From NCBI GenBank assembly GCA_000091205.1, contig AP006484.2: 64,000 bases of DNA. One strand, given 5' to 3'. This document shows, piece by piece, positions 1 to 64,000 of the stretch; position 1 is the stretch's first letter, and each line of letters begins with the position of its first letter. The notes below the pieces were generated by a model that did not search any database, was not told where the DNA came from, and was given only the letters and a program-made list of their open reading frames with translations. Both the position numbers and the translations under genes were made by a program. This stretch comes from Cyanidioschyzon merolae (Eukaryota).

Positions 1-435
1 GTGGAATCTCCTCTGGATCTGCCGGTAGCAACGCTTTATCAAAGACTGCAACTCGTCGAAGAGGTTCGTGGGAGCCGCTTCGACATCTCATGGATTTTGC
101 GTTTCTGTCAGCGGGTGTTGCGTTTTGCGGAAACGCAGTCGATTCCTTCTTGTCGCGGTACGCCGGCACTGTCATTGTTGGTGTATCACATTGCAGCAGT
201 TGCTGGCCGACTGCTCTGTTTCAGTCTGATCCACGGCGACGCGTGGTCAGTGCTCGAGGATCCTGCAGATCGATCTGCGGCTCTGACTCGAATTCGAGGC
301 CTGCTCGACGTGCTGCCGCTTCTAGAGGGAGATCGTCACCTGCTCTGGAGCGAACTAGAGTTTGCAGATGTAGCGTCCATGCGACAGAACCAGCGCTGGA
401 TATTGCGAGACCCGCTGCGCGCGCTTCGTTTCTAG
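1..435 (+). CDS. 3' end of an unidentified protein-coding ORF running off the window start (hypothetical protein, C-terminal fragment)
   Basis: Open frame from base 1 to a stop at 435 with no recognisable family motif. It is partial, so the start is unknown. Confidence 0.2.
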   Translation: MESPLDLPVATLYQRLQLVEEVRGSRFDISWILRFCQRVLRFAETQSIPSCRGTPALSLLVYHIAAVAGRLLCFSLIHGDAWSVLEDPADRSAALTRIRGLLDVLPLLEGDRHLLWSELEFADVASMRQNQRWILRDPLRALRF

Positions 436-2129
436 GGCCATACCCGGATCACCGAGTAGGATGCGAGATACGAACCAGGGATGATGGGATCGGGGCCTTG
501 CGAACGATGGGCGTACGACTGCCAGACCGCCTCGTGTGGATGGTGTCGGGCCTTGAATTCAGCGTTCGTGGATACCGATTGTTAATCTGTGACGGCCACT
601 GACGGCAGCGTAAAGCAGCAGAAAAAGCATTGTGCAGCGTTCTTTAGACGCTATTCCGTTTGCACACGTGGATTTGACCATACTGACGGGAGCACGCGTG
701 GTCGTACTCCGGTGCTGACCCCCGATGCCGCCGCTTCGGATCCTGCATGTGTTCGCTCAGCGGCCGTGTCGACGGCATATCATCCCATGGGAATGAGCAT
801 CTGGTACTTTCGCTGCACCCCTGTTCTCATGCCAGGCTCGGACAAGTCCCGGCACACCGGGCGGCATCGCTTTGTAACTGCATCGAATTGTGGCAGCGTT
901 GTGTATGACCACTGGACCAGCCATGCAGCGACTTCTTATCGCCGGCGGGGGGGGGGCCAGAAGCCGGCACCATTCTCAAGAGGTGCTTTTAGATCCGGAA
1001 ACTGCCGCGCGTGTCCAAAACGGACGAGCCGGCCTTCCGAACCAGCTCCCAGGGGAAAGTCGTGATACGCAGTCGAAAGCGGCGTAGCCGACGCTCAAGC
1101 CGAAGGCCGCCGACGCACCAACCAACATCGGTTGAAGCACCCAGTGCGTCAGCAGCGCCCAGACGGTGTGTACCGGAGACTCCGCGTCCTGCCGGAGGTC
1201 TGTGCGCGCCAAGACGCGGCCCCGAAACAGTGGTGCTGTCGGGGGAAGCGACGCTGGACTTTCACCAGAAATCGGTGCCGTTGCGTCACTGCGTCCGTCG
1301 TCGGAGACGCCCTCAGTATCGAGTTCACTATCACGATCAGGTTCTTCAGAAGACATCGCGCTCAGCGACTGCACATAGTCCCGCCGTTTGCGCGGTGACC
1401 AGTAGTTCGGGGACACCGATGCTCGCATGGTGGCAGCAGCGCGTACGCAGAGCACCTGCGAACGCGAGAAGTGCTCCGCAGGCGTTCCGGGTGGAGCGAC
1501 CTTTGGTGCATTGCCGCGCGCCACGCATGCTTGGCGGGAAAGATGTCACGAAAGCTTTGTGACACGCCATCGCCCTGACGCTCGCGTCGGCAGCGGCGCG
1601 CTGGCGTCGCATCGCATGTGCCGGGGGGCTCATGCGTGCAGCCTGTTCGTCACGACGCCGCCGTGACGCCAGCCCTGCATCGCTGGGGTACCCTGCGGAG
1701 GCGTTGCTTCCGTTGAGCATGTCTGCTGGTATGCGCTTTTTATCTTCAGAGAGCGTCCACCGTTCGTGGTTCAGTCCGCTGTCTCCTGACTCGCATGTTC
1801 ACAGCAGTCGTTCTTGTGCTGTTCCGCTTGTATGCGCGTTCGAAAGCTCCGTCTCATAACACGACGCTTGTTTAGACCGACCATTCGAAATGTACATGGG
1901 TCAGCGCGTGATGTCTACGGCCTAGAACTTATGTTGGAAATGTTTTTATTGCCGTATAAGCGATACTACACGATGCATCTGGATTGTCATGAAGCAAATT
2001 GCCGGTGTTTTGGGGACTGTTTTGGCGGCGCGCCGCATTGGGCGCTCTATACGCGCACTCATGCCTAAACTCACTCATGATCTCATGGCTAGGACAATGT
2101 CCTGTGATAGCCTTTCTGGGACACTGTCT

Positions 2130-2162
<33 letters not shown>

Positions 2163-2340
2163 ATAATGATGATTCTTATCGTTGACACCATTTCCATTTT
2201 GCACGGCTATCTGTGCTCGCGTCGGGCACCCGTTGGTACCTTCATACGAATGCTGGGTGCTCCTACTACCTTTTCAACTACGCGTGAGCATGAATGGTTT
2301 CTGATCCGAGTGCCTTGTGCCTTGCATCTCCTTGCAGTGC

Positions 2341-3135
2341 CTACTGCGATGTCGGGGTGCCTGCTCGCCCTGCTGCAAACTCGCGACGCACGCAGCTATC
2401 CAGCTGTCGTGTGGCCGGCAAGTACCAGCGCTTGCGCCAGTTTCCAAGGAGCAGACGCACCGGCGCCGGTAAGGTTGCTTTAAATCGTGCAAGCTCCTCC
2501 GGGTCATCTTTGATTGCTTCGTGAAAGCTAACAACATGAAGGCGTTTCTGCTCCATGCTGAGTCGGCGGCGCACCTGCTCCTCGAACCCACGCTGGACGC
2601 TGGTAGGAATTCGTTCTGCCACAGTTGCGATCACCATGAGCTGCTGACTCGTATACGCTTGCTCCATTTGGCGGGACAAGAGTCGAGCAGCCTGCTCTAG
2701 TCGCTGGCGATGCTGCGGGCACTGTGATGGGATAGCGCATGCCTCGACTTCGTCTCGGATGCGTTTTTCGAGCTCTTGAATACAGCGATCGTGTCTCTCG
2801 ATGGTTCGTTGAATTGGAGCGAATGTCTCCGTCGGAAGGTTCTTTTGAAGGAACGGAAGAAACACCTCGTTCTGCACGAGTCTAAAGTCACGAAGGTTGG
2901 TGTCCAGCAACCAGCGAACCGCCGAGTTCAGCGACTGTGCCGAGCACTGGTTACCGCCCCAGTCGCACTTGGACTTCCGGACAGCGCTTTCGAAACGCTT
3001 CGCGTCGCGCACCAGGGCAGCCTGGTGCCACCGCCACCCGTGAATGTGAAAACGGCTCAGTCGGTTTTGTCGCCTCTCAAGCGTCTCGAGCTCGCACTGC
3101 GTTCGAGCCATAAAAACCGCGCTCATGATCTCCAT
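2341..3135 (-). CDS. Hypothetical protein with a hemerythrin/HHE-like metal-binding motif; start placed at the internal ATG (MEIMSAV...)
   Basis: The 383-aa ORF 2341..3492 begins with a His/Arg-rich, low-complexity N-terminus. The ATG at 3135 is followed by helical sequence containing FHIHGWRWHQ, a NEVFLPFL motif (similar to the E..LFP.L hemerythrin signature) and HDRCIQELEKRIRDE. Confidence 0.35.
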   Translation of the reverse strand: MEIMSAVFMARTQCELETLERRQNRLSRFHIHGWRWHQAALVRDAKRFESAVRKSKCDWGGNQCSAQSLNSAVRWLLDTNLRDFRLVQNEVFLPFLQKNLPTETFAPIQRTIERHDRCIQELEKRIRDEVEACAIPSQCPQHRQRLEQAARLLSRQMEQAYTSQQLMVIATVAERIPTSVQRGFEEQVRRRLSMEQKRLHVVSFHEAIKDDPEELARFKATLPAPVRLLLGNWRKRWYLPATRQLDSCVRREFAAGRAGTPTSQ

Positions 3136-4202
3136 GAAGTTGAAATTGAAAGTTAAAGACAGGGATAACCGGTCCGTCGCTTTTCTCAGCAAAGCATAGA
3201 CTACGTATACTCTTGCACCTGAGCTCAAACGAGTACATGGGGGCGAACGGATGCGCACGAGGAGATCGCGCGCCACGGACCGCGGGGAGGCTGCTTGCGC
3301 GCGAGCGGGCATCGGCGATGCCAGGCCTCGTGCCGGTACCTTGCGGCGCACTGCATCTACCTGTTCATCCCCTGGACGGGGGTAACCGTGGTGTCGGCAC
3401 ATGGGGTGTCGCAGCTGCACCTGAAAGCATCGCATAGCTGTTTCGTGTCTGGATCGGTGACTGTGGCGTCGATGCGTACGGGTTCGCATCAAGCACCTGA
3501 GGCGTACTCGCCAAGCACAGCTCGTCTGAATCTAGCACCCATTTCCGACGGGAAATGTAGTTTGGTGGCTACGGTACGCAGTAGCGTTCTTGAAGAAACT
3601 GAGGTCTACGGTGTCTCCTCTGGTAAACCTGGCGCAACAGAGGAGTTCCGATTACGTTTCAACTTCATTAGCCATCAGAGAGCACCGGTTGCATGCTGTG
3701 GCGCAGGTACTGCCCGACGTGTGAAAGGTGGACGTTTTCGTGGGCCATGTGTTTGCCGCTCTGCAAACTGGCACATCTCAGAGCGCCCAAACGCAAACGA
3801 ATCAACGATCCGCCAGTGAGTTCGGTGGTCTGCGATCCATCCTTTGGATACGCATACGCGAAGTATGCGTTTCACCCGGTCACTTGATTCGCAGACAGTA
3901 CTTCAGACACATCGATATTGTGCGATAAAGAAAGCGCTTCTGCTCGTTATATTCTAGCAAGCATACTCCGCGTGTACGACTGTAGCGCTTCTGCTCCTCA
4001 GTAGAGCGGGTACGCGTGTCCGCGCTCCTTTTCCACGCCAGCGCCGGGACTCGGCGGCCCGCAGCAGCGCTCTCGGTAGGCCGAGTGGTGCGAGCCGTCT
4101 GGCGTCGACGCTGCCGCATTCGGCATCGCAGCGGCACCTGGGATACGCCCCAGCAGGTGTGCTTTCTGTGTGTGTTTGTGACGAACTCTGAGAAGTGTCA
4201 TC

Positions 4203-4640
4203 ATGGCTGGTAACGGCGGCGAAACGGACCGTTACACTTGGACACAGACCCTTCAACAGGTGACTGTGGTCCTCAAGCACGACATTGCACAGAAACGAGA
4301 CCTCAAAGTCTCGTTCGACACAAATCGACTGCAGGTGCTCTACGGAGACAGCGTTCTGCTCGACGGCGAGTTGCATCGTCCGATCAAGCCTGGTGAGTCG
4401 CTTTGGTACTTGGAGGGAACCAGTCTGGTTCTGGAGCTGGAAAAGTCGAACAATATGGAGTGGTGGTCTCGGGTGCTCGTTGGAGACGCCGAGATCGACC
4501 CGTCCAAGTGCGAGCCCGAAACAAGTCGGTTGTCGGACCTTGACGGCGAAACGCGGCAGCTCGTCGAGAAAATGATGCTCCAACAGCGAGCCCGAATGTT
4601 TGCGGAGAGAGCACCTGGGAGTGGTGCGCCCGGGCCCTGA
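4203..4640 (+). CDS. Small NudC / CS-domain protein (NudC-domain-containing, p23-like fold)
   Basis: ATG start. The C-terminus KCEPETSRLSDLDGETRQLVEKMMLQQRA matches the conserved NudC C-terminal signature ([28 protein letters not shown]). An upstream beta-rich CS-like core is present (RYTWTQTLQQVTVVLK, SLWYLEG, LVLELEK). Confidence 0.7.
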   Translation: MAGNGGETDRYTWTQTLQQVTVVLKHDIAQKRDLKVSFDTNRLQVLYGDSVLLDGELHRPIKPGESLWYLEGTSLVLELEKSNNMEWWSRVLVGDAEIDPSKCEPETSRLSDLDGETRQLVEKMMLQQRARMFAERAPGSGAPGP

Positions 4641-7600
4641 AGCAGCGACTGGAGTGAGACTCAGTGCGAGTGCACCAACTCGCTTTATTGCCGATCAGCG
4701 TCAGGTTCAGCCCTGTCTTTTACATTGAACTCGGGCGACGTGATCGGTCGATTGAGAACTACCTGCTCTCTGGGTACGACGGAAATGTGATGCGGCTTGG
4801 CGTCTCGTACGGCATATGCACAAGTTCAGTGCAGTCACGTCCTGCACGCTTGCGCGTTGAACCATGACGCAACGTGTTCGGACGCGCACTTTCCGGCAGA
4901 CGCGTATCACAGAACCTGCGTTTGTCTCACGACACTGAAGCGTACGGAAATCTTCATTTGCGCGCTTCCGAGCAGAAGCACTTGGAGCTCGATTTCGGGG
5001 TCATGCTCTCACCACAGCTGGACGCGAGATCATCATAGTTCAATGTAAACCACGTTGTGCACCACGACGGTGTTCGGCCTGTGCAATCAGGCGCTCGCCG
5101 GCAGCATGGCGTGGTTGGCGGGCAAACGCGCGACTCCGATGGAATGCGTTTGGAGTCATGATATTCGTCGTGCAAACAGGAAGACGTTGTCGTTGACTTA
5201 TCTTGCCCGCCGTAGCTCCGCTGGGATCTCGGTCGCGTCAAGCTGGGGCACCGCTCCCTGCAGCCATCGCGGAGGTGGATAGCCATCTGCTCGCTCCTCC
5301 GGCTTGAATGGTACCGCTTTTACCAGAGAATATCCACAGAGTAGCGTCTGGCGCGCCAACTGCCAGTGGTCTCGACCCAAGTCTTGCCGCAGCTGTGCCC
5401 AGCGGTCCTGTTCCAGGCTCACAGGGCGGGCGTAGAACGGTACCGATCGCTGCAAACTGTAGCGTTCGAGTGCGTGCTCGGCGTCTTCGCGCTGTCTGTG
5501 GATAACCTTCCAAGCAAAGTTTGGCAAGTTCTGTATGAGATGGATAGCTGCCACAAAAAACCACATGCGCTAAGCTCTGAGCACTCCGCCCCTGGTCAAC
5601 CAGGCGTCCAAGAGTGTTTGCTTCTCTTTTCGCAGCACAGCGCAGAGGAAGAGCGCCACGAGCAGGTACGCACGCAGTCGTCGTTCGTAAAACTGGTTCG
5701 TAGACCAGGTGCTCGCCCTGATGACGTTCTGCACCGTTTGCTCTGTACCAGCAAAAGCGTGCGCTCCACGCTTCTCACTGTCGTTGAGAAAAAGTGAGCG
5801 ACTTGCCACCGTCTTGTGGTGCTAACGCGATTCGAACGCGTGCGGGCGTTGTGCCCAGAGGATCTTGAGTCCTCCCCCTTGAATGGGCATCTTCGAGCGC
5901 CGGTGCAGCTGCCTGATGGCGATCTTGCTGCCTGCGCGTCATGCAAACCACTCGGAGCATAGCACCTGTGCGAGGGTGTCAAGCGCTCGCCGCCTCTTCC
6001 GCACCGTGCCGTAAATTTGCATCCAAATTCATATATAAAGCCGTTTCTCGATTGCGCCAGTGTCGGATTTTTTTCCTTGACAGAACGTTTACCTAGGCCA
6101 GCGTTCTCCGATTATGCGCTTTTTCCTTTCTTTTTGGGGTTTTCAGTGCACTGCGAAGTATCCATCAAACACCCTACCCCCCGCTGCATTCCCTATACTT
6201 CTTCTCGGATATTCTGGTCGTTTCATACTTCGCATCGTGTGTGCCTGGTGCCTGCCGAAAGCGACCGCAATGGTGCCTCTAACGCCATTGCGGTCGCTGA
6301 ACGGATACAGAACTGCGCTGCCGTACCGCACAGAGGGCGTCGACTCGAGGCCCGTGTCGGACGCAGACTGAACGCTGAACGACTCGCTCTGTGCCCGATG
6401 TTCGTTATTTCTGAACCTTGTTTCGGTGTACTGGCTCGACATTCGAGGTGCAGCAGTAAATGAATCGGAATCGATCCGTATTTTAGGGTTTTCTGTCGTC
6501 TTTTTGGAGTGGCTTTGTTGACGATTTGTCGTTGGAATTATTTGCGTCACTGAATTCACGATGACGGACGACGAGATGAAACGGAGATTCGAAAAACGAA
6601 TGGAAACCGTTTCCCGACGCATACGAATGCGCTTCCACGCTCCTGCGTTTCTTTCGTGCAGCAGGTTCATACTATGTTTATGCTTCAAGTTATCGATCTT
6701 TGTGTTTCATGGCGGCCCGTTGGCGCAGAAGATCGCGCCCCTTGATAGACGGGCAGAGCAGAAACTTGTCATCGTCAATTGATGACTGGATCAAAACCTC
6801 ATCGCGCAAGTATACTGAGCTTGTCACGTCCCATAACCAACTCCGTTCAAAACACAAATCATTCTCTGCTTTAGACGTCGGAGAAACTGCACGCGAACCA
6901 GCATGATGCTTCGCATGGGATGCGCTCCGAAACGCTCCTGTCCTTTCTGTTTGCAGGGAAAAGGGCCTCGGACTCAGACTCTAGTGATCCCAGCGATCAC
7001 TGCCATCGGAGCGTGCGTCAGCGTTTTCCAAGATGGCAGCGTAGACGAATCGAAGTATTTCGACTTGATCACCGTCTTGGATTTTCCTTCCGGTACTTGT
7101 TTCATCATGGACGACATCGTGTTCCACAAACACTCTGTCGAATGAGATAGTGTGCGCTTGCGTGTGCAGCCTGCAATGACCTCCGCGAGGCCATCGCTCC
7201 GACCTGGCGCGTTCTCGTAGGTTATTGAACTTGAACGGGAAACGAAAACGAGCGTCGATTGAAGCCGTCCTTGCCAGTCAAAGGCGTGTCGCGACTAGTG
7301 AAGCAAACGTTCACGCACTACAAAACGACACTCGGGGGACGAGGAGATGTCGTATATTCGTATGAGTACAGATGATCTCAATCAAATTCCGACGTGTCGA
7401 ACGGCGTTCCGGGTCCGAATACAAAGAAGATACAAAAAGCAAGCGATGCACAGATCATAATTTCCATATGTGCATAAAACTCGTCGAAAAAAAGCCAAAA
7501 GCACAGCAATAAGGAATCGAATGCTGCCATGAACATGCTTCCACCGTTGACAGCGAAGCTGGAAGGACAGAAGCGAACGGCGTACTGAGAAGCATAGGTT

Positions 7601-8024
7601 ACAGAGGGGAAAAACAAGCATTCACATATTTATCCAGCATCTGATGGTCTGGAGCACAGCGAAGAGCGTCGCAAGCCTTCAGCAAGGACGCCTGTGTTGG
7701 AGCACTTGCCCCATTGAAGTCTGATACGGGTATCATGGTACGCATTGACATTGAAATCGATGCATTATACGGGTTAGCGACGCTTGGACAGAGCTCTAGA
7801 GTAAATGGAGCCACCACAATGCTGCCACAGAGTCCCTGCGGCAGGCCCGTCGTCGTTCGAGCACATGGTCATGTGCACAACGAGTCGTTGCAGTTGCAGT
7901 GACTTGGTGTTCGTAGACCGCAACACCATAGGACGCAAGTGTTGCTGGCGCAGGTCGGAACGACGAGTCCACAACATGCGTACAGTGCACAGCTGCCGCG
8001 TTACACGGCAGCTGTGGCGCTGCT

Positions 8025-8135
8025 TCAGAGGCTAGAGACGCTGCTGCGACCTGACCAGGTGATCGGGAACCTGCAGGGGTAATTTGATCGCCACTGTATC
8101 CAGAGGCTAGAGATGCTGCTGCGACCTAACCAGGT
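8025..8135. repeat. Two copies of a roughly 35-bp direct repeat (cagaggctagagacgctgctgcgacctgaccaggt) separated by about 40 bp
   Basis: Near-identical strings at about 8025-8060 and 8100-8135, seen directly. Confidence 0.5.
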
Positions 8136-8431
8136 CACATGATCTCTGAAACCGGCAATGTAATCTTGAATGTACGTTGCTGGATGCGCGTTGGGTCAAC
8201 AGAAATTGTATTCCGCGTTTCTCGAGCTTCTTAGGCAGACATTGCGCTAGAGAACCTCCACAGTGCTCGGAAAGAGAAAGACCTACAGGTATCCTCCTGG
8301 ACATGAACGCATCATCTGTTCCGGTTCACAGCGGAGAGCGTGGATCGCTTGACGCCTCAGCACCGCGATAACTTGTCTCGGTAACGAGGCTACGTACAGC
8401 ACGACTGCTCGTCGCATCGGAACGGTTGGCC

Positions 8432-9784
8432 TCAAGCGGACGCTCGCAGCCGCCGCCTCGGCGTCAAAGACTCGCTTTCGTTCTCTTTTGAAGCATCGCC
8501 TGTAATCCATTCGATGCCACGCGTCACAATACACGTCATATGGGCATCAGGTCCGTAGACCTCTACCGGAATGCCGAGCTGCTCGCCAACCTCTTCCATC
8601 ATACGCAAACCGGTTTCGTAGTTCGGACCTCCGCGTCGAACGAAGAGTTTCATTCGCGCTACCTGCAGCTTTCCTGCAAAATCCTTCAAGGCCTGAACAA
8701 TACCAGTAAAGGTCGCTGCAACGTCGGTAAAATTCGCAATCCCGCCACCTATGAGGAGGCAACGCGGCCTCCCGTCCGGCTCATTTGTAGCCAGTTCGAG
8801 GATCGCTCGAGCAAATAGATAGGTTTCTTCTGGCTTCGGATTACCGCTATATTCCGCATAATTTGCAAGTTCGTCACCGTACCCGAGATCGACGACGGTA
8901 TCGCTGTAAATAACAGAAGCTCCGCCGCCAGCAACCATCGTCCAAATCCTGCCCTTCGGATTCAGAACCGTCAGTTTGAGCGATGCGCTCGATGTGGCAT
9001 CCAGGTTCGCAACCAAGCGCTCTTGAGGCCACTTGGAGCATCCCCAGGGTTCAGGAAACTGTACGTTCAGCCATTTGCGAGCGTTTTTGAATCCTGCGTA
9101 CGAGTCGAGCTCGGCACGCAGGTCCAGAGGCCACACCTGCGGCTCGGGTGCAGGTTGACCATCATCACCAGGGAACGCAGCTATGGTCAACGGGTTCATC
9201 TCAAGGAACGTAAAGTCCAGATCATCGAATATGGCGTACAACCTATCTACATAGGCTTCCAAAACCTGGCGCGATTGCTCACGCGCAACGTCCGTAAACA
9301 GCTCGGCAAAGTGACGCTCCTGGAGCGTCTCCGTCGGACCCAGTTGCACCGTTCTAAGTTTATCCCAGTTCTCTTCAACATCCATACCACCAGCGCAGCT
9401 GAAACTGATCACGTTACCGTTGCGGACACTTTGAATACTCAGATAATACTCGACGTCGTGGGGAAGGTACGGCTCGACGATGCAGGTTGTGATTCGCCCG
9501 CGAACGCCCTGAACCTCGATCTCGCCCCGTCGCTTTATGAGATCCTCAGCGAAATCTACCGCTTGTTCAAGGTCCGCCTTTAGTAGCACCAGGTTTTGCT
9601 TTCCGCGTTTTCCGAACAACATATCCGGTTTCACGACGAGTTGGCAGGACGCGAGCCACGGCTGCTCTGGCAAGCTCTCCACGAGACTGCGGTTCGCTTG
9701 AACCTGCACCGCGCGTAGCCGTCGACCCATGTGGTGACTCAGGAGCCGTTTAGCGTCGTATTCGCGAATCTTCTTCCACGCCAT
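8432..9784 (-). CDS. ACLA: ATP-citrate lyase subunit A (ATP-grasp / succinyl-CoA-synthetase-beta-like N-terminal half of ACL)
   Basis: The N-terminus MAWKKIREYDAKRLL matches the plant/fungal ACLA start MARKKIREYDSKRLL. Full-length collinear similarity continues through ...LTVLNPKGRIWTMVAGGGASVIYSDTV...IGGGIANFTDVAATF. The ORF tool's first M is a GTG, so the true ATG is 4 codons in, at 9784. A short basic C-terminal extension is present. Confidence 0.9.
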   Translation of the reverse strand: MAWKKIREYDAKRLLSHHMGRRLRAVQVQANRSLVESLPEQPWLASCQLVVKPDMLFGKRGKQNLVLLKADLEQAVDFAEDLIKRRGEIEVQGVRGRITTCIVEPYLPHDVEYYLSIQSVRNGNVISFSCAGGMDVEENWDKLRTVQLGPTETLQERHFAELFTDVAREQSRQVLEAYVDRLYAIFDDLDFTFLEMNPLTIAAFPGDDGQPAPEPQVWPLDLRAELDSYAGFKNARKWLNVQFPEPWGCSKWPQERLVANLDATSSASLKLTVLNPKGRIWTMVAGGGASVIYSDTVVDLGYGDELANYAEYSGNPKPEETYLFARAILELATNEPDGRPRCLLIGGGIANFTDVAATFTGIVQALKDFAGKLQVARMKLFVRRGGPNYETGLRMMEEVGEQLGIPVEVYGPDAHMTCIVTRGIEWITGDASKENESESLTPRRRLRASA

Positions 9785-10222
9785 AGTGTCGAACACCTAG
9801 AGCTTGCGCTCAAGCACCCGAATGCCAGCGCAGAAACGTATCGACCGCACCGGCGCCGGGGCTTGTTCTCAGCACTGGACGATGGGCGCGCTCCTGTCAG
9901 GTTGTTTGACGCAAGTACGCCTGACGGGATATACGTCAATGGAAGCGGTGCGCTTTGGTGACCAAGAGTCGGAAAAGTGACTTTGAGGCACGTGCTCTGG
10001 TCCAGGAGGTTACGCAGCTGTCTCGCATGAAAGGACTGGCTTGCCAAGCACCAGGTCTGAACGTCCAGTGTTTCGCGTAGCTTGCGGACGTTCGAGCGGT
10101 GGAGCTTTTCGCCGAGAATCGAGCGCGTTTCTCGCTCGACATCACTGATCGCTGGCCTGTTTGCCCGCCCGTATGATCGTCGGCTGGTTTGATGGCTACT
10201 TTCCCCAATTGTTATTGAAGCG

Positions 10223-12286
10223 ATGCAGACGATTCCAGGCGACGCGGTCAAGGCCTATGTAGAGGCGGACGAGCTTGATCGCTCGCTCACAACCTGGATA
10301 GAGCAGAGCCTCGCACAACGAAAGAAGCGAACTTTAAGCGCACGCTCTCTTGTCCTCTACGGACCAACAGGTGCGGGAAAACGCACACGGGTGCAGCTGG
10401 CAGCACAGCGTCTGCACCTCCGGGTACACCCGGTGCACTGTGCGGCGCTGGTATCCGCGGACTCGCCTCGCCATGCAGTGAGGAAGCTATGTCACCTTCT
10501 CCGCGATGAAGCAAACGACATCTTATTGCTTGCGGATATCGGCTGGCTGATCGAAAACGCCGTGCCTTCTGGTGCTTCGGACACCAGCTCACCCGACCGA
10601 GCGCTGCTCGGCGACAAGTCCGGAAGATCCGTCTCTCGAAGCGAGCGGAGAACCGTCGCAGATGCAACCCTGGCCAGCAGCGAGTTTCATCTAAAATCCT
10701 GGTTATGGACAGTGCTTTGCACCGAGATGCGATGGCTCGGAACGGATGATGGGGCATCACGTGGCCCGGGAGCGCTGATCATGACTTGCTGGACGCACCT
10801 GCCGTGCTGGGGATGCGTTCAGCAGCCGGTTCCATTGCCCACGTGGCAGCAACGAAAGCAGTATCTTCAGCTTGCTGGAGGACCGGAGCCTCTTGCGGAT
10901 ATCACCCCAGGCTACACCTATGCAGAACTGCATGCGCTTCTCTGGACGCTGCGGATGAGGCACGGCTCGGGAGTCTCGGGTGCTGCTGATACGCACACGA
11001 CTCCAGTGGATGCGCCTGCCTTGCATCGAGGCATCCCGCGGGATGCTTCGGTGCAAGCCTCGGGTCACTGTTCGAAAAAGACCCTCGACAAGACTCTGAA
11101 CATCGAGAAGCAGATGAATCCGGACGAAAACGATTCTGGTGAGGAGACTACGGCGATTGCACCAGCGTTATCGCTCCCAGAGGAATGCCATGTTGAGCGT
11201 GACGCTTCGCATGCCATGCCCCTGGTGTTGTTGGCTTCTCGACAGGCGCGCCCTCGAAAGCAGACAGGCTTGGATGCAGCAACTGCGGACGAGGCTGCGG
11301 CATCCAGGGCGAGCACCGACCCCGATGACTCAAGGGAGGCGCGGGTCCACGCTGGTTGCTGCTGTCAGCACTCAAACGGCGTTGAGGCGGCGCTTGCTAG
11401 GCAACAGAGCGCTGTCGGAGAAGACCTGCTCGACCTGTCGGAAGTTCCGCCACCGGCGATCGTTCGTCAAGTGGGCGCCATCCGCTGGTGGCGACGACCA
11501 GCAGCAAGAACTCGCACCCTGCCTCTCTTTGGGCGCGCGGTGCGAGAAGCGCAGCGAACTGTTCGCCAAGCCCTAGCCGAACACCTTGCCGAGGACACAG
11601 GCAGCGAGCAACGTCACCTGCGTTCCGAGCGGAATGTTCTTGGCATTCTTCTGTACGGAGCAACTGGTAATGGCAAAACACACTTTGCAGAAATGCTAGC
11701 GCATCCCTGGCTGGACTCGGAAGCACATTTTGCGTGGCCTGCGCTAAACATGCTCCCCGTCCAGGCAACAGATATTGTTTCTGCACGTGTTGGAGAGGCT
11801 GAACGAGCGCTGCAGAGCGTCTTGACCGTTTGTGAATCCATGGGAAACTGCGTTCTCTTCATTGATCACATTGAGATGCTGGCGGCAGCGAGAGATGGCC
11901 CTTCGAGCACCCATGGTGTGCATGAGCGCCTCCTCAGCATTCTCCTCCAGTACTTGGATGGTTTCTACGCACGTCGTGGATGCCGTCGTTTTGGTTTTGT
12001 CGTTGCCACCGACGAGCCGAAGCGACTGGATCGAGCGCTCCTGCGACCGGGACGTCTGGATCTGCACATCGAGCTGCCAACACCGGATGCGCTCACTCGG
12101 ATGGAGGCGTTCAAGTACCATCTAAGTCGCGCTATGGACCAGGATGCGTTACCTGCTGACATTGGAGAGCACGCTTCTGCGTTTGCGACGGCAACGAGCG
12201 GTCTCGATATGGCTGGGGTGCGTCAGGCCGCATCCGACTGGGTATGGGATCTCTGTCATGCTACAACGCACTATGTGTCCGCTTGA
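10223..12286 (+). CDS. Two-domain AAA+ ATPase (degenerate D1, canonical D2; PEX1/PEX6- or NVL-like)
   Basis: Walker A motifs LVLYGPTGAGKRT (D1) and LLYGATGNGKTHFAEMLA (D2). D2 has the AAA hallmark VLFIDHIE...ILLQYLDG...FVVATDEPKRLDRALLRPGRLDLHIELPTPD (second region of homology / arginine finger region). ATG start. Confidence 0.8.
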   Translation: MQTIPGDAVKAYVEADELDRSLTTWIEQSLAQRKKRTLSARSLVLYGPTGAGKRTRVQLAAQRLHLRVHPVHCAALVSADSPRHAVRKLCHLLRDEANDILLLADIGWLIENAVPSGASDTSSPDRALLGDKSGRSVSRSERRTVADATLASSEFHLKSWLWTVLCTEMRWLGTDDGASRGPGALIMTCWTHLPCWGCVQQPVPLPTWQQRKQYLQLAGGPEPLADITPGYTYAELHALLWTLRMRHGSGVSGAADTHTTPVDAPALHRGIPRDASVQASGHCSKKTLDKTLNIEKQMNPDENDSGEETTAIAPALSLPEECHVERDASHAMPLVLLASRQARPRKQTGLDAATADEAAASRASTDPDDSREARVHAGCCCQHSNGVEAALARQQSAVGEDLLDLSEVPPPAIVRQVGAIRWWRRPAARTRTLPLFGRAVREAQRTVRQALAEHLAEDTGSEQRHLRSERNVLGILLYGATGNGKTHFAEMLAHPWLDSEAHFAWPALNMLPVQATDIVSARVGEAERALQSVLTVCESMGNCVLFIDHIEMLAAARDGPSSTHGVHERLLSILLQYLDGFYARRGCRRFGFVVATDEPKRLDRALLRPGRLDLHIELPTPDALTRMEAFKYHLSRAMDQDALPADIGEHASAFATATSGLDMAGVRQAASDWVWDLCHATTHYVSA

Positions 12287-13508
12287 TACCACGCTGATTC
12301 GCTGCTTTCACTCTATATCTTTGAGGTAAGGGGCAGGCTTCTGTCACGCGGATTCCGCATCCCGCCGGCAAGTAGCCGCTTTGGCAATGGTTGTCCTCGG
12401 TTGCGAGCCATTGTACGTCTGCACTTTGGGTATCTGCCTGTGTGATTTTCTGATGCTTGAACAGGTCACCATTGTGTGCTCGCTTCTGCTGCAAAGATCG
12501 AACGAGCTGTGGAGCAAGAGCGGGTGTCCGCATCGGTTTTGCACAACGGCCATGAACTGGCATCTTTGACGCAATCCACGCACTGGATAGGCATCCACTT
12601 GTGGGTCTAAGTCTTCTGAGACGGACTTGTCGTCGTCGCTGCCATCATGATCATCATACGAATGGACTTGAACAAAGTATCAATTACCTTCGATGAGAGG
12701 TCTTGTTGTTCAGGCGAGTCAAGAGTCGTTTTCACATACCAGTGTGTGTCCCGGATTGCACCATGTTTATCGACATTCGGGAAAGCGTCCGTCATACTCC
12801 ATTACCCAGGCGTGCTGTTCGAGACGGGCTTCTCTACAGCGCTGAACCATAGAAAAAGCGTTTCCATGATGGATGGATACGAGCGGCTCCCGCAGTGCGC
12901 AGCCCATTGAAAAAACTTGCTTGTTTGCGCTCTATGCTTTCTTTTTCGAGCACGAGGTTACAGAGGGCCTCATAACACCCTGGCGTGACGTCGATCCTGG
13001 ATGGAACGCGTTCGGGCTTGGGCGTTGGGTGTTTTGAAGCGGACGAGTGTCTCCAGTCGGTTATCGTCCGTTGGTGCTGGCTGGTGAGGCGGTTTGTTTT
13101 TCTTGTTGCGCCTCTCACGCACGCTGGCACCGTTTGCCTTGCGGTCGAGAGTACGTTCTCGCCTTTGAATGCAACTTGAGTCTTGTAATCAAGTTCTTGG
13201 ACACGACTGTTGAAGCAGTTTGGTTGTCGCAGCTGTCGAACTTGTGCAGTGTCGTCGAGCAGTTCCCCAGTGGCGTTTCCCGCGTATCAAAGGACTGCTG
13301 CTCGAACCTGCGGCTGAAAGAAAGCGTCTGTCGCTTTTCTCACCGAAGACTGTAACCTAGAACCGTTGCCAGAAACAGCATCACCCGCCAGACTTCGAGA
13401 CGGGAGTTGTCACGCACATTGCAGTCGACAGCCAAGGCAACTGCTGCACTGGTGGTCTAGAAGAGACGGTGCAGCGGCCCTGACGCGCTCTTCAAGCTGC
13501 CGACCGCG

Positions 13509-14429
13509 ATGGGAGCTATTGTCAGCCGTCTGCGGAGCGTGCCCGCACCTGCCTCAAGGCTCCAACAGAGCGAAACCAGCAGCGTCTACCGTAGTGGTGG
13601 TAATGGTGGTAATGGTGGTGGTGGTGGTGGTGCTCCGTCAGCAACCGAAATAACGAACCCGACAACAGACACACCAGGGAAGCAGCGTTGGCGGGTTCGC
13701 ACCCCGCCAGAGCGAGCGGCGTTCGTTCACCATATCCTCGTCGACGAGGAGGCAGAGGCGAAACGGCTTTGTGAGCTTCTGCGTCAGCAGGCCGCTCAAG
13801 GCGACAACGCGCTTCGAGAGCGCTTCGAAAGTCTGGCTTATCAGTATTCGCGATGCTCATCTCGTGACCGAGGAGGAACACTGGGCTGGATCCGTCCTCG
13901 AGAAACAACAGCGCTGTTTGACAATGCCATTTTCGAGACAAAGAAGCCTGCTGGGAGCATTGACGTGGTTCAAAGCGAATACGGCTGGCACGTAGTGTGG
14001 ATAGGACAGCGCCTGGAGCAGCAGGCGGCAACGCAGAGCAGTGCCAGTTCGGTACCGTCCACGACGCGCCCGTCCGAGACGCCAACTTCAGCCAGCAGCG
14101 TACCAGGTACTGATTACCTGCGACAGATTGAAAAACTCAGTGCTGCGCTGCATGCTCGACCGATGCCCAACGTTTTCCCGTCGCCAGAGGCGCTTGTCGC
14201 CCAGAGACGACCGCGACCTGAGGGGGCGCTCACCCATGCGCAAGCCCTTAGCATGTTGCTCGCGCATTACCTGGAACCACAGACCTGGTCGGTGGAGGCA
14301 TTAGCGAAAGCGTTTCGAATGGAGGATGCATCGAAGAGAGCGCTGATGGCACGGGCGTTACGAGCGGTGCGGCCCTGGTTGGAAACGCAGACACCCGAAG
14401 GCCTGCGCAGGCATCGGGAACTGTCGTAG
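13509..14429 (+). CDS. Parvulin-type peptidyl-prolyl cis-trans isomerase (PpiC/rotamase domain) with Ser/Gly-rich linker and C-terminal extension
   Basis: AAFVHHILV...GGTLGWIRPRETTALFDNAIFETKKPAGSIDVVQSEYGWHVVWI matches the PpiC rotamase core (HILV...G.LG.f..g.m...F..a.f.l..G..s.pv.t..G.HiI). The N-terminus MGAIVS fits an N-myristoylation consensus, and a poly-Gly run is encoded by (GGT)n. Confidence 0.75.
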   Translation: MGAIVSRLRSVPAPASRLQQSETSSVYRSGGNGGNGGGGGGAPSATEITNPTTDTPGKQRWRVRTPPERAAFVHHILVDEEAEAKRLCELLRQQAAQGDNALRERFESLAYQYSRCSSRDRGGTLGWIRPRETTALFDNAIFETKKPAGSIDVVQSEYGWHVVWIGQRLEQQAATQSSASSVPSTTRPSETPTSASSVPGTDYLRQIEKLSAALHARPMPNVFPSPEALVAQRRPRPEGALTHAQALSMLLAHYLEPQTWSVEALAKAFRMEDASKRALMARALRAVRPWLETQTPEGLRRHRELS

Positions 14430-14954
14430 CACATCGCTACCGGCTGGGGAGCGTGCGAGCGTCCTGGCTCCGTTGCATGCTTACTAGACGCCAGCGAGTA
14501 TGAAGCCGTTCTGTCGAGGCATTTTGTTCGACACGGGACGCGACGCCGGCATCCAAATCTCGCCCAGTGTGCCCAGGATACGGAGCTTTCTGCACCGAGC
14601 GTGCGCATTGCTAGCATTGGAGCACTGGCGCTTTCCCGAATCCGCAGCGTGCAGTGGCTTGCTCGATGGCCAGAGTACCCGTTGAGAGCCTATGCAATGT
14701 GCACTGGCATGTGCTGAAGCACGGAAGCTGAAGCCTTTTTCGCGGTTTCGTCTCTGCATGTCGAAGAGCTGCACAGGAGCACAGCGGGTTGGTACAGGGA
14801 ATGCACCATCGGAAACCTCGGCACAGATATATCCGTAAGCGAGTCGCGAATCATCACCAATAGTCAAAAGGGACATGCTGGGACTGCTTCCTGGTCGAAG
14901 CAAGCGATTAGAGGCAATCTCCCGTGACCGCCTCCTCATGAACCGAATGAACCT

Positions 14955-15190
14955 TTGTAGACGTAGCGTGGATCAACGGGTGTTCTGTGAATACTTTGCG
15001 ATGCTATGTTTTATATCTGTATTTTCTGGTCCTTCATGGACGTTCCGTGGATCGACGGGTGCTCGGTGAACACTTTTGATACGATTGATCCCATATCTGT
15101 ACGTTATGATCCTTGATGGACGTCTCTTGGATCGACGCGCGTCCGGTAAACACCTTTTGGAATCTTTTGCGACATTTAGGAATTAAACGA
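14955..15190. repeat. Roughly 80-bp degenerate tandem repeat, 3 copies, about 160 bp upstream of the RagC-like gene start
   Basis: Units beginning tagacgtagcgtggatcaacgggtgttctgtgaatac / tggacgttccgtggatcgacgggtgctcggtgaacac / tggacgtctcttggatcgacgcgcgtccggtaaacac at about 14958, 15036 and 15116. Confidence 0.6.
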
Positions 15191-15350
15191 ACAGGTCATC
15201 GACTGGGCGTGCCCAGGTCGCCAGCTTCGAATCTCCCTCGTTCTCTTCGGGGTGCTCTCGAATGGACGTTTTTCACGACCCGAATGACCACGTCTCTCTC
15301 CCAGGCGATTAGGACGTATTCACTATCTTCCATTGTCTGGAAGCAATAGA

Positions 15351-17777
15351 ATGGGACCGGCATCGCGCCTTCCGCAGCGTCAGGAGCGCTCGGAGCTTAC
15401 CGCGTCGGCGAGTCTCGAGACGCCGCCGCACGCGACATCAGCGCCACAACCAGTGCAGCGGAGTGCGCCGAAAGCACCGTTACCAGAACGAGTGGAAAGC
15501 CACAGCATTCCTGTTCCGGGTCGCGGTACTCGAGCCTCTCTCAGGGCACGGCTCCTGACACAGCAACTGGAGCGTCGGAGTTTGCAGCCGTCGCCGGAGA
15601 CGCCGCCGCCCACCAGGCCGGGCAGTGTCCCCAACGAAACGGATGCGTTCGTCGCTGGCTCGCCAGCCGCTATCGCACATTCTTATGTAGAATATGCGAC
15701 TAGTTTTGGGCCTTACGGAACTTTAAGTAGGAGCGCTCAGAACGCTTCGAGTTCTCCCGAACAGAGCCTCCCAGAGCGAAACGCGCGTACGCCGCGGCAG
15801 ACACCCGGAGCGCCGTCGTCCGCAAAGGCGCAAGCTCCAGCGAACGATGCGCCGCTTGGGCCAGTTAGAACCGCTTCTCCGCGCTCCCGATCTAGTTCAC
15901 CGCTGTCGAGTTCGGGGCCCGTTGGTATCGACGGCGAGCCTGCGAGCTTGAGCTATCGGAGCAGTCCAAGCACAACGAGAAGCGTCCCCAGCAACGTCGA
16001 TGAGGAGCGTGGTGGTGCTGGTCACCCCAGCCCACACAACCTCTCTATTGAGGATCTGCAGGATATAGCGAGCAACAGGCACCTGTTCCAGCATGCAGCA
16101 TCTGTAGAGGAGGTATTCGCTGACTTGTCCGTAGAAGAGCGGCGGTTTACGGAGCAGCTCGCGTCCCGTCTAGTTGCACCCGCCCTGGAGACCGCATCTG
16201 AATCCGCTGGGCACCCAACGAAGCACTCCAGAACGCTGTCTGACGCAGCGGGTGCAGCATCAACAACAGGGGCGCGTCCCGGAGACCGCTACGGTTTTGA
16301 CAACAACAACAACAACAACAACAAGCCTCGTATTGTGTTCTTAGGCCGAAGAAATTGCGGCAAAACGTCGTTACACTCCGTGGTGTTTCATCAGACCAGC
16401 GCACACGAAACGCTTTTCCTGGAAAGCACATCTAGGATTGTGGCTCATGATGTGACCTACAGCCCGTGGATCTCCTGTCAATTGGTAGATACACCTGGCA
16501 TCGATACTGTCTTCTGGGAGCATGCTTCTAGAGGGGACACTTCCGGTACCGCAGATTCGAGTGGACCAGCCTGCCAAGCGGAGGTAGCCACCGAGGAGCA
16601 CCCCCAGACGCAGCGTGCTCAATTACCGCCTGTTGAATCTTCGACACTGAACGGCGAGAACGCTACCCTATCCGAGTCGTTGAGCACTGAACCTGCTTCG
16701 GTCGTTGTCGTCGACGCAAGTTGCAGGGAGGATCCGCGCGACGCGGCCTCGTGCGAAGCGCTGCCCACGAAGCGGTCCGTTTCCGACCCCGACGAGGCAA
16801 GTCCGTCCATGAGCGCCTCGATACCGACGCAACTCGAGCCTGCTGCTGAGCTGCCTGCTGCGCTGCGCACGCTTCTCGACGCAGCGGATGCACTGGTCTA
16901 CGTTATTGACAGCAGCACCACAGCGGAAGCTTTCGCAGTGGATGAACTGCAGCGGTTATTGGCCTACTGGCGTACACTCTGCAGAACCGGTGACCACAGG
17001 AGCACCCGCTATCCCCACGTCTGGGTCTGTCTGCACAAAGCTGATCTCGCAAATAGCGCAGAGCAGGAGCAGACCGCCGACGCACTTGGCAACTGGGCGA
17101 AAACCGCCGACTTTTGGGATCATTGGTATCAGGCACTTGGGTGCTGTGCCCCGCTCCTACTCCAGAACGACAGTAGACGCAGCCCAGACGACGCTGCGCA
17201 CTCCTTTGAGACGCCTACATCGTGTACCATTGAGGACGTGTGTTTGCAGGTCTGGCGTACAAGCATCTACGACGACTCGTGTGTTCAGAGTATGGCGAAT
17301 CTACTGCGTGCACTGCTGCCGCAACTCTTGCTGCTACAGCGGGACCTTGAAGCATTTGTTCAGGATAGCGGTGTGTCTGGTGCTTTTGTCTTCGACACGT
17401 TCACGCGACTGTGCCTGGCGGAGGTCATCGGCACGGCCGCAGTGTCACGCTACCGAGCGCTGGCTGCCGAATGGACGCTATTGGCTCGCGAGTGGTCCTT
17501 GACTTGGCTCCCTTCGGAGCCGAGCAAGTCCGCATCACTTGTCGATGAAAGCCCGGAGCGATCTGCGGTCCACTGGACTGGTCTGGTGGATGCCCACGGC
17601 GAGCACGCGAGCATGCAGTTATCCAACGGCGATCAACTCTGTACACAAGTGCTTTCGCCGGTGCTTGTGCTCGTCTACGTTCAGGCAGAGGCGTCCTCTG
17701 GCGCTGAACACACCCGATGGCATCCAGGCAAAGCAACTGAAACGTTGGATATGGCCCTTGCGTCGATGCGGACGTGA
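15351..17777 (+). CDS. RagC/RagD (Gtr2)-family small GTPase with about 330-aa Ser/Pro-rich N-terminal extension and large internal insertion
   Basis: [38 protein letters not shown]...LVDTPGI aligns with RagC [39 protein letters not shown]...WDFPGQ. Downstream, ALVYVIDSS...VCLHKADL matches ALIYVIDAQ...FIHKVDGL. The ORF tool's start is TTG, so the first ATG is at 15351. A (CAA)8 run encodes poly-Asn. Confidence 0.7.
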   Translation: [808 protein letters not shown]

Positions 17778-19428
17778 TACCTTCGTTGCTCCTAGGTCGT
17801 GGTGCCTCCTGCTTGGCTTTCGGACGCTCCACGACACGCAGGTCCGTTAAAAATGGAACAATAAACGACTCGCTGTGCTTCAGGTTGTCGACTGTTGTCC
17901 CAGGTTGGTAGCGATGTTCTGGCTCGAAATTCGAATCGGGCAATAAGGGCGTACCGATGCATACTTTGGATGCTTGCTCGGCTAGTCGGGGAGACCGCTT
18001 CGACACTTTGCCACTGGGGTTCCTGACGAAATCGGAAACCAGATGACATCACGATGTCATCAAAGAGGCGCTATCTTTACGCAATGCATAAGTACATGAC
18101 ACAATTATTTTTGTTTCGTTAAGGGTGACATGATAATACCACGCCATGTTCAATCTTTCAATTGCTCGGTTTTCGTGGCATCGTGGGGGCACAGCAACGC
18201 CTGAAGCTGGAATACCGAGGATAATGCCCTACGTCGTCTCTCGATGCCTTGATCATGAGCCTATGTATAGCGTTTTCTGGAATTGTTCCGTCCAGTGCTC
18301 GATTCCGTCTGAACACACGCACAACCATACATAGATATTGCTGCACGCGTTGTTGTCACTGGCGGAACCGCACGTCACAACGGTTTGGTGCCGCGCACGG
18401 CACCTGCTCACAGCGGCTTCCGTCGCTTCTCTCGGCATAGAAAAGGGTATCGGACGCGTGCTCTATATATCGCAGTGATCACTTCCAGTGGAAGGTGCGT
18501 CATCGGTCCGCACGTATAAAGTGCAGTCGAATCGGAATTTCTCGATTTGTTCTCCGGCCTGGATTTGGCTCTTACGACATTTGATTCGTCATGGACTGCA
18601 TCCGCTTCCATATATCCGCAATGAAATGGAACAGCACGTGCTTATGTGTGCAGCAGACAGCCTACTCGCCGAGAAGATCGCCCTGAAGAAGCCTGTGGTC
18701 GTCGGGCATGGCACCGGATTCGGGCACCGATAAGCGCATCGAGTGGAGCGTTTCGTACGCGTTACGAGCACATACTAGGTGAAAAGGAAAGCCTCCTAGT
18801 GCCACGAGGCAGCGCTCAGATGCGGCGGTTTGGTGAACGTCTAGGAACGCACGACCATAGCCAAGCGTCACTGATGCAAACGCTGCAGCGCGGCTGCATA
18901 CAGAGGAGATGAAAAGGGCAAGCAAAGCGTAGATCGCAGCTTTTGCCTGTCCACGAATTGCTTGAACAACCATCGGAAACTGCCAAGTCGGTGCTTTCAC
19001 ACAGCAACCAGGATTCTTCGACTGCTGACAACAAAGCTTTCGAGCCAGGAGAGACTGGCATACTTCAAGGCGGTGATCCTCGAGCGAGACAGAGAGCAAA
19101 AGGATGCGATGGCAGAAAAGGGCCTTTCAGGCTGGTGTTGGTGACCACGGGAAAACGATTCTAACCTTCGTATGTACGCGCGAGTGGACTTGCTGGACCC
19201 GTTTCATTCTATTCCGAAATGAATAGACCAAGACGAGAACGCCACGTGCACGCTGTGAGCGACGGCAGCGCGGCGTGTAGCTTTCCTTTGGACTAGACGA
19301 TCAGCCAGGAGGAGCGATTTCACTAACGTGGGCATGATCACCATATTTCATCACCTCTTTCGAGCCGAAGACCCCAGCTGGAACCCGCCTATCTGCTCCA
19401 GGAGCACCAGGTACCCGGTTTCCGATCC

Positions 19429-22400
19429 TCACGCCCCGCCCCGGCCCCGCCCGGATGACATCGACGCCCTTTCGTGAGCGTCACCGTCCCCGGTGACCAG
19501 TCGCTGCGGCAGGTCACGTAACCAATCCACAAATGCTTCTGTATGCGGGAAATCCGGTGGAGCATCCATCGCCGGTCTGCTGTATATACGCCGCTGCTGT
19601 TGCAGTACGTGAACAGGCTGTGCTCCTTCTACAACGCCGACTTCTGCGGCAGCAGCAGGATGCACTTCAAACCTACGCGCTCGTCTTGCTAGTGCCAGCA
19701 CCTCTGTCAGCTGCTCGGGCGACGACGCCAGTAACGCCCTGTCGCCTGTCGAGGTCGGTGCACTTGCGAAGAGCACTGGAGCAGTGCCTGGCGAAGATGC
19801 CGTCTGTTGACGAGCGCTCCGCACCTGCCGCAGGAGACGTTCCACGTATCGTCGATCTGCAGCGCTTGGTTGAACTGGTCGCAGCGGCAATAACAGTACA
19901 AGCAGCGGGGTTAGCGTGTAGGCGAACCTCATCAGCGGCATCGTCTGTACTGTAGGCATATCTCCAGCTAGCCAGCACCACGACTGCACCAGTTGAAAGC
20001 GCGTCAAGGGCAATGCGAGGATGCTATCGCGATTGTTGGTGGTCGTGCTCTCGCTCGTGCTGGGCAGCAGTCGCATCCCCGTCGGTATCAACTGCACAGT
20101 CGAAGTGGAAGGAGCCGTTGTTGGACGCCAACGGGGCGGCAACGGTACCCAAAGCGGCACTTCGGCTGCACGTTCGAGCTGCCATACCGTTCGACGCAAC
20201 GCTCTATGACCTGTATGCCGGTGGAGCGCGGATTCCACGCTTCCCCTCGCAACGTTGGCTGTCTCCGCCGCAGTCGACACCAGCAGCGCCCAGAGCAGCG
20301 CCGAACGACCCGAACGCGAGCCAGTTACAGCAGCAATTACGAGCAGGTAGCGCTTGTCCCCAAAGTCGCCTCTAAGCGGCCACGCTAGCCCATCTAACCA
20401 AAACATCGCTGCAGTTCGATGGCTCGCAAGTCGCCGAAGCGTTCGCTCACGACGCCACAGGGGACGCATGGGCACCATAAACCACTCATGAATGCAAATA
20501 AGCGCATCATCTGTCGAGGCAGGGTCGCTGCTATCGTTCCAAGTGGCACGCTGGAGAGCACCGGAGCCATTCCTTGGTGGCAAGGTTGCCGGTGCACCTG
20601 CTTCAGTGTGCTCTGGAAGCAGAACTTGAGCGCGTGGTGCCCACAGCAACAAGCGACTCGCTGTGCAACTCAGGAAAAGCGGTGGTGGGGTTGCTGCTTG
20701 CCCCGCTATTTCATGCACATGCGTCACTCGACAAGCTGCCAATTGTGGTTCCGCTCTGAACGCTGCACTGCTCGACGAACGATAGCGAGGCAGCGGCTCG
20801 AAGCGCGGTACCTTCGTTGACGGACTCGGAATCGCATCTAGTGCAACGCTAGCTATCCCGCTGCCATAGAACCAGTAGAGCGAAGGCACCAAGTCGTTGC
20901 TGATACCCGCAGCTGGATTCTCGCTTGAGGAGAAAACCCCAAGGGTCGGCGTATGTGGCCATCCGCTTGAGTATCGCCACACTGTGGACGACGCAAGAGC
21001 AGCGACTGACCCGCCTGGCCCGTTCGACGCTCCAGGTGCCTTCTGTGCTTGTTGGTATCCCTGTGATGAAGCACAGATGGACCGTGCTCCTTGTTCGACA
21101 ACAACCGAATCATAACGACGCTCGATCCGCCACAGCGTTGCATCCGATGGCATTGCCACCAGCAACCGCTCTGGTACCAGGGATCCGAGACGCTGCTCCC
21201 GGAGCAGATAGCTGCACTTGTTAGCGACCGAGACCAGCAGTGACTGATCGTTGCTTGTCCAGGCAAGGGAGCGCACTTTGCTGAGGGTTGGTAACGCTAT
21301 CTCAGCGAGAATTTGCAGGTCACCAATGAGCGGCACCCCAGTTGTACCATGATGTGGGCTCTGCTCCGAAGACGCCCCCCGAGATGGCGTTCTTCCGCTT
21401 GTTTGCCCGTCGTGCTGGCTCTGACCAGAAGAGTCTGTACATCGCCAGCACAACTGAAGGATGTCTATGCGAGGTGCGCAACACCCGCTGGCGATCGTCG
21501 CGATTGCCATCCGCACGGCCCTATTCGTACGGCAAATAGGCTGTTGTTCATCAGATGCTGCTGCTGCTGCTGCTGAGGTACGATGCTGAACCCCGGTAAC
21601 AGGTTCGGGCGTTGCAGCAGGTGTGTTCGCTACGGCTACAGCGAGCATGGAGCGATCTGGAGCACCGCTCTGGGCAAACTGGCGTTGTCGCCACTGCGGC
21701 GGCGCGCGCACCTTACACCACTGGTGGACGCCTCGCTCCGTATCCAGCAACAAGGCGTCTATGAACGCAACCGGTCCGCGAGGCCACTCCAGAAGTACCC
21801 ACTCGAACGCGTTGTAACGAATCGTGCATAAACGATTCCACCGCAGAGGATCGCGTACAGTGAGCATCCGCGATACCAGTGCATCCTTCAGTGTACTTGA
21901 TTCTATCGATACCGCAATGCTTGAATCCGGTCGTGTACCTGAGTCTGAGGATATCGTCATCCGGGGAGTCTGTTGCGTGCCGGAGCCTCGACCGGCAGCG
22001 CCATCCATATCTTCAACGGAGCGCACCAGGTGCTGTGCATGGTCTCGTGCACTCAGTTTCAAATGCGTGCCTGTAAGAGACGGGTATCGTGCCAGTCCTA
22101 TCGCGTCACTATCTAGATCACGAAAACTCAGACTCACGAGACTGGGGTCCTCCAAGGTTGCCCCGCCTACTGCAAAGTAGTTCGTGCATTCACTGACGCT
22201 GCGAGGCAGGTACGCCCGCTTTCCTCCGCGAGCCAAGAGCGCATGCTGAAGACTAGCTGGACGCAACCGTTTCTGGAGTGGCAACGTCGCACAAGAGCGA
22301 CTTGTTCGCAGCAAAGCATCAACGGGTGAAGACTGTATGATGCTCGCTGCATGACTGCTCCTGTCGATATGTGGATGCATCGTATCAACTGACGGAGGCA

Positions 22401-23040
22401 CGCTGTTTGGCGGTTTGGAGCGCATCGCGACCCTGTCGGGCGCACTAGTCAGCGTTGCTGCCGACGTCGACGTGCATTCTGTTGCCTCCGTCGCTGGCGA
22501 GGATGCTACGGCTACAGTGGCTACTGGCGTTGGTGTAGACGCATGACTTTCCACTTGTCCCGCAGCGGGTACTGCATCGCTTGGGTTGTCAGTAAACTGC
22601 AGCTGGGCGTTTCCAGTTGCGGTCGTATACGTAGGTCGCTTCAGCAATGCCGTACTCGTCGCCCCAGCGGCTGGAGCGAAAGCACCCCGGCGAGCGTTCT
22701 GTTCGTCGTCATCGACTGAAGCAGTCTCACTGGAGGACGCCATGGTTGCTCCTTTGACTGGACCTTGCACCTCAGTTCGTGCCGGGTGCTTTGCAGGCGT
22801 TGCTGTTGTTGACGAACTCGACGTTTCCAGCAGCGTGCGGTTAGCGAAGCGTAGGTCAACATCGACGGGTGCGAGTTTCGAACTCGACGGAGGCGTCTCC
22901 AGTGGGCAAAGCAACCAGAAAGGATCCCTCTCTGGCTCGATGTGGGCGTCCAGAGTCGTTTCTGCCGTCCATTCGCTGGCGTCTGTTCCAGCTTCCCTGT
23001 AGTTCGACAACCACGTCGAACTTCTTTGCAAAGCCTCCAT
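19429..23040 (-). CDS. Large (1203 aa) low-complexity hypothetical protein, rich in Ser/Ala/Pro/Thr
   Basis: Uninterrupted 3.6 kb ORF with an ATG start and no motif I can assign. Its length and GC3-rich codon use argue that it is a real gene. Confidence 0.5.
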   Translation of the reverse strand: MEALQRSSTWLSNYREAGTDASEWTAETTLDAHIEPERDPFWLLCPLETPPSSSKLAPVDVDLRFANRTLLETSSSSTTATPAKHPARTEVQGPVKGATMASSSETASVDDDEQNARRGAFAPAAGATSTALLKRPTYTTATGNAQLQFTDNPSDAVPAAGQVESHASTPTPVATVAVASSPATEATECTSTSAATLTSAPDRVAMRSKPPNSVPPSVDTMHPHIDRSSHAASIIQSSPVDALLRTSRSCATLPLQKRLRPASLQHALLARGGKRAYLPRSVSECTNYFAVGGATLEDPSLVSLSFRDLDSDAIGLARYPSLTGTHLKLSARDHAQHLVRSVEDMDGAAGRGSGTQQTPRMTISSDSGTRPDSSIAVSIESSTLKDALVSRMLTVRDPLRWNRLCTIRYNAFEWVLLEWPRGPVAFIDALLLDTERGVHQWCKVRAPPQWRQRQFAQSGAPDRSMLAVAVANTPAATPEPVTGVQHRTSAAAAAASDEQQPICRTNRAVRMAIATIASGCCAPRIDILQLCWRCTDSSGQSQHDGQTSGRTPSRGASSEQSPHHGTTGVPLIGDLQILAEIALPTLSKVRSLAWTSNDQSLLVSVANKCSYLLREQRLGSLVPERLLVAMPSDATLWRIERRYDSVVVEQGARSICASSQGYQQAQKAPGASNGPGGSVAALASSTVWRYSSGWPHTPTLGVFSSSENPAAGISNDLVPSLYWFYGSGIASVALDAIPSPSTKVPRFEPLPRYRSSSSAAFRAEPQLAACRVTHVHEIAGQAATPPPLFLSCTASRLLLWAPRAQVLLPEHTEAGAPATLPPRNGSGALQRATWNDSSDPASTDDALICIHEWFMVPMRPLWRRERTLRRLASHRTAAMFWLDGLAWPLRGDFGDKRYLLVIAAVTGSRSGRSALLWALLVSTAAETANVARGSVESALHRHTGHRALRRTVWQLERAAEVPLWVPLPPRWRPTTAPSTSTVQLIPTGMRLLPSTSESTTTNNRDSILALPLTRFQLVQSWCWLAGDMPTVQTMPLMRFAYTLTPLLVLLLPLRPVQPSAADRRYVERLLRQVRSARQQTASSPGTAPVLFASAPTSTGDRALLASSPEQLTEVLALARRARRFEVHPAAAAEVGVVEGAQPVHVLQQQRRIYSRPAMDAPPDFPHTEAFVDWLRDLPQRLVTGDGDAHERASMSSGRGRGGA

Positions 23041-23112
23041 GGTCGCTTTAGCGTTTCAGCGCCGCCTGTACGTGCGTCCTCCACACAGGTTAGACGACGT
23101 GCATGCCAGACG
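23041..23112. promoter_or_regulatory. Putative very short (about 72 bp) bidirectional promoter / 5' region between divergent start codons of the 1203-aa gene and the Trm61 gene
   Basis: ATG of the minus-strand gene is at 23040 and the first in-frame ATG of the Trm61 ORF is at 23113. Inference only. Confidence 0.25.
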
Positions 23113-24417
23113 ATGGCCCTCTGGTGCCACAACCTTGGCTATTCGCATCAAAGCCAAAGCAGAGAACACCACCACCAAAACAGCAACCACTCCTACAACA
23201 ACCGTTATCGAAAACACCACCGAATCCGAGTGCTGCTGCCTTTGTCTTCTACGACTAGTATTGCAAACGCTGTTGCGGAGACGATCAGCGGTACCGGATA
23301 CGAAGCCGGTGGCGTTTCTGGGCTCTTCTACACCAATAGCGAGCAACGTCCTTGGAACGACGTTGTACATTCGCGTTGCACCGTTATACTCCCTGCGGGC
23401 ATGCTGCTAGGCGCTGACGCCTCTCAAGGCTCTGGTCCAGACCAAGAACAGCTTCTCGTAGAGACGTGGCCTAATGAGTGGCAATGCATTCACCTCCAAC
23501 CCGGAGGTGTCCTACAAACCCGTTTCGGTGCTTTTTTCCACGACGACTTTCGGGGAAAGCGGCAAGCAGGCGACTACTGGTACGCTCGTCGTTCGCGTCG
23601 ACCCGGTGCCTTTCTACGCACGTTGCCCTTTCGCTTCCGAACGACTGTGCCGAACGTCACAAACAGACGCACGCAAGTCATTTACGCACCGGACGTAGCC
23701 TGTCTGCTCGCACGACTTGAGCTGGAGCCTGGCGCTGTCGTCGTCGAGGCCGGAACTGGAAGCGGAGCCTTGACCTGGGCGCTGGCGGTATCGGTTGCTC
23801 CGAACGGACGCGTGCACACCTACGAGTGCCATGAGGATCGTTTCCGTGCAGCTCGGGTGGAACTAACACAACAACTTGGGCACGTTTGGCAACCCTGCTG
23901 GACGCAACGTTCCTGGACACCCGCGCACCTGCTCTACTGTTATCACCAGGATGTGCGCGTGCAACCGTTCTACAGAACGGATAAAGCGGCTGCAACCGAT
24001 ACACGACCGTTGCCGGCCTCAGTGCAGGCCGTGGTGCTCGACATGCCAGAGCCACACCTCGTGGTCGAGCAAGCAGCGGTTGTGCTGCAACCAGGTCTCG
24101 GTGTTTTGGCAGCTTTCTTGCCCAGTGTTGAACAAGTCTGGCGACTACGAAAGGCACTGGGACAGAGCGCCTGTTTCTATGATATCCAGGTGTTGTCGAA
24201 TGTGAGCTGCGTCTGGCAATCGATGCGTCCAGTTCAGCCGCAGGGGTCCCGCATGCCAACGAAAAGCGTCTGGTCCCGCGTCTCGCAACGTTTCCAGCCG
24301 AACGGTGCACACACGGGGTATATTGTGGTTGCACGACGCCAAGCTCGGTTGCTGGACGGAGAGTCGTTGCTTTCAACGTTGGTCGTAGCGGAAAACAAGC
24401 GCGCACGACGTACCTGA
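23113..24417 (+). CDS. TRM61: tRNA (adenine58-N1)-methyltransferase catalytic subunit Trm61/Gcd14 (class I SAM-dependent methyltransferase)
   Basis: RTQVIYAPDVACLLARLELEPGAVVVEAGTGSGALTWALAVSVAPNGRVHTYECHEDRFRAARVE matches Trm61 RTQILYSTDIALI...L.[42 protein letters not shown]. The C-terminal HTGYIVVARR matches HTGYLTFATK. The start is uncertain because the ORF is open upstream through a GTG, and the first ATG is at 23113. Confidence 0.75.
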   Translation: MALWCHNLGYSHQSQSREHHHQNSNHSYNNRYRKHHRIRVLLPLSSTTSIANAVAETISGTGYEAGGVSGLFYTNSEQRPWNDVVHSRCTVILPAGMLLGADASQGSGPDQEQLLVETWPNEWQCIHLQPGGVLQTRFGAFFHDDFRGKRQAGDYWYARRSRRPGAFLRTLPFRFRTTVPNVTNRRTQVIYAPDVACLLARLELEPGAVVVEAGTGSGALTWALAVSVAPNGRVHTYECHEDRFRAARVELTQQLGHVWQPCWTQRSWTPAHLLYCYHQDVRVQPFYRTDKAAATDTRPLPASVQAVVLDMPEPHLVVEQAAVVLQPGLGVLAAFLPSVEQVWRLRKALGQSACFYDIQVLSNVSCVWQSMRPVQPQGSRMPTKSVWSRVSQRFQPNGAHTGYIVVARRQARLLDGESLLSTLVVAENKRARRT

Positions 24418-25966
24418 ACGTACATGTGTTGCTGCAAGGCTCCTGGAACGCTCAACGATGCTGCACGTGAACGGTGTGGGGTCCAGTGCCTCAGCAACGG
24501 GACCTGTTGACACGTTGTGGTGAACTCGAGATTCCATTGATGGTCGATGCTCTACAGATGCTGTGCGGCGTGCATTTGTAAAATGCCTGCACAAAGCCCC
24601 ACAGTCCGTAGCGAGGCTGGCTTGCTTTCCTGGTAGGGTAATGTGATGGCAACGGCATCGAGGTCAGGCGGGCGTGCTTCGTGGTGGCGGGCTGTTTCCA
24701 GCGCATAGCGTCATGCCCGAGGTACTCGGGACGGGGAGCGAACGATTGCTTTCTGGAAGAATCGTCGGATCTGCACAACCTCTCTGGGCTTCCATATTGG
24801 TCTGGAAACCGTGGTGTAACCCCGGAATCCGTTTCGGGGAATGTTCATGTGAGAACGTCGACTGCCTGGCGACGCCAGCTGACCGCGCGCTTCGGTGTCT
24901 GGCGCCTGCCGCTGGCGATAGCGGTTTACCAGGGGCGCTCGCAGCGTGCCGCTGGTATTCGTGGATGTTTTCTCGTTTGGCTCCAGCGTTAGCGCGATAG
25001 AGCGTACTCCGGTGCGATACGTACGCGTGTTGGTGCAGCATGTGCAGCGTAAAGTGGCGCACCATTGTGGATCGTGTACGCATCCCTGGGGCAACGCTCT
25101 TGAGGATTCGATTCCGATCGAAAACTGCGGAATCGCGCCTACGAGTCAGCGTTGCGTTGTGCGTACTCTGGGCAAGGCCGCTATGCGAAAGCACCAGCAG
25201 CGCCTCGACTCACATGGACAGCGACACCAGGTGCCGAGGCTGTCTATGTGTTGTCGTTATTGTGGCTGGTATCCGCTCTGGGAACACAGGTTCATACATC
25301 ATGGTGTCGTGCACGAATGGAACCGCGTTCATTCAGATGGCATTTAGTCTAGGAGTTGTACACCGGGGTGACATGCACAAGTGCCAGCTGGCTTCGGAAA
25401 TTCGCTCTGAAAGCTGCTGGGGAAATAGTGGATTCCTGGAGCATCCCAGGCACCACAGAGAGAGCCAGTACTTGCCTGCAGCATTCATACGCGTATTCGT
25501 CACAAGCGAGGGGCAAGCCTTCGTCCAGGGTTCAAGCTCTCGGATGCCAAGTCGGACGTGAAGAGCTCTGTCTCATGGCGTCCGTTTCATAGGGGAATAG
25601 ATTCTGGGTAAGTGTCTCGTTTATGTGTCAGGATATCGTTGAATGCAGAGAAGCGAAAACCACTAGTCGGTGTACTGAATAAGCAGTGGACTGAATGGAC
25701 GTTTGGGGTACTGCGAAATGGCGAACGCTTGGTACATGCAACTCGATTGGTCATGATAGTTCATGATTAAGGAAAGCGGTTGCCTTGGGCCTGACTTTGG
25801 AAGCGCCTCATCGTTTTCGGAGCATGATCCAATTTACGGATGAGCGCAAGGCAGAAAGCAGCTCGCCAAGCTGGTCATCTATCGCTTGCAACAGATCGAA
25901 AGCAGCATTATCGATCGCTGCCTGTGTGCTCCGGCTCTCATGGATCAACATTTGGGGATATGTCGA

Positions 25967-27271
25967 TTATGGTGTTAGCGAAGAGAGGGTAATCTGGGGG
26001 CGCGGACTCCTGACGCACAGTATGTCCGGCCGCATGGGCGTCTCTTCTGTAACCTGGTTCGCCTCTATTGCGGTGGTCTTCTCGGGGGTCGCGGCGTTCG
26101 GCTCGGGCGCTTGGACGCGCGAGTTCGCGGCTCTGAGAACCTCATTTTCCCTCTGAAGGAAGCGAACGTGCTCCTCAAGCTCGCGCACTCGCTCACCGAG
26201 AAACCGAACATTGGCCAGGAGCAGCTCCTCTGCGTGATGATGAAGGCGTCGTGGTGACGCTCGCAACAAACCGCGATACGCCATCGACTCGCTCTCACCA
26301 GCCTGCTCGTTTCGGTTTCCTGCTTCGATGCGCGATGGCGCCGACGCTCGGCAGGTCCGCCGTGGCGGCGTTCCGATCATGTCATCCGGGCTGAAATAGC
26401 TTATGCTGCTCTTGCGTTGATGCGAGGAGAGCTTCCATCGAAGACGTTGCTGTCGTTTTTCGTGCATTTCTAGAGCAGATTCTCCGGTTTCAGAAGCGGC
26501 GGCATAGACTTCAATGGGATCCCACGCGCGGTTTTCAGACTGTGCGCAGTTATCGGAGGACGCCTTCTCAGAAGATAGCTCCTGCGCCACAGATGCACAC
26601 GCAGACTCGCATTGCGGAACGGATACGACAGCGTCCAGCTGTGAATTCGTGGACTCGGCAGCAAAGGATGCTCTGCGAGTCGGCTCTATTTCAACAGGAG
26701 CTGTAGATACCTTCTTGCTACTCCAAAACTCGATGACGTGCGGCGGTAAAGCCTCACCCCATGATTCCGTGTTTTGCACGGGGCGCAGCGGGTAACGAAA
26801 GCTCGAGCTCGGTATTCTTCCTATGCATGTACGAGATCTGAGCTGGTCTTTCGTTAAGAAATAGAGTCGCTTGGCCGGCGAAGCTCGCGATATGCGGCAA
26901 CTACTTCTCTCGTTGCACTCATCGCCGCGGGTTGTCTCTAGTAGAGCTGCATCGCCGTCAGGAGGTCTTTGCGCGGGCGCCGGTGACGGCGGCGTCGACA
27001 GTGCAAGTTTGAGTGCGCTTCCGGTGGCTGGCACGCTGACACTGGGCAAAAAAACAGGGACCGGCGAACGACTCAGTTGCGACTTTGTTGGCTTCCGCGA
27101 CCCCGTCCCAAGCGCGATATTCAACTGGACGAGTGGTGTACCAGGTGGCGCATCGACGGCAGCGCCTTGACCGGGCATCAGAGAGGTGTTTTCAACCTCG
27201 TGATCTGTGGATGCTAGAGGTGTCCAAGCAGATGACTTGTACCGTCTCGAATAAATCTTCGAGCGGGGCAT
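25967..27271 (-). CDS. Hypothetical protein with C-terminal coiled-coil / leucine-zipper-like segment
   Basis: ATG start and a 434-aa ORF. The C-terminal LANVRFLGERVRELEEHVRFLQRENEVLRAANSRV has heptad character. No family assigned. Confidence 0.4.
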   Translation of the reverse strand: MPRSKIYSRRYKSSAWTPLASTDHEVENTSLMPGQGAAVDAPPGTPLVQLNIALGTGSRKPTKSQLSRSPVPVFLPSVSVPATGSALKLALSTPPSPAPAQRPPDGDAALLETTRGDECNERSSCRISRASPAKRLYFLTKDQLRSRTCIGRIPSSSFRYPLRPVQNTESWGEALPPHVIEFWSSKKVSTAPVEIEPTRRASFAAESTNSQLDAVVSVPQCESACASVAQELSSEKASSDNCAQSENRAWDPIEVYAAASETGESALEMHEKRQQRLRWKLSSHQRKSSISYFSPDDMIGTPPRRTCRASAPSRIEAGNRNEQAGESESMAYRGLLRASPRRLHHHAEELLLANVRFLGERVRELEEHVRFLQRENEVLRAANSRVQAPEPNAATPEKTTAIEANQVTEETPMRPDILCVRSPRPQITLSSLTP

Positions 27272-28057
27272 CAGATCAGAAGGGTGGCGACTCGGTGTGC
27301 CAACCGTGCAGCCCCCGGACAGCTATTGCCTTGGCGTGTCTAGCACTTGACAGAGAGATAACCGCCAGATCGCTAGTTTGAATTGCCGGCGGACTGGCCG
27401 CGCCCGCCGTCTGCGCTCGCCCAAGCTGGCTCGCGCTGCGTTTCGACCCCCGCGGGAATTCGTGCCTGAGCGGCGCGCTGTTCTCAGTATCGCTCCGACG
27501 CGGAGTTCTGCTCTGAACGCAGCTTTTTTTCGAGGTGCAACGCGGTGTCGTGCTTGGGCGTCGCAGCGCTAGCCGCCCGGCCTCGAGCAAGACAGCTCGA
27601 TATGCCGCGTGGCTGCTACGACGTCGTTTACCGTGCCGAGACTAGGTCGCTCGCGTGCCGCGGACAAGGCGATAGCTTGTTCGTGCGGGAGGAATGCAGA
27701 ACCTAACCAGAGACTTTGGTTAAAAAGCAGCACGAACCGTGCTCGATGTCGACGGCGCCCGCACAGCTCAGGCAGATAATCGCTGTGCACAGCAACGTGC
27801 AGGCGCAACTGCAGGCCTGCGAAGTCGAGCATTCGGGCGCTGACTCGGAGCGCAAAGCAGCACGCAAGAACGACAAGTACTGGTCAGGGAGTGCGCAGTG
27901 TGCACGCACGCAAAATTCCCACAGCGCTCTAGTGAAGTGCGCTTGGAATGCTCGCTGCGCACCTGTACCCTGCACAGCACCAGTGCCGTCGTGCGCCTGG
28001 TGCCGCGTTGCGCGCAAGTTTGCAGGTGCACGCATATGGGCATGCACGCATAGCCGA

Positions 28058-28118
28058 ATGTACACGTGTCCCAGTGCATGCATTGTCGACTGTACACGTG
28101 TCCCAGTGCATGCATGCG
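28058..28118. repeat. Direct repeat of tgtacacgtgtcccagtgcatgcat (2 copies) inside a 0.7-kb low-complexity GCACG/TGCA-rich tract (27700-28400)
   Basis: Identical 25-mers at 28058 and 28091. Surrounding ORFs on both strands overlap extensively and look like repeat artefacts. Confidence 0.5.
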
Positions 28119-28861
28119 TGCTTCACGGCACGACAGCTGTGTATTCCTCTCTAGATATATGCAGTACGCATTTGCGCTCGCTGCAAGCGTATCGCGGAGC
28201 ACAGACGCACTGTACACGAGCAATATGCACGCAAACGCGGACCGTCTGCTCCGTCCTTGCACATGGTTTTCGTATGGAGCAGAGAGAGCGTCGTTGATTT
28301 CGCGCTGAGGTCGCCCGGAGCCCAGTAGCAGACATATCCGCTTTGAGAGCCGTCACCGGGAGCATACCATTGCAGCCGCATGCTTCTCTTGGCAGTATGG
28401 GATCGGTGTCCGATTCGAATGCTGCTGGTATGGGGGCATAAGGTTCAGGGCTTTACGCCGAGCAGGATCTCGGAATGACCTATACACCGCGCGCGCTAGC
28501 AATAACACCTACAGCATGGCTAGCGCACTGGTTCGAAGCGCCTGCGGATGCAACGGCGAGCATTGCATATCGACAACATCCAATAGGGTCTTGATAGGCT
28601 CGGGCACGCCCCGCATGCAACTTTCGACACATTTTCGAGGCCGTTCACGGGACGTATGCAGCTTGGCGGCGGCATGCCCTCAGCGTCGTAGAACGAACGC
28701 GAGGCAACAGAGGCAGCAGGCGCAACCACAGGCACGATCGCTGCCGACAAAGCCGATACCGCTGGAATCCCGTCGCTGTGCCGTTGCAACGCTTCGATGC
28801 GGCGCGCTTCCGCCCGATCACGTCGTTTTGTGGTGACTCGCACGCGCCACTGAGAAAGCGG

Positions 28862-30298
28862 TCATGTGTCTTGGGTGCAGGCATCGGGCAGGCAGCGGCA
28901 GATGGGCGCGAAACTCCGCGGCATGCGCTCTACGTGTTGTGGCGTCACCAGGTGGCATTCTGGTGCTGGCGAAGGCGTCGGTATATGACGTACCGTCGAT
29001 TGCTCTCTGGCGTCGCGTTCGCTACACGGCTCGGAAGAGCGTCGACTGCAAGCGCAGTCACTGTCGTTCCCGATTTCACTGACCCGATGGCTCTGGGCTG
29101 CTGACAGAAACCGCAGCGCTGCCGGAGCGCTGCTCCAGCACGTTGGCCCAGGTCCAGCACTCTCGCTCGGACACGGAGCGCTTATCGGCGTTCTCGGTAG
29201 CTGCAAATCACCTGCGCCATCACGATACTGAGAACGAGCGAGAAACTCCTTGCGCTCGAGACGTGAACAAGCATCGGACCATTGGATGAATGCAGACTGC
29301 CGACGACGCAAAGCGCCGCTCCGATCCAACAAATGCGTCGAATTGGTTCCAACATAGTCTCTTTCAAGAGAAGGATGCAGCCAATGACGACCACACGTCT
29401 GACAACGTAGATCAGCACGCTGCAAGGCCCTTCGATTTCTCTCTGCGTGGGCGTATCGCCCGAGCACCACGAGCAAGTCCCAAAGGCCAAATGCAGGCCA
29501 CATGGCGTCCACGAATTCGAGTTGCGCCTCTCGCCCACAAGTCTCACACGCCGACAGTTGCCAGAGCAAAAAGTCAGATAAGCGCGGTTCTGCAGACGTT
29601 CGCACAAGTAAATCCACCTGTGCTGAATATGCGCGTTCAAGGGCATTATTCCAGGCGGGGTCCGAATTCCACATCAGGGCACTGAAAAGCGTCGCATCCA
29701 CGTCCACGGGCCGAAGCATCTCTTTTCGAATACCGCATCGTACCTGCTCCATCACCTTTTCCATCTCTTCACGACCACTGTATGCGACACAAATGTTGAG
29801 CAGGCAGCGATTTTCCGCTCCAAGACGACTCGTGACCACTTCGTCATCAAATGCGTTGATCTCTTCCGCCAGACAACGAACGCGTACGGGTAACATGGAC
29901 AGTGCGCCAACAATTCGAATACGCACACCATGCTGATGCAGCAGCTTTCCCAGCCGCTGGGTGTCTACATCAACGGGAGCAGACTCGAGGACCTCCCCAC
30001 GCAGCGCCCGCAGAATGAGCTCGAACCGACTCTCCGCCAGCGCCATCAAAGCTGCGACCTCGTCCTCCGAGCGCTTAAAGTTTTCAACTGCAAAAGCGAA
30101 CACGCTCACATACTGGATGCCAGCGTCGAAACACCACTGCGCTGTTTGAATCAGTTTCGAAGAGCCACGCGGGTGACCGGCATACGGCTCCAGGCGGTGT
30201 TGCCGTGCCCAGCGGCGGTTGCCGTCCATAATGAACGCCACGTGACGTGGTAGGTATGCGCTTAGTAAACCGAAAAGTTGGCGGCGCATCCAGTCCAT
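28862..30298 (-). CDS. Dehydrodolichyl diphosphate synthase / cis-prenyltransferase (UPP-synthase family) with about 190-aa C-terminal extension
   Basis: PRHVAFIMDGNRRWA matches the cis-IPTase signature (HVAFIMDGNRRYA). The C-terminal core motifs ...LLVRTSAEPRLSDFLLWQLS...EF and NICVAYSGREE are present. The ORF tool's start is TTG, so the ATG at 30298 (MDWMRRQL...) is the likely start. Confidence 0.8.
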   Translation of the reverse strand: MDWMRRQLFGLLSAYLPRHVAFIMDGNRRWARQHRLEPYAGHPRGSSKLIQTAQWCFDAGIQYVSVFAFAVENFKRSEDEVAALMALAESRFELILRALRGEVLESAPVDVDTQRLGKLLHQHGVRIRIVGALSMLPVRVRCLAEEINAFDDEVVTSRLGAENRCLLNICVAYSGREEMEKVMEQVRCGIRKEMLRPVDVDATLFSALMWNSDPAWNNALERAYSAQVDLLVRTSAEPRLSDFLLWQLSACETCGREAQLEFVDAMWPAFGLWDLLVVLGRYAHAERNRRALQRADLRCQTCGRHWLHPSLERDYVGTNSTHLLDRSGALRRRQSAFIQWSDACSRLERKEFLARSQYRDGAGDLQLPRTPISAPCPSESAGPGPTCWSSAPAALRFLSAAQSHRVSEIGNDSDCACSRRSSEPCSERDAREQSTVRHIPTPSPAPECHLVTPQHVERMPRSFAPICRCLPDACTQDT

Positions 30299-31754
30299 TG
30301 TATACCGCACGCTGTTTTCAGAAAACGAAGGCAAAGCTAGCCAGTGTTCCCGGTGCCTGCAGTGCTTGAGAGTGGGTGCTTCTCGCACCGCTTCTGAAGC
30401 AGACAAGGGCGAAAGTCAACCGGGAAAAGAGCGACAGCAGTTGCTCCGGAGCAAGTTGAGTTCCCGATGCTACCGATCACAAGCGGTGAGTGTTCACAGC
30501 GACCTGGGACTGGCAGTGGAAGCGAACGCCTCGCACTGCAGAGAAAGCACTGGCTGAGCTGATGGCGAACAAACGGCGCTTCTGAACGCGTTGTTGTCAA
30601 TGTCGAGTACCGGTTTGCAGGCGAAACGCGAAGAGGTCTACGTTGCTGTGGAGCAGGAGCTGCTTCTTCTCGTTTCGTACATGGTTTAGCGTGCATTGCA
30701 AGTGAATGGACCGATGGGTTTCCGTGAAGGACTCAAAAGCGTGACTGTTCCTTGGTTGCGAGCGTGCCAAGCGCGTAGGGAGGTTTCTGGGCCCCGTTCC
30801 CGCCTTGGGGTGCTGTTTCAGGATCGGGTTACCTTCGCTTGAAAGCGACAATTCGCCAGTTGTAGATGATTTTTGAAGATTTATAAGCACGACATCCATT
30901 AAACATCTTGTTGACAATATGTTCGTGAACAAGGAAACTCGATGAACGTTTTGTGACCGGCGGCGCTACCGTCGTTGCACTGGTGTCGGCAAGTACTCAG
31001 TCTGCGGTGGACAGGCGCGAACTGGCCCCGCACAAGCCTATGACAACGACATCGTCCGATACCACGACCTTCAAGTCACAGGAACGGCGATCGGCACCAG
31101 TACTTCTCGTGCAGCCTGGCTGCGCTTAGACCGACGAAGAGTCCCGGCCCGGTGCATCCCGCCTGTAGCCTACACTCATGGAGACTCTGCAAACGTTCTC
31201 TGTCGCTGTGCGACAACTGCAACACAGACGTATCACCCGAGGTCGCATGGAGCGGCTGAGGCTCGCCCAGCAACCCCGAGAAGGTCGCTGGATCGACCGA
31301 CTCTGTTTTCATCGATGAAGGCGTGCTCTGCAACAAGTATGGTACGCAGAGGAGTACCTGGGTGGACTCGAGTCTCTTTCGTGTCCTCTACTGGCACTTG
31401 CGTATTGAGAAATACCCTGATGAGGATCATTGCTTTAAAATTCTAAAAGATTGCTCCGCCATCGCTTCTCCTCCTCCTCATCGTCCTCTTCCTCGTGGAA
31501 AGCATGCAGTGCGATGACGGTGCACAGACGCGTATCTGGACGCACTGACGTCTCTATTAAGTCCTCTGCTGGCATCTACGTATTCAGCAACACCCTCTTT
31601 AGGTTCCTTGATGTCGCAACATCATCATCAATGTCCTCTAGTGCGGGGCTAACGCTCAAAATGGACGAGCAGCGAGCCGCTCCCCCTGGATCGCTGCGGC
31701 ACCAGGACAGGCCAGTACACCACACAGACCCGTTCATAACACACGACACGACTT

Positions 31755-31776
31755 CACACACACACACACACACACG
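31755..31776. repeat. (CA)n microsatellite
   Basis: cacacacacacacacacacac read directly. Confidence 0.8.
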
Positions 31777-32012
31777 TGTTGTGTGCTGGTGACACACCGG
31801 ACCTCGGAAGCGAGCCAGAGCGCTGCAGAGAACACTGAACTGATACACGCTGCTGTTCGGGTGTTTTCGTGTTGAGAACGGTGTGCGAGTGGAGTAACGC
31901 TACTGCGTCGTGACGTGGTCCAGTGCGACGCTGGACCGAACGTTAGCTCGATTGCTTCGCTCGTTGTGGCAGGAGCCTCTGCACGAGGCGTTTCATCAAC
32001 GTCTTGCACTTT

Positions 32013-32552
32013 ATGGTTAAGATGAGAAGTCCTTCGTGTGCGTACCTGGCACTGCCTGCTCCTAACAGCACCCTGCGACATGGGAGCAGGCGGTGCCGCC
32101 ACGCTCTCCAGTGTGCACGCCCGCGTCCTGAACGAGCAGCCGTGCTAGGGACTGCGTCAGCGACGCGCTACCGCAGGGAGCATGCGCGTTTCCTTGTCGC
32201 TTGTGGGGCGCGCGCTCTAGATACCCCCGATCCTGAGGACGACCTCGGGGGCTTCTCACGGAGCGGAAGCGCTTCCCCAGCCACGGACGCCCATTGCAAG
32301 GCAACAGAGCCGGTCAGCGACTCGAAGATCGCTGGTGAGGCTCAGCCTGCACCTGCGGACGCACGCGACACCGCTGAGGTATCAGAGCTGACTGGTGCGA
32401 CCGACGCATCCAAGACATCCGAGTGGTCTATTCGTACCCCGAATACAAGAAGAGGGACGAATATCACGAATGCGATGCCCGTTGAGGAGCCGATCAATCT
32501 TTCATTCGGTTCATCCGTCATGATACCAGAGCATCAGCATACGAACGGAGAG

Positions 32553-32584
<32 letters not shown>

Positions 32585-34247
32585 TGGTGCTGGTGCCAAC
32601 GAAACACGCCCTCGGAGCCCAGATCCGTACGAGTGGCCTATCGCGAACTTTCAAGCCTCGAATTTGAGTTGGATTTCAGCGGCAGAAATGACACAATGGA
32701 CGCAACAAGAAATGGCTTCCAAGCTCGGGATATCGAATGCGTCCGAGACGCGACCAACAGCAGTCCCGCCTTTACCAAATAGTTGCGATGCGTTTGTTGC
32801 CTTTCTCCGGAACTGTTCACCCTACATCTATGCCCATCGAAACAAGACGTTTGTGATTCATATTCCAGGGCAAATGCTCCTCGATCGGGCCCTTTTTGAA
32901 TCATTTATGCAGGATGTGGCGCTCATCAAAAGCCTTGGCGTCCGAGTGATCCTCGTAGGCGGCTGTCGTCCGCAGGTAGATCGCGCGCTTGAACGTTACG
33001 GCATTCAGCAGCGCTTCGTTCGCGGTACCCGCATCAGCTCGCCGGAAGTGATGCAGGCTGTTCTCGAAGCGAGCGGGTATGTGCGCTTCTCCATCGAGAG
33101 TGCACTGCAGAGGCGACCCAGCAACAGTGTCTCGCTCCGCACGCCGAACGTGGTATCGGGAAACTTCTTCACTGCTCAACCCGTTGGCGTTGTTGAAGGC
33201 GTCGATTTCGGGTACACCGGAAAAGTCCGGAAAATCGATGTGCAGAAGATCATGAAGCGCCTCGATGAGGATGAGATCGTGATTCTCAGCAACGTTGGAT
33301 TCGCTCCGAGTGGTGCGCTTTTTAATTGTCAGAGCGAGGAAGTGGCTAGCTCGTGTGCATCTCAGCTGCAAGCCGACAAGCTCATCTTTATGACGGACGG
33401 TGAGATGCTCGCTGATTTGCGAACGCGAACGATTATGCACAATGTGCCGCTTCGGGCTGCCATGGAGTTTTTGCAGCTGAATGGGCAAGCGAGTCCGTAC
33501 GACGCGAATGCAAGTGCGACGACGTCAACGTCAACGTCAACGATGACACCAGCAAAGAGCATGACGCAGCAAGTGGATGAACCCCGAGCTTCGCGTCCGA
33601 TGCCAGAGCGCTTTCACGTGTGCCTGCAGGAGAGCGTTCGCGCGCTCCGCGGTGGTGTCACCCGAGCGCACCTGATCAACATGTTCGTAGACGGAGCGAT
33701 CCTTATTGAACTGTACACGAGAGATGGCGTTGGTCTCATGATCAGTCGCGATATCTACGAGGGTATACGAAGCGCGAAAATCTCCGATATTCCCGGTATC
33801 ATGGAACTGATCCGGCCACTACAGGAGGAAGGCATTCTGGTACCGCGCTCACGCGAAGCGCTCGAGGCTGAAATCCATCGCTTTCTCGTTGTGGTTCGTG
33901 ACGGTATGGTGACTGCTTGTGCGGCGCTGGTACCGTACGGCTCTGGTGAGGCAGCAGAGATTGCGTGTTTCGTGGTGAGTCCTCAGTACCGGGGTCGTGG
34001 CAAGGGCGACGCGTTGCTGGGCTTTCTGGAACGCCGAGCACTCTCCCAGGGTATTCGACGAGTTTTTATTCTGAGTGTGCGCGCTTTTCACTGGTTCCTA
34101 GAGCGCGGTTTCCGGGAAGGAACCATTGATGACTTGCCGCCGGAAAAACGCAAAACATATAACTTTCATCGGAGATCCAAGATCTACATCAAAGACCTGA
34201 TCTCACAGCGAGAGGTTGACGAAGAAGAGCTGCTGCGTGGTTTGTAG
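32013..34247 (+). CDS. N-acetylglutamate synthase, ArgA type (amino-acid-kinase domain + C-terminal GNAT acetyltransferase), with about 250-aa Arg-rich/poly-Ala N-terminal extension
   Basis: NKTFVIHIPGQMLLDRALFESFMQDVALIKSLGVRVILVGGCRPQVDRALERYG aligns with E. coli ArgA [54 protein letters not shown]. The C-terminal GNAT block reads CFVVSPQYRGRGKGDALLGFLERRA. The first ATG is at 32013, since the tool started at TTG 32004. Confidence 0.85.
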
Positions 34248-34622
34248 AATGCGATGCGAGCGCCGGTCTAGTGAGCGCCCCGTGTCGATCGGTATCTGCA
34301 AGACGCTTTGTATCGTGCCGATAAGCGCTGCAAAGGCTTGTGGAATAAGCCTGGAGCACCAGGCTTGCTGGAGCCGGAGCAGCGTGCCGGCTGTCGCGAA
34401 GCACCGCAGAAACGATGCAGCAGTACGCAGATGCCAAACGAGAACAAGCGTCATGGTAGCGATTTGTTTCGCGTGAATAATCCCCTGGGATGCTATTCGT
34501 GTTGTCGCTGTCTCGTTGAATCAACAGGTGCTTTCCGGTCGCTCGCGCTCCATTGCCAGAGATGTTCATTGTCCAAGGCGATAAAAATACGCTTCAAACG
34601 TCGCGCATCCAGCCGACACCAA

Positions 34623-36596
34623 CTAGTCGTCACCACGTCTCGTAGCGACGTGATTCTCGAGAGCGCCTCCGTCAGCACCGGGGGAAGGTGCTGGTGATCC
34701 ATCTCCGCGGAGTGCCTCATTCCAGCGCAGCGAGGTCACGTCATCGTTCGTGGCGTACAATACGTCATCCCATGGGTGTCGATACAGAGGCTGCTTCATC
34801 CTCCTCTGATCGATGATGTGCCCAATAATACCGATAGAGCGAGCGAGCACGAAGAGCGCATTGAGCGCGCCGAGCTCAATAACGCTCCTTACTGCGGTTG
34901 TGCAGGCCACGGGATCCATGTTCGGTTGATGGAAGAGGATATCGGAGACGCCTCGCAGGAGGTCTGCAAACAACGCCCCGATACATCCATCGATATTCAG
35001 GACTAAATGCGGCGACTTCTGTAACGTGTATGCTTCGATGGCCTCCGCATAGGTCAGGTACCGCACCGAGGGAAAGTTCTCGCGTGCATACTGCGAAAGC
35101 AGTTGGACTCGTCGGTCGCGACTGGAAGCGGATTTGATCCGATGCCCGATGCCCTCAATACGTCTACCAGATGCTTTCAGGGATTCTACAAACTCGTCGG
35201 GTGGGATGCCTTCGTCGGCTCCGCGCATGAAATTCAGTGCAGCATCATCAATAGCACCACCAAAGCGCGGCCCGATGGTCAGCAAACCCGAGCACAAGCT
35301 CGAAACGACGTCTTTGCCAGCTCGAGCCGTCACAATGGCATTGTGGGCCCCACTCACACACGGCCCGTGATCCGCTGCAATGACCAAGCACATTTCAATG
35401 AATTTTGTGGCCCAGCGAGGAAGACGTCGCTTGAACCACAAAAGCGAAATCACATCGCCAACGCCCAGGTCATCCCGAATAATGGTGCTAATCGGCATGC
35501 CAGCATAGGTGACCTCGTCACCACGATCATCGGAGATGGTGCAGACGATATTGGTGGCCTTGCGTAGTTTTCCACTGCGCAGCGCCTCTGCCATATCCAG
35601 GGGCAACGGTCGCGGATCACGTTCGGGGACAGGTTGTCGCTTCAGCGATGCAAACGTGTCACGAATAGCGGTGGCGAATGACTCGAAGCTCTGCGGGACG
35701 ATGGCACCGGCAGCTTTGAGCGCTGCATTCTTCGCTGATGCTGACTCGCGGTCTTGTTGGCCTGCTCGGGCACCAGCGTGTCCGAACTGGACCTCCGTGC
35801 TTTGGAAGCGCGTAGCGCAGGTTCCGCTTACCCAGGCGACAAGGGGTTTGGTGATGTCGCCCTTGCGTATCGCTTCGGCTACACGGAGCTCATCAACGCC
35901 TCCGAGTTCGCCGAGCATGACGATCATGGCGATCTCCGGAATGCTTTCGAAACGTCGCACATGATCGAGTAGCGTCGAGCCCGGGAACGTATCGCCCCCA
36001 ATGGCGATACCCTCGAAGATGCCATCGGTCTCTCGTGCGAGCACATTATACATCTCGTTTGAGAGCCCCCCCGACTTGGAGACGAACCCTACGGAGCCGG
36101 GACGATGCAGTCGGCAGCGAAGGATATTGTCCAGCGTACCAGCGGTGTCGGCGACTTTGAAGGCCCCAGCTTGAATCGCTCCGACAGTGGCCGGTCCAAT
36201 GATCAGCTTGTTTCGGGCTCCGGCCTCCGCGATGAGCCGTTTCGTCTCTCGTTCGGGAACACCCTCAGCGATAATAACCACCGTCTTGATGGTTGCGGTT
36301 CGGAGTGCTTCCAGCGACGAGTCGAAAGCGGACCGGTACGATGCGAAGTTGATCAGGACGTCTGCCTCAGGGTGCAGACGTGCAGCCTCCGCTAGACTAC
36401 CATATTCGGGAAGCGTGATCTCCCGGTGTCCGAAGAACGCTTTCCGAAAGCCGCCGCTCGTGGCGCCCGGGGTCACCACGGCGGCAACAGACGGCGTCTC
36501 GCGGTAGCACACATAGTCAAAATCGAGCATGTTCTGGATCGGTGCCGGTTTGTAGTTATAGAAAATCGCCTGCGTCTCTCTTGAAAAAAGCGCCAT
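34623..36596 (-). CDS. ACLB: ATP-citrate lyase subunit B (CoA-binding / citrate-synthase-like C-terminal half of ACL)
   Basis: Near full-length collinear match to plant ACLB: MALFSRETQAIFYNYKPAPIQNMLDFDYVCYRETPSVA versus QLFSRTTQALFYNYKQLPVQRMLDFDFLCGRETPSVA. It continues through GPATVGAIQAGAFKVADTAG, the SGLLTIGPRFGGAIDDAA motif and the catalytic-His region VQFGHAGA. ATG start. Confidence 0.93.
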   Translation of the reverse strand: MALFSRETQAIFYNYKPAPIQNMLDFDYVCYRETPSVAAVVTPGATSGGFRKAFFGHREITLPEYGSLAEAARLHPEADVLINFASYRSAFDSSLEALRTATIKTVVIIAEGVPERETKRLIAEAGARNKLIIGPATVGAIQAGAFKVADTAGTLDNILRCRLHRPGSVGFVSKSGGLSNEMYNVLARETDGIFEGIAIGGDTFPGSTLLDHVRRFESIPEIAMIVMLGELGGVDELRVAEAIRKGDITKPLVAWVSGTCATRFQSTEVQFGHAGARAGQQDRESASAKNAALKAAGAIVPQSFESFATAIRDTFASLKRQPVPERDPRPLPLDMAEALRSGKLRKATNIVCTISDDRGDEVTYAGMPISTIIRDDLGVGDVISLLWFKRRLPRWATKFIEMCLVIAADHGPCVSGAHNAIVTARAGKDVVSSLCSGLLTIGPRFGGAIDDAALNFMRGADEGIPPDEFVESLKASGRRIEGIGHRIKSASSRDRRVQLLSQYARENFPSVRYLTYAEAIEAYTLQKSPHLVLNIDGCIGALFADLLRGVSDILFHQPNMDPVACTTAVRSVIELGALNALFVLARSIGIIGHIIDQRRMKQPLYRHPWDDVLYATNDDVTSLRWNEALRGDGSPAPSPGADGGALENHVATRRGDD

Positions 36597-38889
36597 AGCT
36601 GCACAAGATGGTAACCGTCCTACAGAATAAAGAGAAAGCCAAGGCGATACGTAGGTCGCGAGCGACCGAACGCACCGTGGCCCTGGGCGTATGCGGCGCT
36701 CTGGGTACTGCGGAAGCGGACAAGGGCATCGCTGGGTTACTCGTGTTCCATGGAAGTGGAAGACTGAATTGCTCGCAATGTTCTAGCTTGACGATAGTTT
36801 TTAGACAAGCTGGATTCAGGTTCAAAGTGCAAAGATAAGGGCTTTAAGATGCATAGGTAAGTTTGAGATTCTTGATCGGAGGTTTCGGAGCGAGGCTGCT
36901 GCCTTCGCTTGTTTCCTGTGGAATGCGTTTCGTCGTCGCATTCAAGATGATTCGCAGCACCCTCGAACAAGCGTCCGTGCTGTAGCCGAATTCAGTGTCG
37001 AGTTCATACGTGTATTGCTTCATTCTTCCCCGTTCCTTATGAGACGCATGCCCAACTCCAGCATGTTTCATGTACTCGGTATTTCTGTTTCAAGGCAACT
37101 GGGCGGCAGAGCGATTCGCGCCGCTGGATCGAGAAGCGAGAAGACTCGGTGTCGTGCCTGGGCGACTCGGAAACAAGTTCATACTGAGAGTTCATTGAAC
37201 TTGTCCCGCCAGCGAATAGTTGATTGTGTTCGAAGGACAGAGCCCGGCTCTCTTTTGTGACCACAGTTGAAACAGCAATCTACGGCAGTATGATAGCTCA
37301 CAAGGGATACGTTGCAAGAAGATACCGTCTATTCTTTTTGCATAGAAAAAGGGTCTAGTACTCGGATATTACCATCGGAGAAATCTTTTTCAATGGAGAA
37401 AGCGTTATAACTTTACAAGAAGAGAGCGAGGACGTCTCGAAATCTGTAGACTTGATCGCCAGCCAGCATTTGCCGTACAGAACTTGTTGCATCAGAGACA
37501 CCGCCGCACGCTACAAGTCCCCTGTCGACGGAACAATGAGCGATTGCGTGCCCGGCGGATGGAGTTTTCACCATGGGGATTGCATAGAAGAAGCCCATGA
37601 TCTTGGAGTGCGGCTCAGGGTGCGGAAACAGAGAAGGAAATCGACTGAAGCTTCTTGTACCTGTCAAGCGCATGCGCCAAGCGATGAAGCAAGCGTTCAC
37701 GGACAAGAGCAGGCGCCCTGGGGAAGCGATACCCCAGACGTATGGGCATACGCGACCACAGTCATGTGTCACTGTTGCGAAGCTCGCACCGATGCCATCC
37801 ACAGAGACGATGCGTTTCGTGAGCGATGCGTCGATCGCAACGACCTCCTGTATATGAAACGCGTCCATAACCACAGGACGCATTATCATCTCTATTTGAA
37901 CGCGCTCATCAACATATTTCGAACGCTGACAGCAACACTGAAGCCCGAGAAGAGACCGATTTATTCGAATCCGGCGATAAGAAGGCGGAGAATGAAGCAT
38001 TCGCAGAAGACGCTCGTAAACTCTAGTTTTCACCGAATTGGTACCCGACGCAAACAATGGTCTATGCAAGCGCTCGCTGAACGATCTGCCTGACTTTATT
38101 CTGATGTGACATGAAAAAGAATCCGGCGGTGATCGGACGCACATTGCCTCCACCGGGGGCGCTCCGGCAGCAATCGTCCATGCGGCGCTACCACAGCTCG
38201 CACGACATCCTCAAAAGCCCTCTCCGCATCGATGCCAGGCACCCAAGCGTCCATCCGTAGCCTCCACGTCTGGGAGGATATGGCGCTCATCATTAGAACC
38301 TCATGCCAGTTGACTGAAACGAGGTCCTCTTGGCAACCCAGCACCAGAATTCAAGTGCGTACCCATGAATCAACAGCTGTAGGAGGACACCCGCCGATCC
38401 TGCCCTTCATGACCAGATAACAGGATCGGAGTTTCGTACGCACGTGTTCGTCTGGCGTTCAACACAAAGGTAAGCTCAGTCAACGAATTCGCTTCACACA
38501 AAAGCACACGCTCGCACTTGCACCTACGTCTCCCAATACTGACCTGCCTAGGTGGCCAGGGGCCGCGCTAGCAGGTCCATTGTCGCGGCATCCAATGGAG
38601 TCACGTGCGGCAGCAGATGCCGCTGCCTCCACGATCCCATTGGTATCGACGATGACGTGAACAGAGGACTTGATGCAGCACCGCATTCCCGCTTCAATAT
38701 CGCAAAATAAAGCAGCAAAGATTCCACGACTCCATTGCTTCTACCTGTTTTTGACGGAATCACTTGGTGGACACCAATGGTCTGCCGATCAGGTGGCTCC
38801 CCCGACAGGGACGCGTAGCGCCCATGAGCAACGCCCTGAAAGCGTGCTGCTGATCGCTATCGCCGCCGTTGGCGTCTCGCCCGAGGCAC

Positions 38890-39140
38890 GCTGCTGCGGA
38901 TGCTGCTGCTGCTGCTGCGGATGTGGCTGCTGCTGCTGCGGATGTGGCTGCTGCTGCTGCGGATGTGGCTGCTGCGGATGCTGCGGATGCGGATGCTGCG
39001 GATGTGACTGCTGCTGCGGATGCGGATGTGGCTGCTGCGGATGCTGCGGATGCGGATGCGTTCCCGAGTGCGCGCGTTGCTACGAGTGCACTGCAGTGCT
39101 GTGCTGTGCCGTGCAGTGCAGTGCAGTGCAGTGCTGTGCC
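38890..39140. repeat. GC-rich minisatellite: about 21-bp units GCTGCTGCTGCGGATGTGGCT and variants (about 8 copies), followed by a (gtgcagtgca) repeat
   Basis: Directly visible tandem units. They generate spurious long ORFs on both strands (poly-AAADV / CCCGCG / SSSHIR translations). Confidence 0.8.
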
Positions 39141-39197
39141 TCGGCGTCATGTGTTAAACGGGGGTTCCGCCTCAACCTCGCCTGATCGACCACGGGT

Positions 39198-40097
39198 ATG
39201 TGTGCGCTCGTGGCTGTGGTCGTTTGGCACGAGGGACGAAACCAGAGGCCTCGGGGAGTTCGTGGTGCGTTTGCTTCCGAAAGCGCAGACGCTTCGACGG
39301 CTACAGCGGAGCACACACAAGGCGCTGCCGAACGGGCACCTGATATTGTTGCCGAGACGCTTGCTCCATATGGGGATCCTATAGATCCCGTAGATTTACG
39401 TCGTTTGATACGGATTTTAACCCAGTTTGCGAGGGATATTTCTGCAGGCTCGGTTCGCCGCGCCTTGCTCCTACCAGATGATGCCAGTCGTGAGGAGGCG
39501 CTCTTTCCTCAGCGGCTATCGCATGGTGTGGAAGCAGGTAGCGCTCGGCTGACTTCATCTTGGTCACAAAACGATTCTATCGGGGGAAACCTTTATTCAC
39601 GACGCGGACCGCATCACGTGTCCGCGAAAACGTCCAGCGATCCAGGCACGTCGCACAGCAGTCTCGACACAGGGACTGCTCCCGGTCAGCCGACCTGGAC
39701 TGAGACAGCACTCGACCGGCCCACGGGCACGAAAGAGCGAGAAAAAATGGCGAGGACGACGGCGACGAGGACAGCGGTGCCGTCTGGCGCTACGGCCTAC
39801 CTGGAACCGGGCACACGCGAAGCTTCGGGACGCCCAACCGAGGCTGTCATTCCAAGCACAGGTGAAGCATGCGAGCTCACTAGAGAGCCCGTTGCGGTCA
39901 GTTATCGCGCGCAAGCGAGCTGGCATGTCGTTATACTTGACCAAAATACCCCTGGCGATATGGATCGAAGCCAGCTTGTCGCACAACGTGTCCTGGAGCT
40001 CCTGGCTGACATCCCTGACCCCCATGAATGCGATCCTGAAATGCTACGGTACCACGTTCGAGAAGCAGTGGCTGAGGTGCGGCAATCACTCACGTGA
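39198..40097 (+). CDS. Hypothetical protein (no recognisable domain)
   Basis: A 299-aa ORF beginning immediately after the minisatellite. It was called from ORF length only. Confidence 0.25.
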   Translation: MCALVAVVVWHEGRNQRPRGVRGAFASESADASTATAEHTQGAAERAPDIVAETLAPYGDPIDPVDLRRLIRILTQFARDISAGSVRRALLLPDDASREEALFPQRLSHGVEAGSARLTSSWSQNDSIGGNLYSRRGPHHVSAKTSSDPGTSHSSLDTGTAPGQPTWTETALDRPTGTKEREKMARTTATRTAVPSGATAYLEPGTREASGRPTEAVIPSTGEACELTREPVAVSYRAQASWHVVILDQNTPGDMDRSQLVAQRVLELLADIPDPHECDPEMLRYHVREAVAEVRQSLT

Positions 40098-41072
40098 TTC
40101 AGGGTCAGCGGCAAAGGGAACCTCTGAAATACCACTAGGGCCCCGGGTGCCTGTCAACCAAGAACTCGGTTCTTCGTGCGGCGTACCTGCGGCCTCCACA
40201 CAATGTTTATTCGAGTTTTCCGTTAGAATCGCTGACTTGCCATGTTAAAATAGCGGCCCTGCTGCATATGCAACATGCGTCTCCGCCACTGACGATGACG
40301 AAAGCGCAAGCCCTGCGCTGTTTATTCTGCGGGAAACCGGTCCGCTGATGCGCCGTATCCACTCTCTTCCTATTGCTCCTGATTTCACAGCGACTTGGAC
40401 ATCGCAAGGTATCCAGAGAATCGCGCGCTCCTTGCGCGAAACGAATGCTCCACATGGTCGAATGCGGGTGCATGAAAAGGGCGCTTTTCGCCACTGCGAA
40501 CAGTTGCCCAAAACGCTGGCTTGTTCCCGAGTTTCGAAAGTGCACCAGAGTTGCGCATCCGCGCTACTGGATGTTGTCAGGAGCTTCGCCTCGGCCGTGC
40601 TCGATAGAGAGCACTCTGCCCGTCATTACGTATCTCTTCCAGTCAAGGCGTGAAGAAGACGTCACCACGCCTCGCTCCTCGAAGAAGGCCCAGCGGCTGC
40701 CGCTCCAAACCAGCTACGCACCGCTACCTGTTGCGAACACCTGGATACGAAGCGCAGCACTTCTGTTGCGGCCTTGGTTACAACTATGGCGTCATCCATT
40801 GATCCAAGCACAGTAAAGGAACAGTTTCGGGGAACTCGCCTCAGATACGGACCATGCTGGCTGTGGCTCGTGCGGCCCAGCGAATACCTGAACTTTCGGG
40901 AGCAGTGTGCATGCACCAGGTCGTACAAGAGAAATCCATGATTTTTCGACTACGATGCGCACATAAAATACACACGAAGAGTTGCAAAACATCGTGCTCG
41001 TCGCCTTTCATGACCATCCAGGTGCACGAGCGCTCTATTCACTGGACTCCGACCCGCTCGGCACGTGTACGC

Positions 41073-41378
41073 CTACTTCATGGTCTGGGTTTCCTTCGTC
41101 GCCGCTGCTACGCGCCGCGTCGCTTCTTGCAACAACTCGGTATCAACTTTCTCTACTGGTAGGTGGATGTAGCGGATGCAGGAGCCTCGCACGGTGCAGG
41201 AGCCGTGCAAGAGCTGCAGCACAGGCGGAGCTGCCGCCGTATGAACCTGCACCTGCGCCAAGCGCACGTTCAAGTACTGATCAACAGCCTCTAGACGCCC
41301 TCGAATGCTAAGATCATTTTTAAGCTCCACGGTAATGTCCTCTCCGATGAGCGTCCGCAAAATCGCGGTAAAGAACAT
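41073..41378 (-). CDS. LSM2: U6 snRNA-associated Sm-like protein LSm2
   Basis: MFFTAILRTLIGEDITVELKNDLSIRGRLEAVDQYLNVRL...RGSCIRYIHLPVEKVDTELLQEA versus LSm2 MLFYSFFKSLVGKDVVVELKNDLSICGTLHSVDQYLNIKL...RGSVVRYVQLPADEVDTQLLQDA. ATG start. Confidence 0.85.
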   Translation of the reverse strand: MFFTAILRTLIGEDITVELKNDLSIRGRLEAVDQYLNVRLAQVQVHTAAAPPVLQLLHGSCTVRGSCIRYIHLPVEKVDTELLQEATRRVAAATKETQTMK

Positions 41379-41767
41379 GGGGTTTCACACACGCACGCTC
41401 GTGCGCACACCAGGAAAACGAGACGCGAGCACGTGACGGCGTTTCGGTTCCACCAAGTCGAGTACCGTCTTATCCTGGTTTACCCCAGCGTCTTCGGTTT
41501 CCCAGTTGATGCCAAGCGGGCAATACCTGGTCACCGCGCCGTACCTGTCGACGCGACTTATACAGTGCGTCGTCGTGTGCAGTGACGGCACACGGACCCC
41601 AGCGTAGCCGCTGGTTCAGTTTCCGGCGTAAAAAGCGCTTCGAGCCGCACCCTCTTGAATCGGGCGTGATGCAGAAGCGATGCACTGCGTCAGTTCAGGT
41701 ACTTTCCGACGTTGCGTACGAACCGTCGCTCGTCAGTGTGCAGAGGAGTTGCCTGGAATATGCGGCA

Positions 41768-42355
41768 CTAGAGCGGCGGCTCAAGCCAGAGCGGCTTTGC
41801 ACATAGCGGGCACCTGTTCGCGTGCTGACTCCAGCGCTTGATACAGGCAGTGTGAAAGGGATGCAGGCAACTGATGAGCAACCAACTTGGCTGATGATCA
41901 TCAAGTCCAGGTGATGCGTGCATCGGTTCAGTGAGCGGTTGGGTTACCTTCAACGACTCGAGGCAGATGACGCAGGTCCACTCGTGAACACCCAGTGCTT
42001 GCGGCGAAGAGGGCAACAGCGGGAAACTGCCGCGGGGGTCTAGGCACGGAGTCGGTTTCGGACCCGCGAATATTGCATATTCTGCAGTTTGTAGGTCCAA
42101 ACTGGTAGTGCGAATCGCCAGACGAGGCGCTGTAAAGTCTGGCGTTTGGTTTCGGAAGGCAGACTGGCGTGATTCAGCTTGTGCGAATTGCCTCCGGTTT
42201 TCGCGTTCGCAGTGGTTTTCCCAGGCTATCGAGAGCCATAGCGTCGTGATCAGTACGTGTAGAAGCATGAAATCTTTCCCGTTGAACAATGAGTGCGGTG
42301 AAAATGACAAGCTCAAGGAGTTATCAGGGCGCCATGTGCACTGTTTACTGGGCAT
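41768..42355 (-). CDS. RING-H2 finger protein (probable E3 ubiquitin ligase)
   Basis: The C-terminus CVICLESL...(35 aa)...ISCLHPFHTACIKRWSQHANRCPLCAKP fits C-x2-C...C-x-H-x2-H-x2-C...C-x2-C (RING-H2). ATG start. The N-terminal half is unassigned. Confidence 0.6.
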   Translation of the reverse strand: MPSKQCTWRPDNSLSLSFSPHSLFNGKDFMLLHVLITTLWLSIAWENHCERENRRQFAQAESRQSAFRNQTPDFTAPRLAIRTTSLDLQTAEYAIFAGPKPTPCLDPRGSFPLLPSSPQALGVHEWTCVICLESLKVTQPLTEPMHASPGLDDHQPSWLLISCLHPFHTACIKRWSQHANRCPLCAKPLWLEPPL

Positions 42356-43026
42356 AGGCGGTGCTTTCGGTTTCGTGATAACAAGCGCGCTTTGCGAAAC
42401 CTCTGTTCAGGTCAGAGCGTATTTCTGTTACGTGCCCTGGGAACGCGAAACCGTTCGGATGGATGATGAAGACTGGAGACGTGCTTTCAGCAGCGTTATT
42501 TACAACGCGGCAGCAGCAGCAGCAGCAGCAATACGTCAAGATCCGTCGGTTCGTTTCGTGTTGAGCTGTGCCGGTGTGGGCGTGCATCGTTTCGTGCGAA
42601 AGTCCGCGCCAGAGGCAGGCATATGTCATGGGGTGACCTAGAATGCCTTTCGTTTCTCTTTTAAAGAGCAAGGTACACGTCTGTACAGGTATGTAGCGGC
42701 GGGCACTCTAGTGCTAAGCTCTTGGAACTGTTCGTCAAGCTGTCATAGGGCCTGGTCGGTCTTTCGCTTGGTGCTCCTCTCGTATTGCTAGCGCATTTGG
42801 GAAAGATTCCGCAGAAACGTAGAAAATCTCTAGGTTTCGTTGTCCTTCTCATAAGGTAAATTTTTGCTTGGTCGGGAAATTGGGACCAGATCGGTATCGC
42901 GAATTCATGGAGGCATGGTCGCAACGTGGCTCCGGGTCGCGGACGAGCAAGGCTCTAGAGTTTTACTCATCGGACACTTCGATCCGACGGATTACAGTGC
43001 GCTTCGAATGCGCCTTTCGTAGTTGG

Positions 43027-45433
43027 CATCTTCCTCTGCGCTGAACGCATGAAAACGAGTCTCATCGCTCGACTCACGATTAGGATTCATAAAGCGAATG
43101 CACATTCGCATGCCATCCGTCGCCATCGCCTCTGTAACCACCCTTTCCGTTCATCGATCCGAATGAGGGAAAGCGTTGAACGAGCGCCTCGAATGATCTG
43201 GGCGAAGTTGTTCCAACGTATCATCCTGGCGTACGCAGTGCAACCGGAGCTCACTGAACTCGCTCTACAAGACACGAAACAAGTGTCTCCGGGAAATGCA
43301 AGCGGCCTCGAGGCGAGTTACCGGGACCGTATCGCATGCCCCGCGAGAACAAGATGCAACGCTCGCACAACTGGAGTCACGCTGACGTGCTATGGAGGGC
43401 TCTGCTCATGACTCCATCGTCACGCGAGATGCAAGCACGGCAGGTATCGTGTCTCAAGCATCCTTTCGATACGACATCTGCCGGTTCGAGTTCCAGAGCA
43501 GCACCATCAGCTTGCACGAGATGAGCCGACGCTGCCTCTCGTCTAGACTGTGCTTGCAAAAAGTCGCCTCCATTTCGAATGGTATCGGTAGCACCAGCTT
43601 GTCAGTTGCCGCCAGCGACATCGAGAGGAAGCACTGCATCTCTCCAGACTCGTTTGGTCCCGGCAGCGTGAGGCTACAGCGCCTCCAGGGAGCGCCTCAT
43701 GAAGCGCTAGAGAATGACCTGCATGCGGTTGGAGTTTTTGAGGGTTGTTCCATCGTTATCGGCATCTGTGGTGTAGATGTTCAGGTCACCGGGTTCGTGT
43801 CGCAAAGCGTCAAGCAGCGGTCAGAAACATGTGTACGAACCTCTGATCCTACGATGAGACTGGCTTGCGTCTCCGGTGCCGAGTCTCAGATGTGTTGTCG
43901 CACGAAGGTTTCATCGAAAGACTCCGTAGGAATATGGACAGCTGGCTGCCCTGCATCTGGAACGGGTAGGAACACCGGCTCCTCGATGTCCACCAAGGCG
44001 AGGGAGGCTTGACGAAGCCCCTTCGTTTAGGGCGCTATGGTTCCCCTGATAGCGTCCTGCACGTCGCTTTCTGGCAGGTTCTCCGCGTTCGCGTGCTCTT
44101 GTAGCGAAGCCTTGATAACCAACACAGACCGCCCTTTCCGATCCGACTCTCGATCGTTTCAGTCGCTGCCCGTCCTCTTTTGGAGAGGAGTCTTTCTCTC
44201 GCTGGCCTGGTGGTTTCGTCTCGTTTTCGTTGACTGCGACGGCTCGCAAGGATATGCTTGGGACGCTCTGCCATCCTCGTATGCCCTTGGAGTTCGGACG
44301 GACCTGGTGGGCAGCAAAACTGAAGCTCGTCTTTTACTTGTACGATTCTATTATTCCTTAGGTGCCGCTCCGTCACCAGGTCTATTGCCAGGGCGCCTGG
44401 CGACTGCAGCGCGCCTGACCGCTTCCTCCCGCACACGAGCAGAGAGGGAGCGCAGTAGTTGGCGGCTGATGAAGGCCGAAAGCAACTTGTCGACGAACTG
44501 GGGTGTCACGGATGCGAACGACTCGCCTCTTCAACCCGGAGCGTAACCCTGGCGTTCGACGGCAGAGAAGCCACTGTCGACCGGACCGAAGTAAAGAGCG
44601 CTGGCTGGCGTCACGGGCAGCTCAACGTCAACCGCTGGTGCGTTCTCCTCGACACCTGGTGAGTGATGGAAAGCGACTTTATGCAACATCAGGACATGTG
44701 AATACGGGGAGCAGACTCCTCGAGGAAAGCCCCGACGACGAGGCATGAGGCATTGAACGACAGGGCCCGCTTGGCGAGTTGTAGGCGACCTCACGACTGA
44801 CTCGCTGCTGGGGCTCATGTTGATACGATACTCGCTTGTTTCTGCGCTGAAGCCAGGCGTTTGCCACTCCTGGACGACGCACATCTCGTGCAGGAGTGCG
44901 GGTCCTCCCGAACAGACGCTGAAGGCGTTAGACGATCCCCCGCGCCCCCTTTCTATCATATGGTATGCGTCCGCGAGGAAGTGCCCATGCAACAGTGGGG
45001 TATTCACCGTGCAGCGGTCTCCGGTTCGAGCGTGCGTTCTCCTTTGTCTGTTCGCGTATCGTTGTCAGCGTTCGGATCGTTGGTATGCGGGCCTGAGATT
45101 CTGCGGCTTCTTTAGACGTATTTCTTTGAAAACGTCTTGACTGGCGAGGATTGACAAGGACCCGATCTTTAGACAACGTTCTAGGAGTTCATTTCCAGGT
45201 GCACAACGTTCAGAGCACGGACGACGAGAAATACCGCTCATCCACTTGCTGTCAGTAGAATAACTGACCTGTACAATGAATTCTGTTTTCCGCCAGCTGA
45301 CACAGACTGTCATACAACGTTTCTGCGACCTATCCCCGATCGACACCAACCAATCCCTGTGTTGTACGCCTGCGAGAGACACATACGCACACAACAGGAT
45401 CTTTCTGGTACAGGTGTTCCGGAGCCACTGCTC
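43027..45433. repeat. Left arm of a large inverted repeat (about 2.4 kb), about 98-99% identical to the reverse complement of 56809-59212
   Basis: The six-frame ORFs in this arm reappear on the opposite strand in the right arm with 0-3% amino-acid differences (for example 44037-44546(+) is identical to 57696-58205(-), and 44531-45007(-) matches 57235-57711(+)). Boundaries were mapped by reading where identity stops (outer ...tcttcctctgcg[c/t]tgaacgcatgaaaacgag, inner ...ggtacaggtgttcc[g/c]gagccactgctc). Confidence 0.9.
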
Positions 45434-45701
45434 CAGTTTAACACCGCACCATAGCTCCAAAAATCTGCCGTCTTCGTTGTTGGAGTTTACGCAGTATATC
45501 CCCCAGATATGCTACCATTACCACCGCACTCCGGACGGAGACGCTCCGCCACAGACCAACGCTCTATCGACCGCCAGGCGGCGTGCCCTCAGTGATCTCA
45601 CCAGCGCTCGGCAGCGCACTTCGTTTGGCCTTCAGTTCAGTTCGTGACCTGTCCGTGCACACAACCAACGAACTGGAACGTTTCAGAAATCTGTGGAGTG
45701 C

Positions 45702-47132
45702 ATGTTTGTGTTGCCAGTACATCTGGAGAAACGACACTGCAGTCCGTTCTGCAACGTTCGGTTGGTGGCGGCAAGTCCTTGGAAACGCTTCGCGAAACGT
45801 CGCCTTTGGCTGTGCGGGGGCGCAGGTGGCCCGCCCTCCTTCGGTCGGGGAAACACCGACGATAATGACGATGACGACGACGACCAGAACGATAAAAACC
45901 GCTCTAATGGACCAAACGAACACAAAGACGACGCGAGCGACGGCCTAAACTGGTCACTGCTGCAGCGGCGGGTGCGGGAACTGCGAGCAGCTGCTGCGCA
46001 CGAAGCGAACGCCTCGGAGCGCAACTGGCAAACGGGGCGCTGTGAGCGGCTCGCGCTCCTTGTCTTCGAAGACGATGACGTTGCAGGCTTCAAATACGTC
46101 AACTCGGAGGTTCTGGTCGGCTCCAGGTCTGGTCAAGTTCGTTGGGTCGACCTGGAGCACCGACGCCTGTTGCGCACCCTCGAAGCACCGTGCTCTCGCA
46201 TCGACCCGTCGACTGTAGCGGCAACGAGTGCTCTCGACTTTGATGGTTCCGTAGCAGCGATTGGCTATGCAGACGGATCTCTCCAGTACTGGTTTCTGCG
46301 TCAAGAGACGCCCGTGAACTTTTTATCGTGGCCAAATGTGTTTCAAGCACCGGTGGTGGGTATTGCGTTGCTCCCGGGGGGCCGCTTCGCTGCCGCATCC
46401 CTCGAGGGACGCCTACGAGTCTACCCAGCGGAACCGCCTCGCCCGGGCGAGCTTGTGGTTCCAGTGCCGCCACTCGTAGACATCGACGTGCAAGTGCCGG
46501 TGCTGTCGATGGAAGCAACGACCCAACACTGTCTTATTGGTTGCCTTGACGGTACCATTCGCGTGTACTCCCTTGCGAACGGGAGCTGCGTGCTGCGTCT
46601 CAACCCCAGCGCAAACGAAGAGCGGGCAGCTGGAATTTCTGCTATCTATTACGAAACATCGACTGAAACGCTCTGGATTGGTGATGAGCTTGGACTGGTA
46701 CGCGCACTGAACCTCCAGCAAGGGGAGCTCATCCAGCGTTTCCAAGCGCATCGTGGTGGAGTTCGTTCCATTTTTGCGGATGCCACGAAATTGGTCACAG
46801 CTGGACGTACTTCCGTCCCTGGAGAGAAACCCATAGACTTTGTGGAAGACGTACTCCGAGTCGCCGAAACAGCCCGGAAGGAGACGATTCCCATTCCGGC
46901 TGTAGGAGCGGAAGTGGACGACGCAGGCGCATCGTTCCCGCATATCGAAAGTAATATTCCGGGGCTGTCGGGTGGAAGCATTCGCGTCTGGTCGCAGACG
47001 TATCAGCGACCGCTTTTTGAACTCGTTGGTCACTCCGAATCGCTCTCCACTGTGCAGTTTGATCAGAACAAGATGGTAAGTGATGGTCTGGGTAGCGTGC
47101 TGCTGATCAATCGCTTTGGTCTGAAAATCTAA
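45702..47132 (+). CDS. WD40-repeat protein with acidic (poly-Asp) N-terminal region
   Basis: WD-like blades: DGSLQYWF, DGTIRVYSLANGSCV, GGSIRVWSQTYQRPLFELVGHSESLSTVQFDQNKMVSDG. The first ATG is at 45702, since the tool used GTG 45693. The 5' end begins about 270 bp inside the unique segment, next to the left IR arm. Confidence 0.6.
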   Translation: MFVLPVHLEKRHCSPFCNVRLVAASPWKRFAKRRLWLCGGAGGPPSFGRGNTDDNDDDDDDQNDKNRSNGPNEHKDDASDGLNWSLLQRRVRELRAAAAHEANASERNWQTGRCERLALLVFEDDDVAGFKYVNSEVLVGSRSGQVRWVDLEHRRLLRTLEAPCSRIDPSTVAATSALDFDGSVAAIGYADGSLQYWFLRQETPVNFLSWPNVFQAPVVGIALLPGGRFAAASLEGRLRVYPAEPPRPGELVVPVPPLVDIDVQVPVLSMEATTQHCLIGCLDGTIRVYSLANGSCVLRLNPSANEERAAGISAIYYETSTETLWIGDELGLVRALNLQQGELIQRFQAHRGGVRSIFADATKLVTAGRTSVPGEKPIDFVEDVLRVAETARKETIPIPAVGAEVDDAGASFPHIESNIPGLSGGSIRVWSQTYQRPLFELVGHSESLSTVQFDQNKMVSDGLGSVLLINRFGLKI

Positions 47133-47905
47133 AGTCTCCGAGGACCTCGACAGAGCCATTGAATTCATCCAGGCTTCGTACCCGCGCACTCAGACTTGCA
47201 GTGTCTGTCAGTTTCTCATGAGGAGGATCGGCTACTCGTGGACATGCAACAACTTCACCCTGCAGATCAGTGCTTCAGTGCGGCTGAACGCTGGAGTCAC
47301 TGCTCGCTATTGCGGTATCCAGTGGAACTGAGGCAGAGGCTCAATGCCGTTGTGATTGAAAACGCAACTCGATATCTCCGCCCAGTCTGCGGCCGCAGAC
47401 CCGAAAAATCGTGTACTTCTGTGTATTGTCGGCGTGCCAGGTGCGGGACAGGCACCACGGTATGAGTGTGTCAATGTTTCTGGGCATTGGCAGCGTTCGG
47501 TGCCGAGACGGACGTCTCGGGAGAGGATGCAGTGTCGAGCACAGTTCCCAGCAATGGGCTCTGGGCAGACTAGAGGTGCCCGTTGCGCGCACAAACGCGT
47601 TGAATCATGGTATGGCGTCAAAGTCTACAACAAGAACAACAGCAAGGTCGGGAAGGGTAAATGCGCTGACGACCCCAGAGCGAGTGAACCGGTGGCCGGC
47701 GCCTAAGAAACGTTGCTGGCGCTGCGTAGAGCACTACGGATACGAGCGAATACCCAGTGAACCAAAGGACCTTCCATTCAATGGGGCACGCCGGTACCAG
47801 AATGCGCTCCACAGTGCGACATTCTGGCGTACCAGGGCCCTCTTACCGCCACAAGCTCTTGAGTCCGCAACGCGCATCATACTATCGGTGAACCTCTGCA
47901 GCATC

Positions 47906-47998
47906 CTATGAGTGCCACAAGGTTTGAATCCCGAAACGCTGGCGGGCATCCGTGAACCACTGATGTGTCCCAAAGTAGGGGTCCCAGTCGTCGTCCTC

Positions 47999-48030
<32 letters not shown>

Positions 48031-51000
48031 CGACGTCGTCGTCATCGTCGTTAGGGTCTGCGTCATCATTGTCTCCGGTGCCCGCTGAAGTCGTGGGAGC
48101 GGTCGTAGCGGCTTCGACGCACCCAGGGGCCCCATTGACAGCATCTACAACCGCCTGCCCGGTCTGTGCCTGCATCGTCGAGAATCCGTTATGCGGAGCA
48201 GTGGACAATCCAGACGCCTGGTTCGGGGAAAGCGCTGCTACCTGCATTGACCGCTGCCCAGCGCTCGTGTCTGCGCCGTGCCCTACCCAATGACCTTCGG
48301 GCAGTGGAAGCAGGGCCAGCGTCCGTTCGCTGCCTCTGCTTCCATGAGACGACAGTACACGAGCCGGAGAGCGACCCATTTCAGCTCTCAAAAGCGGCAT
48401 TTCAAGCGCATCCGATGTCGAGCACGCTGCAGGGTGTATTGTAAAAGCGACGGAGATGAGGTACGGGAACGCATGCAGCACGAGCCGGGTGTAGCGGTGC
48501 AGATCTGCAACCACATGCTTGCGATCCTCAAAGTGCTCCAGCTGGGACTCTATGTGCCCACTGGCTTCTGCTGCGGCAATGGACGACTCGAAGAGGGCCA
48601 GTTCGGCACGCTCGCGAGGTAGGAGGGTCCTGCGCTGACGGCGCGCAAACGCTAGTCTCATAGCAATATGCGCTCGCATACCGCGTACCGTCTCACGACG
48701 AATCGGCACATAGACAAAGCATTGGACGCGTAAGACGGACCTTGCTTCCACAATGACTCGCTCAAACTCATTCAAGTAGCCAAGTTCCAGCAGCAAATGG
48801 CCGAGTCGTGCCACCAGTTCAGGATCACGTTCCAGCTCTGCAGCGTGCTCGGTCTCGGCGAGGTGCAGTTCAATCTCCGCACGGCGTCTGTAGCGAACAA
48901 GTTCGGCAGCGTAACTGATAGGCCCTGCCTGGATAGTCCATAAACACGACTGCAGACGGCACGGACAAGGTTCGTTGAGCGCTTCAGCAGCAGCCCGAAA
49001 CACGGCTTCGATCGCCTCGTACTCCCTGGCGTTGAGCGTGAGACGCCCTGAACCGCCGAGTAGCACTTTTTGCATATGTGTATCAACAGTGATCCGCTGA
49101 GATGTATCCGGATGAAGCAGGTTATCGAGAAAAGCGGTGACTTTGCTCCCACTGGGGACCCCCAGACAACCCGCCAAATAGTTCAGCAATGAATTCATGG
49201 GATAAGAGCCGAAGCGCGGTCGCCTCACCTGCGAAATCGCCCGATAATTGAGCAGTGCGTTGATCGTATTTGCCGCAATCGATGAATTCGGTGAACACGT
49301 TGCAAGGAGCGAAAGGAAAAGATGCATTTCGAGAGCGTTTCCGTATGTCGCGCCCTGAACTACATCGTGGAGGTCCTGGTACCACGTGTACATGGCTGGA
49401 TGCGTTGCGCGGATGCGCTTCAAGTGGTCGCCCAGTGTCTCCAGGGTCGGTGGAGGCCTCTCGAAACGGTGTTCCCCGAGAACCTCGATACAGGTGCGTA
49501 ATGCAGCTTCAAAAGGCAACGGCTTGCTGGACGCTGCAGTAGGTGGTGCAGGTTTCACCAGCGTCTGTGAGTCGAGTCGTTGGCGTCGAGCCCATTCTCT
49601 GCGCGCTTGCATCCCATTAGCGACTGGATTGAACCGCACCAGCTCCTCCAGAGCATGCCGGACTGCCCGCAGCTTCCGCGATGATGCCCACTCGTCCGGT
49701 ACACTGAAGACCCGCGGATGTGTTTCGTAGATGCACTCTCGAAGAGCGTGCTGAACGTGCGCCTCGGCAGAGAGGCGGGGTGTAGTGTCCGCAACCGTCC
49801 CGCGTTCCCGCAGGATGCGTCGTTCGTACGCATGTTGGACGCGTACGTAGAGCAGCACGTGCTCCTGTCTGCGCAGCTCGTTGGTGATCGCTGCGAGGCT
49901 CTTTTGTGTGGCTCCGAGGAGTTGCTCCAGGCGGTCGCGACCTTCCTGGACGAGAGCATCGATTTCCTGACGATGTTTTTGACGGAGTCGTTCACCTTCT
50001 TCACCGGCAGGGTACGCATTAGAGCGAAGATATTTCGTAGGGTTTGGCGCAATCGCAAGTGAGCCAAAAGTCTTCGGACTGCCTCCAGAGGTGTCGCTTG
50101 TGGTGTGCATGAGTAGCTGCTCCTGGCGATGGCCGACGCGTTCCAGCCACTGCTCCCGTATGCTCATGAGCCATTGTTGATATAGGGCAACATTCTGCAG
50201 CGGCCAGAGAGCACGACATGTGTCATCTGTTGTTGCGACGTGATCAGGAGCTGTGCTCTTGATCCCGCCCTCAGTGGTCTGCGTGTGTGCCGCTGCCTCC
50301 GCTGCTGCTTCACGGACAACCGATTCGGCTGCCGTCTGTATCTTTGCGTCTTGTTCGGAGTCCTCAGTGCCGCTTGATCGGATGCGCTGCTGATCCTGAA
50401 TCCAAAGCAGGGCACGGGACCAAGCGTCTTCCATGCTCGCGTCAGTTACAAGCGAAGCGACGGTAGCATCGGCGTCGACCCTGTGCGTTTGAGGATCCTC
50501 GATGCCGCTGATGCCCCCGTTCGATGCACTGCTCGCTGCTGGTATATTTTCGATTATAGACGGCCGCCACGGGGTGAAAGCGTGTTCCTCTAATCTCGCG
50601 TTCTGCAGCTTTGCTGACGACGGAAGGGCATCACATGTTGAAATAGCACTGCAATCGTTCCGCAAGCCCGCGGAAGCCTGCTTCATTGGTGACTGGAGCA
50701 CTTTGGGCGGTCTCCAGGGCGGTGCTTCGCGTTCACGAGCTCTCGACAAGCACAGCCTAGGACGCCGCGGCCCAAGCTGGTCACGTTCAGGTCTGGTTGA
50801 AGACTTTTGGCCGCTGGCAGCAACGGTAACGGCTTCCTTATTGCCAGGGCTACAAGCGTCCTGGCCGTTTCCCGGCACAAGGGAGCTGCGCTTCTTCGGG
50901 GACCAAAATGTCTCACAAGCATACGATTTGGCTTGCACGCTGTTTTTTTGTACGTCAACCATATTGCTTACTTCTGACGAACGCGAACTGCTGCCGCAGC

Positions 51001-51199
51001 GCACCGGTGTAGCAGCGGGCACAGTCTCGAGGCCCAGCGCTTTAGCGGCCTTCAGAAACGGATTTTCGCACGCGTTAGGTGCGAGCACCCTATCCAGTAA
51101 TGGTGTCGCCACTCTGCCTGAGTCGGTTTGCGGGGAACTAGTCGGCGGCACGAACGCTGGACCTGGTGGAGCTGATGCCTCTTCCTCTGACGTCTGCAT
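47906..51199 (-). CDS. Large (about 1100 aa) hypothetical nuclear-type protein with possible HhH-GPD (EndoIII-like) motif and C-terminal poly-Asp/Glu tail
   Basis: Continuous 3.3-kb ORF; the first ATG after the GTG start is at 51199. LAGCLGVPSGSKVTAFLDNLLHPDTSQRITVDTHMQKVLLGG resembles the EndoIII helix-hairpin-helix plus VDTHIFRV segment (Lys and Asp positions conserved), followed by ...CLWTIQAG, which resembles HHWLILHG. The C-terminal DNDDADPNDDDDDVDDDDDDGDDDDEDDD is encoded by (GAT/GAC)n. Confidence 0.5.
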
Positions 51200-52432
51200 C
51201 GCGGGGAAAAGCACAACAGCTGGACCCTTATTTTCCCCAAATTCTCCGCTTACAGCAGCCACCTATGCAAATACAGTATTTTAAGGTCGGTCTCTGGAGA
51301 TTATGAGCCAAAGATCACAACTAAACACCGCAAGTTCCCGAAAAGCTCAGATAGCGCATTCTGATACCAGATCGCTTAGAGCGCGATCCAGTACGCAGTT
51401 GTTCGCGAGGCGCATCGGCGGCTGGAGGCGGCGGTTGATCTGCAGCGATCCATCGCAGTGCGATGGCTTTGTAGTGTCTCCAGCCTAGGCTCTTGAAACT
51501 AATCTGATATAGTAGACCGGGATACAGTATGCGCTTTTGTCGGGTGCCTCGATCGTTCCAGGCGAGATGCAAGGATCAAACGTCGTGGCAGATATGGACG
51601 CTACAAATGTGCTATGCCTCTGCCGAGATCACCAGATCCGGGGGACGTAGCGGGCATCATAACTTGGACAGCGACGATAGCATGGAAATGACTTGAACTA
51701 TCATCGGTTCTAGCCCATGACGCGGGATAGAAGCAAAATTCAGGTCAGGTCCTTATTCCAGCGTCCGTGCGGCATGCATAACAAGCATAGGGATTAAACG
51801 TATATCCGTGTTCAGGAATCCTACCGTGCCTTGTTTGTTTACGATCAATAAAACTAACGAAACTCTTCAAGGCTAGAGTGATGCGTACCTTATCCAGACA
51901 AGCGTAAGCCGCAGAGAACGCTACGCTTTTGATCGAAGCGTCGAGGGGTATCCTGCCAGGCCCCTACATCTCCATGTATGTCAAGGCGGTACTGCGATGG
52001 GCAGTAGCTTCGGCACCAGCGACAGACCCTATAGCAAGAGATTATTCTACGTGAGTTTCCAATCTACGATACTTTATTTCAGCTGCAGCGCGATACAAAC
52101 ACGCATGTGCCAAGGCGGGGTGTCGGACACGTGTCCTTCATCGATCGATGAGGCGTCTCGCGCAGCGCATGCATCGCGCTCGATGAGGGTACCTGGGAGT
52201 TGGGGCAGATATGAGACACGACGCGCGTGCCGCCGTTGAAGGGAAACGTGATCTTGATCTTTAGCGTCTAGCTCTCGTGTAAAAGTTGTATTTTCGTTAA
52301 CTTCATAGGCAAGTATAGTTTTTAGTTCGATTGTGTTTCAACCCTCAAGTGAAAATATTCGATTGATTTTTCGCAGTGTATAAGAGAAGCCTTCACAGAG
52401 GGTTCATTTGAAAAAACTCAAAAAGGAAAGTT

Positions 52433-53230
52433 ATGGAAGAGCAAGTCGACGATCCTGGAGGCCCAGGGTCGCAGGCTGCCAGAAAAAACAAAAAAACAGT
52501 GCCGAGTCCAGAAGAAAAGGAAGAGAAGAAGACCCAAAGGGGGAAGGTCCTACGTCGAAGGCGGCAGGAAAGACGACTGTACAACGAGATGGTGGTGAAT
52601 ACCTCTCTTCTTGGACATATCAAGGATCCGTACGAGCAAAATTTGCGAGACGCTATCAGAAACCGTGTCGATTCGGACTCCAGGAGTATTATAGAGGCGT
52701 CGCCAGGACTGATGCATTTAGCGAGGGAGGTGTATCGCGACGTGACGCACATGGAAACGGTCGAGATTCCGGACGAGCTCTTCGACCAGACTTTTATTCG
52801 TCACCTAATGCTTGGCACAGGGGAAGCGCGGAGGGGAAATGAGCGGGTGCAAGTCCTCCACGAAAACTTCGCGGAATTCCGCTTCGAGGGTAATCGATAC
52901 AGGGGTGACGGGGATATTTACATACGCGGCGCCATGAAGTACCTCACGAATCTGAAGAACCATTTAACAGTGAACCTCGAACGTTTCATGATACGCACCG
53001 AGTTTGCACTTTACCCGGGCATCTCTCGCAAGGGGATATCGGCGATGATCAATGGAATCACGAACGATCGCCAGCGAGAAGATGAGATCAAGTTCGTTGA
53101 CAAGAAGCCGTCACACAGGAGCATGAATGAAGTCTCTGTAATCCGTGCGCCTATACAAGAGCACCGTGCAGTCTTGGGGCTGGCGAATCCAACAGACAAG
53201 ATATCAGAGTTGAAAAATGATAAGGAATGA
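52433..53230 (+). CDS. N-terminal segment of the TnpB/Fanzor-like protein (Lys/Arg-rich NLS-like N-terminus followed by helical REC-like region)
   Basis: ATG start. KNKKTVPSPEEKEEKKTQRGKVLRRRRQERRL is a strong bipartite NLS-like stretch, and Fanzor proteins characteristically carry N-terminal NLS/disordered regions. The segment is in the same frame as 53585-54634 but is separated from it by stop codons. Confidence 0.35.
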   Translation: MEEQVDDPGGPGSQAARKNKKTVPSPEEKEEKKTQRGKVLRRRRQERRLYNEMVVNTSLLGHIKDPYEQNLRDAIRNRVDSDSRSIIEASPGLMHLAREVYRDVTHMETVEIPDELFDQTFIRHLMLGTGEARRGNERVQVLHENFAEFRFEGNRYRGDGDIYIRGAMKYLTNLKNHLTVNLERFMIRTEFALYPGISRKGISAMINGITNDRQREDEIKFVDKKPSHRSMNEVSVIRAPIQEHRAVLGLANPTDKISELKNDKE

Positions 53231-53390
53231 TGTTATCCCCTCATCCTACGCTACTTCGTGCTTCTGGAACGAGAGCTCGAACGCAAGGCGGAGATGAAGC
53301 TGAGTAAGGAAAAATGAAGTGTCGGAGAGACGAAAGGCTGCGCTTCTGACGAACCGCTTCAGTGTCGTTCCAATGTGCAACATCAAGTCA

Positions 53391-54634
<1,244 letters not shown>

Positions 54635-54707
54635 GGCGCGTTCGCCGCCACTACTCTACTCGGTCGGCGTCCTTCGCCTTTAGGACGGAGTTCGTTGGTG
54701 CTCGTTG

Positions 54708-55445
54708 ATGTTCGGCAGCAGCCGACGCGCAACGGTGAGGAAGAGCTTGTCTATTATCGAAGAGGATGAAGACGAGGCAGTCAGTGAATGCGACAGTCCT
54801 GCGGAGCTCCGGCACCGGATCACTGACGGACCGAGGAAGTTTGACGCTGTCGGAGTGACCGGTCACGGCGTGGAGAGCGACGAGTCCAGTGCTGGTAACG
54901 AAACGATGCCCTCGAGAGCACACAAGGTGCCACTCGGCCCGGTGGAGCAATCACGTCTGGGAACGAGTGCGCGCTCGAGACGCCAAGAGCAGCGCGGGCA
55001 AAACACTGACCAGATTCGTGAATTCCAAGTACGGTTACAGGAAACCCAAGATGCGCTGAGAAAAACTCAGGCCGAGGTAAGTATGCTCCGGGCTCACGTC
55101 TCGGCCCTGGAGATGGCACTGGAGGAGCGGAACACTGAAGTGCGGCGGCTACGTGAGCAGCTTGCATCCAGCGCACCAGGCGCTAGTGGGACTTTGAATG
55201 TACAGCAGGGGAAAGTGGCCTCGGCCGTAGGTCGAGACCTGCTCGGACTCTTAAGAAGTAGCCATGCGTCCGCAGCTGATTCGCCGATATCGATTTCCAC
55301 TGTCTCTGAGGGCGCACTGAAACCGTCGCTGCCATCACGACTTGTCGAGCTGCGCGCCAATACTTCTCCAACAGCGAGCTCATCTGCGTCGAATATCTTG
55401 CTAGGTACTCCAGATACTGGAAAATCTTCGATGGGCAAACGTTGA
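54708..55445 (+). CDS. Hypothetical coiled-coil protein immediately downstream of the TnpB-like gene
   Basis: ORF with an ATG at 54708. The central segment QIREFQVRLQETQDALRKTQAEVSMLRAHVSALEMALEERNTEVRRLREQLAS is strongly heptad-like. It could alternatively be non-coding, such as a guide-RNA region of the TnpB-like element. Confidence 0.3.
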   Translation: MFGSSRRATVRKSLSIIEEDEDEAVSECDSPAELRHRITDGPRKFDAVGVTGHGVESDESSAGNETMPSRAHKVPLGPVEQSRLGTSARSRRQEQRGQNTDQIREFQVRLQETQDALRKTQAEVSMLRAHVSALEMALEERNTEVRRLREQLASSAPGASGTLNVQQGKVASAVGRDLLGLLRSSHASAADSPISISTVSEGALKPSLPSRLVELRANTSPTASSSASNILLGTPDTGKSSMGKR

Positions 55446-56808
55446 CGCCGGTGCCTCTAGGCCGGCGAGAGCACGCCAGATAAGTCTTCTGTAGTTGATG
55501 AGGTACCGTGGCGCTGCTCCTTGTACACTGACAGGCATTGGTGTGGTCTGCGACCGCCCTTGCCGCCCGAAACGGAGCGGATTTTCGTTGCGCTGGGAAG
55601 TGCCCGCTGCAGAGGTCGCTCTCTGGGATGTACTCGAGCCCTAGATATTGTATTAGAAGCGGATTATCCCGTATGAAGACTATCGAAAACGCTTTCACGA
55701 GACAGGCCATGGATTATGGGAAGTTGCACTGGGGAATCACTGCCTTGCAGGTTTCTTTTGTTGCATCATCGGAATCGTAAGCTGGCACTCTTGTATCTCT
55801 CTGCGACGACCTGAAAAAGAGCGTTTCGTCTGCGAAATCTTACGAAATCATGGACCACAGGGTGTGGTCGAGCGCAGAGAAGCGTTGCCGGCTTGCATTC
55901 GGTCCCGTATGTTCGTACTGTCTTTTCTAAATGTCGCCTCATTGCTCCAGCTCTATGTCGCTAGTCATGCGTGCAAAGATTCAAATGTGCAGGCAGGTCT
56001 ATGTCCAGTTCCAAGTCCGCGACGCATGAAAGCAGGTAAGGCAGCAGGCATGGATGCATGTGTACGCGTTTGTTCGCATCCACGCGGGCAGGTAGGCAGG
56101 TAGACACGCTGGTACACAGGAGCTGGATTCTGCATCTGCGCTCTGCGAAGGCTATCCAGCAAAAAGATCGGGATACGTGCTGGGTCCCAGTGCTAAAGAT
56201 CAGAGCGTGTACCAAATACAATGTGCAAGGAGTTGATCAATGGCATGCAAAGGCGACCGCCACGCCCTCAGGTCATGTTGTTCACGGCATTTTGCGACAA
56301 TTGCATTGAGGTACTCGTTCGCATCCGTTCCATCTATTCCAGCTTCTGGAAATCTAGCTTGAAAGGTATCATATTAGGAAGGGAGCAAGCATTGATGATG
56401 CCTTGCACCTGACAGCTCTTCAAATCCTCGATCGCAAAAAGTACGCATTGGAGGTTTAGACGAGGCGCAACCTTGATGTGTCGAGTTTTAGGGAATAACG
56501 TGGGCGTTTACCAGCAAATCTTAACAAGCTAGTTCTTTGCGCTGGGGATGGGGGGTGTCGCATTGCGGCTGCTGCGATCAATTGGGCGAAAAACTCGTGC
56601 CATGATTGGTCGGCATTTTTCATCTTCTAGGATCGAAGAGAAGAAACAGGGACAACATGGGTGCGGCATTGTTGTTGGTTTCCAGGGACCTGACCACCAG
56701 GCCGATCTAAAACCACAACTTCCACGAAACACGAACCAGACCTCGCAAGGTGGGTGCAACGATGCTGACCGTTGTCAAGGGCCGGTCCGTTGACTTTTTT
56801 TTGGTTCA

Positions 56809-59212
56809 GAGCAGTGGCTCGGGAACACCTGTACCAGAAAGATCCTGTTGTGTGCGTATGTGTCTCTCGCAGGCGTACAACACAGGGATTGGTTGGTGTC
56901 GATCGGGGATAGGTCGCAGAAATGTTTTATGACAGTCTGTGTCAGCTGGCGGAAAACAGAATTCATTGTACGAGTCAGTTATTCTACTGACAGCAAGTGG
57001 ATGAGCGGTATTTCTCGTCGTCCGTGCTCTGAACGTTGTGCACCTGGAAATGAACTCCTAGAACGTTGTCTAAACATCGGGTCCTTGTCAATCCTCGCCA
57101 GTCAAGACGTTTTCAAAGAAATACGTCTAAAGAAGCCGCAGAATCTCAGGCCCGCATACCAACGATCCGAACGCTGACAACGATACGCGAACAGACAAAG
57201 GAGAACGCACGCTCGAACCGGAGACCGCTGCACGGTGAATACCCCACTGTTGCATTGGTACTTCCTCGCGGACGCATACCATATGATAGAAAGGGGGCGC
57301 GGGGGATCGTCTAACGCCTTCAGCGTCTGTTCGGGAGGACCCGCACTCCTGCACGAGATGTGCGTCGTCCAGGAGTGGCAAACGCCTGGCTACAGCGCAG
57401 AAACAAGCGAGTATCGTATCAACATGAGCCCCAGCAGCGAGTCAGTCGTGAGGTCGCCTACAACTCGCCAAGCGGGCCCTGTCGTTCAATGCCTCATGCT
57501 TCGTCGTCGGGGCTTTCCTCGAGGAGTCTGCTCCCCGTATTCACATGTCCTGATGTTGCATAAAGTCGCTTTCCATCACTCACCAGGTGTCGAGGAGGAC
57601 GCACCAGCGGTTGACGTTGAGCTGCCCGTGACGCCAGCCAGCGCTCTTTACTTCGGTCCGGTCGACAGTGGCTTCTCTGCCGTCGAACGCCAGGGTTACG
57701 CTCCGGGTTGAAGAGGCGAGTCGTTCGCATCCGTGACACCCCAGTTCGTCGACAAGTTGCTTTCGGCCTTCATCAGCCGCCAACTACTGCGCTCCCTCTC
57801 TGCTCGTGTGCGGGAGGAAGCGGTCAGGCGCGCTGCAGTCGCCAGACGCCCTGGCAATAGACCTGGTGACGGAGCGGCACCTAAGGAATAATAGAATCGT
57901 ACAAGTAAAAGACGAGCTTCAGTTTTGCTGCCCACCAGGTCCGTCCGAACTCCAAGGGCATACGAGGATGGCAGAGCGTCCCAAGCATATCCTTGCGAGC
58001 CGTCGCAGTCAACGAAAACGAGACGAAACCACCAGGCCAGCGAGAGAAAGACTCCTCTCCAAAAGAGGACGGGCAGCGACTGAAACGATCGAGAGTCGGA
58101 TCGGAAAGGGCGGTCTGTATTGGTTATCAAGGCTTCGCTACAAGAGCACGCGAACGCGGAGAACCTGCCAGAAAGCGACGTGCAGGACGCTATCAGGGGA
58201 ACCATAGCTCCCTAAACGAAGGGGCTTCGTCAAGCCTCCCTCGCCTTGGTGGACATCGAGGAGCCGGTGTTCCTACCCGTTCCAGATGCAGGGCAGCCAG
58301 CTGTCCATATTCCTACGGAGTCTTTCGATGAAACCTTCGTGCGACAACACATCTGAGACTCGGCACCGGAGACGCAAGCCAGTCTCATCGTAGGATCAGA
58401 GGTTCGTACACATGTTTCTGACCGCTGCTTGACGCTTTGCGACACGAACCCGGTGACCTGAACATCTACACCACAGATGCCGATAACGATGGAACAACCC
58501 TCAAAAACTGCAACCGCATGCAGGTCATTCTCTAGCGCTTCATGAGGCGCTCCCTGGAGGCGCTGTAGCCTCACGCTGCCGGGACCAAACGAGTCCGGAG
58601 AGATGCAGTGCTTCCTCTCGATGTCGCCGGCGGCAAATGACAAGCTGGTGCTACCGATACCATTCGAAATGGAGGCGAGTTTTTGCAAGCACCGTCTAGA
58701 CGAGAGGCAGCGTCGGCTCAGCTCGTGCAAGCTGATGGTGTTGCTCTGGAACTCGGACCGGCAGATGTCGTATCGAAAGGATGCTTGAGACACGATACCT
58801 ACCTTGCTTGCATCTCGCGTGACGATGGAGTCATGAGCAGAGCCCTCCATAGCACGTCAGCGTAACTTCAGTTGTTCGAGCATTGCATCTTGTTCTCGCG
58901 GGGCATGCGATACGGTCCCGGTAACTCGCCTCGAGGCCGCTTGCATTTCCCGGAGACACTTGTTTCGTGTCTTGTAGAGCGAGTTCAGTGAGCTCCGGTT
59001 GCACTGCGTACGCCAGGATGATACGTTGGAACAACTTCGCCCAGATCATTCGAGGCGCTCGTTCAACGCTTTCCCTCATTCGGATCGATGAACGGAAACG
59101 GTGGTTACAGAGGCGATGGCGACGGATGGCATGGGAATGTGCATTCGCTTTATGAATCCTAATCGTCAGTCGAGTGACGAGACTCGTTTTCATGCGTTCA
59201 ACGCAGAGGAAG
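56809..59212. repeat. Right arm of the large inverted repeat (reverse complement of 43027-45433)
   Basis: As for the left arm: mirrored ORFs on the opposite strand with about 98-99% identity. Confidence 0.9.
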
Positions 59213-61509
59213 ATAATGCCGTCGTGGAGGGCGCGAGTCCCCTGCCTGAAAATACCCTGGCCATCGCCGTACCTCCGAATCAAGAGAACGGAGCCGACGA
59301 CCTCATGAGGAAAGCCGATGACGCTTCTTAGCTTTTCCAGAGTTCCGCTTGATCGAGATTCGGGCATCTTCGACACCGGCAGGGACACCCAGATGAGAAG
59401 AGTCGGCGTCTGGACCCATGTCGATGCTCGTTGCAACGTATCGAGCATATAGCGATGCTTTATTCGCTTCATGGAGATTGGCCGTGAGCACCCGTATGGC
59501 TCAGGGCCACGACCTCTGGCAGGGGGATATGGGATCGTACTGGGTCGCCAACGCTATCGGTTGTATGGGGGCAAGTAGTGTGCATTCACTTCCCTTTTCA
59601 ATGAGTTATGAGAGGAAATCACGCGGAAGGCGCGTCATTTGGTGGTATCCTATGGCGCTGGATGTGCTGCGGCATGCAATGCTTGCACTCCTGCTCCCCC
59701 TCTGACGAGAGAGTACAACGACTGCAGGGATCGATGCTGTACGATTTTTATGGATGCATTCTTGTCGACATACACGCATCACGAGCAGTGCTGCACCACG
59801 AAAACTATGAGGGAGGAATCGAGCGACACAGTATCCGAAGCGCGAGATGACTGGCGGGCTAAGCTGACCGAACGATAGATAGCGAGCGAATCAAAGATGA
59901 TAGGCTTGCTATGGTGTATTGTCACCAGTAAGAGAACGCGCAAGCATTTCCTCTACCAATACCGCAACGTTGCGATCAGCAAACGGAGTAATCTCGTGCG
60001 TTCGGAGCGTTTAGCGGCACGGCGTCGAACGAACTTCTAGGGAATCGTTTCGTACTCCGCATGGGCAGTGTGCTTGGACACGGACGACGTCCCGTGACGG
60101 AACCTGTTGTCAAATGCGAGGGTATTGGATTCTGGGCGGAGCTACGTACGGGCATGGTAGGAGTCAGCACCCGAATAAGGCTGGAACTCCGTATTTAGGT
60201 ACATACAATGGGAACGAGTTTTCAGGGCAATTCATGAACGTTCGTATTTGCCCATGATGCGACGTTTCTGTTGATGAGCAAGCAAATGTGAGTATCATTA
60301 GGGAGCTCACTTCTGGACAGCATGATGCTGTGACTCTACGCATAGACCTACGCTTCTCGAAGGCAGCCGCTTTATGACACGGGGCGATAAAATCAACGTC
60401 GATACCCGCCAGCATCCAAAATACTATCTGGATTGTGGTGCCTCGCATCGTTCAAGCGTTCCGAAGGGTGCGTTGCTTCCAAAGCGTTCCAGGTATTCTG
60501 CGTTACTTTCGCAGATGCAGCATGCTGTCTCGCTAGGTGCAGAGCGATCACGGGCAATTCGGCTTAAGGCGCATGATGGAAGCTTCCGATCTTGCAGTTA
60601 TCTCGAGTGCCGGTCTTCATGGCCAGTGCACGTGGAAACGTTGTCTTTGAAAAGTTTCGTGAGAGCGATCGCACGGAACTCGACGGGTTTTCGGAGACAC
60701 TTCAACACAAGCACCTTGCCGCAGACGTGATCGATCTAGATGCGGCTGGGGCATAGCATCGTGCATCGATTCGAAGCATTGCTCCACAATAAGCAGCAAA
60801 TGAGCAACGCAGCTGTGGATATCGGGGAGAGGTTCGCGATCGACACGCCTCTTCGCGCAAAGAGCGCTCCATCGCGTCGACATTCACAGGGGTCATCGTG
60901 CTGGTAGACCCGCCTTGGAACACTAGCAATGCATTGTCTCGATGGATACGTATTCGTCACGAGGATTGATACCTTGGCTTTGAAGCAGCAGTCTCTTCAT
61001 GAGACAGCTGCTTCAAACCAGTGCCGCCTCGGCCAGCAACGTCAGCAGCGTATCGATGCGCTGACCCATAAACCATCCACACATGCACCACTGTCGGTGA
61101 AACGCTTACTCACCTTCCCTAGCTTCCACCGAAACAAAAACTTTCATTTAATTGGCGTATTTAGAACTAGATAGTCACTCAGCTCAGAAACGATATAGAA
61201 TCATTCCGTCGTCCTGAGCAAGGGGTAGTTTGGATCCAGTGCATCTCTGGCCTTGTGCGACGCTCGCGTTCCCCTGATCGGCTTGCTTACGAGGCAATTG
61301 TTACTCAAGAGTCACGGTCCACAAGTGAAAAGCAACGGTCGCTGGTACAGAGCCGAAAATCCCCACCGATTCGAGTGCAACAGTTGCTTGGGCGCACCGA
61401 ACCCGAAGCAGTCAAAGCCAATCATCACTTGAAGACTGCACCTCTTGCCACGCTGCTTGACCCTTATCAGCGACATAGACCTTGACTGGAATCTGTCGTC
61501 AAGAGTTAC

Positions 61510-62520
61510 CTAGTGCTCGATCGTGCCCACCCGAGTCAGCGGCCAGTAACGAAATACGGCACGTCCGATGACGTTACGCTCGGGGAGGAAACCCCAAACA
61601 TGCGAATCCAGCGAGTTGCTCCGATTATCGCCCAATACGACCAGATAGCCGTCAGGGACCTGGACGGGACCCCATTGATAATCCGGACTTTCGGCAATGT
61701 AGGTCTCGATCTGCGCCTCTCCGTTGACATAGAGTCGCCCGTCGCGAATCTCGACAACATCACCACCCAGAGCAACCACACGTTTAATCATCGCATCTCT
61801 AGCACCATACTGGTGCGCACCTGTCTCTCCCGCAGCGTTCAGTGCTTTTGCGGTCTCTTTGCTGGCCTCAATGAGTGCCGGCGGCGGGTAAAAGACCACA
61901 ACGTCGCCTCGTTGGATATGACGACCGAGTTTCAAGGTGACCTTGTCCACAAGCAGCTGATCGCCCACATCAAACGTCGGATACATGGAGAGCGATGGAA
62001 TGTAGCGTGGCTCTACGACGAAAGCGCGAATGAACACAGCTGCTAAAAACGAGGCCGTAAACACGCGCACGTCCGCAAACTTGTCGTCGCGCCACAAGCG
62101 CTGCCACCAGACTTGCCACTGCTGCACAACAGGGATTTTTTGTGTCGCTGACGTCGCTGCTGGCGCTGGAGACGTATCGTCCGACTCCTCACTAGTCGAC
62201 CATCGTTCGCGGACTTTCTCAACGAGCTCCTCAGTCGCTTGCTCGGTGAGCATGCGCTGCTCTATCGAGCTTGTCCCCCAGGCGACGTCAGGTAGGCTCT
62301 CTGGCTTCCCGTTCACTTCACCAGGCACCGCTGCGGTGTTCTGCCGCTCATCGTTGCGCGAGATGCGGGCCAAGCAAGGTCGGAAACGCGACCCAGCCCG
62401 AGACGCTCGCCAGCGAAGTGATAAACACTTTGAAACGCTCCGCGCTGCCCGGGGCCGCAGCACGAACGCCCCCGAGCAAGTGCTGAACGCACAAAGTTGT
62501 CGTGAATTGTACCTGTCCAT
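61510..62520 (-). CDS. Type I signal peptidase (S26 family, bacterial/thylakoidal-processing-peptidase-like) with Arg/Ser-rich N-terminal presequence
   Basis: Catalytic boxes are present: PSLSMYPTF (Ser box B), IKRVVALGGD (Lys box D) and YLVVLGDNRSNSLDSHVWGFLPERNVIGRAVFRYWP (box E, GDNRNNS.DSR). The ATG start is followed by an R/S-rich, acid-poor 40 aa (MDRYNSRQLCAFSTCSGAFVLRPRAARSVSKCLSLRWRASRAGSR), typical of an organellar transit peptide. Confidence 0.8.
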   Translation of the reverse strand: MDRYNSRQLCAFSTCSGAFVLRPRAARSVSKCLSLRWRASRAGSRFRPCLARISRNDERQNTAAVPGEVNGKPESLPDVAWGTSSIEQRMLTEQATEELVEKVRERWSTSEESDDTSPAPAATSATQKIPVVQQWQVWWQRLWRDDKFADVRVFTASFLAAVFIRAFVVEPRYIPSLSMYPTFDVGDQLLVDKVTLKLGRHIQRGDVVVFYPPPALIEASKETAKALNAAGETGAHQYGARDAMIKRVVALGGDVVEIRDGRLYVNGEAQIETYIAESPDYQWGPVQVPDGYLVVLGDNRSNSLDSHVWGFLPERNVIGRAVFRYWPLTRVGTIEH

Positions 62521-62760
62521 ACACGTATTTGGCTGGCAAGCACCCGTTTTCCCTCAAGCTCAACTGACCACGTACGCTTCACAAAGCGCTTGTGCAACGT
62601 TTGACACAAACACAAACGCAAGCTAAAGAACGTTGGGTGTGTGTGTGTGGAGATCGTTGCATCACGCGCCTGTCAGGGCGCGCCGGCGTGATAGTCGCCG
62701 GCGCGCTTCTCCAGCGCACACCTGGGTGCCGTGCGATATACCTGCAGGTGCTCCTGCTGT

Positions 62761-63085
62761 GTTTGCTGCGTTCATGGTATTGTGCGAGGTCCCGTAGGTA
62801 CGCGACTGCGTTGAAAGCAGGTTTAGGCTTCTGCTCCTTCAGTGTTTGCTGCGTTCATGGTATTGTGCGAGGTCCCGTAGGTACGCGACTGCGTTGAAAG
62901 CAGGTTTAGGCTTCTGCTCCTGCAGTGTTTGCTGCGTTCATGGTATTGTGTGAGGTCCCGTAGGTACGCGACTGCGTTGAAAGCAGGTTTAGGCTTCTGC
63001 TCCTGCAGTGTTTGCTGCGTTCATGGTATTGTGCGAGGTCCCGTAGGTACGAGACTGCGTTGAATGCAGGTTTAGGCTTCCCTCG
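62761..63085. repeat. 83-bp tandem repeat, 4 copies
   Basis: Unit gtttgctgcgttcatggtattgtgcgaggtcccgtaggtacgcgactgcgttgaaagcaggtttaggcttctgctcct[t/g]cagt begins at 62761, 62844, 62927 and 63010, with a few substitutions. Confidence 0.85.
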
Positions 63086-64000
63086 CGGAGCATCATCTGC
63101 TTGCTCTATTCATATCATTCGATTTTTTAGATCATTTTTGTAAAAGGAATCCATTGGGACTTGAGGGCAAGTCATGAGGGCTTCAGGGTTCGCGGAACGT
63201 TTCAGGAATCCGGTCGTATTTTGGGGCTGTCTCAACCTAGGGTTTGGTACAGCATTTCGTGACGTAGCCGGAATCAAGATGACTCCCGACAACCTAGATC
63301 ACGGGGTTGTAAAATCACATCGTTCACGATCCAACGCTGACGCGCGAATGCCTACGCTTCTCTATTCTTACGTGTCGCGCGCTCAGATCAGACTTGCCTC
63401 AAGTGCTCATTCTTTATGTTTGAGGGTTACGGTTCAGTGCAGCCATTCGCACCAATGGACTGACGAAGGACACATCTCGATATGGTGCCTAGGCGACTTG
63501 CACAGAAGCTCATGTCGAAAAGCTCACCGTTCTTGTCACTACCAATAATCGATTCCGTTCGAATGTCAAGGATTCATTTCCTGATGGCGATCGGCGAGAC
63601 TGCAGTTCAAAGACGCACGATGCCTTTCACGAAGTAGGCATCCAGAGGCTCCCGAATACTATGTTTGTATGGAAACTTAGCTTGGACTCTGAGTCGAGTT
63701 ATGGTAGCGCTCACTTCCGATGGAGCATGCGTCACAGCTTTACATCAAGGGATCCTAGACAGATCGAATTTTCTCGCCTTGTTTTGCAGGTTGGATTTTC
63801 CGTCCAGTACTTGTCCCATGATAAACAAATTCGCAATTCGCAACACCTCTGTATCGAATGGAACAGCGTGCGCTCGCTCGTGCAATGGAAAAGGACTCGC
63901 CAGCGGGACCATTCATCGCAGGTCTCTGATGGATGGGTACGCCCCCCGTCGCAAATAGAGCGAGAGCACTCAAGTGAGCCCTCTGTACCCGTAACGCTCA

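Follow-up and report, generated by a model that had tools for sequence, protein, structure and literature searches.

An inverted segmental duplication that probably marks both breakpoints of a three-gene inversion on chromosome 2 of Cyanidioschyzon merolae

A lineage-specific inverted segmental duplication probably marks both breakpoints of an 11.4 kb three-gene inversion on chromosome 2 of Cyanidioschyzon merolae. An origin coupled to the inversion itself, through staggered breaks, is favoured with a little better than even confidence. The rearrangement is of a known and ordinary kind; it is neither a giant transposon nor an assembly error. The window (the whole stretch of 64,000 nucleotides analyzed) is C. 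merolae 10D chromosome 2, NC_010128.1:320001-384000. The structure consists of two arms and the segment that they enclose:

43028-45433 (chromosome 2 363028-365433), no strand: left arm, located by repeat search and self-BLAST and crossed whole by contigs L001, L007, and L008
45434-56808, no strand: central segment of 11,375 bp, reversed relative to sister species (blastn and tblastx synteny)
56809-59214 (chromosome 2 376809-379214), no strand: right arm, located by repeat search and self-BLAST and crossed whole by contig L029

Each arm has 2406 nt. Self-BLAST aligns the two at 98.55% identity (E = 0) without gap openings; of the 35 mismatches, 19 are transitions and 16 transversions. The initial annotation had placed inverted repeats of about 2.4 kb at 43027-45433 and 56809-59212. 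The self-BLAST that it had proposed confirms the repeat but moves the coordinates by 1-2 nt, and the "few small indels" it described between the arms do not occur in the gap-free alignment. The mismatches are skewed outward, with 21 of the 35 lying within the outer 705 nt (binomial p = 1.5e-4). The edges of the arms are sharp: at outer and inner boundaries alike, identity reaches background within one base. Self-BLAST found no third copy within the 64-kb window. The arms look non-coding, as had been suspected earlier. Their ORFs have no Pfam domains, the 77 variable sites show no codon periodicity, and the 10D v2.0 GFF annotates no gene models in them.

Genes inside and beside the central segment are as follows:

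41768-42355, minus strand: RING-H2 ORF (Pfam, synteny), the last collinear gene on the left
45702-47132, plus strand: WD40 gene CMB135C (Pfam, synteny, GFF), reversed relative to sister species
47906-51199, minus strand: DUF7178 gene CMB136C, 1118/1097 aa (Pfam PF23802, synteny), reversed relative to sister species
54708-55445, plus strand: coiled-coil gene CMX020C (tblastx, GFF), reversed relative to sister species
61510-62520, minus strand: signal peptidase S26 gene CMB139C, where collinearity resumes to the right

Pfam and ORF analysis agree with the initial annotation that the center holds a WD40 gene, a gene for an 1118-aa protein, and a coiled-coil ORF. CMB135C starts 269 bp from the left arm, and the DUF7178 gene of the window is 100% identical to CYME_CMB136C. 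CMX020C is the orthologue of a 243-248-aa gene of the sister species (tblastx), and its poly(A) site lies near 56216 (poly(A)-tailed contig L018).

Synteny was compared with Cyanidiococcus (Cyanidiococcus yangmingshanensis; L002) and a second sister species (L003-L005). By blastn and tblastx, the block of three genes (coiled-coil, DUF7178, and WD40) is reversed in both order and orientation relative to these two species. On the left, the flanking genes ACL, CMX019C, LSm, and RING run in the same direction as in L002 and L003-L005, and so does the S26 peptidase gene on the right, which directly adjoins the WD40 gene in the sister species. The arms sit exactly at both breakpoints: on each side, the arm occupies the gap that separates the outermost reversed gene from the nearest collinear one. 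This fits the earlier proposal of a palindromic segmental duplication able to flip its center. No inverted repeat was found at the sister-species loci, and tblastx and blastn detected no counterpart of the arm sequence in these species. The sister species are nearer to one another (57%) than either is to C. merolae (50% and 47%); therefore, outgroup order alone cannot place the branch on which the inversion occurred.

All four arm junctions recur in independent metagenome contigs from other samples. L001, L007, and L008 run from the left flank through the whole left arm to the WD40 gene, with both flanks present. L029, part of a 76-kb contig, crosses the whole right arm and joins the right flank, the arm, the coiled-coil gene, and the Fanzor element. 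The right inner junction is also found in L016 and L017, and the right outer junction in L026 and L027. Arm-only contig L015 starts precisely at the outer arm end and contig L014 stops precisely at the inner end, while L013 falls 13-48 nt short of both ends. Copy number was assessed in the 64-kb window and in public arm-bearing contigs. All 11 public contigs with the 169-aa ORF of the arm come from the chromosome 2 locus, as do all three matches of an arm 27-mer in JGI metagenomes. A protein search with the arm ORFs missed known identical ORFs and is uninformative on dispersal. No single-arm haplotype was found among the arm-bearing contigs.

Further features bear on which of the four junctions are original:

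43028-43790, minus strand: duplicate of the N-terminal part of a Fanzor1-like relic in the left arm (arm identity; HMM piece 43644-43790), cut at the left outer junction
45434-45523, no strand: 90 bp of WD40-side flank, also present in the right copy of contig L028
52219-54650, plus strand: degenerate Fanzor1 (CMe-1A-type) element (family HMM, PDB profile match; 5' end approximate)
56809-56820, plus strand: 12-mer GAGCAGTGGCTC at the right inner junction
58452-60043, plus strand: decayed second Fanzor1-like relic (tblastn and HMM), spanning the right outer arm boundary at 59214/59215

The relic at the right outer boundary is matched by HMM in three pieces, 59312-60043 (E 4e-31), 59206-59319 (E 5e-4, the RuvC-I region), and 58452-58580 (conditional E 0.024). 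It contains stops and frameshifts, and its protein remnant is only 32% identical to P0039, a member of the central CMe-1A-type family; it is therefore old. The left flank proper (42356-43027) gives no Fanzor match by HMM that would continue the relic there. At the right inner junction, L028 has the 12-mer, then 90 bp that are the reverse complement of 45434-45523, and then the 12-mer again and the arm. Since this right copy holds 90 bp of the WD40 flank, the duplicated tract would originally have measured at least 2496 bp. At the outer boundary, the relic continues on the right side and is interrupted on the left. Together with the 90-bp extension in L028, this argues with moderate strength that the arm-WD40 junction (left inner) and the junction of arm and right flank (right outer) are the original contiguities, and that the other two are rearrangement joints. 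This polarity rests on the weak N-terminal relic match (the piece with conditional E 0.024) and on one 1260-bp contig, L028.

The proposed history is as follows. The ancestor would have had the sister-species order with a single arm, namely WD40, arm, right flank, and signal peptidase, and the arm would have been intergenic DNA that took in the first half of a defunct Fanzor1 element. A single event may then have broken the chromosome between the RING and coiled-coil genes and, with staggered cuts, at both sides of the arm tract. After fill-in, end joining would have put the block back in reverse, with one arm copy left at each end. The right inner joint may initially have been 90 bp longer and have included a templated repeat of 12 bp; the present boundary would have formed later, when the sequence between the 12-mers was deleted. 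The arms, now without coding function, would recombine by non-crossover gene conversion, and possibly by crossovers that flip the center. Such recombination would keep them about 98.5% alike and spread the same polymorphisms to both sides. In Drosophila, inverted duplications of this sort are reported for 17 of 29 inversions, and they frequently derive from just one of the breakpoints (PMC1885836).

A serious but less probable alternative is that the structure arose in two steps. An inverted arm copy would first have been inserted between the RING and coiled-coil genes; homologous recombination between the arms would then have flipped the center and may continue to do so, with both orientations coexisting. 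Such a history predicts exactly the four junctions observed. Arms of 2.4 kb at 98.5% identity are ample substrate for recombination, and C. merolae is reported to integrate transgenes by homologous recombination (PMC12874030). It needs, however, an extra unexplained event, the inverted insertion of intergenic DNA 11 kb away.

Both this alternative and the favoured history draw on signs of exchange between the arms. Across contigs, left and right arm copies have 25 shared polymorphisms and 1 fixed difference, and they do not cluster by side; the left arm of the window differs at 26 sites from the right arm of L029 but at 35 from the right arm of the window. These patterns tentatively suggest that the arms exchange sequence by gene conversion, which the initial annotation had raised as an ongoing process. 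Note that short-read metagenome assemblers can mix the arms, which would mimic both shared polymorphisms and a contig of the opposite isomer. One such contig is L010, in which the right flank (59644-59215) is followed by the arm and then by the WD40 side, that is, the sister-species order. L009 has a similar join with 67 bp of right flank and an odd end that resembles a fold-back. The sample series that yielded L010 also contains poly(A)-tailed transcript contigs, and L010 is probably a transcript assembly; its join could also be an assembler switch inside the repeat. The clearly genomic contigs and every other whole-arm contig (L001, L007, L008, and L029) show the window isomer, and no reciprocal contig joining left flank, arm, and coiled-coil gene was found among the contigs. 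It is a possible, though less than even, proposition that the arms are a live recombination substrate, that the 11.4 kb segment flips repeatedly in populations or in 10D cultures with L010 as a true second isomer, and that frequent gene conversion keeps the arms alike. If true, C. merolae, a model alga with a simple genome and established engineering by homologous recombination, would have a flip-flop segment in its nuclear DNA.

It is improbable that the arms are two opposite insertions of one transposable-element family, the right copy extending to about 60150 and the left one truncated, with ectopic recombination between them causing the inversion. The outer arm and right flank do form a Fanzor1-type relic, C. 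merolae has about 150 CMe-1A copies (PMC3627910), and repeats account for 12.7% of the genome (PMC9812998). But the relic is old, yet the arms are 98.5% identical, and another near-identical copy occurs in none of the samples. Moreover, the element does not continue in the left flank, the inner part of the arm has no similarity to the central element, and in L028 the homology extends into the WD40 flank. The central element and the relic share no nucleotide similarity and therefore could not have mediated the inversion by recombination. The Fanzor1 elements are passengers, not boundaries, of the structure.

The initial annotation had also considered a very large mobile element bounded by terminal inverted repeats (TIRs). 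That a DNA transposon with TIRs of 2.4 kb and a cargo of 11.4 kb inserted here is highly improbable. Only the architecture and the internal Fanzor1 gene speak for it. The earlier TnpB/Fanzor-like label for that gene is upheld, as the wider family profile (A2) matches Fanzor1 structures from Parasitella (9cf0, E 6.5e-21), Spizellomyces (8gkh, E 6.4e-11), and Guillardia (9cer, E 8.3e-07). Pfam, NCBIfam, and single-sequence PDB searches gave no match for the element, and the family HMM matches it at 52847-54631. The family has 1377 representatives with E <= 1e-3; homologues of the element fall into 205 clusters, with 59-96% identity among the 120 listed. The invariant residues of the family are D314, E486, and D555, where the window reads GVNPG, VNEFR, and NRVFNAAIN (N, E, and V); of the three invariant RuvC residues, only E486 is retained. 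The ORF is also split in two, and no Fanzor match was found in the sister-species loci (L002-L006). The central Fanzor1 is a separate 2.4-kb element whose catalytic site, judged from these residues, is dead, and CMe-1A elements are without TIRs (PMC3627910). No target-site duplication of 2-12 bp exists at the outer junctions (left flank ...GTAGTTGGC, right flank AATGCCGTC...), and Pfam found no transposase domain among the ORFs of 150 aa or more. The transposon was rejected on the missing duplication, the single locus among the public arm-bearing contigs, the lack of a transposase, and a "cargo" consisting of native syntenic genes. An assembly artefact, in which a collapsed or chimeric join made a false second arm, has a negligible probability and was rejected. 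Only the general risk of repeats speaks for it. The tested gene matches the finished telomere-to-telomere 10D sequence exactly, the two arms are distinguishable at 35 sites, and contigs assembled independently from other samples reproduce the four junctions and contain both arms in full.

Several known systems resemble this locus. At human Xq28, repeats of about 11 kb flank the FLNA-EMD segment, which undergoes recurrent inversion, and both orientations are frequent and known from more than one species. Like the C. merolae locus, it has long, near-identical, non-mobile inverted repeats around a small gene segment, and gene conversion homogenizes them, as it appears to do in C. merolae. In C. 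merolae, unlike at Xq28, a doubtful contig (L010) is the sole evidence for the second orientation. In plastid genomes and the yeast 2-micron plasmid, inverted repeats recombine and the unique segment reverses while gene content stays unchanged. These are multicopy extrachromosomal molecules, and the 2-micron plasmid has a dedicated site-specific recombinase; the C. merolae segment encodes nothing like it.

Inversions of the Drosophila melanogaster group (Ranz et al. 2007, PMC1885836) resemble the C. merolae inversion as proposed here: breakpoint sequence that was ancestrally local and non-repetitive is present inverted at both ends, with end-joined junctions. At 2.4-2.5 kb, the C. merolae tract exceeds the longest duplication reported from Drosophila inversions (about 1.9 kb; PMC1885836), and its copies are 98.5% alike, apparently through continued sequence exchange, compared with a mean of about 88% in Drosophila. 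C. merolae is also a red alga with a 16.5-Mb genome, and a single-copy ancestral state is presumed for it. The CMe-1A/Fanzor1 elements that Bao and Jurka (2013) described from C. merolae occur in many copies of about 2.4-3 kb, have no TIRs, and are mostly decayed (PMC3627910). The 52.2-54.65 kb element and the 58.45-60.04 kb relic belong to this group, and they ride along within the structure rather than bounding it.

No new kind of genetic element is revealed by this locus. It offers a clean, small, fully sequenced inversion with a bracketing inverted duplication, outside animals. The 12-bp repeat, the 90-bp longer variant, and the truncated transposon relic bear on how such events form. Editing or mapping near CMB135C, CMB136C, and CMX020C should take account of the duplicated 2.4 kb on either side. 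Since strain 10D serves as a laboratory model, with its genome finished and homologous recombination in use for engineering, arm flipping and conversion are directly testable in it.

In Cyanidioschyzon merolae, a red alga, a three-gene block on chromosome 2 lies between two arms of a real inverted segmental duplication, which bounds a small inversion at either end and is confirmed independently. A repeat search of the window and self-BLAST both bear out the inverted repeat claimed in the initial annotation, whose arm coordinates are corrected here by 1-2 nt:

43028-45433, left arm
56809-59214, right arm, inverted with respect to the left

The arms are 98.55% identical over 2406 aligned bases, with 35 mismatches (16 transversions and 19 transitions) and no gaps; the few small indels described earlier do not exist. 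All four arm ends are sharp, identity being lost within one base, and self-BLAST finds no third copy in the 64 kb window. The outer 705 nt of the arm holds 21 of the 35 mismatches (p = 1.5e-4).

The enclosed genes and the right-hand neighbour have these positions on NC_010128.1 in the v2.0 annotation published with PMC13353863:

365702-367132, CMB135C, WD40 gene
367906-371199, CMB136C, DUF7178 gene
374708-375445, CMX020C, coiled-coil gene
381510-382520, CMB139C, S26 peptidase gene, outside the block

The window is therefore 320001-384000 of chromosome 2. Taken from the first ATG, the CMB136C ORF (47906-51199, minus strand) matches CYME_CMB136C of strain 10D with 100% identity. That genome was completed telomere to telomere (PMC1955436), and the text of the paper makes no mention of any inverted repeat or inversion. 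The one inversion that has been reported to separate strain 10D from MS1 is shown on chromosomes 3 and 19 rather than on chromosome 2 (PMC13353863). Scanning the window for Rfam families and tRNAs gives no match.

Comparison with sister species shows which part of the locus is turned around. Among named relatives, the one nearest to CMB136C is a protein of Cyanidiococcus yangmingshanensis (50% identity), and the homologue of a further species is 47% identical. The loci of both sister species carry, in order, ATP-citrate lyase, a 300-aa gene, LSm, RING, a 243-248-aa gene, DUF7178 (+), WD40 (-), and signal peptidase S26 (-). By blastn and tblastx, these genes keep the direction of the relatives in C. 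merolae:

34.7-36.6 kb, ATP-citrate lyase
39.2 kb, 299-aa gene
41.1-41.4 kb, LSm
41.8-42.4 kb, RING
61.5-62.5 kb, S26 peptidase

By the same searches the coiled-coil gene, which is orthologous to the 243-248-aa gene, is reversed together with DUF7178 and WD40, and the two intervals in which direction changes are exactly the positions of the arms. Neither sister locus contains an inverted repeat. As tblastx detects no counterpart of the arm there, the origin of the arm is unreadable from these loci. Moreover, the sister species are nearer each other (57% identity) than either is to C. merolae, so they may not polarise the inversion unaided, and a polarity argument internal to the C. merolae locus matters.

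Two features near the reversed block deserve mention. In a 195-aa ORF (41768-42355, minus strand), a RING-H2 domain scores above the Pfam cut-offs, and each sister species has an orthologue. The v2.0 GFF has no gene between CMB130C and CMB135C, though this ORF sits there; the ORF is possibly a gene missed by the annotation. Immediately upstream of CMX019C (39198-40097) is a long imperfect GCTGCTGCGGAT(G) / CTG-type repeat (38869-39087).

The inverted block also contains a Fanzor element (52219-54650, plus strand; ~52.2-54.65 kb), which is absent from the sister-species loci. Searches with Pfam, NCBIfam, a single sequence against PDB, and a narrow profile against PDB did not match it to Fanzor, and an AlphaFold model from a shallow alignment is unusable (pLDDT 33.6). 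Homologues fall into 205 clusters, with 59-96% identity among the 120 clusters listed, and representative relatives number 1377. Only the wider profile, built from 41 diverse family members, links the family to solved Fanzor1 structures (9cf0, E 6.5e-21; 8gkh, 6.4e-11; 9cer, 8.3e-07). In C. merolae, CMe-1A is present in ~150 copies with ~80% identity to the consensus, is ~3 kb long, and lacks TIRs (PMC3627910); the profile matches agree with this family. In the window copy, RuvC is changed at two of its three invariant positions (D to N and D to V) and the reading frame is split; the element is dead.

The arms themselves appear non-coding, as the initial annotation had held. Their ORFs have no Pfam domains, codon periodicity is absent in every one of them (77 variable sites in 14 aligned copies), and the v2.0 annotation has no gene model in either arm. 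In the 169-aa arm ORF, third codon positions account for 5 of 8 variable sites, a proportion that is not significant and is biased by exact-match retrieval. A concatenated protein search for homologues of the arm ORFs gave no match, but it also missed ORFs known in the collection and is therefore uninformative. One stretch (43733-44400, equivalent to 57842-58509 in the right arm) has ~6 variable sites in ~670 nt among the 14 copies, against 3-6% variable sites in the rest of the arm; it shows neither an Rfam match nor codon periodicity.

The profile of the central Fanzor-like family uncovers a second, much more decayed Fanzor1 relic on the plus strand in and beyond the right arm, in three pieces:

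58452-58580, N-terminal piece, weak but collinear (conditional E 0.024)
59206-59319, different frame, over the RuvC-I motif region (E 5e-4)
59312-60043, strong match (E 4e-31)

This relic thus crosses the right outer arm boundary (59214/59215). In the left arm the relic is cut at 43028, leaving just the N-terminal part, and the same profile finds no continuation in the left flank. The remnant is ~32% identical at the protein level to P0039, which belongs to the family of the central element, and contains stops and frameshifts. The outer 700 nt, where the arm varies faster, corresponds in position to this dead coding remnant.

Because the relic spans that boundary, arm plus right flank is an original contiguity and the joint of left flank and arm is the rearranged one. 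The other original contiguity comes from L028, a public contig with a variant right inner junction, in which the coiled-coil flank is followed by the 12-mer GAGCAGTGGCTC, 90 bp, a second 12-mer, and the arm. Reverse-complementing 45434-45523, in the WD40-side flank, gives exactly these 90 bp. This junction is novel and has no k-mer in common with the window, which argues against a simple switch by the assembler. The variant implies that the duplicated tract once extended at least 90 bp further, that arm plus WD40 flank is the second original contiguity, and that the present right boundary is the product of a deletion between the 12-bp repeats. One ancestral arm with both contiguities gives WD40 - arm - right flank - S26, as in the sister species.

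The simplest history is a single event. The chromosome would break in the interval that separates RING from the coiled-coil gene, further breaks, staggered, would occur either side of the arm tract, and fill-in with end joining would complete the inversion and leave the arm duplicated. The same model has been put forward for Drosophila, where 17 of 29 inversions have inverted duplications and 12 of these 17 duplicate one breakpoint only (PMC1885836). A two-step history, in which inverted duplication came first and homologous recombination flipped the segment later, is also possible and predicts the same four junctions.

An assembly artefact, one of the options raised in the initial annotation, is excluded. 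Supporting contigs were found by exact look-ups and one metagenome scan; they come from many hot-spring samples and are ~99% identical to the window:

L001, L007, L008: left flank, whole arm, WD40 side
L029 (part of a 76-kb contig): S26, right flank, whole right arm, coiled-coil gene, Fanzor element
L016, L017: right inner junction
L026 (65-kb contig, ending 169 bp inside the arm), L027: right outer junction
L015, arm only: starts at precisely the outer end of the arm
L014, arm only: stops exactly at the inner end
L013, arm only: 43076-45420, 13-48 nt short of both arm ends

A two-copy repeat breaks short-read assemblies at the repeat ends. Contigs break at the arm ends in this way, and independent contigs cover all junctions and whole arms, which together rule the artefact out. 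Exact look-ups of the RING ORF, a 175-aa ORF, the right-arm 158-aa ORF, a junction-spanning 213-aa ORF, and CMB136C gave no match.

Several of these contigs also differ from the window. L029 diverges (at 13412-14783) left of 51486, just upstream of CMB136C, where it has an 84%-identical copy of the Fanzor element 3' end (54595-54669), probably another insertion or solo end in that strain. Alignments of L026 and L029 break at a tandem repeat (62666-63080) made up of four to five 83-bp units, 146 bp upstream of the CMB139C start, suggesting that copy number differs between strains. L007 and similar 11.6-kb contigs begin inside the 38869-39087 repeat.

The large TIR-bounded mobile element with cargo proposed earlier is contradicted on four counts: the outer flanks share no direct repeats of 2-12 bp, and hence no target-site duplication of that size; all 11 contigs with the 169-aa arm ORF and all three metagenome matches of an arm 27-mer are the same locus; the genes between the arms are native neighbours of the flanking genes in sister species; and Pfam finds no transposase in window ORFs of at least 150 aa. 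The central Fanzor element and the relic have no nucleotide similarity, so the inversion was not mediated by recombination between them.

Left-side and right-side arm copies do not form separate groups. The left arm of the window differs at 26 sites from the right arm of L029 and at 35 from its own right arm, and the window right arm is closest to the left arm of L008 (25 sites). Left and right copies with window-type flanks have 25 shared polymorphisms and one fixed difference. Of 1035 site pairs, 588 fail the four-gamete test. Sexuality is now known in C. merolae, whose strains diverge by ~0.7% (PMC13353863), and allelic recombination explains part of the exchange signal. Polymorphism common to both sides needs inter-arm conversion or assembler cross-talk.

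Contig L010 joins the right flank (59644-59215), arm, and WD40 side, which is the uninverted, sister-species-like arrangement. L009 has the same join with just 67 bp of right flank and an odd, fold-back-like end: positions 1-152 start with an 85%-identical direct copy of 43046-43147, followed by the 67 bp and then the arm. This start could be a real outer-junction variant or an assembly oddity. L018, from the sample series of L010, carries a terminal run of 22 non-templated A residues beyond window position 56216, which marks the poly(A) site of CMX020C and a 3' UTR of ~770 nt. Several JGI "contigs" of this series are therefore transcripts, and L010 is probably a transcript assembly, which could have switched arms. 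The reciprocal contig (left flank, arm, coiled-coil) was not found among the public contigs recovered.

Inversion with inverted duplication is a well-known kind of rearrangement, and no description of this particular locus is apparent in the literature examined. Its interest is modest, and only proof of continued flipping of the segment could raise it.

Follow-up and report, generated by a model that had tools for sequence, protein, structure and literature searches.

A putative divergent HhH-GPD DNA-glycosylase domain of the DUF7178 family in a hypothetical protein of Cyanidioschyzon merolae

Introduction

The nuclear gene CYME_CMB136C of Cyanidioschyzon merolae 10D is annotated to encode a hypothetical protein of 1097 amino acids. 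It is situated in the window analysed here, i.e. a stretch of 64,000 nucleotides from contig AP006484.2, in the neighbourhood of TnpB-like open reading frames (ORFs). An initial annotation made from the DNA letters had noticed a short motif resembling the DNA glycosylase endonuclease III (EndoIII) and regarded its vicinity to a homologue of RNA-guided nucleases as a notable pairing. This raises two questions, namely whether the motif belongs to a real DNA-glycosylase domain and whether the two genes have anything to do with each other. Our preferred answer, to which we assign a probability of roughly 0.6, is that CMB136C carries a divergent HhH-GPD DNA-glycosylase domain, known in Pfam as DUF7178, which most resembles the Ogg2 type of 8-oxoguanine glycosylase/AP lyases. 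The neighbouring ORFs belong to a decayed transposon.

The gene and its product

The coding sequence was assigned by its ORF and an exact protein match.

47906..51199, minus strand: CDS of CYME_CMB136C, 1097 amino acids plus stop codon from the ATG

The product is identical to XP_005535221.1. The length of 1118 amino acids given initially has to be corrected, because it requires an upstream GTG at position 51262. CMB136C is a large protein, helical or disordered for the most part, with the glycosylase-type domain in its centre, and its full-length orthologues show 50% identity in Cyanidiococcus and 47% in a related species. The AlphaFold2 prediction of all 1097 residues, based on an alignment of four sequences, reached a pLDDT of only 35.5 and was not usable. 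A profile of 10 full-length eukaryotic homologues found no match for the flanks in the PDB, searches of PDB sequences with the whole protein and with the domain (phmmer) returned only noise, and the NCBIfam search gave no match. The Rfam and tRNA scans of the whole window were empty. Altogether, we consider it probable that this nuclear gene encodes a large scaffold-like protein in which the divergent HhH-GPD domain is the sole recognisable catalytic module.

The central domain belongs to the DUF7178 family

The stretch that had originally attracted attention, LNYLAGCLGVPSGSKVTAFLDNLLHPDTSQRITVDTHMQKVLLGG, corresponds to residues 672-716 and is located inside a significant Pfam match. The relevant features are the following.

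48929..49390, minus strand: DUF7178 domain, residues 604-757, assigned here to the HhH-GPD superfamily, closest to Ogg2
48830-49522, minus strand: modelled unit, residues 560-790
49115..49195, minus strand: predicted helix-hairpin-helix element NSLLNYLAGCLGVPSGSKVTAFLDNLL, residues 669-695, including the invariant Lys686 (codon 49142-49144)
49073..49114, minus strand: loop and candidate catalytic-Asp motif HPDTSQRITVDTHM, residues 696-709, with the invariant Asp706 (codon 49082-49084)
48929..48952, minus strand: QSCLWTIQ, residues 750-757, with the invariant Gln750 and Trp754

The DUF7178 (PF23802) match of CMB136C has an E-value of 7e-9 and scores 36.2 bits when the whole protein is searched and 40.4 bits with the domain alone, both above the curated gathering threshold of 27 bits. 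All 72 aligned relatives match DUF7178 as well, and the same precomputed assignment exists for the orthologues. Among the family members covering the respective site, the Lys (130/130), the Asp (128/128) and the Trp (120/120) are invariant, while the Gln750 column contains Q in 121 of 123 members. Hence, the conserved Lys and Asp proposed for a motif of the HhH-GPD type were recognised correctly. Further conserved residues of the kind expected in a pocket are shared by phage and eukaryotic members, namely WY 606-607, SP 636-637, Asn644 and Tyr727 together with Gln750.

The domain is also the best conserved segment of CMB136C, with identities of 88%, 85%, 72% and 54% within the Cyanidiophyceae and approximately 50% to ichthyosporeans. 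This conservation indicates that the domain is under purifying selection. It had been conceded that the motif match might be coincidental; the protein would then be unrelated to glycosylases. The missing BLASTP alignment with EndoIII and the missing match to the Pfam family HhH-GPD (PF00730) would fit such a reading, to which we give practically no credit: it is contradicted by the DUF7178 match, by the invariant Lys, Asp and Trp, by the position of the motif in the best-conserved region and by the fold search.

Fold and profile evidence

The template-free AlphaFold2 model of the domain (pLDDT 89.9, pTM 0.86) displays the two-lobed all-alpha fold that characterises the HhH-GPD superfamily and is common to EndoIII, MutY, AlkA and OGG enzymes, as the initial annotation had anticipated. 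With this model, the top match in Foldseek was 3knt, the Methanocaldococcus enzyme MjaOgg, with a probability of 0.99 and TM values of 0.52-0.58. In the numbering of the model, helices 110-119 and 126-136 lie on either side of the hairpin LGVPSG, and helix 148-155 begins directly after D147 (= D706). Thus, the order of helix-hairpin-helix, loop and invariant Asp at a helix N-terminus that is expected for the superfamily is present. Bifunctional glycosylase/AP lyases are further defined by a Lys in the second helix of the hairpin element, about 18-20 residues before the Asp; K686 precedes D706 by 20 residues.

The comparison of profiles points in the same direction. When the family HMM was searched against PDB sequences, Ogg2 chains came first (3fhf/3knt with E-values of 0.007-0.008, 9o00 with 0.03 and 3n0u with 0.06). 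The alignment places GpKvraFydN...VTvDrH of the family on GYKEASHFLRN...IIDRH of Ogg2, with the family Lys one residue after K129 of Ogg2, Asp706 on the Asp of IIDRH and Trp754 on the W of YIW (residue 198 when counting along the 3knt alignment). Using hhalign against E. coli EndoIII (Nth), K686 was paired with K120, D706 with D138 of VDTH and the two Trp with each other, the probability of this alignment being 4.9%. It puts CLWTIQAG, which includes Trp754, on HHWLILHG, as had been proposed. According to these alignments, Lys686 and Asp706 are located at or adjacent to the catalytic Lys and Asp of Ogg2 and EndoIII. PF00730 did not match the whole protein, the domain or any of the 72 relatives at E <= 1; profiles and fold alone reveal the relationship to the HhH-GPD superfamily. 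Likewise, BLASTP did not align the motif when the domain was compared with E. coli EndoIII, and the Ogg-HhH family PF22175 was touched by just two of the 72 relatives (E 0.069). Independently of our analysis, several phage homologues carry the database name 'glycosylase', 'DNA glycosylase' or 'N-glycosylase'.

Taken together, fold model and alignments support the view that the region is a genuine domain of the HhH-GPD superfamily, i.e. of the DNA-glycosylase type. The resemblance to EndoIII suggested earlier stands insofar as hhalign reproduces the alignment; nevertheless, Ogg2 is nearer, the Fe-S motif of EndoIII is absent and neither PF00730 nor BLASTP recovers the similarity. Ogg2 rather than EndoIII is the closest relative, although membership in the Ogg2 family is not demonstrated.

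Comparison with known glycosylases

The identity to the Ogg2 proteins Tm1821 of Thermotoga (3n0u) and MjaOgg of Methanocaldococcus (3fhf/3knt) is only approximately 15%. The family Lys is offset by one residue, the loop before the Asp is three residues longer, the PF22175 match is not significant, and the CMB136C domain is embedded in a eukaryotic protein of 1097 amino acids. Endonuclease III/Nth (E. coli 2abk, human NTHL1) is structurally more distant from the domain than Ogg2 and, besides the missing PF00730 match, differs by its [4Fe-4S] loop Cys-X6-Cys-X2-Cys-X5-Cys, which CMB136C does not possess. Galdieria and other members have different residues in place of the cysteines C745, C747 and C752 of CMB136C (EPCPCRLQSC), and the family alignment contains no conserved Cys column. 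The loop between the hairpin element and the Asp has one conserved Pro and contains fewer Gly and Pro than in classical HhH-GPD enzymes. The 5-methylcytosine glycosylases DEMETER and ROS1 of plants differ from CMB136C, which has neither an Fe-S cluster nor a split glycosylase domain; the flanks are unrelated in sequence, and nothing points to a methylated base as substrate.

Phage proteins of Pfam DUF7178 or phrog_3842 belong to the same family by sequence and have identical invariant residues. They are stand-alone early proteins of 170-220 amino acids, or the domain is fused to an ADP-ribosyltransferase or other domains of polyvalent proteins. In contrast, the algal protein has about 900 additional residues of eukaryote-specific sequence, and the identity is just 18-30%.

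Distribution of the family

The long form exists in all four cyanidiophycean genera, two ichthyosporeans, Mantamonas and unidentified protists, whereas the short form occurs as phage early gene or polyvalent-protein module. With phage-type DUF7178 members as queries, a search of 50,697 phage records detected the domain in at least 291, including many mycobacteriophages; tblastn with the algal domain gave no match in the same records. Homologue searches with the domain or the 72-sequence alignment as query returned few matches, which we ascribe to the word index.

Flanking regions and the acidic run

Near the C-terminus, two further features can be distinguished.

47987..48082, minus strand: Asp-rich low-complexity run, residues 1040-1071, D/E at 23 of 32 positions
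47909..47986, minus strand: conserved C-terminal motif WDPYFGTHQWFTDARQRFGIQTLWHS, 26 residues, following the acidic run

The protein had been described as ending in a poly-acidic tail of the kind found in chromatin-associated proteins. An acidic run near the C-terminus does exist, but it is not terminal, because the conserved motif of 26 residues follows. Furthermore, the run is present only in Cyanidioschyzon and, in shorter form, in Cyanidiococcus. Judging from the aligned sequences, it is lineage-specific and no feature of the family. The C-terminal motif shows 88% and 80% identity to the close orthologues, its core DPYFGxHxxF is common to all long eukaryotic forms, and 10 eukaryotic sequences show no variation at D1073, Y1075, H1079 and F1082. 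A role in recruitment or regulation of the enzyme is probable for the long conserved flanks (approximately residues 396-560 and 801-910, the N-terminal NPFLK and the C-terminal DPYFGxHxxF).

The neighbouring Fanzor1 remnant

The genomic surroundings of CMB136C include the following elements.

43028..45433, left arm, and 56809-59214, right arm: inverted repeat, 2406 nt each
45693-47132, plus strand: WD40 gene, convergent neighbour of CMB136C
52433..54634, plus strand: TnpB-like ORFs in head-to-head orientation to CMB136C, remnant of a CMe-1 Fanzor1 transposon copy

The two arms are 98.5% identical (35 mismatches in 2406 nt) and enclose an 11.4-kb segment with CMB136C, which substantiates the initial description of an inverted-repeat-bounded segment; relative to Cyanidiococcus, the segment is inverted. 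The two genes do not converge as had been stated, since CMB136C on the minus strand and the ORFs on the plus strand are divergent. The ORFs found no match in Pfam and PDB, and their identity was settled only because they were compared with the published CMe-1 consensus (tblastn, 68% identity over 52433-54319). In this copy, a stop codon interrupts the reading frame, the frame changes, and GVNPG shows a D-to-N exchange. CMe-1 is present in approximately 150 copies in the C. merolae genome (PMC3627910).

A distance of only 1.2 kb within the same 11.4-kb segment between 2.4-kb inverted repeats could suggest a functional link between the glycosylase-like protein and its TnpB/Fanzor neighbour as partners in a mobile unit. 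We consider this very improbable, because the putative partner is a stop- and frameshift-bearing copy of a multicopy transposon, and the remaining genes of the segment are ordinary host genes. Moreover, the orthologous loci of Cyanidiococcus and a second species kept the flanking genes for the WD40 protein and a 246-aa coiled-coil protein without any Fanzor. Nor does a co-occurrence of homologues with Fanzor/TnpB recur: no Fanzor match was obtained in the syntenic loci (L001-L004), in the phage loci or at the locus of a distant eukaryotic homologue. The Fanzor1 remnant was inserted into the intergenic spacer in the Cyanidioschyzon lineage only and has no role in the function of CMB136C. Thereby, the tempting notion that a glycosylase works together with the relic of an RNA-guided nuclease is dismissed as a false lead.

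Proposed function

Returning to the DNA-glycosylase reading, the domain would bind duplex DNA via its hairpin and flip a base carrying damage or a modification into the pocket that lies between its two helical lobes; QSCLWTIQ with Gln750 and Trp754 is probably part of this pocket. Lys686 is the predicted Schiff-base nucleophile; helped by Asp706, it would attack C1', and the strand would then be nicked by beta-elimination, which corresponds to the chemistry of bifunctional glycosylase/AP lyases. Phages use the same domain either by itself, as an early protein, or as part of polyvalent proteins that are injected. In the literature, we found no enzymatic study of any DUF7178 member and no description of DUF7178, CMB136C or of HhH-GPD or Ogg2 proteins in phages. 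Homologues of MutM, MutY and MutT have been reported from C. merolae (PMC2941479), hence a housekeeping role in 8-oxoguanine repair is not needed for CMB136C, and the idea that it stands in for a missing 8-oxoguanine glycosylase is weakened.

It is possible, but unlikely, that the fold is catalytic and acts on an N-glycosidic substrate other than DNA, for instance RNA or free nucleosides and nucleotides, by analogy with QNG1/DUF2419 of queuosine salvage. Improbable in our view is a catalytically silent module, i.e. a former glycosylase kept for its helix-hairpin-helix DNA recognition in a structural or chromatin protein. The great length of CMB136C, its disordered and acidic regions, the single recognisable domain and the lack of a known activity would be consistent with such a scaffold. 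However, inactive derivatives normally lose the Lys and Asp at the catalytic positions and the pocket residues, which here are invariant from phages to protists, and the stand-alone phage forms of 180-220 amino acids have no other module to serve.

Significance

The DNA-glycosylase reading provides a testable function for a hypothetical protein of the model red alga C. merolae and for the Pfam family DUF7178 and, if the domain is active, it would represent a distinct new branch of HhH-GPD glycosylases. One speculative and rather unlikely extension is that the CMB136C family represents a domesticated phage glycosylase, which excises a specific modified base, as opposed to one damaged by oxidation, in a few deep eukaryotic lineages. 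If true, it would be a DEMETER-like epigenetic eraser or an attacker of modified viral or transposon DNA, retained in Cyanidiophyceae, Ichthyosporea, Mantamonas and unidentified protists only. The reach of DUF7178 from phage early genes and injected polyvalent proteins to proteins of approximately 1000 residues in few deep eukaryotic lineages is unusual, and its substrate could reveal a type of DNA modification or damage that matters in phage-host conflict or in the genome maintenance of thermoacidophilic algae.

The CMB136C gene and its conserved domain

47906-51199, minus strand: CMB136C open reading frame, 1097 aa counted from the first ATG

The 1097-aa product matches CYME_CMB136C (XP_005535221.1, 'hypothetical protein') of Cyanidioschyzon merolae 10D at 100%, hence the window (GC approximately 55-58%) represents nuclear DNA of a red alga. 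The 1118 aa given in the initial annotation are obtained only if a bacterial-style ORF caller starts at a GTG at 51262, upstream of the first ATG. In other frames or on the opposite strand, CMB136C overlaps numerous ORFs of 100-260 aa (50502-51284, plus strand; 47734-48144, minus strand; and others). Overlapping ORFs of this kind are expected in GC-rich DNA; supporting homology was found for none of those at CMB136C, and they are probably not genes.

The stretch in which an EndoIII-like HhH...VDTH motif had been noticed comprises residues 672-716, and the key residues are Lys686, Asp706 and Trp754. The proposed Pfam search of CMB136C gave no match to HhH-GPD (PF00730) at E <= 1; instead, DUF7178 (PF23802) was matched at residues 604-757 (E 7e-9, 36 bits; curated cut-off 27). 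The PHROGs match, phrog_3842, is annotated as 'unknown function'. An exhaustive HMMER search with residues 560-790 against 1.8 billion representatives retrieved 125 proteins in two tiers, i.e. long proteins of 800-1100 aa with 47-76% domain identity and approximately 100 proteins of 170-220 aa with 25-35% identity. The Lys and Asp initially pointed out are among the invariant columns of a 72-sequence alignment. When all 133 retrieved proteins were aligned to the family HMM, the Lys was found in 130/130, the Asp in 128/128 and the Trp in 120/120 of the proteins covering the respective column, as were the Tyr of a WY motif (115/115) and the Ser of an SP motif (118/118). The glycosylase-like motif, which sits inside the DUF7178 match, is therefore beyond chance, and a coincidental resemblance to EndoIII is effectively excluded. 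DUF7178 is also the best conserved segment of the protein (88%, 85%, 72% and 54% identity in Cyanidiophyceae, approximately 50% beyond) and is under strong purifying selection. Only Cyanidioschyzon and Cyanidiococcus have the Asp-rich run (residues 1040-1071), and the significance attributed to the acidic tail is not supported.

Relation to HhH-GPD glycosylases

In a search of the family HMM against all PDB sequences, Ogg2 enzymes ranked first (3fhf, E 0.0074; 3knt, 0.0081; 9o00, 0.033; 3n0u, 0.056), followed by OGG1 (E approximately 1). The alignment places GpKvraFydN...VTvDrH over GYKEASHFLRN...IIDRH of Ogg2; the family Trp aligns with the Ogg2 'YIW', and the two Lys positions differ by one residue. 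The earlier EndoIII alignment was reproduced exactly by hhalign of the family profile with the E. coli enzyme (SGSKVTAFLDNLL...ITVDTHMQKV over VGRKTANVVLNTAF...IAVDTHIFRV), including CLWTIQAG over HHWLILHG, with an E-value of 0.008 and a low probability, because the template was a single sequence. Plain BLASTP of the domain against EndoIII detected no similarity. Pfam Ogg-HhH matched marginally in only 2 of 72 relatives (E 0.069). Unlike EndoIII, the domain lacks the Fe-S cysteine motif, and local cysteines are not conserved in the family alignments. From the Ogg2-first ranking, the weak Ogg-HhH matches and the missing Fe-S motif it follows that the DUF7178 domain forms an HhH-GPD family of its own, whose closest relative is Ogg2, and is not an EndoIII. 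Hence, the DNA-glycosylase reading holds, but its EndoIII type has to be refined to an Ogg2-like DUF7178 domain.

The suggested AlphaFold2 model (residues 560-790, family alignment, no templates) was confident and all-helical (pLDDT 89.9, pTM 0.86), and Foldseek ranked MjaOgg (3knt) first with a probability of 0.99 and TM 0.52-0.58. In the model, a helix (110-119, domain numbering), the hairpin LGVPSG and a second helix (126-136) form the HhH, and the next helix is capped by Asp147, corresponding to Asp706. This arrangement is the hallmark of the HhH-GPD superfamily; the predicted structure thus shows an HhH-GPD-type fold with HhH-loop-Asp geometry.

Long eukaryotic and short phage forms

51020-51082, minus strand: N-terminal motif NPF(L/W)K(R/A)A, conserved in distant eukaryotic homologues, outside the domain
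47909-47986, minus strand: C-terminal motif DPYFGxHxxF, conserved in distant eukaryotic homologues, outside the domain

Long forms of the same architecture exist in the red algae Cyanidiococcus, Cyanidium caldarium and Galdieria partita, the ichthyosporeans Chromosphaera perkinsii and Ichthyophonus hoferi, Mantamonas plastica and metagenomic eukaryotes, one of which is encoded on a compact eukaryotic contig that also carries SH2, THOC5 and DAGAT genes. Their variable N-terminus, often carrying NPF(L/W)K, is followed by a helical region with the motif FNP.A.G...R and then the DUF7178 domain; LLELGYL, VPIR.E, R..FARRQ.R and the C-terminal DPYFGxHxxF are also common to them. The two terminal motifs may serve as docking motifs.

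L011 (Mycobacterium phage DroogsArmy) 1377-1952: DUF7178 gene, deposited as 'glycosylase' or 'DNA glycosylase'
L012 (Rhodococcus phage Shagrat) 1236-1853: DUF7178 gene, deposited as 'glycosylase' or 'DNA glycosylase'

The short forms are phage proteins on phage-like contigs crowded with small ORFs. Of 50,697 phage records, at least 291 contain DUF7178, and these come from phages that infect Mycobacterium, Streptomyces, Gordonia, cyanobacteria and roseobacters; in DroogsArmy (genus Timshelvirus) the gene is second from the right genome end, approximately 1.4 kb from it. Several deposited phage records already use the names 'glycosylase', 'DNA glycosylase' or 'N-glycosylase'. Annotation is inconsistent, as same-family genes in other phages are mostly 'hypothetical protein' and two are named 'glycosyltransferase'. 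Our literature search found no paper describing the family. The metagenomic proteins P0026 and P0027 are fusions of DUF7178 with ADP-ribosyltransferase exoenzyme domains, and structural matches in BFVD lie inside phage 'polyvalent' proteins of >1000 aa with helicase, SleB and RelA/SpoT modules, which implies that these forms enter the host cell together with the phage DNA.

Genomic neighbourhood

52433-54634, plus strand: TnpB-like ORFs, 68% identity over 630 aa to the published C. merolae CMe-1 Fanzor1 consensus
43028-45433 and 56809-59214: inverted repeat arms, 2406 nt, 35 mismatches, 98.5% identical

A partnership of CMB136C with the neighbouring Fanzor homologue, as envisaged initially, is effectively excluded. 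CMe-1 Fanzor1 exists in approximately 150 copies, each sharing approximately 80% identity with the consensus (PMC3627910), and the present copy is decayed, with an in-frame stop, its middle part in another frame and GVNPG in place of the consensus GADPG. It is transcribed away from CMB136C, i.e. divergently and not convergently. The CMB136C orthologues of Cyanidiococcus and of a second related species have the same two neighbours, the WD40 gene and a coiled-coil gene of approximately 245 aa, but no Fanzor sequence occurs at these loci; the two genes thus came to be adjacent through a transposon insertion specific to this lineage.

The repeat arms enclose 11,375 bp with the WD40 gene, CMB136C, the Fanzor remnant and a 246-aa coiled-coil gene. 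Compared with Cyanidiococcus (locus L001) and the second species (locus L002), gene order and orientation are alike outside the arms and inverted only between them, which suggests either that the repeats recombined and inverted the segment or that the assembly contains an artefact here. Neither arm contains a long ORF or has a match in the orthologous loci. A second, far more diverged Fanzor-like remnant (59095-59821, plus strand; 30-35% identity to CMe-1 residues 371-624) begins inside the right arm, in its outer 120 bp, and runs outward, hence the arms may be transposon-derived. Further transposon debris is present at 6173-6350 and 12749-12801, where the sequence weakly resembles (73-77% identity) the 5' non-coding part of the CMe-1A / TE-N2_CMe consensus. 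The window also carries a tandem array of approximately five copies of an 83-nt unit (62666-63080; last three copies 97-100% identical to each other) and an imperfect GCTGCTGCGGAT-type microsatellite (38869-39087) just upstream of a 299-aa ORF at 39198.

Proposed activity

By analogy with the established chemistry of the bifunctional HhH-GPD enzymes Nth, OGG1 and Ogg2, the hairpin would bind the DNA backbone and the base would flip into the inter-lobe pocket, where Lys686, helped by Asp706, would form a Schiff base at C1' and the strand would be nicked by beta-elimination. Rival readings of the same domain are a nucleoside or nucleotide glycosidase similar to QNG1, or an inactive DNA-binding module. 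As a DNA glycosylase, the CMB136C domain plausibly acts on a specialised substrate, since MutM, MutY and MutT homologues have already been reported in C. merolae (PMC2941479). CMB136C represents a new, uncharacterised variant inside a well-known enzyme superfamily.
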